Positions 1-34,840 are shown, numbered from the stretch's first letter. The stretch is DNA of 34,840 nucleotides from Nanobdellota archaeon (GCA_038046545.1 JBBSVZ010000049.1:1-34840), one strand, 5' to 3'. The notes: generated by a model not told the origin, from the sequence alone. A program made the numbers and translations.

Positions 1-476
1 TTGTTTATCCCAAATAAGCCTTCAAACCCTACTCCCTGCGACTTGAGAAATTTTTTCATCAATCCAGACGGATCGTTGCCCATTCCCGATTCTCTCGTGA
101 AATCAATCGGGATGTCAATTTCAGCACCTTTAGGATTTATCAAAACTTTACCAGTATCGTCTTTAATATAAAACAGGTTATCCTCAGAGCCTTGCTTGAC
201 TGTTACCCAGCCATATGAGTTCTTTCCAGTTTTCCTCCACTCATCAATCCAATATCGAAAATAAACGCATTTAGCCCCAGAAAAAGGGCTGATAAGAATC
301 TTGTAAGGAACAACTTTTCCAAAAACCTCGACAAACCCCATTGCCAAAGAACGGATTTTTGATGTTGGAGTGTCTTCTACGGTTTTTTTTAGCATGTACC
401 ATTTGAAGCCTTTGAAGAATAAGATACATCCGAAGGCAACTCCGCTTATAGCATAAAAGAGGATATTATCAGCCAC
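1..476 (-). CDS. GIDE-domain (E3 ubiquitin ligase-like family) membrane protein, 3'-partial at window edge
   Basis: Not in the ORF track. Manual translation from GTG at 476: MADNILFYAISGVAFGCILFFKGFKWYMLKKTVEDTPTSKIRSLAMGFVEVFGKV...SPFSGAKCVYFRY...FYIKDDTGKVLINPKGAEID. N-terminal TM helix plus TPTSKIRS/GxVEVxG/FxxxDxTG motifs typical of GIDE proteins. Confidence 0.75.
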   Translation of the reverse strand, partial: MADNILFYAISGVAFGCILFFKGFKWYMLKKTVEDTPTSKIRSLAMGFVEVFGKVVPYKILISPFSGAKCVYFRYWIDEWRKTGKNSYGWVTVKQGSEDNLFYIKDDTGKVLINPKGAEIDIPIDFTRESGMGNDPSGLMKKFLKSQGVGFEGLFGIN

Positions 477-515
477 GATAACAAACGAACAGATTAGTTA
501 TAAAAATCTGTCGGA

Positions 516-854
516 TTACTTTTGCTCCAATTCCAGCTCAATTCCGCCGACAAAGCCTGAAATAAAGTTATAGCCGATCGCTCCCAACGCCCCTGCAACG
601 AATCCTATGCCGCCGTAAACCAGCGGAAAGAAGATTATCATCGCCAAACCCAGAAGGCCGCCGATTGAGGCTCCAAGGCCTGGCTGCCTTACTGCTGTCC
701 CTAAAACTGTTGCAGCGAGGAGCGCCAGTAATGCCCAAATAATTCCTATGACAAGCCCGATTAGCCCCATCATTACGCCATAAAGCTTCGCTGTTGATAG
801 AACGTCAATCTTTTTCACGACATAAGTGCTCATTGCCTTCTTTATTTTCGCCAT
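516..854 (-). CDS. Small two-TM membrane protein (DUF3566-like)
   Basis: 112 aa, KKIDVLS-AKL start, two hydrophobic Gly-rich helices, YNFISGFVGGIELELE end. Confidence 0.65.
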   Translation of the reverse strand: MAKIKKAMSTYVVKKIDVLSTAKLYGVMMGLIGLVIGIIWALLALLAATVLGTAVRQPGLGASIGGLLGLAMIIFFPLVYGGIGFVAGALGAIGYNFISGFVGGIELELEQK

Positions 855-960
855 ATATAGAAGCTAGAATAATTTGGATATAATAAGTTTGCCCCTAAAC
901 ATTTATTAAATAGTCACAAATGCTTAGTGGTGGTGGGTACGTTGAGGGAGCCTGATAACA

Positions 961-1362
961 TTGGGGAACGGTAAAGAAGATAGCTGCCTTGAATGGATAG
1001 TCAGTAACCCTAATTTAATCGGTGAAGAACTCTCCACGGTGTCACACACGCTGCTTCCAAGGTATTGGAAGCTAAAAGGTGAGACTCACCCAAGAAAACT
1101 TTGTGACCTGATTTTCGTTTTTTACGATGGGTCAGCATTGGCTGTGGAGCTCAAGGCAACAATATCCGAGCGGCCAGTTGCCAAAAAACAGCTTAAAAGT
1201 TCATATGATTTTTTAAGGATAGTTCGTGGCATTGAATCTGTTAGAGCGAAAATCGTTTATTATGGAGAGCAGCCATTTTCATACGAGGATTTTAATTGTG
1301 AGTTGGTAGGCAATGATAGACTTCTTATAAAATACCACGATAGCAGGGATAACCCACAGTAA
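961..1362 (+). CDS. PD-(D/E)xK-fold nuclease-like protein
   Basis: CDLIFVFYDGSALAVELKA followed by AKKQL fits the D...ExK...Q pattern; TTG start uncertain. Confidence 0.6.
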   Translation: MGNGKEDSCLEWIVSNPNLIGEELSTVSHTLLPRYWKLKGETHPRKLCDLIFVFYDGSALAVELKATISERPVAKKQLKSSYDFLRIVRGIESVRAKIVYYGEQPFSYEDFNCELVGNDRLLIKYHDSRDNPQ

Positions 1363-1365
1363 ACA

Positions 1366-1373
1366 TTTAAAAA
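1366..1373 (+). promoter_or_regulatory. Archaeal TATA box of the tRNA gene
   Basis: TTTAAAAA 25 nt upstream of the tRNA 5' end, preceded by an A-rich BRE-like stretch. Confidence 0.55.
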
Positions 1374-1398
1374 ACAGGTATTAAACCTCAAATCCAAC

Positions 1399-1536
1399 AG
1401 CCCCGTAGTGTAGCGGTCAATCATACTGCCCTCTGGTGAGGGTTTCGCCCCTCAAGGACGAGTGGGATAAATCCCACAAAATGGCAAAAACCTTCAGCGA
1501 AAGGCAGTGACGGCGGTTCGAATCCGCCCGGGGCTA
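1399..1536 (+). tRNA. tRNA-Gln(CTG) with intron at canonical position 37/38
   Basis: Acceptor AGCCCCG(1399-1405)/CGGGGCT(1529-1535), discriminator A. Anticodon stem CTGCC/GGCAG, anticodon CTG at 1433-1435. T arm GGCGG-TTCGAAT-CCGCC. A1-U72 pair as in archaeal tRNA-Gln; CCA not encoded. Confidence 0.95.
1437..1501 (+). other. 65-nt tRNA intron with relaxed bulge-helix-bulge motif
   Basis: Outer helix GAGGGTTT(1438-1445)/AAACCTTC(1488-1495). Central helix CTCT/AGCG with one mismatch. 3-nt bulges GGT and AAA. Internal hairpin GTGGGAT-AA-ATCCCAC. Confidence 0.85.
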
Positions 1537-1543
1537 TTACTGT

Positions 1544-1568
1544 TTTTGTGACATTTGAGGGTCGTTGG
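1544..1568. repeat. Left subterminal inverted repeat of the element
   Basis: TTTTGTGACATTTGAGGGTCGTTGG matches the reverse complement of 6428-6452 at 21/25 positions. Confidence 0.85.
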
Positions 1569-1638
1569 ACTCCCCGGGCGAGTTACTCTTTTTACGCCAT
1601 CAGACTTAATTCACCTTTAAGCCAGGGAGGGTGCAGGT

Positions 1639-2148
1639 ATGATCTTCGATGAAGACATAAACATCAAGCTTGATACGGATAAGGGCTTGTTCTTTGGCCG
1701 AAACTTAACATACGACGAAAAAGTTTACCTTGAAAGCCACGGTTATGAGAGCGGAATGTTTGTGCCGATCGGAAAACCGCGCCAGGAGGAATGCTGGATC
1801 AAAAAGAACGGAGTTGAAAGTCTAAAACACACCTTCTTAGTTCAAAACATCAAACAACATCTGCGCAAATGCACCAAAGACATCAAAATAAACATTACAA
1901 AAGATGCGGATATTGAGTTCAGAGACCAACGCGGCCAGCTAGTTGGGATCGAAATCGAAACAGGAACTCAATACAAGAAAAACAGAAAAGGATTTGACAC
2001 AAAATTCAGCCAACTCAGGAAAAGATACAAGCGGCTCTACATCGTTCTAACTACAAAAAAATACAAGAGACATTACAAGCGTGCCTTGCATATGCACATC
2101 TACCTTCGCCAGGAAATTCCCACCCTGTTCAGAAGGATATATGGATAA
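1639..2148 (+). CDS. Element-borne protein with PD-(D/E)xK-like motif (possibly replication-relaxation-like)
   Basis: ESLKHTFLV...DADIEFRDQRGQLVGIEIETG; strong RBS (GGAGG/GCAGGT) upstream; basic C terminus. Confidence 0.55.
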   Translation: MIFDEDINIKLDTDKGLFFGRNLTYDEKVYLESHGYESGMFVPIGKPRQEECWIKKNGVESLKHTFLVQNIKQHLRKCTKDIKINITKDADIEFRDQRGQLVGIEIETGTQYKKNRKGFDTKFSQLRKRYKRLYIVLTTKKYKRHYKRALHMHIYLRQEIPTLFRRIYG

Positions 2149-2184
2149 GTATTATCTGCAAAAATTAGGGTGTGTATTCTAATT

Positions 2185-2201
2185 CCTTATCGTCGATAAG
2201 G
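2185..2201. repeat. Perfect palindrome CCTTATCG-T-CGATAAGG flanked by short direct repeats
   Basis: 8-bp arms with 1-nt spacer; AAATTAGGGTGTG, AAATCAGGGTATG and AAATTGGGGGTGCG lie nearby. Confidence 0.6.
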
Positions 2202-2324
2202 CCGCAAAATCAGGGTATGAAATTGGGGGTGCGTTCCTTTATAAATAAACTGCCACCCATACCAGCCGTGAGTCGGAGGTTTTGAATAGCAAATTTTAAA
2301 GCGCAGAGCTTTATTTTTGTCAAA

Positions 2325-4901
2325 ATGACGAAGATATTCATTTCACACTCCAGTAAAGATAATGAGTTCATAAAGAAGTTAGTTGAAAAATTACCAACAG
2401 ACACCTATTGGGTTGACTATGTTGATCTGGATTTAGGCGATAGCATTCTTGAAAAAATAGAGGCAGGAATTATTGAGTGTTCAGACTTTTTGCTTATACT
2501 TAGTAGAAATTCTCTTGAATCAAAATGGGTCAAATATGAATCTGAAATGGCAACTATCAGGTCATTAAAGGATGGCTTTATGAGAATCCGAGTTGTAAAC
2601 ATAGATGGGTGTAAAGTTCCCTTGAGATTTCAACCTTTAAAATATCTAACAATCGAAGAAGAAAAAACACAAGATAACCTTCTAGATAAACTCGTAAGTT
2701 CCATAATGAAGAAAAGTAGTGGAGGATCAGATACGGAATTTAGACGGTTTGTGGATAGGAATAGTGAGACCGATCAATTACAAGGATACATTTTGGATAA
2801 AGAAACGAGTATAATAGTTTTAATGGGCATGTACGGAATAGGAAAAACCACGCTACTGCTAGAATCAATATCTCGAATATGGAAAAACCCGCAAATTACA
2901 AAAATTGTCTTCTCTGAAGCGTTTTTTGGCTCAAGACTTACAAAAGAATTGTGCGCGTTGGCGAATCTTGAGTTACCCTCTGAAACCGCAGATAAAGATG
3001 AGCTAAAAAATAAAAACATTGCTGCAATTGAAGAACTGATAAGCCAAAAAAGAATACTGATTTTTGATGATTTTCAAAAAATTCTCGATGAAACGGGATC
3101 CCCTGCCGAAGATGTAGCGGCTCTCATCAAACATTGTGCCAAGATTTCCCTTCTCAAGAAATCTCCCTTATTCATCGTATCTACGAGAAAACCGAATTTA
3201 AATATCGAAGATCCTGATTCACAAAAAAATCTGAAAGTTACCGGTCTTGAAGACAAATATATCGAAATGATACTTAAGATGGAGTTAAAAAATATTTCAA
3301 AGTATGAAGATAGGAGCCAAGATGAAAGAAAGAGATTTATTCAGAGTTTATGCACATATCCACTTGCAGCAAAATTTGCAGCGCCATTGCTAGAAGATTA
3401 CTCGCTTGAATTTGTGATGGATAATGTGAAATACATAAAACAGCTGAGAATAGATTTGGCAAGAGTGTTAATTGGCAAAGCGAAAATATCTGAATCACAG
3501 GAACAAATACTGGAGATTTTGGGATTCTGCGAGGACAAATTAAGTCTAGCAGAAATTTTAGAGATTCTTGGAAAAGAAAGAGAAGCCATCTTAATAGACA
3601 TTGACTATCTCGTCCAGCACAACTTTTTAGAATTTGAAAAATTAAATATTGGTTTGCATCCAATCCTAGTCGATATTTTTTATTCAAAAGCCATGACATC
3701 TGGCATAATAAAGAAAGATGGTGAACGGGTAATACAAAAATTTAAGGAAATCTTCTCAAAAACTGAGTCAGGCAAAATAGAATGGGTACATTGGCTATCA
3801 AGATTACAACGGATTTATTTAATTTCAGGCAGATGGAATGAAGCTAAAGATCTTTGGAGAAATTGCGAAGGTGAACTGAAGGTGGCGATTAGAGACCTAT
3901 ACACTAAATCAAAAAATTATGACCTTGCCTTACAATACTGCGATAAGTATTTGATGGATGACCCCGACTCTTTTTCTGTTAATGTATGGAAAATAAAATG
4001 TTTGATCCGTATGTTGGATTTTCAAACAGCACAAATAACTATAGATGAAATGCTTCAAAAATATCAAAATGATATAATTTTACTGCATCAACAAGCAAGA
4101 ATTTTCCTAAAGAATAAGAAAAGCAAAGATCATCTGAAACGCGCAAAAGAGTTGCTTCTTAAAATTCTAGCAAAGAATCCGAGATATATCCCAGTTAAAA
4201 GAGATTTAGCCGAAACCTTGCTCTACTTGGGTGAGATACCTGACTCTGAAAGATATTTAACTGAGGCATTGGAAATGGCGCCTTTAGACGAATACCTATT
4301 AACGCTATACGCTAAAGTTATGGGCAAACAAAACCGAATTGAACCCGCAATTGAAAGATTAAAATTAGCTCTGGGTAATATTCCTGATTCTGCTCCGTTC
4401 TTTCATCGGCTTGGTTGGTTGTACCAGAAAAAAGGGGACATTAAAAATGCGTATGACAACTACTTAAAGTCCTGCGAATTAAATAGCAACTATTTTGAAG
4501 CCAGATTAGGACTTATTTTTTGTTGTATACAACTAAATAAATTGGATGGCGCAAAAAAAGAGATTGATGAGTTGGAAAAGACCATCACAGGTCAATCAAG
4601 ATTCGTTTTGGAATCTTTGAAAGCGGAATATTTATCTAAACGAGGAGAACTGGAAGCTGCATATGAGTTATCTCAACGAGTTCTTAAAACGGATAGGTCG
4701 GAGATAACTTTAGGCGCAGCAATTAAGATAGGAATTGAAATGGCAAAAAAAAGGTTTGATGAAGGACTCTCCGCTAAAGCCAAAGAAATTGCAAATAGCG
4801 TTGAAGATTATATTCGACAACTCGAAGAAGAAAACCCTTTAGCTACCTATCTTCAAACTTATAAAAATCGGCTCAAAGAACTTTTTGCAAGGTTAAACTG
4901 A
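2325..4901 (+). CDS. TIR - STAND NTPase (NB-ARC-like) - winged helix - TPR protein (prokaryotic NLR/Avs-like, putative antiviral)
   Basis: TIR: IFISHSSKD...LSRNSLESKWVKYE (catalytic Glu position). FVDR motif, Walker A GMYGIGKT, Walker B ILIFDDFQ, YPLA, LHPIL. C-terminal TPR repeats (e.g. FFHRLGWLYQKKGDIKNAYDNYLKSCELNSNY). Confidence 0.9.
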   Translation: MTKIFISHSSKDNEFIKKLVEKLPTDTYWVDYVDLDLGDSILEKIEAGIIECSDFLLILSRNSLESKWVKYESEMATIRSLKDGFMRIRVVNIDGCKVPLRFQPLKYLTIEEEKTQDNLLDKLVSSIMKKSSGGSDTEFRRFVDRNSETDQLQGYILDKETSIIVLMGMYGIGKTTLLLESISRIWKNPQITKIVFSEAFFGSRLTKELCALANLELPSETADKDELKNKNIAAIEELISQKRILIFDDFQKILDETGSPAEDVAALIKHCAKISLLKKSPLFIVSTRKPNLNIEDPDSQKNLKVTGLEDKYIEMILKMELKNISKYEDRSQDERKRFIQSLCTYPLAAKFAAPLLEDYSLEFVMDNVKYIKQLRIDLARVLIGKAKISESQEQILEILGFCEDKLSLAEILEILGKEREAILIDIDYLVQHNFLEFEKLNIGLHPILVDIFYSKAMTSGIIKKDGERVIQKFKEIFSKTESGKIEWVHWLSRLQRIYLISGRWNEAKDLWRNCEGELKVAIRDLYTKSKNYDLALQYCDKYLMDDPDSFSVNVWKIKCLIRMLDFQTAQITIDEMLQKYQNDIILLHQQARIFLKNKKSKDHLKRAKELLLKILAKNPRYIPVKRDLAETLLYLGEIPDSERYLTEALEMAPLDEYLLTLYAKVMGKQNRIEPAIERLKLALGNIPDSAPFFHRLGWLYQKKGDIKNAYDNYLKSCELNSNYFEARLGLIFCCIQLNKLDGAKKEIDELEKTITGQSRFVLESLKAEYLSKRGELEAAYELSQRVLKTDRSEITLGAAIKIGIEMAKKRFDEGLSAKAKEIANSVEDYIRQLEEENPLATYLQTYKNRLKELFARLN

Positions 4902-5104
4902 ATCACTAGAAAACAAGCTGTCCGATGCACTTTACGCTCCAATTGCAAGTCTCTATTTCTTGAGTGCCATAACTCCGAGTTCTACTTATATTAAAGCAAG
5001 AACTTTCTATTTTGCAGTCACTTGTTCGACTGGGTGACTCGCAGCGACCACCACGTAGGTGTCGGCTCTTTATTTAAATCGCAGGCAGCAGTCCGGGACG
5101 AACC

Positions 5105-6298
5105 ATGAGATTTGATCCGCATAAGCACCAAGAAAAGTACTTACGGTGGAAACAAGCCGGAATGCAGTTTGATGGCCTTTCTGAGCCGATTGTCGCGCTA
5201 TTACGGCGATATTTCGCGGACATGGAGGTTGGAGCCAACATCAATCCCGCAAGCCGCCGTGGAGCCCGATCTTACGGGCGTATGCGCAATCTCAAAGGCA
5301 AAATGCATACACTTTGCCTCATCTTTCAAGACGAGCTCGGGATAGCCACCTTAGAAGAGCTTGAATGCAAAGAACGCGAGATATTGCTTTTAACAAAGAA
5401 AATGCGAGAAGGCAAAGTTCTTTCCCGAAAAAGCGACCGAATGCCGCTGACCGCCATAGGCACGTATGTCAAAATCATAAAAGCATTTTGGCATTGGTAC
5501 ATGCGAGCTCAGAGAAAGGAAGGCAAAAACATCAATGACATTACAATCGATCTGGATGGCCGCGATGAAAAACCAAAATTCTCCTATTTCACTATCGATG
5601 ATGTGAAGATGATGTGTGATTGGGCAACACCAGAATATAAAACGCTTATGATGTTTTTATTCGATAGCGGCATACGAGCACCAACCGAACTAATGAACGT
5701 CAGAGTTAATGATTTAGAATGGGATGCAAAGAACAATTACTACACCCTGAGCATCCGAGAAGAGACAAGCAAGACATTTGGACGAAGAATCAAACTCCTC
5801 CTCTGCTCAGGCATCCTTCGAGGATATATCGAAACCATGGGTTTGAAAAATAACGACTACATTTTCACCAGAACACCTCAACGAGTAAACCAACAACTCA
5901 AGCGGCTGGCATATCGCGTTCTCAAGATCGGAAAACAAAACGGAAAACAGCACATCGAAAACGGAATATCGCTCTACGACTTTAGGCACTGCAGCGCGTG
6001 TTACTGGCTTCCCCGATACAAATCAGAAAGCGCGCTGAAATACCGCTTCGGATGGAAGCGCAGCGAAATGATTCACTACTACACCGAACTGCTCGGCATG
6101 AAAGATACCATAACCGATGAAGACCTTTACGTTGACATAACAAAATCAGACCTCGAAAAGCAAATACAAGACAAAGGCGAAGAAATCGAATTATTACAAG
6201 AACAAATGAAAAAACAAGACGAGGTTATGACAAAAATAATGAAAACAATGGAAGCACTCCAACTCGAAAAAGGCGCCCAAACTCCGACACAATCTTAA
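5105..6298 (+). CDS. Tyrosine recombinase/integrase with C-terminal coiled coil
   Basis: Catalytic residues: DSGIRAPTEL (R), TSKT (K), YDFRHCS (HxxR position with Tyr in place of His), FGW (H/W), IHYY (Y). Appears intact; lies next to the attR-like repeat. Confidence 0.92.
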   Translation: MRFDPHKHQEKYLRWKQAGMQFDGLSEPIVALLRRYFADMEVGANINPASRRGARSYGRMRNLKGKMHTLCLIFQDELGIATLEELECKEREILLLTKKMREGKVLSRKSDRMPLTAIGTYVKIIKAFWHWYMRAQRKEGKNINDITIDLDGRDEKPKFSYFTIDDVKMMCDWATPEYKTLMMFLFDSGIRAPTELMNVRVNDLEWDAKNNYYTLSIREETSKTFGRRIKLLLCSGILRGYIETMGLKNNDYIFTRTPQRVNQQLKRLAYRVLKIGKQNGKQHIENGISLYDFRHCSACYWLPRYKSESALKYRFGWKRSEMIHYYTELLGMKDTITDEDLYVDITKSDLEKQIQDKGEEIELLQEQMKKQDEVMTKIMKTMEALQLEKGAQTPTQS

Positions 6299-6427
6299 TT
6301 ATGAGCTCAAACTTAATAGTGTTATGAGCCCGTTCGAAACCCATATTCTTGAAGAACACGATCGCCTTCTGCGCCAATACCATTGCGCGAATATCGACGA
6401 AGTCATAACAAAACTCAAAGAAAAATG

Positions 6428-6452
6428 CCAACGACTTGCAATTGTCACAAAA
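6428..6452. repeat. Right subterminal inverted repeat of the element
   Basis: CCAACGACTTGCAATTGTCACAAAA, inverted partner of 1544-1568. Confidence 0.85.
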
Positions 6453-6479
6453 TGAGTTGTCGGTCGCCCGGGGCTATTA
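6445..6479 (+). repeat. att-like site R1 (attR of the integrase element)
   Basis: TCACA-N15-CGCCCGGGGCTATTA; the core equals the tRNA 3' end. Confidence 0.9.
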
Positions 6480-6507
6480 ACAAATTTAACATTAATTACA
6501 TAACAAG

Positions 6508-7149
6508 TTACTTTGCAGTACCAAATGGATCTCTTGCAATACTTTTCATCAAATTGAAAACTAATACTAGCATAGCTAAAAACAAGAAAACTGCCAACAT
6601 CATGTCTTGAATCCAATTAAAGTATGCTTGGAGACTCCAAAAAAGAACCGATGACAAAGTTGCAGCAGGGAAAAAAAGTCTCGTTAGGAAATTAAACCAA
6701 GCTTCCCGTCTTAAATCTTTTTCGGAATCAACTAGCTCGTTATATATTTTTATGGATTCGTTGAAAATTGAAACTATTTCCTTTAAATCTTGAGAATCAT
6801 CAGGATGTGATGATTCATTAATTTGATTTCTTACTCTATTTAGTTTTCGTTTTTCCTCATTTAATTTATGCGAAAATTGGGACACTCGAACTAGATTTGC
6901 CGTTAATTCCTTCAATATATTATCAACTCTATCAAGACTATCTTGGGTATAGGTAAGCCAGAGCTTATGTGATAATTTTTTAATTTGGTCTATTGAATAC
7001 TTTTTACTGTTGTACAAATGAATGCCTCTATGAACCTCATCATCGATTGGCGAAATTCTGACCTCGGTTTTTTCATGTATCTCTTTCAAGTCATCGAGAA
7101 GTATTTCTGAAGGTTTTCTATTGTTCAATTGAAAAGCGACAGAAATCAT
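6508..7149 (-). CDS. Hypothetical protein, coiled coil plus two C-terminal TM helices (module 1)
   Basis: 213-aa AT-rich ORF; helical heptad region followed by two hydrophobic segments. Confidence 0.7.
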   Translation of the reverse strand: MISVAFQLNNRKPSEILLDDLKEIHEKTEVRISPIDDEVHRGIHLYNSKKYSIDQIKKLSHKLWLTYTQDSLDRVDNILKELTANLVRVSQFSHKLNEEKRKLNRVRNQINESSHPDDSQDLKEIVSIFNESIKIYNELVDSEKDLRREAWFNFLTRLFFPAATLSSVLFWSLQAYFNWIQDMMLAVFLFLAMLVLVFNLMKSIARDPFGTAK

Positions 7150-7269
7150 TTAAAATTCCCACCAAGATTTTTTTTCTCTGCGTTTTCTACGTATCAGTTT
7201 AGGTCGCACATAAAAAGTAACTGTTTTTCCTTTAGCTCGGAAGCTAATCCTTCGACGACTTGCCATCAT
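7150..7269 (-). CDS. 39-aa highly basic small protein (module 1)
   Basis: Manual translation MMASRRRISFRAKGKTVTFYVRPKLIRRKRREKKSWWEF*. Its TAA directly abuts the ATG of 6508-7149, and an AT-rich TATA-like box lies about 20 nt upstream. Confidence 0.55.
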   Translation of the reverse strand: MMASRRRISFRAKGKTVTFYVRPKLIRRKRREKKSWWEF

Positions 7270-7322
7270 AAGACTAAATATTAGTTTGTTTAAATATTAT
7301 TTGTTTAGTTGGGGAATTGCCA

Positions 7323-7369
7323 GGATTCCTCTTTTTAACAGATTTGTTCATTTTCTACCCGGGGCTATA
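7323..7369 (+). repeat. att-like site R2
   Basis: GGATTCCTCTTTTTAACA-GATTTGTTCATTTTC-TACCCGGGGCTATA; shares 20 identical bp (7328-7347) with R3 (8327-8346). Confidence 0.85.
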
Positions 7370-7405
7370 ACCTTTTTAAAGAAAAGATGGCTATCTAATT
7401 GAGAT

Positions 7406-7717
7406 ATGACAAATAAAATCTCAAATGGAACGGCACATAAAGTGCCTCCAGATTTAAGTAAAGCTCTAATTTCCGATAAAGCATCGCTATCAAAATGGGA
7501 AGGTCTTACTCCCCTTGCGCGTAATGAGTGGATATGCTGGGTTACTTTCGTTAAAAAAGAAGAGACGAGAAAGGAACACATTAAGAGGCTGACCAATGAG
7601 CTCAAGGAAGGGAAGCGCCGGCCGTGCTGCTGGATAGGTTGCATTCATCGAAAGGATAAGTCGATAAGCCCTTCGATAAAAGGGATACTCGCTAAGCGAA
7701 ATAGAAAAATTAGTTGA
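7406..7717 (+). CDS. YdeI/OmpD-associated family protein (module 2)
   Basis: VPPDLSKAL...WEGLTPLARNEWICWVTFVKKEETRKEHI...GKRRPCCWIGCIHR. Confidence 0.85.
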   Translation: MTNKISNGTAHKVPPDLSKALISDKASLSKWEGLTPLARNEWICWVTFVKKEETRKEHIKRLTNELKEGKRRPCCWIGCIHRKDKSISPSIKGILAKRNRKIS

Positions 7718-7753
7718 ACAGTTCCGCCACGTTCCTGCCTAAAATCCGTAAAC

Positions 7754-7777
7754 TTTAAATACTATAGCAGCTATAGT
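7754..7777 (+). promoter_or_regulatory. TATA box plus palindromic operator of the TA operon
   Basis: TTTAAATA (7754-7761) overlapping the perfect inverted repeat ACTATAGC-A-GCTATAGT (7761-7777), 6 nt before ATG 7784. Confidence 0.7.
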
Positions 7778-7783
7778 GGCTGT

Positions 7784-7987
7784 ATGCCAACCACAATCCA
7801 GATTGAAGAAGAGACGCGAGACAAGATAAAATCGTTTGGGGCAAAAGGGGAAACCTACAATGATATTATCAACCGGCTTTATGATGTTGCTGTCAAACAC
7901 CAGCTTCGCGAATTCCTGTTTTCTTCCAAAGACTCTGTTCCGATCGATGAAGCAATTGCTCGAGCGGAGAAGCGTTGGCGCAAGTAA
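7784..7987 (+). CDS. Ribbon-helix-helix-type antitoxin (module 2)
   Basis: MPTTIQIEEETRDKIKSFGAKGETYNDIINRL, a typical archaeal antitoxin N terminus; overlaps the downstream toxin-like gene. Confidence 0.75.
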   Translation: MPTTIQIEEETRDKIKSFGAKGETYNDIINRLYDVAVKHQLREFLFSSKDSVPIDEAIARAEKRWRK

Positions 7988-8316
7988 TAATCAATAAGCG
8001 CCTTGAAGACGAGATAAACAGGCGCTTCAAAGGAAAGGCGCCTGAAGTGTTGAGGCATCTTAAGAGCCTCGCCGAAGCCCCGAACAAAGGAAAATCTCTT
8101 GGCCACGTAGGAGGAATCGTCATCAAAGAAGTTAAATATGAAGGATTCCGGTTCTACTTTGTAACTGATGGTTACAAGCTCGCAATCTACAAAATTGAGG
8201 AACTGAGCGAACTGCTTATCCAGTTTGTGCGCATGTCTGACAAGAAACACCAGCAAAGGACAATAGAAGAGATAAAACTAGTACTTCGAACGATAGGACC
8301 TGCAGGGTTCAAATAG
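7975..8316 (+). CDS. RelE/ParE-like toxin (module 2)
   Basis: 113 aa, basic; LKSLAEAPNKGKSLG...IKEVKYEGFRFYF...RMSDKK pattern; 13-nt overlap with the antitoxin. Confidence 0.6.
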   Translation: MAQVIINKRLEDEINRRFKGKAPEVLRHLKSLAEAPNKGKSLGHVGGIVIKEVKYEGFRFYFVTDGYKLAIYKIEELSELLIQFVRMSDKKHQQRTIEEIKLVLRTIGPAGFK

Positions 8317-8321
8317 ATATG

Positions 8322-8365
8322 AAATCCCTCTTTTTAACAGATTTGTCTATTGTCCGCCCGGAGCT
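8322..8365 (+). repeat. att-like site R3
   Basis: AAATCCCTCTTTTTAACA-GATTTGTCTATTGTC-CGCCCGGAGCT. Confidence 0.85.
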
Positions 8366-8408
8366 GCTTTTGACAAATCTTTATTAACAGAACTTAAATT
8401 TTCAGGCA

Positions 8409-8921
8409 ATGACAAAACGGCTTGAGTCCATTATAAAAGAAGAGATCACTCCTGCGAATTTGGTGTCTTTATTGAGGCCTATAGCTGCTTACATCGGGCT
8501 AAAAAAATTGAAAGGCAAAGAGCTCAGCATATATTTGGGCGCGGTGATGCTGACCGATGTTCTGGACGGAATTTTGGCTAGAAAGCAAGGTCCTTCGCCT
8601 TTGGGCGGGCACATCGACAGGATCTCAGATCATGCGACAGAGGTAATCGCCTATTCCTGCCTTGGGTATCCGGTCCAGGCGAAAGTTCACGCAGTCCGAG
8701 ACTTAATTGTTGACTTCACCCTTGCTATGGGTTGGGCGGACGAAAAAGACAAACCAAGGAGCGACCCTTACTCAAAAACTGCTTATGCTTCGCTTAAGGC
8801 AGCCGCATTCATGCTGACCCCTCTGAACAGAAAAGCCGGCAATGCATTAGGATTGTTAGCTACAGCGGTCTCATTGGAAAGGGCTCTTGAGCTTTACGAT
8901 CCCGTTGTACAGAACCGCTGA
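8409..8921 (+). CDS. CDP-alcohol phosphatidyltransferase family protein (module 3)
   Basis: PANLVSLLR and the signature DVLDGILAR...GGHIDRISD (DxxDGxxAR...GxxxDxxxD); own TATA box TTTATTAA at 8380-8387. Confidence 0.85.
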   Translation: MTKRLESIIKEEITPANLVSLLRPIAAYIGLKKLKGKELSIYLGAVMLTDVLDGILARKQGPSPLGGHIDRISDHATEVIAYSCLGYPVQAKVHAVRDLIVDFTLAMGWADEKDKPRSDPYSKTAYASLKAAAFMLTPLNRKAGNALGLLATAVSLERALELYDPVVQNR

Positions 8922-8953
8922 AAGCAAATAACGGCAGCCGAGCATATAGCTCC

Positions 8954-8988
8954 TAACAAAAACACTGAGTGCCCGCCCGGGGCCATAC
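8954..8988 (+). repeat. att-like site R4
   Basis: TAACA-AAAACACTGAGTGCC-CGCCCGGGGCCATAC; 31/35 identical to R5 (9730-9764). Confidence 0.85.
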
Positions 8989-9009
8989 TTCTTTTGTAAT
9001 AGCCCTATT

Positions 9010-9417
9010 TTATGCTTCTTGCAGGAATTTTTGCGGTGTAAGTATTCTAATTTTCGCATACATTCCAATAGCGAGCAAGTGCCTGTCTTGGCTTACGATG
9101 CAATTTGCTTTCCCTTCCAACGCACTTTCGATGAATTTGTCATCGTCAGGGTCTTCTAGAACAACCCTTATTTTTTTCTTTGGGTACACCATGTACCCGA
9201 GGTCGATTATTTTTTGTACCGCCAGCCTTCGCTCATCATAATGTCCTACTTTCTCTGCGAGTTCTCGGTACAGCATAACACGGCGGTATTCCTCAAGAAT
9301 TTCAGGTGAAACAATGAGAACATGCTTTTTCTCACTTATCGAAGTTAAAATGCTCAAAGAAGGGCCAGACCAGAAAGTACCTGATACAAGTACATTGGTA
9401 TCAAGGACGATTCTCAG
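9010..9417 (-). CDS. PIN-domain (VapC-like) toxin, probable CTG start (module 4)
   Basis: The frame extends upstream of the tracked TTG (9357) to CTG-AGA-ATC-GTC-CTT-GAT-ACC-AAT (xRIVLDTNVLVSG); also DPDDDKFIESA and IVSQDRHLL motifs. Confidence 0.85.
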   Translation of the reverse strand: MRIVLDTNVLVSGTFWSGPSLSILTSISEKKHVLIVSPEILEEYRRVMLYRELAEKVGHYDERRLAVQKIIDLGYMVYPKKKIRVVLEDPDDDKFIESALEGKANCIVSQDRHLLAIGMYAKIRILTPQKFLQEA

Positions 9418-9667
9418 TCTTACGAACTCGCTGGATCATGTCAAGGACATCGCTTTGGTTGAGGTTTGCTTTTTTTGCCGCGGCTCTTAGGGGTCGGGTT
9501 ACCTCATCCCACGAAAGATTCTTCACCTTCCTCAAAAGCAAGTCATTGCCTTCGAGAAAAAATAGGAGTTTTTCTCCTTCCTTCAATCCCATTTTTTGCC
9601 GTATTTCTGATGGAATTGCAATCTGCCCTCGCGCGCTCACGGTTCCAATCTCAATAGCATTCACCAT
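9401..9667 (-). CDS. AbrB/MazE/SpoVT-family antitoxin (module 4)
   Basis: VSARGQIAIPSEIRQKMGLKEGEKL motif; overlaps the PIN gene start. Confidence 0.9.
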   Translation of the reverse strand: MVNAIEIGTVSARGQIAIPSEIRQKMGLKEGEKLLFFLEGNDLLLRKVKNLSWDEVTRPLRAAAKKANLNQSDVLDMIQRVRKTENRP

Positions 9668-9715
9668 ATCTTGTAAATAAGACGTATCTTGTATATTAAC
9701 CTTTCGCTAAAAAGC

Positions 9716-9764
9716 GGAATTCTCATTTTTAACAAAAACAATGTATGCCCGCCCGGGGCTATAC
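9716..9764 (+). repeat. att-like site R5
   Basis: GGAATTCTCATTTTTAACA-AAAACAATGTATGCC-CGCCCGGGGCTATAC. Confidence 0.88.
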
Positions 9765-9813
9765 CATTACATTTTGTTAATTTTTCGCAATATTTATATA
9801 TTTGTAATGGTAT
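9761..9813 (+). promoter_or_regulatory. Fic promoter bracketed by an 11-bp perfect inverted repeat
   Basis: ATACCATTACA (9761-9771) and TGTAATGGTAT (9803-9813) enclose the TATA box TTTATATA (9793-9800). Confidence 0.6.
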
Positions 9814-9822
9814 TTCTTGTCC

Positions 9823-10668
9823 ATGAAGGTAATTGAACGGAAGGGATTTTATTACTTAGGCCATAGTTTTAGGAAAGCGGGGAAAGTGACATATCGTGAG
9901 ACTTACCTAGGAAAGCAGGTTCCGCAGAATATCGATGAAATTTCAGAATTCTTTTTGCGACTCATACTTCAAGAAGATGAATTTATCAAACTCGAAAAAA
10001 TAAGAAAAAACTTCAAGGAGCAATGGAATAAATATCCCGAAAGTATCAAAAAGAAGATTCTTCTTGACTTCTCAATAGACTTTACTTATAACACTAACGC
10101 AATTGAAGGCTCTACCATAACAAAAGAAGAAACTGATGAGATTGTAAAAGCAAAAATATCTCCAAACAAGCCTTTGCCAGACATATTAGAGACGATCTCT
10201 CATTCAAAGGTCTTTTTTATGGCATTGCATGAGAAAAAACCGCTATCTGCGAGAATGGTTTTAGATTGGCATCATGAGCTATTCAAGGAAACAAAGCCTG
10301 ATATCGCCGGAAAAATTCGCGAATATCTTGTTAGAGTCGGCGACTACAGAGCACCTGACTGGCAAGACTTGAAGAAATTAATGAAAGATTATTTTGTTTG
10401 GTATGAAAAAAATAAGAGAAGGATGCACCCCATTGAACTGGCAGCAAGGGCACATTACAAATTCGAGAAAATCCACCCATTCGGCGATGGAAATGGAAGG
10501 GTTGGACGTCTCATAATCGCATACATGCTCAAAGAAGGCGGATATCCATCATTGATATTAGAGTATAAGAAAAGAAAATCTTACTATCATGCATTGAAAA
10601 GAACTGAAAATGACTTTGTAAACTACTTAATAAAAAGATACCTAAGCAGACATAAGGAGTTTTTATAG
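9823..10668 (+). CDS. Fic-family AMPylase (module 5)
   Basis: Canonical HPFGDGNGRVGR motif; TYNTNAIEG inhibitory-helix-like motif; the ATG at 9823 lies 22 nt after the TATA box. Confidence 0.92.
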   Translation: MKVIERKGFYYLGHSFRKAGKVTYRETYLGKQVPQNIDEISEFFLRLILQEDEFIKLEKIRKNFKEQWNKYPESIKKKILLDFSIDFTYNTNAIEGSTITKEETDEIVKAKISPNKPLPDILETISHSKVFFMALHEKKPLSARMVLDWHHELFKETKPDIAGKIREYLVRVGDYRAPDWQDLKKLMKDYFVWYEKNKRRMHPIELAARAHYKFEKIHPFGDGNGRVGRLIIAYMLKEGGYPSLILEYKKRKSYYHALKRTENDFVNYLIKRYLSRHKEFL

Positions 10669-10710
10669 AATCTATTTTTTAACAAAAATGCTCAATGCCC
10701 ACTCAGGGGT
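10668..10710 (+). repeat. att-like site R6 (degenerate)
   Basis: GAATCTATTTTTTAACA-AAAATGCTCAATGCC-CACTCAGGGGT; same 15-nt spacing, core 7/11 identical to CGCCCGGGGCT. Confidence 0.65.
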
Positions 10711-10767
10711 AGACTAGTCAAGGCCACAAACCAAAGAAAATAACAAAGTAAAAATAAAAAGTATTAG

Positions 10768-11124
10768 TTAATCCTTCCAGGGCGTCATTAACTGAAAGTA
10801 ATTCCCGTCAGGGTCTGCAAATGTTGCAATCCATGAGCCGCCGGCATCATATGGCTCCGCGATAACTTTGGCGCCAGTGGATTTTATTCTCTTGAATTCC
10901 TTCTTTACTTCTTTTGTTTCAAGATTGAACATTATTCTCGCGGGCTCCTTTGATTTTCCCTTGACTTTAGAATGTGCCCCTATAGTGAAGAACGTCTTTC
11001 CTACCTGCCATCCTGCCCATAAGCCGTCTTCCATGTCAGCAGGCTTGTTGAAAACCTTGGCATAAAATTTGGCAAGGACTTTCGGATTAGCAGTTCCAAT
11101 CATTACCGAGTTTAGATTTAACAT
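10768..11124 (-). CDS. VOC/glyoxalase family protein
   Basis: LAKFYAKVF...GAKVIAEPY...ATFADPDGNYFQL. Confidence 0.88.
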   Translation of the reverse strand: MLNLNSVMIGTANPKVLAKFYAKVFNKPADMEDGLWAGWQVGKTFFTIGAHSKVKGKSKEPARIMFNLETKEVKKEFKRIKSTGAKVIAEPYDAGGSWIATFADPDGNYFQLMTPWKD

Positions 11125-11134
11125 ATTATCACCT

Positions 11135-11686
11135 TTATTTGTAAAAAAGAAGAACGTTGCCTGAGTTAAAAACCTTTGTTTTAACTAGAGCCAGTTGAAT
11201 CCGCTCTTTGAGGCCATCGAAAAGGGGTTTTCCTGCCCCGAGCACCACTGGGTTCACCATTATCTGGAATTCGTCAATTAATCCCTCGCTGATGAAGGTT
11301 AGTGCAAGGTCTGAGCTGCCGAGGATTGCAATGGCTTTTCCTTCCTGGTTTTTTAATTTCCTTAGCTCATCCGCAGCATTATTTTTGACTAGCCGTGTGT
11401 TTTCCCAATCTGTTTTTATCAAAGTCCTTGAAAAAACAATTTTTTCAGTATTGTTCATTTGCGCTGCGACGATTGGATCATTCTTTAGGGCATCAGCTGA
11501 CGGCCAGTAAGTTGCCATGAGCTCGTAAGTCTTCCTTCCGAAGAGCAGCAGGTCGGATTCGCCGACATTCTTTATTGCGAAATCATTGAACTCCTTATTA
11601 TCTGCGTTATGCCAGTCTATCTCGTGGTTTGGTCCTTCATAATAGCCGTCAAGGCTGACCATCATGAACAAAAGAACTTTTCTCAG
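11135..11686 (-). CDS. Dihydrofolate reductase-like (RibD C-terminal domain) protein, probable CTG start
   Basis: xRKVLLFMMVSLDGY...LLFGRKTYE...GSSDLA...GLIDEF...PVVLGAGKPLF; CTG at 11686 lies 1 nt after the upstream stop codon. Confidence 0.88.
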   Translation of the reverse strand: MRKVLLFMMVSLDGYYEGPNHEIDWHNADNKEFNDFAIKNVGESDLLLFGRKTYELMATYWPSADALKNDPIVAAQMNNTEKIVFSRTLIKTDWENTRLVKNNAADELRKLKNQEGKAIAILGSSDLALTFISEGLIDEFQIMVNPVVLGAGKPLFDGLKERIQLALVKTKVFNSGNVLLFYK

Positions 11687-11687
11687 T

Positions 11688-12578
11688 TTATTTCTCGTAT
11701 GCCTGCTTTAATTTTTTTATGTCAAGTTTATGCATCTTGAGCAATTCAGTCATCACTCTTTCCGATTTCTTTGCATCTTTATCATTCAACATCCCATCCA
11801 ATTCTATTGGAACGATTTGCCAAGACACGCCAAATTTATCTTTAAGCCAACCGCATTGGCTCTGCTCTCCGCCTTTAGTGAGCTTCTGCCAATAAGTGTC
11901 TATTTCATCCTGCGTATCACAATTTATTACAAATGAAATGGATTCGTTGAAGCCAAACTTGTGCGGTCCTGATCCATCCATTGCTACAAATTCTTGTCCT
12001 TCAAGAAAAAAAGAAGCGTGCTTTATGCTGCCTGCCTTCCCGGTTTCTCCTTTCCCATAATATAAAATATGGTCGATATGAGCGTACTTGAATTGGGCTG
12101 TGTAAAACTTTATGGCAGATTCGGCTTTTCCAAGGTCCTTACCAACAAAGAGGAGACATGGAGTAATATGCGGTTGTGAAGGCGAAAGTATGAGCTGCCA
12201 GGCAACTCCGAATTTATCCTTCAGAAATGCATACCTTTCGCTGAAGGGGTATTTGTCAAGCGGCATAAGGATTTCACCGTTTTGTGAGAGTTTTTTGAAA
12301 AGATAATCAATGGCGGGTTTTGTCTTGCAATACACAAAAAAAGAAATTGCCGGGGAGAATTTGAATACTGGTCCGCCGTTTAGGGCCAAGAAATCCTGCC
12401 CCATGAGTTTGAAAGAAACAGTCAGTACAGAACCTTTGGGCTGGCCAGAAACCGCTGCACTTCCAGCATCATAACGGGTGATGATTCCAATCTTTGATTT
12501 TTTAAAAACAGAATCATAAAAATCCACAGCCTCTTCGGCATTGCTGTCGAACCAAAGGCAAGGAACTATTTTTTGCAT
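11688..12578 (-). CDS. Two-domain VOC protein (PhnB / 3-demethylubiquinone-9 3-methyltransferase-like)
   Basis: MQKIVPCLWFDSNAEEA...ALNGGP...LKDKFGVAWQ and a second copy QCGWLKDKFGVSWQIVP. Confidence 0.9.
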   Translation of the reverse strand: MQKIVPCLWFDSNAEEAVDFYDSVFKKSKIGIITRYDAGSAAVSGQPKGSVLTVSFKLMGQDFLALNGGPVFKFSPAISFFVYCKTKPAIDYLFKKLSQNGEILMPLDKYPFSERYAFLKDKFGVAWQLILSPSQPHITPCLLFVGKDLGKAESAIKFYTAQFKYAHIDHILYYGKGETGKAGSIKHASFFLEGQEFVAMDGSGPHKFGFNESISFVINCDTQDEIDTYWQKLTKGGEQSQCGWLKDKFGVSWQIVPIELDGMLNDKDAKKSERVMTELLKMHKLDIKKLKQAYEK

Positions 12579-12593
12579 ATTTGCTCCATTGCC

Positions 12594-13073
12594 TTACTTC
12601 AAGCTTTCAGCTAATTTGTCAAAGCTTTCATTCCAGCTCTGAATTGTCAGTTCAGTCATTGTCCCTTCAGGATGTCCATCGTGACACAGAGTCATTTTCG
12701 TTTTTCCATCAATATCTTCAAATGTAACTGTCACTTTCATTTCCATGGGAAAGTCCACGCCCATACCATAATGAGTTGCAGGCACAACATTGCCTTTTTC
12801 GTCGGAAAATGAATCTGTACAAACAATTTTTTTGAAAGGAACGATTTCCTTGTATATTCCTGTGCTCCAGAATTCCTTACCGGTAAAATCTCCTTCTTCT
12901 CCGCGCATGCAAAGCAAGTATTTTCCTCCAACACGAAAGTCTATCTTAGCAACAGGGCAGCTGAAAATTTTTGGACCCCACCAGCGCATAGCCTCTTTTG
13001 GTACTGTCCATGCGTTCCATACGAACTTGCTCGGCGCATCGAAGATGCGAGTAATTATCAATTCGCTTGCCAT
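12594..13073 (-). CDS. SRPBCC / AHSA1-like protein
   Basis: ITRIFDAP...VWNAWT...WWGP...DFRVGGKY...WNESFDKL. Confidence 0.9.
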   Translation of the reverse strand: MASELIITRIFDAPSKFVWNAWTVPKEAMRWWGPKIFSCPVAKIDFRVGGKYLLCMRGEEGDFTGKEFWSTGIYKEIVPFKKIVCTDSFSDEKGNVVPATHYGMGVDFPMEMKVTVTFEDIDGKTKMTLCHDGHPEGTMTELTIQSWNESFDKLAESLK

Positions 13074-13269
13074 AATTCTCCTCCTTGTTTCTTCAAGTAT
13101 TCGATTACCTGTTCTAAAGTCCCTTTAAAGCTTTGCTTTAACTGGAAAAATATTGGTTTAAACAATGAAATCCAGCTGAAGTATTAATCGGATATTCTTC
13201 CACAGGTATGAATTCAATAAGAAAATTTAAGAACGAACCCTGATTTGGCGCAGATGGTGGTGGTTGTTC

Positions 13270-14382
13270 ATGGCTGAAACTGAATTAAAGAGGACTCCTC
13301 TTCACGATAGACATGTAGAGATGGGCGCCAAAATGGTTCCGTTTGGCGGCTGGGATATGCCAGTGCGATATCACGGCGACATTGTCGAGCATAACGCAAT
13401 CAGGGAAAATGTGGGGATGTTTGATGTTTCGCACATGGGGGAATTTGAAGTCAAAGGAGAAAATGCGTTAGCATTTCTTCAGAGATTAACTACAAATGAC
13501 ATAGGAAACCTGCAAGTTGGCAGAGCACAATATTCGGTCATTTGCAATGAAAATGGCGGGATTATCGACGATATTTTGGTTTACCTGTATAAAGACAAGT
13601 ATGTAGTTGTCGTGAATGCAGCTAAAATTGACGAGGATTGGAAATGGTTCAATATGCAAGCTGCAGGCTACGATATCGAATTAAAAGATAAGTCGGCTGA
13701 AACAATTTTACTGGCAGTTCAAGGCAGGAATTCGCTTCCTTTGATACAGGGTTTAACTGATGTCGATATCGGTTCTTTAAAGCGTTTCAAGTTTTCCCAG
13801 GGCCGAGTAGCGGGAATAGACACAACAATCTCAAGGACAGGCTACACAGGTGAGCCTATAGGCTTTGAGCTGTTTGCAAACGCGGGAAATGCTGTTGAAT
13901 TGTATAGCGCATTGATAGCCGCGGGGAACCAATATGGAATGGAGCTTTGTGGCCTTGGGGCGAGGGACTCCCTGCGACTAGAAGCCTGTTTGATGCTAAA
14001 CGGCATGGACATGAGTCCAAGCATAAATCCTCTTGAAGCAGGCCTTCATAAGTGGGTCAAGCTAGACAAGGGAGAGTTTATTGGCGCAGAAGCGCTTCGG
14101 AAATCAATGGAAGGACGACAAGAAAAGACATTAGAGGGGTTCGCCATGACAGACAAAGCAAGCAGGCCACCAAGGCACGACTATGATTTAAGGACAATTG
14201 ATGGCGTTACGATTGGAAAAGTTACAAGCGGAGGCCCCTCAATCACGACAGGAAAAGGAATTGGCATGGGCTATGTCCCTGCAGGATTCTCTATTGTCGG
14301 CACACAACTGCTCGTCGACATCAGGGGAACAGATTCTCCAACGATGGTTGTTGATCGGCCGTTTTACAATCCGATAAAATAA
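13270..14382 (+). CDS. gcvT: Glycine cleavage system aminomethyltransferase T
   Basis: LKRTPLHDRH...MVPFGGWDMPVRY...EH...GMFDVSHMGE...SRTGYTGE...GLGARDSLRLEA. Confidence 0.96.
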   Translation: MAETELKRTPLHDRHVEMGAKMVPFGGWDMPVRYHGDIVEHNAIRENVGMFDVSHMGEFEVKGENALAFLQRLTTNDIGNLQVGRAQYSVICNENGGIIDDILVYLYKDKYVVVVNAAKIDEDWKWFNMQAAGYDIELKDKSAETILLAVQGRNSLPLIQGLTDVDIGSLKRFKFSQGRVAGIDTTISRTGYTGEPIGFELFANAGNAVELYSALIAAGNQYGMELCGLGARDSLRLEACLMLNGMDMSPSINPLEAGLHKWVKLDKGEFIGAEALRKSMEGRQEKTLEGFAMTDKASRPPRHDYDLRTIDGVTIGKVTSGGPSITTGKGIGMGYVPAGFSIVGTQLLVDIRGTDSPTMVVDRPFYNPIK

Positions 14383-14438
14383 AACGCAAGAAAAACATTT
14401 ATATAACACGCTTTAAAAATCGAAGCTGGGGAAGGGAT

Positions 14439-15851
14439 TTGACTAACAGGTTTTTAGGACTTACTGACATCGAGCGAGACCAGATGCTAGGCGCGCTCGG
14501 CTTCGGGTCGCTTGATGATCTTTTTTCTGCAGTCGTGCCTCCAGAGCACCAGTATTCCGGCAAGATGACCGAACTTGGCGATGCAAAAAGCGAACTGGAA
14601 GTTAGGTTGCACCTGGCGGAAATAGCCTTTCAGAATCGCAATGTCGAACCGCAGGCGATTTTCATCGGTGGCGGCCATTATCAGAGGGAAATACCCTCGG
14701 CAAACCAGATGATAGCTGGAAGAGGCGAATGGATGACTCCTTACACTCCTTACCAGGCTGAGGCTGCCCAAGGCATACTCGCAACTCTTATCGACTACCA
14801 GAGTTTAGTTAAGGAGATGACAGGGATGAAGATTGCGAATGCAGGGCTTTACCACGGAGCAAATTCACTGGTTGAAGCAACCTTTATGGCGTGCAGGATA
14901 ACTGGCAGGAATAAGGTTCTTTATTCGGAAGGCCTGCACCCGACTGCAATTGCCAATCTTCAAACCGCGTTCAATCCCAAAATATATTCTCAGGAATTCG
15001 AGCTTGCAAGCATACCCTCGACTAATGGAATCACGTTATCTAAGACTATTGAAGAATTAGTTGATGACAAGACTGCAGCGGTAATCGTCCAGAATCCGAA
15101 CTTCTTCGGGTTGCTTGACGGCATGGACGACCATGCTGATGCGATTCATGAGAAAGGCGCTCTGTATATATCATACGGCGGCGGGGACCAGATTTCTCTT
15201 GCATTGATTAAGCCGCCCGGAGAATTCGGCGCTGCTATTTACGCTGGAGAAGGACAGCACTTCGGAATTCCTGTAGGTTACGGCGGCCCTCACATTGGCA
15301 TGCTCGCAATGTCTGCAAGCCTTGATGACTCCGGAGGCAAGAACATCAGACAGCTCCCTGGCAGGCTTATTTTGCAGGCTGAAGACATGAACGGCAAAAG
15401 AGCGTTTCGACTTGGCCTTCAGACAAGAGAGCAGCACATAAGAAGGGAGAGAGCAACATCAAACACGTGCACTGCTGAAACACTCATCGCTGTCATGAGC
15501 ACAATATGGTTCGCAATCAAAGGCGAAGCTGGCGTCAGGGAAGCAGCATCACAATCTTATCACATTGCACATTATCTAGCAGGTGAAATCTCCAAACTCC
15601 CAGGGTATAACCTTCTTTACGGCGGGAATTTCTTCAATGAGTTCGTCGTCCAGGCGCCTCAGCCGGCATCAAAAATCGTCAATGCGCTTTCAGGAAGGGG
15701 AATTTTTGCAGGCGTGCCGCTTGAGGAAAGGTTCCCTAATTCTGGTTTTGAAGAGAATTCTATTCTCATGGCGGCAACTGAAATGAACAACAGCAAAGCG
15801 CATATCGGTAAACTGTTGGAGGGCTTGGCATATTATGGAACTGCTAACTGA
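14439..15851 (+). CDS. gcvPA: Glycine dehydrogenase (decarboxylating) subunit 1
   Basis: TPYTPYQAEAAQG, QNPNFFG, YGGPHIG, LPGRL, LQTREQHIRRERATSNTCT. Confidence 0.95.
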   Translation: MTNRFLGLTDIERDQMLGALGFGSLDDLFSAVVPPEHQYSGKMTELGDAKSELEVRLHLAEIAFQNRNVEPQAIFIGGGHYQREIPSANQMIAGRGEWMTPYTPYQAEAAQGILATLIDYQSLVKEMTGMKIANAGLYHGANSLVEATFMACRITGRNKVLYSEGLHPTAIANLQTAFNPKIYSQEFELASIPSTNGITLSKTIEELVDDKTAAVIVQNPNFFGLLDGMDDHADAIHEKGALYISYGGGDQISLALIKPPGEFGAAIYAGEGQHFGIPVGYGGPHIGMLAMSASLDDSGGKNIRQLPGRLILQAEDMNGKRAFRLGLQTREQHIRRERATSNTCTAETLIAVMSTIWFAIKGEAGVREAASQSYHIAHYLAGEISKLPGYNLLYGGNFFNEFVVQAPQPASKIVNALSGRGIFAGVPLEERFPNSGFEENSILMAATEMNNSKAHIGKLLEGLAYYGTAN

Positions 15852-17298
15852 GTTGAGCAGGGAAGGAGCTGGGAGATATAGTCTCCCTCCACTTGCAGTA
15901 CCTGAACAGCCTATGCTTCCCGACCAGTATCTCAGAAAAGAGCTTCCTCTTCCCAGCGCAACCGAGCAGGAAATCACAAGAGAATTCATGTTACGCTCTA
16001 ACACAAACATATCAGTTGACAGCGCTGCCCTTTTTCCTCTTGGCTCGTGCACAATGATTTACAATCCTGCGCTCATCAGAGAGCTTCCAGCACATTTCTC
16101 TAACCTGCACCCGCTTCAGCCGGTTCATACCGCGCAAGGAGCGCTCAGGCTCATGTACAATCTTGAGAAGATTCTCTCAGAATTCGGCGGAGCAGACGAA
16201 GGAACTCTCCAGCCTGCGGCAGGAGCTCACAGTGAGCTCACAGCAATTTATATGATCGAAAAATACCATCGCTCAAACGGTGAGGGCAAGCAAAGAAAGT
16301 GCGTGCTTATCCCTGATTCTGCCCATGGCACTAATCCGGCAACGGCGGCAATGGCTGGATACAGCCTTGAAAACATTATAACTATTCCATCAGACAATCG
16401 AGGCAGGCTAGACTTTGATGCTCTCACAAAAATAATGGAAGAAAAAGGGAGCGAAGTTGCAGCATTGATGATAACCCAGCCCAATACATTCGGGATTTAC
16501 GACGAGAAAATCAGAGATATAACCTCCTTATTGCATGAATATGGCGCATTGGTGTTTAGCGACGGTGCAAACTCTGCAGCGTTGACTGGCAGAGTTAAGT
16601 TCATGGACCTTGGCGTTGATGCGTTTCATTTCAATTTACACAAGACTTTCGGTGTGCCTCACGGCGGCGGAGGGCCAGGAGCAGGGTTTGTTGGTTCATC
16701 AGCCCAGCTTGCCCCATTTCTTCCAACGCCAAGGATAATAAAAACTGAACGTCTTTTCGAATTGTCATACGAACATCCTGACTCAATTGGCACAGTTTCC
16801 TCGGCCTACGGCAATTTTCTTGCGGATGTCATGTCTTACGTCTACATCCAGCTTCTCGGGGCTGACGGCTTTAGGGAGGCAAGCGGACACGCAGTTCTTG
16901 CCGCCAATTACCTGCGCCAAAAAGTTGGCGAAACATTACCAATTGCTTTTCCAAGCTTGACTGCGCATGAGTTCGTCGCCCTTGATAGACCCATAAGAGG
17001 GGCGGGACTCAAGTCTATTGACCTTGCTAAAGGGCTGATTGATTTAGGCTATTACGCTCCAACTGTCGACTTCCCGCATGCAGGCGATATTCTCCATGAG
17101 AAAATCGGCTGCCTTCTGATTGAGCCAACGCACAGCGCAACTCGAAAAGCAATGGATGATTTTGCTACTGACCTCGCTGAAATCGTAAAGCACGGCATGG
17201 AAAATCCTGAATGGCTTCTAAACGCTCCTTACGATCTGGCTGTCTCCAGGCTGAAGGAAGCTGAATCAGACCGGGACAGAATTACGAGCTGGAGATAG
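15835..17298 (+). CDS. gcvPB: Glycine dehydrogenase (decarboxylating) subunit 2
   Basis: PLGSCTM, QPAAGAHSE, PDSAHGTNPATA, NLHKTFGVPHGGGGPG (PLP lysine). Confidence 0.95.
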   Translation: MELLTELSREGAGRYSLPPLAVPEQPMLPDQYLRKELPLPSATEQEITREFMLRSNTNISVDSAALFPLGSCTMIYNPALIRELPAHFSNLHPLQPVHTAQGALRLMYNLEKILSEFGGADEGTLQPAAGAHSELTAIYMIEKYHRSNGEGKQRKCVLIPDSAHGTNPATAAMAGYSLENIITIPSDNRGRLDFDALTKIMEEKGSEVAALMITQPNTFGIYDEKIRDITSLLHEYGALVFSDGANSAALTGRVKFMDLGVDAFHFNLHKTFGVPHGGGGPGAGFVGSSAQLAPFLPTPRIIKTERLFELSYEHPDSIGTVSSAYGNFLADVMSYVYIQLLGADGFREASGHAVLAANYLRQKVGETLPIAFPSLTAHEFVALDRPIRGAGLKSIDLAKGLIDLGYYAPTVDFPHAGDILHEKIGCLLIEPTHSATRKAMDDFATDLAEIVKHGMENPEWLLNAPYDLAVSRLKEAESDRDRITSWR

Positions 17299-17343
17299 GC
17301 TTTGAAGGCAAATGTTTTATTCACTCAACCCACATAATCAAAA

Positions 17344-17709
17344 ATGGCATACGATCAACCAGCAGATGAGCAGATTCCAATCAAACTTGATTTAGCAAAA
17401 CTGCTTGCTGAACGCTATATTGAAATGTATCAAGGGTACTCCAAACCATTATCTGCCAATAGTCCTGATTACAAAAAAGCGGCTGACCACTTGTTCACTC
17501 AATTAGCAAAATTTGATTTGAAGAGATTTAGGAACTTTTCAGAACGAGAACGGGGCCATTTCGGGATGGTAGACTATGACATATTCCAAGACACCGGCAT
17601 AACCACTGATACAGTCAGCAACCTTATGAAAACAAGTGAACAATTTCTTGTTGTATTGAAAGAAAGAGGATTAGAGGGATTTCTTGAATATATTGAAGGG
17701 CTGGTTTGA
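17344..17709 (+). CDS. Hypothetical protein
   Basis: 121-aa ORF with a TATA-like box upstream; no recognised motif. Confidence 0.6.
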   Translation: MAYDQPADEQIPIKLDLAKLLAERYIEMYQGYSKPLSANSPDYKKAADHLFTQLAKFDLKRFRNFSERERGHFGMVDYDIFQDTGITTDTVSNLMKTSEQFLVVLKERGLEGFLEYIEGLV

Positions 17710-17754
17710 ATTAAAAACTTCCTCAGATTCTAAAATAACAAAAATAAAAAGTTC

Positions 17755-17946
17755 TTAATCCTTAGAAACCTTAGCAGCCTTTGGGCCTTTGTCTCCCTGC
17801 TCTATCTCGAAAGTGACAGCATCGCCTTCACGGACAGTCACTCCAGGATTTAATCCAGTGCTATGGACAAAATAGTCAGTTCCATCTTCACCTGATATGA
17901 ATCCGAATTTCTTACTTTCATTGAAAAACTTTATTTTACCTTTCAT
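17755..17946 (-). CDS. Cold-shock (CSD) protein
   Basis: GKIKFFNESKKFGFI (RNP1), YFVHST (RNP2), KGPKA; GGAGG RBS. Confidence 0.95.
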   Translation of the reverse strand: MKGKIKFFNESKKFGFISGEDGTDYFVHSTGLNPGVTVREGDAVTFEIEQGDKGPKAAKVSKD

Positions 17947-18015
17947 TTGTATTCCTCCTATAATAATACATAAACATTCGATATTGCATATAAATATTTG
18001 CTTTAGAACAAGGCT

Positions 18016-18387
18016 TTATCTGCGATATAATAAGCTGATTATTTTATCAAGTTTTAGATGAATCTTATCAATTTCGTTAGAATCAATTCTGGGCTTATCC
18101 CTGCCAGCCTCACTAGGCGGGGGACTGGAATCCCCTTGCTTTTCAAAACATTCTCTACAATAAACGGGTTTGTTTCCTGATGGTCTGAACGGAACCTTTG
18201 TTTGCTTTGAGCAGTTTGCGCAAACTGCGTCATGTAGCTCAAGAGGCCTTCTTCGCTCTCCAGAACTCCTATCTGAACGTTCGCTAAACTTTCTTTCAGT
18301 GCGGCTGCCTTCAGAGCGATTCCTGCTAAACCTGCTTCCCTCAGATCTGTTCCCAAATCCACTTTTGCCCTGCCTGAAATTTGCCAT
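18016..18387 (-). CDS. CxxC-x17-CxxC zinc-ribbon protein with RS/RG-rich N terminus
   Basis: HDAVCANCSKQTKVPFRPSGNKPVYCRECF; C-terminal IHLKLDKII coil; ATG at 18387. Confidence 0.88.
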   Translation of the reverse strand: MANFRQGKSGFGNRSEGSRFSRNRSEGSRTERKFSERSDRSSGERRRPLELHDAVCANCSKQTKVPFRPSGNKPVYCRECFEKQGDSSPPPSEAGRDKPRIDSNEIDKIHLKLDKIISLLYRR

Positions 18388-18466
18388 GCGCAAAAGAGAC
18401 GCAATATCCTATTTAAATGTGTTTAAAGTTAAGATTATAAAGAATGAAAAAAATCCGGGAAAGAAT

Positions 18467-19018
18467 ATGACGTTAGACGACATCCTTACGGAAGAATCCA
18501 GTGACTCAACCTTGCTTCGGCGCTATTGCGTCGAGGAAGTTGACCTGGCAGTTGAGAAATGGGCTTATGTCACGACCACTTCCTCTCAGGTTGAAGATTA
18601 TTCTGAAGTTCCTGAGATGGACGAAGTTCCAAAACCTACCGAAATATATATTTCTCCCATTGCCTATTCAGCAGATGAACCCGGGAAAATAGTTGACGGC
18701 CAAGTCGCCTGGTATGCAAGAGCTCCTGGTTACGCTTCAAGAGTTCCAGCCGAACTAATCGGCCTTGCAGCACATTACCTGCGGCAAGGGGTAGGCGACA
18801 GGGAAAGGCAGCTAGATGAAATTTACAACCAGGTTTGTGGCGACAGCGAAGGCCGCTATGAAGACTTGCTTAGAAGCGAAAATCCACTTGGCTGCACCAT
18901 ACTTCACTATTTTGCAGATAAATTAGAAGAAACAAGCCAGTTCGGAAAGGCAAACGAAATGAGGACGCTGCTGGACATGTCATTTCACGGCATAAGCGAT
19001 TTTGGATTGTTTCAATGA
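18467..19018 (+). CDS. Hypothetical acidic protein
   Basis: Likely start MTLDDIL at 18467; the longer tracked ORF (from 18170) overlaps the zinc-ribbon gene antisense. Confidence 0.65.
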   Translation: MTLDDILTEESSDSTLLRRYCVEEVDLAVEKWAYVTTTSSQVEDYSEVPEMDEVPKPTEIYISPIAYSADEPGKIVDGQVAWYARAPGYASRVPAELIGLAAHYLRQGVGDRERQLDEIYNQVCGDSEGRYEDLLRSENPLGCTILHYFADKLEETSQFGKANEMRTLLDMSFHGISDFGLFQ

Positions 19019-19053
19019 TTTACGCCGCACACTGTTAAGAAATATTCAACAAA

Positions 19054-19431
19054 TTATCCAATAAGCAATCTCGCATATTCTGGGTTAGATGTTGCATACA
19101 GTCCTTCCAGATAACCGATAACCTCCTGCCTTTCTGCGTCATTAAGAGGCCTGGCGACGGAAGGGCGCAGCCTTGTTGGAAATTCTGACAGCCAGGGAGG
19201 GACTTCATTCCTGACAACTGCTACATCACCAACTGAATGGTCGTGAGCTGCGAGAATTTCGGCCAATTGATGCGTTGACTTGATGCCACCTATGCCATAT
19301 ACTCTTTCATCCAAGCCTACTCTGTGAGACGAGAGTATCAGATTGATAGCTGGGCTTCTTTCAAATGAGTCTGCAGCGTATTCGAGCTCCTTCCTTGGAG
19401 ATTCAACCGCAAATACGTAAGTTGTGTACAT
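19054..19431 (-). CDS. Hypothetical protein
   Basis: 125-aa ORF, plausible composition, TATA-like box upstream. Confidence 0.6.
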   Translation of the reverse strand: MYTTYVFAVESPRKELEYAADSFERSPAINLILSSHRVGLDERVYGIGGIKSTHQLAEILAAHDHSVGDVAVVRNEVPPWLSEFPTRLRPSVARPLNDAERQEVIGYLEGLYATSNPEYARLLIG

Positions 19432-19538
19432 GTCCCTGGCCCGGGAATCGCGGTTTGATATATTAATATTGCCACTAAACAGGGAGTTAGATTGTTAAAC
19501 TGGAAAGATTTAAAAATTATTAGTAGATTATTGGAAAA

Positions 19539-19934
19539 ATGGTACATCTCACACTAAGCGAATACATTTCCAGCCCCATCCATGAGCTTACTGAAGAACA
19601 GGTCGGCAGTAAATACCAGGTTTCAGGAGTTGTTCATGGCCTGTACTCAAATGTGCACACCAGTAGTTATGGCGGGGATTTTACTTATTTTAATGGTGTG
19701 ATTGAGGATGCGGATGGAGGGCTATTGCCTTTTGGAGGAATGACAAGGGCAGGTCATGGCGGTCAAGGTTTGGCTTTGATTAAGACTGCATCAGACCTGG
19801 AGAAAAAAATTACGCTTTGGGGCACATTAAAACCCGAATATGTTCAAACCGAAGATAATTTGAGACTAATTTGCCTTGATGTAGAGCATGTTGTGATGGA
19901 CGGGCTAAAGGTTTCTCCCTACAAAAGCGTTTAA
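19539..19934 (+). CDS. Hypothetical protein, possible OB fold
   Basis: YQVSGVV...FNGVIEDADG...ITLWGTL beta-strand pattern. Confidence 0.55.
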   Translation: MVHLTLSEYISSPIHELTEEQVGSKYQVSGVVHGLYSNVHTSSYGGDFTYFNGVIEDADGGLLPFGGMTRAGHGGQGLALIKTASDLEKKITLWGTLKPEYVQTEDNLRLICLDVEHVVMDGLKVSPYKSV

Positions 19935-20272
19935 CGCCTAAATTTGCACTCAAGCGCTGTGCAAGCTATCATCTTTCCGGAAAATTTTTCATCAATTTAA
20001 ATAGTGAGCGAATAAACTCGGTTCCTCGTCGGAAATCTTGCGGAAAATTCTACCAAAAGTATATGAAGAAGTCCAGTTTAGAAACTATTGCCACGGTAGT
20101 CAATCCTGGTAAGACAACTGCTCTGAGCAAGCAGTATCCGCAAGGATTTCCCGGTTCAAAAACTTTTCGCTCAAAAAGTTGAAACTCCGGGCCGTGGCGA
20201 CCTTTTATCACTAAACTGAAAAAAATAAAACTCTTCAAGGGTTGATAATGCATCCAATTTCAAAGTCGAATG

Positions 20273-21658
20273 CTACTGAATTGATTCCCCTATGGGAAGA
20301 GCCATTGCCCTTCCGTGATGCACTCCTAAAAAACTTATGAAATTAGCTTCAAGATAGCCTGGCTCGAGACTCTCGCCCACTAACGCAAAATAAAAGGGCG
20401 TTAAACCTGCAAGAAAACCGCTCCACTGAACGTAACCAGTTTTATCAGCTAAGGCTTCAGAGAGCCTCCCTTGGGCCTCGAGGAGCTGAGCTATTGGCAA
20501 TGCTTGAGCCATTTCCTTAGCGTTTTGGATTACAAAAGCATATTCTATCTGGAATGGTGCAAGCGTGCGTAAATTAGCTTCCAAAATCTCCTTTACTTTC
20601 TCTGTGTCGCTGACAAAAGGGTCGGTTAGAAATGTCTGGTAATCTATAAAGAGTTCAGCTTGCCTCGGGCTCAATTCCTTTGATTCCCCATAATACTCAC
20701 GTAAATGTTCGTAAATTTTTAATAAAGTGGGGTCATCTGTTTGAGGATTTTTAATGGCATCAAGCCATGCTTGATGATCTTCTTCATTACAAATCGACTG
20801 CCCATTTTTAAGTTTCCTCATGAAATGATAAAACACTTGGTTTTGGACTCCCACGTTCAGCCATTCGTATTCACTAGACCACAAACCTACGGGATATAAT
20901 TCCTTGCTGCCCATTAATGTGGCTCCTTCAGGACGGAATAAATTCCCCGGTCTTGCAATTCCCACTTCATAAATTCCTTGAATGGTCTGATCAAATGCTA
21001 AGGTATTTTTAAAATAAAACGGCAAACCGCCAGTGGCGCTTATCCAATAAAATACCATGTCAACTTTTTGTTCTTTTAGATCATATTTAATGTAGGCGTC
21101 CAATTGCCCGTCGTCTGTACTAGACCTGAAAAAATGTTGGCCGGACTCAATTGCATCCAAGAACATGCTGCGGTTGCGCATAGCTTCGACTCTTTCAAGA
21201 ACTTCTTCATCAGGGATATAATGCAGGGCGCTGAAAGTGCGAGATTGCCCATTCCTTAATTTGAAATCGTGGTCAGACAAAGTTACTTTATCAGCGTATT
21301 CCCAGTCCAGTAAAAATGATCTTTTGCCATCAGGCACAATGACTAATTCATGGGCAAGCCCGCGGTCTTGATAATTTTCAACTAAAGCGTAACGTGCAGG
21401 AATGCCTAAAGCTTGAAGGATTAGGTAATTTTTTAGCGCTTCTTCAGAACAGAACCGCTGCTTATCAACCTCATGCGGATACCTGAACCAAGTGTTGCTT
21501 TGAATGGCTTCCAGCCAGCCATATTCTTTTTCCGAAAAAACCTTGACGGTATTCCTAAGAATGTCTTCTAGCGTAGTTGAACCTTGGAGAACTTGCTGCG
21601 CCTGCGTAAAGATAAACTCCTTCCCCTCTTTGGGTAGGGCGCCAATTACGGATGCCAT
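20273..21658 (-). CDS. Protein with N-terminal transglutaminase-like (Cys-His-Asp) domain
   Basis: FCSEEALKNYLILQALGIPARYALV...AHELVIV...FLLDW matches the transglutaminase-like core. Confidence 0.7.
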   Translation of the reverse strand: MASVIGALPKEGKEFIFTQAQQVLQGSTTLEDILRNTVKVFSEKEYGWLEAIQSNTWFRYPHEVDKQRFCSEEALKNYLILQALGIPARYALVENYQDRGLAHELVIVPDGKRSFLLDWEYADKVTLSDHDFKLRNGQSRTFSALHYIPDEEVLERVEAMRNRSMFLDAIESGQHFFRSSTDDGQLDAYIKYDLKEQKVDMVFYWISATGGLPFYFKNTLAFDQTIQGIYEVGIARPGNLFRPEGATLMGSKELYPVGLWSSEYEWLNVGVQNQVFYHFMRKLKNGQSICNEEDHQAWLDAIKNPQTDDPTLLKIYEHLREYYGESKELSPRQAELFIDYQTFLTDPFVSDTEKVKEILEANLRTLAPFQIEYAFVIQNAKEMAQALPIAQLLEAQGRLSEALADKTGYVQWSGFLAGLTPFYFALVGESLEPGYLEANFISFLGVHHGRAMALPIGESIQ

Positions 21659-22230
21659 TGGACTAATTTTTCAAGAGGACTTTGTGGCGGGGCTCCGCTG
21701 GCGCGCAGAGGTGGCCTACTACTTCCTCCCGCGCATGTACGTGGTTCGATCGTAGCTGCAGGACTTTTTTGTCCAGGAGTATAAAGCCCTGCTTCGCTCA
21801 AATATTTTACCACAGTTGGCCTTGTGAGATTGCCACCAAGTTGTTCAAGAATTCCTGAAGTATTAGCTCCGCCATAGTGGGATTGATAAATAGCTATAAT
21901 TTCAGTTTTTTCACGACCCTTCCCTCGTCGAGGAATATTGATTTTATTCCCGTTCACAACCAGATAATCTCCATGATCTTCCATTCCATAATCTAAATAT
22001 TGGACTTCCTCAGGAGGCTTAAACATGATATTATAGGCTTTTTGCAATATTCCTTCTAAAAACCCAACAGTTGGCTCGGAAACCTCATCTCGTTTGAGCT
22101 GATCCGTGGTATAGGCAGTCAAGCCCTCAACTGTTGTAATCCCCTTAAAGTTCATATAGGCTATTGCTTCACGCTGCGCTGCATCATCAGGGATTTGCTT
22201 GATTAACCCGAAGATAGGATGGTCCACCAT
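21646..22230 (-). CDS. Putative DNA-binding protein (RNAP alpha-CTD-like helix-hairpin-helix plus HTH)
   Basis: KGITTVEGLTAYTTDQLK...VSEPTVGFLEGIL and LTRPTVVKYLSEAGL. Confidence 0.5.
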   Translation of the reverse strand: MVDHPIFGLIKQIPDDAAQREAIAYMNFKGITTVEGLTAYTTDQLKRDEVSEPTVGFLEGILQKAYNIMFKPPEEVQYLDYGMEDHGDYLVVNGNKINIPRRGKGREKTEIIAIYQSHYGGANTSGILEQLGGNLTRPTVVKYLSEAGLYTPGQKSPAATIEPRTCAGGSSRPPLRASGAPPQSPLEKLVQWHP

Positions 22231-22351
22231 ATTGGTCGGGAGCTTAATCAGATATTTAAGTATTATGCAGAAACCGGATGACTATAGATGCATACATTGC
22301 TTGAGATTGGGGGCATAGATATCTCTCCCAAACCGAACCCTTTTCCCACTC

Positions 22352-23119
22352 TTATTGTTTTATTAGAAACTCTGAGAATTTTGTCCCATACTCTGTTAGA
22401 GAACCATTGAATTTGCTTATTAACTGTTGAATTGCAGGGTCGCTTTCAGGTTCTGAGTGTTCCGATTGAATCATGTAGATAGTATTATATTGACCATTAA
22501 GTTTTGCAACTTCTTCTTTTATTATTCCGGCACGACTTAATTCAAAAACCGTTTGCCTAATCATAAATTCAGGGTATTCGGAAAAGATTTCTAAAAGAAT
22601 ATCTTTACTTGCACCCATTCCATACCTTTTAGCGGGAAATTTTTTATTCAAAGTACAATATTGTAATGGATTTGTAAAAAAACTGTAAAGATCAACACCC
22701 ATTTCAGTTAAATCGTTTAATGTTCTTAAATAGAAAAATTTCTGATTAATTGGAATTTTTTGTGATAATCCATTGACAAGTAAATTCACATATAAATGTC
22801 GTTTGATCGAATTGTTTGTTTCTTGAATTTTTTGAAAAATTTGTGAAATATAGCTTTCAAACTCTGATGATTTAACGAATTCTGCATCTATTTCTTTTAT
22901 TTTTTGAATTTCTTCTTGTAATTCTGATAAAATGTTTGCTAGTTCAAGCTTTTTTATATCCTCGACAGCTTTCTCATGCGTATCCACTAATGCACCAAAT
23001 TGCGGAATAGCGATTTTTGCCAAAACTAGTAACCCTTTCATTTGAATGTTTTCAGTATATTGTAATAAATTTGGATTTCCCAATGTTTTTCGAATAAGAT
23101 CATTTGGATTTATGTTCAT
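22352..23119 (-). CDS. Hypothetical AT-rich protein (weak Abi-alpha/DUF4393-like resemblance)
   Basis: 255 aa; QETNNSIKRHLYVNLLVNGL...LRTLNDLT and a C-terminal winged-helix-like LTEYGTKFSEF. Confidence 0.6.
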   Translation of the reverse strand: MNINPNDLIRKTLGNPNLLQYTENIQMKGLLVLAKIAIPQFGALVDTHEKAVEDIKKLELANILSELQEEIQKIKEIDAEFVKSSEFESYISQIFQKIQETNNSIKRHLYVNLLVNGLSQKIPINQKFFYLRTLNDLTEMGVDLYSFFTNPLQYCTLNKKFPAKRYGMGASKDILLEIFSEYPEFMIRQTVFELSRAGIIKEEVAKLNGQYNTIYMIQSEHSEPESDPAIQQLISKFNGSLTEYGTKFSEFLIKQ

Positions 23120-23192
23120 AATCCACCCTTAATTTGCTTCTAATAAAAATTTATTCATAAATTTTTTAAAAGAATAATGTTAGTAATTTTAA

Positions 23193-23753
23193 ATGCAACT
23201 AGATGATAAAACAGCTGTTTCGCCTTTATTCAAATTAAATGATCTACTTATCGCAAGAAATCAAAACGATAATGGAAAATTAATTGAAATTATAACCGAT
23301 AGAATTTATGGATGGTATATAGAACCGACAAAATTGTTATCTCGGCAACGTAACAATGGTTTTTTAGTCATGGCAATCATTTGTATCCTTTTAGATACAT
23401 TAAGCCAATTCTATTATGGTTCGAATCAAAGTAACAGGTCGAATTTTAAGAATTTTTTAAGAGATTTTAATTCAAGGTTTACCTTACCTGCGAGTAATTC
23501 CAGAGACTGTGCTGACGTTTTTTATAAAGGTTTTCGTTGTGGAATTCTTCATGAAGCTAAAATATCTGAAGGAGAAATAAATGGTTCAGCTAGATTTGCT
23601 ATTAATTGGAAGAACAACAAATTAATAGTTAATCCTGACCTTTTGTTAAAACAAGTTGATAAATACTATAAAAATTATTTGAAGAAACTGAAGAGGAATG
23701 AAAGACTAGTTGAATTTCAAAATAAAATTGATTTTTATCTGACAAATATTTAG
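23193..23753 (+). CDS. HEPN-like protein (RxxxxH motif), putative RNase
   Basis: GFLVMAIICILLDTLSQF...FYKGFRCGILHEAK. Confidence 0.65.
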   Translation: MQLDDKTAVSPLFKLNDLLIARNQNDNGKLIEIITDRIYGWYIEPTKLLSRQRNNGFLVMAIICILLDTLSQFYYGSNQSNRSNFKNFLRDFNSRFTLPASNSRDCADVFYKGFRCGILHEAKISEGEINGSARFAINWKNNKLIVNPDLLLKQVDKYYKNYLKKLKRNERLVEFQNKIDFYLTNI

Positions 23754-23948
23754 CTATTTTAAGTTTCTTCCAGAATTTGTTATCTTTAACGTTGTAAATG
23801 GCCTTCCAGTATTTTCGCTTTTGTTATGCTCAATTAATTCGACAAATCCAAAAAATCCAAGTTCCCTGCAATGAGACTTAATGCTTAAATAATTCGAATC
23901 TAGTTTGGTTTCCAATTATCTTAATAAGCATTCCTTTCTTTTTAAAAT
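23754..23948 (-). pseudogene. Winged-helix regulator remnant
   Basis: Manual translation ILKRKECLLR*LETKLDSNYLSIKSHCRELGFFGFVELIEHNKSENTGRPFTTLKITNSGRNLK*. In-frame TAA at 23916-23918; no start codon, since it abuts the stop of the upstream gene. Confidence 0.55.
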
Positions 23949-25373
23949 TTAACAAACCAAAGTTAGTTTAAGGTCAATTTTAATAGGATCTGACATAAAT
24001 GAATGGAATGAGATATAATTTTCATTTAAATTAGTTTTAAAATCAAAACTCCAATCTTTTCCATCATGATATAAAAAAAGTTTACAATCTAAACCATTAC
24101 AGTAATTTGTTTCTTTATAGTTATTTTCATTACTAAACTCAATTTTTTTAAATCGACAATTAGTTTTATTTGAAATCTGTCCTTCCGCGTTTTGAAAATT
24201 AAAAACTGCATATGTATCAGTGTTAACATTATGGATATTGTTAGTTACATTAATGGTAAACATGCAAGTGTTATTAAAACAAATCGAATTGCCCGAATAG
24301 TTAAATTTACTCGCATTGATCTCTTTTGAAGAACCCGATAGTATTAATTGAGTTATATTTTTTAGAGAGATGTTGTTTTTATCAAATTCAAGAAAAATAT
24401 ACTGATTGGTTTGGTCTATTTTGACAGATATAAATCCATCATGCTCAACTTTTCCGTTTTTTAATGCGTAATCAAAATCAGATATGATTGGAATTACATC
24501 ACCGTTAGATCTTCTTGCTCCCAACGCGAGAAGGGGAGAATTAACAGCAGACTTTTCAAAATTATATTTTCCGTAGTATATTGGAATAACTGGAACTTCT
24601 TGACTTGTGCCGAAAGTTTCAATGGTTATATTTACATATTTTTGGGAAAAAATTGTTGATCCGTAAGGATTTAGATCTATCCTGGATCCCGTTATTCCCA
24701 TTTGTCCTTCATGGAATTTAGGAATATTTATTGTTGAAATAAAAGCAGATCCCACGATCACAAATAGAGATGCAAAGATATACCAATTAGCTGGCATTTT
24801 AAATTTAGAGAAAGAGATAGCGGAGTATTTTCTAAAAAAGTTATCGTAACCTCCTTTTACTAAAACATTAATTATCGATATATTAATTATTAATACAAGT
24901 ATCATTGCGAACAACCAAAATAGAAACACCGAAATGAAGAAAAAATTGTAGGGGGATCTAAAAATGGTTATTGTCCAACCCAAAAAATTACTGATTACCA
25001 ATCCCTGAAAGAGTATTATTGAAAAGAAGATAGCTTCTAAATAAACGTAACTTCTCCTATTTCTTAAATAAATCAAGAATGTAAGAATAAGTAAAAAACC
25101 ACAGACGAGAATAAAATATTGCCAGCCCTGAAATAAATTTATTAAATTTAGATTTACACTCAATATTAAATTTACTAATCCGAGAAGAAGTAATAGAAAA
25201 GTTAGACCAGAAGTCAATATTATGAATATTCCCGTAATGTCTAATATGTGATTAACTTTGTCAATTTTTAATTTTCCCTGATTTCTGAATTTTGACCAAA
25301 AAAGGTATGATAAAAAAAGCATACTAACAAGATAAATAGGCATTAACTTAAGAAGACTTTCTAAGGGCTCCAT
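23949..25373 (-). CDS. Multi-pass membrane protein with Asn-rich extracellular C-terminal domain
   Basis: About 6 TM helices in the first 215 aa, then a beta-rich Asn/Cys-containing region with several N-x-S/T sequons; very AT-rich. Confidence 0.75.
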   Translation of the reverse strand: MEPLESLLKLMPIYLVSMLFLSYLFWSKFRNQGKLKIDKVNHILDITGIFIILTSGLTFLLLLLGLVNLILSVNLNLINLFQGWQYFILVCGFLLILTFLIYLRNRRSYVYLEAIFFSIILFQGLVISNFLGWTITIFRSPYNFFFISVFLFWLFAMILVLIINISIINVLVKGGYDNFFRKYSAISFSKFKMPANWYIFASLFVIVGSAFISTINIPKFHEGQMGITGSRIDLNPYGSTIFSQKYVNITIETFGTSQEVPVIPIYYGKYNFEKSAVNSPLLALGARRSNGDVIPIISDFDYALKNGKVEHDGFISVKIDQTNQYIFLEFDKNNISLKNITQLILSGSSKEINASKFNYSGNSICFNNTCMFTINVTNNIHNVNTDTYAVFNFQNAEGQISNKTNCRFKKIEFSNENNYKETNYCNGLDCKLFLYHDGKDWSFDFKTNLNENYISFHSFMSDPIKIDLKLTLVC

Positions 25374-25482
25374 GAATAGTTAAATTTAAGATCGATATAA
25401 ATAATTATTTAAATATATGAAGAAGATAAATACAAATTACTGGAATGTATTTTAAAATTATTTATTTCTATTTTTAGAATGT

Positions 25483-25611
25483 CTAACTCACCCCATCCTC
25501 CGCTTTCCCAACCAAAAACGCACCAATATTCCTCACCAACATCTCCTTCTTCTTATCTTCAGCCTCTTTCGAAACATAAGCTAACAGCGGATAAATGCAT
25601 AAGCGATTAAA
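25483..25611 (-). pseudogene. Possible C-terminal fragment of a D-2-hydroxyacid dehydrogenase-like gene
   Basis: Manual translation FNRLCIYPLLAYVSKEAEDKKKEMLVRNIGAFLVGKAEDGVS* resembles the P(H)xAxxSxEA...NIxAFLxG terminus; no start codon. Confidence 0.35.
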
Positions 25612-25653
25612 CTACCCAAAACATTAATATATCATAATCCAAAAACAAGGAAT

Positions 25654-26370
25654 ATGGGTGGGAAGACTTTGGAGTTTACTGTAAGGGCTGGTATAGCTGA
25701 ATTTCCTGACTTGGCTCATTTCAGAAACTCCCGGCGGGGAAGGTATGCCACGCTTCCGGAAATTCTTGCATACAGAGCCCAGGCGTCAGATGTGGAAGGC
25801 AGCATTTGGGGCCGAAAAGGCGATGCATCAGTTTTCACAGGCTATTCAGTGGAAATGGGAGGAATACTTGACGGAGAGCCAGTCACAGTTATAGGTCACG
25901 GCAAGAGCCTGATAATCTCACCTGAAACAATAAAAGAAGCCAAAAACAAGTATTCCGCAATCAAATTTGACATGAATGCAATGCATTTCCCTGCACACTT
26001 CCTTAAAGAGTTCATGGAAAGCCATGATTATGACATTAGTTCGTACATAGAAAATTCAAAATCCCCGGACTTCAATCCAGGCCCTCATACAATACTTCTT
26101 CGCGGCGACGAGATTCCAGCTGACGGTGAAAGCTTTAATTATGAACAGATGCGAACTAACCCATTGCTAATCGCCCGGGCTGGAGGCAAAGCAAATCTTG
26201 AAAGATTCCTTCACACTGCAGAAAGGCGCTACGGGCCGGACAACACTTTTAATCATTTCAATCTAGTAGGAGAAAACAACGAAGCAGCTGCCTTGTTTCT
26301 TGCCACTCAAGGAGACTTGTGTTTGATAGAGCCGGCCTACGGCGAACATCTGAGATTCTTGATGGTTTAG
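25654..26370 (+). CDS. Hypothetical protein
   Basis: 238-aa ORF, TATA box TTAATATA upstream. Confidence 0.65.
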   Translation: MGGKTLEFTVRAGIAEFPDLAHFRNSRRGRYATLPEILAYRAQASDVEGSIWGRKGDASVFTGYSVEMGGILDGEPVTVIGHGKSLIISPETIKEAKNKYSAIKFDMNAMHFPAHFLKEFMESHDYDISSYIENSKSPDFNPGPHTILLRGDEIPADGESFNYEQMRTNPLLIARAGGKANLERFLHTAERRYGPDNTFNHFNLVGENNEAAALFLATQGDLCLIEPAYGEHLRFLMV

Positions 26371-26457
26371 ACCCGAATCAAATTTAAACAATCGTTAAAT
26401 TTATCGTCGGGATTAATAACAAAACTTTAAATACCCCTATTGTCAATAAAGGGTGTA

Positions 26458-26928
26458 ATGGTTAGTGGACCCGAAATTACAGCTATTGTTCATGGATTTC
26501 TTGGAACAGTTTTCTTGATGGCTTTCGCCGGCGCGTTTGCCGAACTTGTTGAGATAACCAACAGCGGGATAAAACGGCTCAAGATTGGCGTGACATTAAT
26601 GGCAGCCTCAATCATAATAACTGCCCTTTTAGGCGATTTGGTCTACACGGTTTACCGCGCACCTGTACCAGAAAGCGCCAGAAGCGTCATCCTTGCCGGG
26701 CCAACGCCGTGGGTCCACACTGTACTCATGGAACTGAAGGAGCACATCGCCCATTTTGTTCCACTACTTCTGATTGCTGTAGCATTCATGGTCTTTTATT
26801 ATGATAAAGATTTACTCGAGAAAAAGGAGTTGCGTTACTTAACAACTGCTCTACTCGTATTCGCAATGCTCATAACTCTCCTTGTCTTTGGATTAGGAGC
26901 TTACATCACGAAGGTAAAGCCGATATGA
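26458..26928 (+). CDS. Four-TM membrane protein with His residues in or near helices
   Basis: HGFLG, PWVH, KEHIAHF; ATG at 26458 lies 24 nt after TTTAAATA; ATGA overlap with the next gene. Confidence 0.7.
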   Translation: MVSGPEITAIVHGFLGTVFLMAFAGAFAELVEITNSGIKRLKIGVTLMAASIIITALLGDLVYTVYRAPVPESARSVILAGPTPWVHTVLMELKEHIAHFVPLLLIAVAFMVFYYDKDLLEKKELRYLTTALLVFAMLITLLVFGLGAYITKVKPI

Positions 26929-27254
26929 CCAGACCAACAGGACCAATATCAGCAGCGCTCCTTGCAGCCAACGTAGGCTTCATAACAATAGGCGTGCTTA
27001 ATTTTGCTGCAGAAGTGAGCGCCCCAACAAAGACATTTTTGACTTTTTACAAGGCAATGGGAGCGCTTTCAGGAAAGGTCGCAATTGCATATACACTCTC
27101 AGCAGTAGTATTTCTAATTTTCTTCAAGCTCTGGAAGGACAAGGAAATGGATGTCATGAAATGGGTGTGGATTACTATAGTCTGCCTCATCATAAGCACA
27201 TTGCTAGTTTTTCCACCGGCGATTGAACCCATTTTAGAGATTATTAAGGGATAG
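26925..27254 (+). CDS. Three-TM membrane protein
   Basis: Coupled to the upstream gene; GALSGK and VFPP motifs. Confidence 0.7.
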   Translation: MTRPTGPISAALLAANVGFITIGVLNFAAEVSAPTKTFLTFYKAMGALSGKVAIAYTLSAVVFLIFFKLWKDKEMDVMKWVWITIVCLIISTLLVFPPAIEPILEIIKG

Positions 27255-27306
27255 TTACGCTGCGACGAGTATTGTAATTTAGAACAATCTGGAAACATTT
27301 CATTAG

Positions 27307-27933
27307 TTAATTCTTCAGGAATTTCTGCGCCCGACGCGACTTAAAGCAAACTCTCAATCTTTCTCTCTCTGCTCGTTCATAGGATACAAGAGTATATCCA
27401 TTGGCACTCAATATTCCTGAGCCAAACCCGTAAAGGACATCCATTCTTTCTCTATCTAACGCCTTTGCAAAATTCACAGTAGCGTCAAGATGCGCCATTA
27501 ATTCTTCTCTTGTTGCGGAACTATCGACTGAGTTGAGCATCGACTCGACTTCATCATACATTCCGCTTCCGATGCCGTAAACTTGTACTTGTTTTATGAT
27601 TCGGTCGCGCTGGTGAAATGCATAAATCGATGGAACACCTTCTTCCACAATGCCAAGCAGGAAAGAAGTCGAATAGCGTGCATCGAGAGTATTGTTGTGG
27701 ATAAGTCTTTCTAAAATAGATAACGGATTCTGGTCGGAATACTGCCTGATGTCATCTGAAAACATTTCCAGATGGATTGAAAGCCCTGCGATGCCAAGCG
27801 CAGCATTTTCCCTTACTTGGCGAACTTTATCAAATGATGCGTGCGCTGAACCATCCATATGGTGCCATTTTGCTGCAGTATCGTAGGCGAAATAAATTTC
27901 ATTTCCCATGTTTGCTGCGACGATTATTGTCAT
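27307..27933 (-). CDS. Ntn-hydrolase, proteasome beta/HslV-like protein
   Basis: M-T-IIVAA start (Thr1), FAYDT, DKVRQV (Lys33-like), LGIAG, YGIGSG. Confidence 0.7.
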   Translation of the reverse strand: MTIIVAANMGNEIYFAYDTAAKWHHMDGSAHASFDKVRQVRENAALGIAGLSIHLEMFSDDIRQYSDQNPLSILERLIHNNTLDARYSTSFLLGIVEEGVPSIYAFHQRDRIIKQVQVYGIGSGMYDEVESMLNSVDSSATREELMAHLDATVNFAKALDRERMDVLYGFGSGILSANGYTLVSYERAERERLRVCFKSRRAQKFLKN

Positions 27934-28568
27934 GCTTCAACTTTCATATATACTGCAGGGTGATACAGATTTTCTATTTCCCTTGCGGCTGCGGTTAATT
28001 CCTGCACTTCTTCCAAGCCCATGGCGCGGACATCAATTAAACCGGACACATAACCTGAAGCGACGTAAAGAAGGCCTCCATGTTCCAGCCCCGTTAATAT
28101 CGCTGCAAGCTGTTCTTGGATTGTGCCCCGCCTATGAATTTTGGAATTAGCGTCGGATGCATAAATTTTTGTAAATTTCCTTTCGGAAGCGTGCTCTTCA
28201 AGGCTTTTAGGCTCTCCGAGTTCAAGATGCGAGAGCCTTGCATGGATTCTGTTCTTGCGCCCGTCCTCCATAAAATAGTCCAAGTTACAATCCAGCTGAT
28301 GATTGTCAAAACCAAGGCCCGCTGAATGCACAAATGAGAAGTAATCACCGGCATTAAGCATGATTTTCCGCCGCTTGATATATTCAAGTTGCTCAGGATT
28401 TCTTTCAGCTACCACAACATCTGCGTACTCCACAAGGGCGAAAGCCTGGTCGCCTGAACCGCCAATGGCAAGAATCCTGTCATCAGAGCAGGGTTTTAGC
28501 CCGGCGATTATGGCGTTCAAATTCTCAAAAGTGTATGGATAAAAAATTGGTGTTTCCGGAATAGCCAT
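27930..28568 (-). CDS. SAM-dependent transferase-like protein (DUF3419/BtaA-like)
   Basis: YPYTFENL...DRILAIGGSGDQAFAL...ERNPEQL...GLEHGGLLYV Rossmann methyltransferase pattern. Confidence 0.6.
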   Translation of the reverse strand: MAIPETPIFYPYTFENLNAIIAGLKPCSDDRILAIGGSGDQAFALVEYADVVVAERNPEQLEYIKRRKIMLNAGDYFSFVHSAGLGFDNHQLDCNLDYFMEDGRKNRIHARLSHLELGEPKSLEEHASERKFTKIYASDANSKIHRRGTIQEQLAAILTGLEHGGLLYVASGYVSGLIDVRAMGLEEVQELTAAAREIENLYHPAVYMKVEA

Positions 28569-28765
28569 TCAGGACACCGTTCTGTTTACAAAAAAATCAG
28601 AATTAAATGCGGCAAGTTTATTTACGAGCTTTCTAGTTGAAGGTTTCATGATGTGTGAGCGATGGCAGGTGATTAATAAATATTTCTTAATTAACCATCG
28701 ATTAGTGGTAAAATCAAACGTTCATTCCAATTGAATTATAAATGGAACAACTTTAAACTAGACAA

Positions 28766-29110
28766 ATGACTGAAATCTACCCAATAAGGTTCGCAGTTTA
28801 CAATTTAGATACAGAAGAATTATTAGGATACAAAGTAGGTTCAGTCTTTGAGATTTCTCCCGATCAATTCAAGGTTTATTCTTCAACTGAGGCAGTAGCT
28901 GACAGCCCGATGTTCAAGTACATGATGTTCACAATGAACAAACAGAGTGCAGGCGAAAACAAAAATCTAAGAATAGAAGCCGAACGGTTAGAAGATTCTC
29001 TCGGATTAAGCGGCGAACATCCAGTCACAGCCTCAACGCCTCTTGAGGTCATTGCCACGTTCACTGTCGAGAGAGTTGAAGATAAGTATCAGGTCAAGAG
29101 ATTAAACTGA
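28766..29110 (+). CDS. Hypothetical protein
   Basis: 114-aa ORF, no recognised motif. Confidence 0.6.
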   Translation: MTEIYPIRFAVYNLDTEELLGYKVGSVFEISPDQFKVYSSTEAVADSPMFKYMMFTMNKQSAGENKNLRIEAERLEDSLGLSGEHPVTASTPLEVIATFTVERVEDKYQVKRLN

Positions 29111-29174
29111 ATCAAATTCTTAGTTTTTGCAGAACCTTTAAAATGCCATGTAATTACCCGACAACAGGGGAATC

Positions 29175-30644
29175 ATGAAAGGAAGATTATTTGGGCTTGA
29201 CATCAAACTATCGCCACACTTTTCGGGTGAAAACTTTCCACACGGAATCGAACTTAACGGAATTGATTTCGGGACTGATTTTTTCAAATATGAACAAGGT
29301 AAACAGTATTACGACAGATTGCTTCAAGTCTTATTTAAAGAAGCCGAAGGAAAACCAATATTTGTTGAAACATCACCGACAAAAGAATCCGACTCCCTTG
29401 GGCTCGCCATCCTTAAAGCCAGAACAAGTGAGCTCTATAAGAAACAAAGAGAGGGCGCAGATTTCCTAGCCCAGATTCTCGGTGAGCATTTTGAATTTGA
29501 ATATGGATGGATTAACGACCTCGAGCGTTTTCACCTTGGGAAGCTTGATGAAAAAGACGACCCTGAAAAAAGGATGTTAGCGAATTTAGCGGCAGCCAAA
29601 GGAATTGAATTGTATCTGTTTACAAGGCTTGAATATGAAAATGGCTCCATCAATTTCCACCTTGAAAACGGGAGAACTAAAGGAGCACCTCACTCTCAAA
29701 TAGGCTTGGTCTGGCCTTATTCATCTACATTATGGGATGTGCCTGAAAAATTCAGGGACTTATTTCTTGGAAACCCGGTCGAAGAAACGATTATGGACTC
29801 AAAAGCGTTCATGCATTTTCTTGAGGAGCATTACAACGCTCCGCCAATAAATTACCTTCCCCCCGGAATAGTCTTTGGATTCGGAATAACAACCAGAACA
29901 GAGCTCGTGGACTTCCTGAAGGAAAGCCCATCTGACCTTATCGTCAGGAAACGAGGTGGCTCTTATTGCGGAACAGGAGTTGAAATATTGGAGAAAGGGC
30001 GACTAATCAGCGAACTCAGAAGAACAACGCCAAAACCAATCTCTAATGCAAAGCTACAAGCGCTATACTATGTTTTAAGCCAAACCATGATTAACGTCGA
30101 ACTAGAAGAATATTTGTCAGTATATGAGGAATTCATCCCTTCAATTAAAATAAAACACCCTGAAACTGGAAAGAAGCACGATGCTTGTGCAAGAACAGTC
30201 GTTTATTTGCCGGATAACGGAATACCAGAAGTGCTTGGCTCACAATGGAGGCTTGCTCCAAAGCCACTGGGATACCAGGGTAGCCTCGAAGAAAGTCTTC
30301 GCGCAAACTTGTCAAGAGGAGCTACAGCAATCCCAATGGATCCAAAGCACGAGTATATTATTTCGAGCCATGCAAGTCTCATGACGAGATGCTTCGAAGC
30401 GCAGGCCAAAGCTCTCAAAAGAGAGGTGGAAGACTATAGGGAAGAAACTAAAGACCTTGATCAGAAAAACCTTGGAAATTTGACAGACCACAGGATCGTA
30501 AATTTACTATTAAACTTCGGTATGACATCCAGCAATGCCATCGCAGATGGATTAATCCAAGAAGATCTTTCTCCAGAGGCAACAAGGGAGATTCTGCAAA
30601 TAACGAGGGAAGCCAATAAGCCAAAAATTTACTTGGGGCGTTGA
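29175..30644 (+). CDS. Divergent ATP-grasp-like protein (YheC/D- or RimK-like core)
   Basis: IVRKRGGSYCGTGVEIL...VYEEFIPS...DACARTVV...WRLAP...RANLSRGA. Confidence 0.6.
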   Translation: MKGRLFGLDIKLSPHFSGENFPHGIELNGIDFGTDFFKYEQGKQYYDRLLQVLFKEAEGKPIFVETSPTKESDSLGLAILKARTSELYKKQREGADFLAQILGEHFEFEYGWINDLERFHLGKLDEKDDPEKRMLANLAAAKGIELYLFTRLEYENGSINFHLENGRTKGAPHSQIGLVWPYSSTLWDVPEKFRDLFLGNPVEETIMDSKAFMHFLEEHYNAPPINYLPPGIVFGFGITTRTELVDFLKESPSDLIVRKRGGSYCGTGVEILEKGRLISELRRTTPKPISNAKLQALYYVLSQTMINVELEEYLSVYEEFIPSIKIKHPETGKKHDACARTVVYLPDNGIPEVLGSQWRLAPKPLGYQGSLEESLRANLSRGATAIPMDPKHEYIISSHASLMTRCFEAQAKALKREVEDYREETKDLDQKNLGNLTDHRIVNLLLNFGMTSSNAIADGLIQEDLSPEATREILQITREANKPKIYLGR

Positions 30645-30695
30645 ACAGCCAGTTACAGCAATAATTTTATAATTAAATGAGTTTGCAAAAAGAAA

Positions 30696-31118
30696 ATGAA
30701 CGCCCCATTTCTAAGCACATTCACCCTGGTTTCGGAAGTTTTTGTAACTGCAGGAGTTCTTATTGTGTTTTATTACGGATATTTCAAGAACCGCTTTCTT
30801 TCAAAGCTAGCATTCAGCGTTCTCGCCTATGAAGTTTTTGTGAATGTCGCATACATGGTTGCGCGAGTGCTGACTCACAAAGAGACAGCCAAACCGCCTG
30901 CCTTCGAAATTGCTCTTCTTGCACTCCACGGAACGCTTTCCCTCATAATGCTGTTCGCAATAATTGTGACGTTCATCCTGGCGCACAAGGCATACAAGCG
31001 CAAGCAGAATTTCTTTAAAAAACACAAGCTGATAACTTTAATAACAATAATTATTTGGTTTATTTCAATTCTATCAGGTGTTGTAGTTTACATAATGGAA
31101 TACGTGTTAGAGATTTGA
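30696..31118 (+). CDS. DUF420-like four-TM membrane protein
   Basis: ALHGTLSLIM...FFKKH...WFISILSGVVVY. Confidence 0.65.
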   Translation: MNAPFLSTFTLVSEVFVTAGVLIVFYYGYFKNRFLSKLAFSVLAYEVFVNVAYMVARVLTHKETAKPPAFEIALLALHGTLSLIMLFAIIVTFILAHKAYKRKQNFFKKHKLITLITIIIWFISILSGVVVYIMEYVLEI

Positions 31119-31203
31119 CAAAGCATTTGATTGCTCATAACTTCAATAGTAATTAAAGTCACCAAAACAAATATATAAACAAATATTACTTCGAACTATC
31201 AAC

Positions 31204-32283
31204 ATGAAAATCGCATACCTAACCCTAATCTTCCTTCTGCTTATCTTTGCAGGCTGCAAGCAGCAGACACAAACCAACAACAATCTGAATTCTGCAAGCA
31301 TTGAGCTTCAGACTTATGGCGGTTTTGTGCGGCCAGAATATGCAAAACAAGTTTTGCGGGTAGAATATGGAAAAGTCACTTACAGAATAATCTCCTCAGA
31401 TGGAACAATAACCAAAGAAATAACAAAGCCGATTAGCGAAGAGCAGTTCAAGGGCCTAGCGCAGGCATTCGTCGACTCAGATTTCTTTTCCCTGAAGAAC
31501 GATTACAAGCCTAATGCGCTGGTCGCAGATGTAGGAACTGGTGAATTGTCTTTCAGCATCCAGGGAAAGGAAAAAACGATAATTATAGACCCGTACTTCT
31601 TTGATGAAGGCGTCCCTGCCGCCTTAGGATCACTAAACGATCAATTGATTCAGATGATAAGCTTCGCCCAGGAAACCAACGCGGAAGATGCAAAATCCAT
31701 AGCGGAAGGTTGGATAAAGAGGGCACCAACTTACAAGTTCGATGGCTTTGGTTTAAAGCTTGAAAGCCAAAATGAATTGGAAAGCTTCCCAGTGCAGCAT
31801 GTGCTAGTTTATTCATTCAGCAGCAGAAGCGCAGGATATGGCGAAAGAACAGGACAACAAACCGCTCAAGTCGTAACAGCGCACACCATAAGAGTAACTG
31901 TTGTTAGCGGAGAGGTTACCGCAGCAATAATTGACAGCAAATGGGACGAAATCAGCCAGCAGTTAGTCACTCCTTCAGAAGTAGAGATGTCATTTGACCG
32001 CATGCAATGCCTCAAAACGCCGTGGGATGAATGGCTGGAGAATAGCGATATCAGATTTGTAAGAGCTCCGACAGACGAAGAGGTCGCTAGGATGTATTTC
32101 ACCCAGGCCGAAAATATAGAGATTAAAAACTTCAGAAAGGTAACAGTAGAAGGAGTAATAACCTGCCAGGCTTGCGGAGTGTGCTGGAGCGGAATAAGAT
32201 ATTATGTTACAGTCAGCGAAAATGATGTTGACCAGATGACAAGACTGGGATGGAAAACTAGTTCGATTAAACCCATAAACTAA
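31204..32283 (+). CDS. Secreted lipoprotein-like protein
   Basis: Signal peptide with lipobox LIFAGC; C-terminal CQACGVC motif. Confidence 0.75.
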   Translation: MKIAYLTLIFLLLIFAGCKQQTQTNNNLNSASIELQTYGGFVRPEYAKQVLRVEYGKVTYRIISSDGTITKEITKPISEEQFKGLAQAFVDSDFFSLKNDYKPNALVADVGTGELSFSIQGKEKTIIIDPYFFDEGVPAALGSLNDQLIQMISFAQETNAEDAKSIAEGWIKRAPTYKFDGFGLKLESQNELESFPVQHVLVYSFSSRSAGYGERTGQQTAQVVTAHTIRVTVVSGEVTAAIIDSKWDEISQQLVTPSEVEMSFDRMQCLKTPWDEWLENSDIRFVRAPTDEEVARMYFTQAENIEIKNFRKVTVEGVITCQACGVCWSGIRYYVTVSENDVDQMTRLGWKTSSIKPIN

Positions 32284-32384
32284 TAAAATATTTTTCGGTA
32301 TTCAGCATTATAAAAACAAATTTTGTTCATCAAGATTTTTCGTGAATTCAAAACCCTTTTATATTAATCTAGAATTGTTTTTTT

Positions 32385-33200
32385 ATGGACATCAACTCAA
32401 CAGTCACTTTAAACAACGGAATCAATATGCCCATCTTCGGCCTTGGCACGTGGGAAATGAAGGATGCCAAACAAACAGAAAAAGCGATATTAATTGCTCT
32501 TGAACTTGGATACAGGCACATTGATACAGCACACGTTTATGGGAATGAAAAAAGCGTGGGCGCAGCTATTAAAAAAAGCGGGATTCCTAGAAAAGAGATA
32601 TTTGTTACAACAAAGCTTTGGAACGACCAGCATTCTGACCCCGAAGGAGCGCTCGAAGGCAGCCTCAAAAAACTCGGACTAAAGTACGTTGACCTTTATC
32701 TGATGCACTTTCCCGTCAGAAATGTCAGGAATAGGACCTGGATGGCCATGGAGAAGCTTCTCGACCATGAAATGACACGCGCAATCGGCGTAAGCAACTT
32801 TACAATCCGCCATCTCGATGAGCTTCTGGAAAAAACAAAATTTGTTCCAGCCGTGAATCAGGTAGAGTTCAGCCCTTACTTATTCCAGAAAGAATTGCAT
32901 TTTTACTGCAGGAAGCGCAAAATCCAGCTCGAAGCTTACAGCCCGCTAGTCAGGGGAAGGAAAATGAACGACCAAAGGCTAATATCGATGGCTAATAGCT
33001 ATAAAAAAAAGCCAGCACAACTACTGATTAAATGGTGTTTGCAGCATAATATTGTGACAATACCAAAAGCAATAACTGAGGAACACCTTAAAGAAAACTG
33101 CAACGTATTTGATTTTGAAATCAGCAAGCAAGACATGAAAAAACTCAATATGTTTAACGAGAATTTTCGGGTTTGCTGGGACCCTTCTAAAGAACCATGA
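32385..33200 (+). CDS. Aldo/keto reductase
   Basis: GLGTW, GYRHIDTAHVYGNE, FVTTKLW, DLYLMHFP, IGVSNF, IPK. Confidence 0.95.
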   Translation: MDINSTVTLNNGINMPIFGLGTWEMKDAKQTEKAILIALELGYRHIDTAHVYGNEKSVGAAIKKSGIPRKEIFVTTKLWNDQHSDPEGALEGSLKKLGLKYVDLYLMHFPVRNVRNRTWMAMEKLLDHEMTRAIGVSNFTIRHLDELLEKTKFVPAVNQVEFSPYLFQKELHFYCRKRKIQLEAYSPLVRGRKMNDQRLISMANSYKKKPAQLLIKWCLQHNIVTIPKAITEEHLKENCNVFDFEISKQDMKKLNMFNENFRVCWDPSKEP

Positions 33201-33817
33201 AAGTAGTTGTTTTTGGTGCTACAGGAAGAGTTGGCAATGAAGTTGTTGAAGAATGCCTTAGGAAAGGATTTGAAGTGGTTGCCTTCTCAAGGAAGCCAAA
33301 GATTAATCCACGGAAAAATCTTTCAGTTGTGATTGGAGATGCGCTCAATCCCACTGCAGTTGACAAGGCAGTTGAAGGATGCGATTGTGCAATAATTACG
33401 CTTAGAGTCGAACCCCGCGAAATAAGGGACATAATCTCTGCCTCGACGGCAAATATAGTATCAGCAATGCTGCGAAAGAAAGCGAAAAGGCTAATCTGCC
33501 TTACGGCCATGGGCGTAGGAGAAAGCATAAAGGAAGTTCCATTTTTTATCCGGCCGGTTTTCACAGTTTATATGGGAAGGTCTTTCAAAGACAAGCACAG
33601 GCAGGAACAGCTTATTGAAGCTAGTAATTTGGATTGGACAATCGTGAGGCCATCGTTTTTCACAAATGGCCCTGTTAGAGGCAACCTCATTGTCGGTGAA
33701 AAGATCAAACCCAAGGGCCTTATAGCCTCGATATCAATAAAAGACGTAGCGAAATTCATGGTCGACCAGATCGAAAATCAAGAGTGGATAAAAAAGAAGG
33801 TTGCCATAAGCTACTAA
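33197..33817 (+). CDS. NAD(P)H-binding oxidoreductase (flavin reductase/BVR-B-like)
   Basis: VFGATGRVG, LDWTIVRP, ISIKDVAKF. Confidence 0.9.
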   Translation: MKVVVFGATGRVGNEVVEECLRKGFEVVAFSRKPKINPRKNLSVVIGDALNPTAVDKAVEGCDCAIITLRVEPREIRDIISASTANIVSAMLRKKAKRLICLTAMGVGESIKEVPFFIRPVFTVYMGRSFKDKHRQEQLIEASNLDWTIVRPSFFTNGPVRGNLIVGEKIKPKGLIASISIKDVAKFMVDQIENQEWIKKKVAISY

Positions 33818-33848
33818 ATTTATAAAGAAGGATTTTTTACTAAATATC

Positions 33849-34697
33849 ATGGCGAAAAAAGTCAGAATTGGACTCATTCAGATGGCGATGAGCAGCGATA
33901 CTCTGGCAAACGTGAAAAAAGCTGTTTTTATGACAATTGAAGCTGTGAATAAGGGCGCTAAAATTGTCTGTTTGCCAGAGCTTTACAAAACGCTGTATTT
34001 TCCGCAGGACAAAAAGAAAAATGTGAAAAAAAATCTTGAATCGCAAAAAGGCGAATCATACAAAACATTTTCTGCAATAGCAAAAGAAAAGAAAGTTACA
34101 CTAATAATCCCAATATTCGAGGTTGCTGGAAATAAGCATTACAATACAGCGCTTGTGATCGGAGATAAGGGGAAATTACTTTCAGCTTACAGAAAAATGC
34201 ACATCCCCCATGACCCGAAGTTCTATGAGAAAAATTATTTTTCGGAAGGAAATCGAGGCTACAAGGTCGTGAAAACAAAATATGGAAAAATATCCCCTCT
34301 GATTTGTTTCGACCAGTGGTTTCCTGAAGCCGCCCGGATTAATGCGTTAAACGGAGCGGAAATCCTATTTTACCCCACTGCAATCGGCTCTTTTGCAGAT
34401 AACGATACTCCTGAAGACATGCATGATGGTTGGGAAACTGTGCAAAGAGGGCACGCAATCGCCAACGGAGTGCATGTCGTTGCAGTCAACCGAGTCGGAA
34501 AAGAAGGAGATTTAAAATTCTGGGGGCAATCCTTCGTTTGCGACTCCTTCGGGAAAATAATTGCCAAAGCATCAAAAGACAAGGAAGAAGTTTTGTTAGC
34601 TGACCTCGACTTGAGTTATAATGATTTCATAAAAAACGGCTGGGGATTCATGAGGAACCGAAGGCCAGACTCATACAAGAGAATTCTGCAAAAATGA
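33849..34697 (+). CDS. aguB: N-carbamoylputrescine amidohydrolase (carbon-nitrogen hydrolase)
   Basis: CLPEL, YRKMHIPHDPKFYEKNYF, ICFDQWFPEAAR, YPTAIG; adjacent to agmatine deiminase. Confidence 0.88.
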   Translation: MAKKVRIGLIQMAMSSDTLANVKKAVFMTIEAVNKGAKIVCLPELYKTLYFPQDKKKNVKKNLESQKGESYKTFSAIAKEKKVTLIIPIFEVAGNKHYNTALVIGDKGKLLSAYRKMHIPHDPKFYEKNYFSEGNRGYKVVKTKYGKISPLICFDQWFPEAARINALNGAEILFYPTAIGSFADNDTPEDMHDGWETVQRGHAIANGVHVVAVNRVGKEGDLKFWGQSFVCDSFGKIIAKASKDKEEVLLADLDLSYNDFIKNGWGFMRNRRPDSYKRILQK

Positions 34698-34840
34698 GCA
34701 CGCCAACACAACTAGGGTTCAGATTTCCTGCTGAATGGGAACCGCATGAGGCAATATTTCTTGCATGGCCGCATGACCAGCTGACATTCCCAGAAATGGA
34801 AAAAGTAGAACATGCATACCTTGGCATAATTGAAGGCCTA
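34694..34840 (+). CDS. aguA: Agmatine deiminase, 3'-partial at window edge
   Basis: Manual translation MSTPTQLGFRFPAEWEPHEAIFLAWPHD; ATGA overlap with aguB. Confidence 0.88.
   Translation, partial: MSTPTQLGFRFPAEWEPHEAIFLAWPHDQLTFPEMEKVEHAYLGIIEGL

What the first reader, a model, noticed from the sequence alone, without database searches (positions are those of the whole stretch)
1399..10710. tRNA-anchored, integron-like gene-cassette array with six att-like sites of fixed geometry
Seen: the tRNA-Gln 3' end (CGCCCGGGGCT) recurs in the same orientation with cores starting at 6465, 7356, 8355, 8974, 9750 and 10700. In all six, a T(A/C)ACA motif sits exactly 15 nt before the core. Four (R2, R3, R5, R6) share a further upstream (G/A)AT(T/C)-pyrimidine-TTTTTAACA-like arm that is not tRNA sequence. 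All sites are intergenic. They cut the region into units of 891, 999, 619, 776 and 950 bp, each holding 1-3 apparently complete genes in either orientation with their own TATA boxes: membrane protein, YdeI plus RelBE-like pair, CDP-alcohol transferase, VapBC-like pair, Fic. Only the tRNA-proximal 4.9-kb unit encodes an integrase, and the most distal site is the most degenerate. Established: tyrosine integrases regenerate tRNA attB, so successive insertions stack with the newest nearest the tRNA; integron arrays are rich in TA cassettes. Inference: these are minimal non-autonomous cassettes (cargo plus one att site) inserted one after another at the tRNA by an integrase acting in trans. That would be an integron analogue using a tRNA as attI and attR-like sites rather than hairpin attC sites. 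I do not recognise this as a described archaeal system, but cannot verify novelty.
Basis: partly seen in the sequence, partly recalled or inferred. Interest (0 to 1): 0.92.

Follow-up and report, generated by a model that had tools for sequence, protein, structure and literature searches.

The report
tRNA-anchored array of mini gene cassettes
Behind a glutamine tRNA gene of a small groundwater archaeon lies a row of sub-kilobase gene cassettes that each end in the same 50-base recombination site, and the same cassettes occur in other orders in related genomes, so it looks like an integron-style gene-capture system built from different parts.

Summary
An intron-containing tRNA-Gln(CUG) lies at 1399-1536. 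Its 3' end recurs at 6465, 7356, 8355, 8974, 9750 and 10700 with the stated spacing and T(A/C)ACA geometry.

New here:
- A second, integrase-less array follows tRNA-Gln(UUG) on another contig of the same genome.
- The site is found nowhere else in that genome.
- Five of the six window sites (R2-R6) belong to a conserved one-armed site family: GGAATCC-N3-TTTTTAACA, a 15-nt spacer, the tRNA core, then AT.
- 27 further sites of this family lie in 12 external loci, with arrays of up to five 0.5-0.8 kb units directly behind tRNA-Gln.
- The same cassettes recur in different arrays, positions and neighbourhoods. Homology starts and stops at the core, and one array equals another minus exactly two cassettes.
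- Cargo is mostly toxin-antitoxin pairs, Fic and YdeI.
- The sites are not hairpins, and the integrase is a divergent DPANN tyrosine recombinase, not IntI.

R1 belongs to the 4.9-kb integrase element and has a different arm. So the link between this integrase and the cassettes is inferred, from the shared core, the shared geometry and co-occurrence in two genomes.

Verdict: a real, integron-like, tRNA-anchored cassette system. I found no description of it in eight literature searches.

The parts
1399..1536 (+). tRNA-Gln(CUG) gene with an intron of about 68 nt. Its 3' end (core 1525-1535 plus AT) is the anchor, the attB/attI-like site.
   Evidence: Rfam RF00005, 48.4 bits; sequence read.
1537..6464 (+). 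4.9-kb integrase-bearing element inserted next to the tRNA. Its left (P') arm TTTTTGTGACATTTGAGGGTC (1543-1563) is an inverted repeat of its right (P) arm.
   Evidence: Flanked by exact core copies at 1525 and 6465. Arm complementarity is the highest score (24) in the arm matrix.
1639..2148 (+). 169-aa ORF with no family match; cargo of the integrase element.
   Evidence: no Pfam, NCBIfam or PHROG hit
2325..4901 (+). 858-aa TIR - STAND NTPase - TPR protein (defence-like); cargo of the integrase element.
   Evidence: Pfam TIR_2 5e-17, ATPase_2/NACHT/NB-ARC, TPR_19 3.6e-19
5105..6298 (+). 397-aa tyrosine recombinase of a DPANN-specific family; the candidate cassette integrase.
   Evidence: PF00589, 30.1 bits against a cut-off of 27.1; phrog_1 integrase 1.3e-11; 2300 homologues. 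One of only 2 tyrosine recombinases found in the genome.
6324..6455 (+). 43-aa ORF directly after the integrase gene. Its stop overlaps the P-arm inner box. Candidate accessory or directionality factor.
   Evidence: Weak tblastn matches (E 1e-5 to 0.9) at the same position after the integrase gene in 10 relatives.
6429..6477 (+). R1: the right-end (attR) site of the integrase element. P arm GACTTG (6433-6438) ... TGTCACAAAA (6443-6452), 12 nt, core 6465-6475. Same geometry as the cassette sites but a different arm family.
   Evidence: not detected by the external-site profile.
6476..7355 (.). Cassette 1 (880 bp): 213-aa protein on the minus strand (6508-7149), no significant family.
7320..7368 (+). 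R2: cassette-type site (GGATTC-N-TTTTTAACA, type-B spacer GATTTGTTCATTTTC, core TACCCGGGGCT).
   Evidence: E 7e-9 with the external profile
7367..8354 (+). Cassette 2 (988 bp): YdeI/OmdA (7406-7717), DUF7557/VapB-like (7784-7987) and a 113-aa RelE-like partner (7975-8316). It looks like two cassettes fused.
   Evidence: Pfam. The TA pair alone is a 600-629 bp cassette in L116 and L128.
8319..8367 (+). R3: cassette-type site (type-B spacer).
   Evidence: E 1.5e-10
8366..8973 (+). Cassette 3 (608 bp): 170-aa CDP-alcohol phosphatidyltransferase-like protein (8409-8921).
   Evidence: Pfam PF01066, 2.6e-6
8938..8986 (+). R4: cassette-type site (type-A spacer AAAACACTGAGTGCC; outer box degenerate).
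   Evidence: E 3.4e-5
8985..9749 (-). Cassette 4 (765 bp): VapB/AbrB-type antitoxin (9401-9667) and PIN-domain VapC (9010 to about 9411; no canonical start for the full N-terminus).
   Evidence: Pfam PIN_3 6.5e-14, MazE_antitoxin 1.3e-10; sequence read.
9714..9762 (+). R5: cassette-type site (type-A spacer), the best-scoring copy.
   Evidence: (E 2.1e-10)
9761..10699 (+). Cassette 5 (939 bp): 283-aa Fic/DOC protein (9817-10668).
   Evidence: Pfam Fic 2.9e-22. 81% nucleotide identity to cassettes in L120 and L121, 70% to L128, bounded by the cores.
10664..10712 (+). R6: the last, most degenerate cassette-type site (core CACTCAGGGGT).
   Evidence: E 4.1e-6

Best explanation
This is a tRNA-Gln-anchored array of miniature gene cassettes that lack an integrase.

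Each cassette is mostly 0.5-1.0 kb and holds 1-3 genes in either orientation. At its tRNA-distal end it carries one recombination site of about 52 bp. That site consists of a bipartite arm (GGAATCC-N3-TTTTTAACA), a 15-nt spacer of two sequence types, and an 11-13 bp core identical to the 3' end of tRNA-Gln. Nothing beyond 'AT' is conserved on the other side of the core.

Proposed mechanism:
- A tyrosine integrase recombines the core of a free (probably circular) cassette with the core at the tRNA 3' end, or with the core of a resident cassette. Cassettes are thereby inserted, excised and reshuffled while the tRNA stays intact.
- The enzyme is most likely the divergent DPANN-family integrase at 5105-6298, perhaps with the 43-aa ORF behind it.
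- It is supplied in trans from a 4.9-kb element sitting in the same tRNA. It would also serve the second, integrase-less array at the other tRNA-Gln gene.

Shown:
- The site family and its restriction to tRNA-Gln loci.
- Compact, complete cassettes.
- The same cassettes in different arrays, positions and genomes with core-bounded homology.
- A precise two-cassette difference between arrays.

Inferred: the enzyme, the circular intermediate, and tRNA-proximal insertion.
For: Specificity in the genome:
- Site profiles hit only C49 (6 sites) and C182 (3-4 sites, behind tRNA-Gln(UUG)) in the 1.57-Mb genome.
- The control is not circular: a profile from 27 external sites finds 8 sites at E<=0.002, a ninth at 0.12, and nothing else below E=1.

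External arrays:
- 13 of 20 metagenome pattern hits are true sites; one of the 13 is this genome's own C182.
- L125 has tRNA-Gln(CUG) followed by 5 units of 536-795 bp. L116 has the tRNA followed by 569 and 611 bp units. L121 has 5 sites, L120 3, L128 3-4, L114 3.
- 24 of 29 non-redundant units are 525-988 bp, median 683.

Breakpoints at the core:
- L110 1-244 matches L125 4234-4476 (91%) and L110 240-852 matches L125 5802-6421 (81%). So L110 lacks exactly two cassettes.
- The first unit behind the tRNA on C182 matches L125 unit 5 (83% over 615 nt), from core to core.
- The Fic cassette matches from the core's GCTAT to the next core.

Site and cassette features:
- The arm keeps its orientation relative to the tRNA whatever the gene orientation.
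- Only 'AT' is conserved to the right of the core.
- No integrase or integrase fragment lies in any other held array.

Link to the integrase:
- Only two tyrosine recombinases are found in the genome, this one and a 279-aa Xer-like one.
- In G096, a 54%-identical integrase with its own R1-like arm is followed 2.6 kb later by a cassette-type arm joined to that genome's own core, CTGGCGGGGCT.
- L006 (57%-identical integrase) has two 1.1-1.3 kb units with related arms between the tRNA and the integrase gene.
Against: - R1, the integrase element's own site, is not of the cassette arm family. Only the core, the T.ACA box and the spacing agree.
- 0 of 80 loci around integrase homologues hold a cassette-type site by profile at E<=0.05.
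- G047 has a cassette site, but no integrase homologue was found there (76% complete genome).
- L120 and L121 are 98.7% identical over 1669 nt, then diverge right after TTTTTAACA, to the left of the spacer and not in the core.
- A one-armed site without a conserved partner arm is unusual for tyrosine integrases, and how it would synapse is unknown.
- All evidence is comparative and comes from MAG and metagenome contigs. No excision product was seen.
- Arrays of this site type were found in only 1 genome (G000). Single strong sites were found in 2 more (G047 and G096), across two samples of 150 other genomes each at order and class level, which partly overlap.
Confidence: 0.6

Rival explanations
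1. The cassette system is the same, but another enzyme moves the cassettes. It could be an integrase whose own attP carries the GGAATCC...TTTTTAACA arm and which is absent from this 93%-complete MAG and from the held contig parts. Or it could be the Xer-like recombinase on C5. On this reading, the window's integrase merely shares the tRNA-Gln target.
For: R1's arm is not detected by the external cassette-site profile. 0 of 80 integrase-homologue loci carry cassette-type sites. The arrays L125 and L116 and the C182 array have no integrase in the parts held. A second tyrosine recombinase exists at G000:C5:35326-35814.
Against: - Cassette-type arms lie next to an integrase of this family in G000 and G096, and related arms lie next to one in L006.
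- The outer box, inner box and 15-nt spacing of R1 are in register with the cassette sites.
- No other integrase was found in G000.
- The core is a tRNA 3' end, which is the target of this integrase's own element. It is not a dif-like site with inverted half-sites.
Confidence: 0.2
2. The units are decayed remnants of larger integrase-bearing islands that integrated in tandem and then lost most of their DNA. They are not cassettes that move as units.
For: Tandem integrations with partial tRNA repeats are common in this integrase family (L027, L074, L078). They are also known elsewhere (tycheposon preprint, passages; Thaumarchaeota paper, passage). Some cores are degenerate: R6, S4, L125 5787, L121 2276.
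Against: - The left border of every unit is the core itself, with only 25-56 nt before the first gene in the window.
- No truncated genes or integrase fragments are present.
- Homologous units in other arrays are whole and core-bounded at both ends.
- 24 of 29 units fall in a narrow 525-988 bp range.
Confidence: 0.07
3. The sites are a dispersed intergenic repeat. The array variation comes from homologous recombination or replication slippage between the 25-50 bp repeats, not from site-specific recombination.
For: The L120/L121 breakpoint lies inside or next to the 20-nt arm that both share, not in the core. The arms are similar enough, 74% mean column identity, to support some homologous exchange.
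Against: - The repeat occurs only behind tRNA-Gln genes and always in one orientation.
- Its core is the tRNA 3' end and changes with the host tRNA in G096.
- The first cassette abuts an intact tRNA in five loci. That needs an exchange within 11-13 bp, which is too short for homologous recombination.
- An integrase element with the same core sits in the array.
Confidence: 0.06
4. It is a canonical integron or a cluster of attC sites lacking an integrase (CALIN): attC hairpin sites recombined by an IntI-type integrase.
For: Compact cassettes, TA-rich cargo, an array next to a tyrosine recombinase, and a YYYYAAC-like box in the arm. Archaeal integrons exist (PMC9668308, passages).
Against: - Only 1 of 9 sites folds better than shuffled sequence as single-stranded DNA (z -2.4; the others range from +1.1 to -0.96).
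- The site sequence is conserved, whereas attC sites conserve structure rather than sequence.
- The integrase matches no NCBIfam model at all, even at E<=10.
- Genes lie in both orientations.
Confidence: 0.02

Closest known systems
Integrons (IntI, attI, attC cassettes), including the archaeal integrons of Ghaly et al. 2022 (PMC9668308; passages read)
   Same: Arrays of compact 1-2 gene cassettes, each ending in one recombination site. Cassettes are shared and reordered between arrays. Cargo is rich in toxin-antitoxin modules. Arrays without an integrase exist beside one with it. The recombinase is a tyrosine recombinase.
   Different: - The sites are sequence-conserved, one-armed, double-strand-type att sites with a tRNA-derived core. 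They are not structured attC hairpins.
- The anchor is the 3' end of tRNA-Gln, not an attI next to intI.
- The integrase is not IntI and sits inside a mobile 4.9-kb element of its own.
- Genes lie in either orientation, and some have promoter-like boxes of their own.
Tandem accretion at att sites and cis-mobilizable elements (CIMEs) of streptococcal ICEs. Only search listings and abstract starts were seen (PMC5704250, PMC7563491); the concept itself is recalled.
   Same: Elements flanked by att sites that lack their own integrase, lie in tandem with an integrase-bearing element at the same target, and are thought to be moved by it.
   Different: CIMEs are a few kb to tens of kb, are regarded as deletion derivatives of ICEs/IMEs, occur singly or in pairs, and rely on conjugation. 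Here there are up to five sub-kb units in a row, a dedicated conserved arm, a pool of cassettes shared between genomes, and no conjugation genes.
tRNA-anchored genomic islands built by tycheposons in Prochlorococcus (preprint 10.1101/2020.12.28.424599; passages read)
   Same: Tyrosine-recombinase elements integrate at tRNA genes. Successive integrations push older elements inward. Partial tRNA copies separate the units. Cargo is adaptive or defensive.
   Different: As described in the passages I read, tycheposons carry their own integrase and are multi-gene elements. Integrase-less parts are treated there as remnants. Here the repeated unit is a sub-kb cassette with its own conserved site, and it recurs intact elsewhere.
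dif modules of Acinetobacter plasmids, moved by XerC/XerD at pdif sites. Only listings and abstract starts were seen (PMC13141974, PMC6449649).
   Same: Small modules of one to a few genes, often TA pairs, bounded by short recombination sites and shuffled between replicons by a recombinase encoded elsewhere.
   Different: pdif sites are Xer sites with inverted half-sites and alternate in orientation (recalled). The modules are on plasmids and have no tRNA anchor. Here all sites are direct repeats with a tRNA core on the chromosome.
Composite SCC islands at the 3' end of rlmH (orfX) in staphylococci (recalled, no call)
   Same: Tandem elements at the 3' end of one gene, separated by repeats of the integration site. 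Some lack recombinase genes and depend on recombinases supplied in trans.
   Different: They use serine recombinases, the elements are multi-kb, the target is a protein-coding gene, and they are bacterial.

Membership tests
Integron | IntI-type integrase (a tyrosine recombinase with the IntI-specific additional domain) | tested here: not met
   The protein matches only PF00589, weakly (30.1 bits). It matches no NCBIfam model at E<=0.01, and the only match at E<=10 is an unrelated zinc-ribbon model. That NCBIfam holds an integron-integrase model is recalled. A profile search of PDB gave 0 hits at E<=0.01; the best recombinase hit was an archaeal XerC-like chain at E 0.16. The structure could not be predicted.
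Integron | attC sites: imperfect palindromes that fold as single-stranded hairpins, conserved in structure rather than sequence | tested here: not met
   Nine sites were folded as ssDNA. Only R5 is better than shuffles (z -2.36). R3 and R4 are weak (-0.9, -1.0) and six are at or above the shuffle mean. Sequence is conserved instead, at 74% mean column identity over 32 sites. IntegronFinder's attC model was not available.
Integron | Array of compact cassettes, each with one site at its end, shared and reordered between arrays | tested here: met
Integron | Cassette ORFs mostly promoterless and co-oriented behind a common promoter | tested here: not met
   Genes lie on both strands (cassettes 1 and 4 on minus; 2, 3 and 5 on plus). 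TATA-like boxes lie upstream of some of them.
tRNA-integrating island of a tyrosine integrase | Tyrosine recombinase gene inside the element, with direct repeats of the tRNA 3' end at both ends and the tRNA regenerated | tested here: met
   This is met for the 4.9-kb element 1537-6464: exact 11-nt cores at 1525 and 6465, an intact tRNA, integrase by PF00589, and inverted P/P' arms. It is not met for cassettes 1-5, which have no integrase.
CIME / tandem accretion | Flanked by att sites, with no recombinase or transfer genes of its own, lying beside an element that has the integrase | tested here: met
CIME / tandem accretion | Derived from an ICE/IME by deletion and mobilised through a conjugative helper | tested here: inconclusive
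   No remnants of larger elements and no conjugation genes were seen in the arrays. The origin of the cassettes cannot be read from these data.
dif modules (Xer-dependent) | Bounded by Xer-type sites with two inverted half-sites around a short spacer, in alternating orientation | tested here: not met
   All 32 aligned sites are direct repeats in one orientation relative to the tRNA. They have a long one-sided arm and a tRNA-derived core. A Xer-like gene exists in the genome, but its site was not examined.

The most novel reading that the evidence does not exclude
A previously undescribed gene-capture platform of DPANN (Woesearchaeota-type) archaea that works like an integron but evolved independently.

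- A lineage-specific tyrosine integrase uses the 3' end of the two tRNA-Gln genes as its attI-like docking site.
- It uses a 52-bp one-armed double-strand site as the attC equivalent.
- It thereby maintains a community-wide pool of sub-kb cassettes, mostly toxin-antitoxin and Fic modules, that move between genomes and between the two tRNA-Gln loci.
Probability: 0.5. Interest if true: 0.85.

Novelty: new variant of a known kind. Interest (0 to 1): 0.75.

Why it matters
Integrons are the textbook case of a cassette-based gene-capture system, and they depend on IntI and folded attC sites. This case would show that the same genome architecture has arisen with ordinary att-type sites, a tRNA gene as the docking point and an unrelated tyrosine integrase. 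That architecture is rows of tiny, exchangeable, single-function cassettes rich in toxin-antitoxin genes.

It occurs in ultra-small DPANN archaea, whose routes of gene exchange are poorly known.

It also gives a concrete, testable substrate set: a 52-bp site, the tRNA-Gln 3' end, a 397-aa integrase and a 43-aa ORF. With these one can ask how a tyrosine recombinase handles a one-armed site.

Finally, it offers a search pattern for finding such arrays in metagenomes, where they are probably under-assembled.

Tried and rejected
Tools that missed the tRNAs:
- ARAGORN found no tRNA. The tRNA has an intron, and Rfam found it.
- Rfam missed the two-intron tRNA-Gln(UUG) on C182. It was read by eye.

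Synteny with close relatives: not possible. All 60 'relatives' are in other families and share only tRNA pieces.

Reads:
- One study, 4 runs, all Logan contigs at about 5-7x.
- Contigs bridge R1 and R2-R5. No joint at any R site was reported.
- Contigs cannot show rare excision products, so this says nothing either way.
- Loose ends at 1537/1538 are explained, at least in part, by the 39-nt stretch shared with the C182 tRNA.

Site structure:
- Hairpin/attC reading rejected.
- A conserved right-hand (P') arm was looked for and not found in cassettes: information content is about 0 beyond +2. The arm-complementarity matrix singles out only the integrase element's own arms.
- The arm-only profile is too weak to be useful; it misses R4 and S1-S3.

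Searches elsewhere:
- Viral contigs: 2 chance matches to the site pattern, 0 to the arm pattern, and no integrase relative.
- Weak single matches of the site model in G184 and G264 were looked at. They have no core, no array and no integrase nearby, so they are chance. The matches in G218, G225, G075, G079, G081, G147 and G042 were not inspected. The G084 match (L135) was scanned with the site profile (E 1.3e-4, no second site or integrase on that stretch) but not read further.
- Circular cassette contigs: 0 of 20 metagenome loci have terminal overlaps.
- Fetching the rest of the long metagenome contigs behind L125, L128 and L114 failed because the records are not held. Whether an integrase lies further along them is unknown.

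Tools unavailable:
- Structure prediction of the integrase was unavailable, so no fold comparison with IntI, Xer or lambda Int was made.

Literature:
- Eight searches found no description of such arrays. PMC9897764 (passages) held nothing relevant.
So I could not check whether the genome lists of Ghaly et al. include this lineage.

Full report
OBSERVATION.
- The window is contig C49 of a 1.57-Mb, 198-contig genome with 40.8% G+C. It is 93% complete.
- Rfam places a tRNA at 1399-1536 (48.4 bits). The anticodon loop reads CUG and there is an intron of about 68 nt. ARAGORN missed it.
- The core CGCCCGGGGCT is exact at 1525, 6465 and 9750. It has one mismatch at 8355 and 8974 and two at 7356. At up to two mismatches the window holds 9 matches against 2.84 expected, and 1 of 100 shuffles reached 9.
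- The copy at 10700 has four mismatches and is recognised through its arm.
- Spacings are 4940, 891, 999, 619, 776 and 950 bp.
- T(C/A)ACA ends 15 nt before the core in all six copies.
- Pfam confirms the gene calls.
- The only integrase is at 5105-6298. No integrase fragment lies in 6476-13000.

SECOND ARRAY AND SPECIFICITY.
- A profile of the sites, run over the whole genome, hits only C49 and contig C182.
- On C182 a tRNA-Gln(UUG) with two introns ends near 15197. Its last 39 nt are identical to those of the window's tRNA.
- Sites follow it with cores at 15783, 16450, 17144 and, degenerate, 20059. There is no integrase up to the contig end.
- The control is not circular. A profile built from 27 sites of other records finds R3, R5, R2, R6, R4, S1, S3 and S2 (E 1.5e-10 to 0.0017) and S4 (0.12). 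Nothing else is below E=1, and R1 is not found.
- The bare core at up to one mismatch occurs 12 times in the genome. Five of these lie elsewhere and lack the arm.

SITE ANATOMY.
- Thirty-two aligned sites give this consensus: GGAATCC, 3 nt, TTTTTAACA, a 15-nt spacer, CGCCCGGGGCT, then AT. Mean column identity is 74% and TTAAC is invariant.
- The spacer comes in two types: (A/G)AAACAnTnAGTG(C/T)C and GATTTGTCTATTGTC.
- To the right of the core only 'AT' is conserved. The site is therefore one-armed.
- The integrase element is different. Its right end (GACTTG...TGTCACAAAA, 6433-6452) and its left end (TTTTGTGACA...GGGTC, 1544-1563) are inverted repeats. This is the top score in the arm matrix. 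The same layout is seen in relatives such as L010 and L003.
- R1 is in register with the cassette sites but is not of their family.
- As single strands, only 1 of 9 sites folds better than shuffles.

EXTERNAL ARRAYS.
- One scan of metagenome contigs with TTTTAACA-N18-CCGGGGCTAT gave 20 loci. Thirteen hold true sites with the full arm. One of these is this genome's own C182, and one equals G047.
- L125: tRNA-Gln(CUG), then five units of 742, 795, 536, 622 and 596 bp.
- L116: tRNA-Gln(CUG), then units of 569 and 611 bp.
- L121 has five sites, L120 three, L128 three or four, L114 three.
- G047 (L094): tRNA-Gln(UUG), then units of 167 and 696 bp.
- Of 29 non-redundant units bounded on both sides, 24 are 525-988 bp, with a median of 683.
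- In reference genomes the site is rare. At E<=0.01, 9 of 151 order-level genomes match, but only G000 (9 sites) and G047 (1 site) match strongly. At E<=0.001, 6 of 151 class-level genomes match, and only G000 and G096 match strongly. The two weak matches that I inspected are chance.

CASSETTES MOVE AS UNITS.
- blastn between arrays and junction alignments show four things.
- (1) L110 matches L125 up to and through the core at 4456 (91%). It then continues with the sequence that follows the core at 5787 (81%). So the two arrays differ by exactly two cassettes, with the junction in the core.
- (2) The DUF4258 + zinc-finger/AbrB cassette lies directly behind tRNA-Gln(UUG) on C182. It is the fifth cassette behind tRNA-Gln(CUG) in L125. 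Identity is 83% over 615 nt, and homology starts at the core and stops just after the next core.
- (3) The window's Fic cassette (9758-10708) is 81% identical to cassettes in L120 and L121 and 70% to one in L128, each with other neighbours. Homology starts at the GCTAT of the core. In L120 a 34-nt remnant with a degenerate core lies to its left.
- (4) There is one exception. L120 and L121 are 98.7% identical over 1669 nt, then diverge right after TTTTTAACA, with a type-A versus a type-B spacer. This fits exchange or deletion within the shared arm better than exchange in the core.
- At protein level, five cassette families recur in different arrays: Fic, DUF4258, DUF2683 pair, DUF7557/RelE-like pair, and PIN+AbrB.
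- L116 and L125 share their tRNA flank (84% over 329 nt). They differ in the proximal cassettes and share a distal one. This is a weak hint that insertion is at the tRNA.

CARGO.
- PIN with MazE/AbrB, DUF7557/VapB-like with a RelE-like partner, DUF4258, DUF2683 pairs, Fic/DOC, a weak YoeB-like hit, YdeI/OmdA, a DoxX-like membrane protein and a CDP-alcohol transferase-like protein.
- Genes lie on either strand, while the site keeps its orientation. So the arm serves recombination, not expression.
- The T-rich stretch right of some cores coincides with promoter-like boxes.

THE INTEGRASE.
- It has 2300 homologues at E<=0.001, the best non-identical one at 64% identity. The few named ones are from Woesearchaeota, Nanoarchaeota and 'archaeon' MAGs.
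- 248 relatives were found in genome contigs and none in viral contigs.
- It passes PF00589 only narrowly and matches no NCBIfam model. A profile search finds no PDB relative at E<=0.01.
- G000 has only one other tyrosine recombinase, a 279-aa Xer-like protein.
- A 43-aa ORF follows the integrase gene, and weak matches sit at the same position in 10 relatives.
- Many relatives mark ordinary 5-10 kb elements at tRNA genes, some of them tandem.
- Links to cassettes. In G096, a 54%-identical integrase with an R1-like arm is followed 2.6 kb later by a cassette-type arm fused to that genome's own core. In L006, two 1.1-1.3 kb units with related arms lie between the tRNA and the integrase gene.
- Against the link. 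0 of 80 integrase loci carry a cassette-type site by profile. No integrase was found in G047, which is 76% complete.

MECHANISM.
- Most likely, a cassette circle recombines through its core with the tRNA-Gln 3' end or with a resident core. The integrase comes from the 4.9-kb element, acts in trans, and also serves the C182 array.
- Shown: the sites, their restriction to tRNA-Gln, core-bounded shared cassettes, and a precise two-cassette difference.
- Inferred: the enzyme, the circle, the direction of growth, and how a one-armed site synapses.

COMPARISON AND NOVELTY.
- It works like an integron but fails the defining tests for IntI, attC hairpins and co-oriented promoterless ORFs.
- It fits the general kind 'tandem accretion at a tRNA att site with integrase-less units mobilised in trans' (CIMEs, tycheposon islands, SCC composites). 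dif modules are a functional parallel.
- It differs from all of these by its sub-kb cassettes, its dedicated conserved arm and its shared cassette pool.
- Eight literature searches found no description of it.
- Passages read say that archaeal integrons use IntI and attC. They say the smallest cryptic integrated elements of Thaumarchaeota are 2.6 kb and are defined by an integrase. They say tycheposon islands contain integrase-bearing elements and remnants.

LIMITS.
- All data are MAG or metagenome contigs.
- Only parts of three long contigs were held.
- No raw reads and no structure prediction were available.
- Supplements and earlier scan notes were closed.

Noticed in passing
G000:C182 about 15076-15197 (L001 about 14077-14198): The tRNA-Gln(UUG) gene has two introns, one in the D-arm region and one at the anticodon loop. 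Rfam at its gathering score reports nothing on this locus.
   Followed up: partly
L092 3889/3988/4088 and 5230/5335/5438; L002 6373/6447/6536; L102 7472/7537/7621; L107 1877/1973/2084: In several other Woesearchaeota genomes, tRNA-Gln genes are followed by two extra copies of the tRNA 3' end only 70-110 bp apart, with no cargo. The short units in L092 carry an inverted copy of the T-arm (GGATTCGAACCGCC). Their origin is unexplained.
   Followed up: no
L046 9246, 10400, 11097, 12576, 12730: There are five direct repeats of TTCTCCAACCACA with a conserved right flank (TCAAAATAG), spaced 154-1479 bp. They lie 4 kb from a 45%-identical integrase homologue. This may be another cassette-like array with a different core.
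   Followed up: no
window 9357-9411 (minus strand): The PIN N-terminus (VLDTNV) of vapC is encoded upstream of the first ATG/GTG/TTG and overlaps the vapB stop at 9401-9403. Either a non-canonical start is used or the start has been lost.
   Followed up: partly
window 6324-6455: A 43-aa ORF lies directly behind the integrase gene. Its stop lies in the P-arm inner box. Weak matches at the same position follow the integrase gene in 10 relatives.
   Followed up: partly
window 7367-8354: Cassette 2 looks like a fusion of a YdeI cassette and a DUF7557/RelE-like cassette. Each exists alone as a 600-656 bp cassette elsewhere (C182 unit 2, L116 unit 2, L128 unit 2). No clear site remnant lies between them at 7718-7783.
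   Followed up: partly
window 2325-4901: The integrase element's main cargo is an 858-aa TIR - STAND NTPase - TPR protein, an architecture typical of anti-phage defence proteins.
   Followed up: no
window 10768-13073 (minus strand): Directly after the last site lie four tightly packed small genes: glyoxalase-like, RibD_C, a 3-dmu-9_3-mt/PhnB-like tandem, and AHSA1/SRPBCC. No sites lie between them, so they are not part of the array as defined here.
   Followed up: partly
window 1-120 and G000:C54:19461-19580: The window's first 120 bases are 91% identical to the end region of another contig of the same genome. This is either a repeat or an assembly overlap.
   Followed up: no
L027 14374, 16610, 19785: This is a tandem of two integrase-less 2.2- and 3.2-kb units behind an integrase element at another tRNA. 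The arms on both sides of the core are nearly identical. It is a larger-unit parallel in the same integrase family.
   Followed up: no
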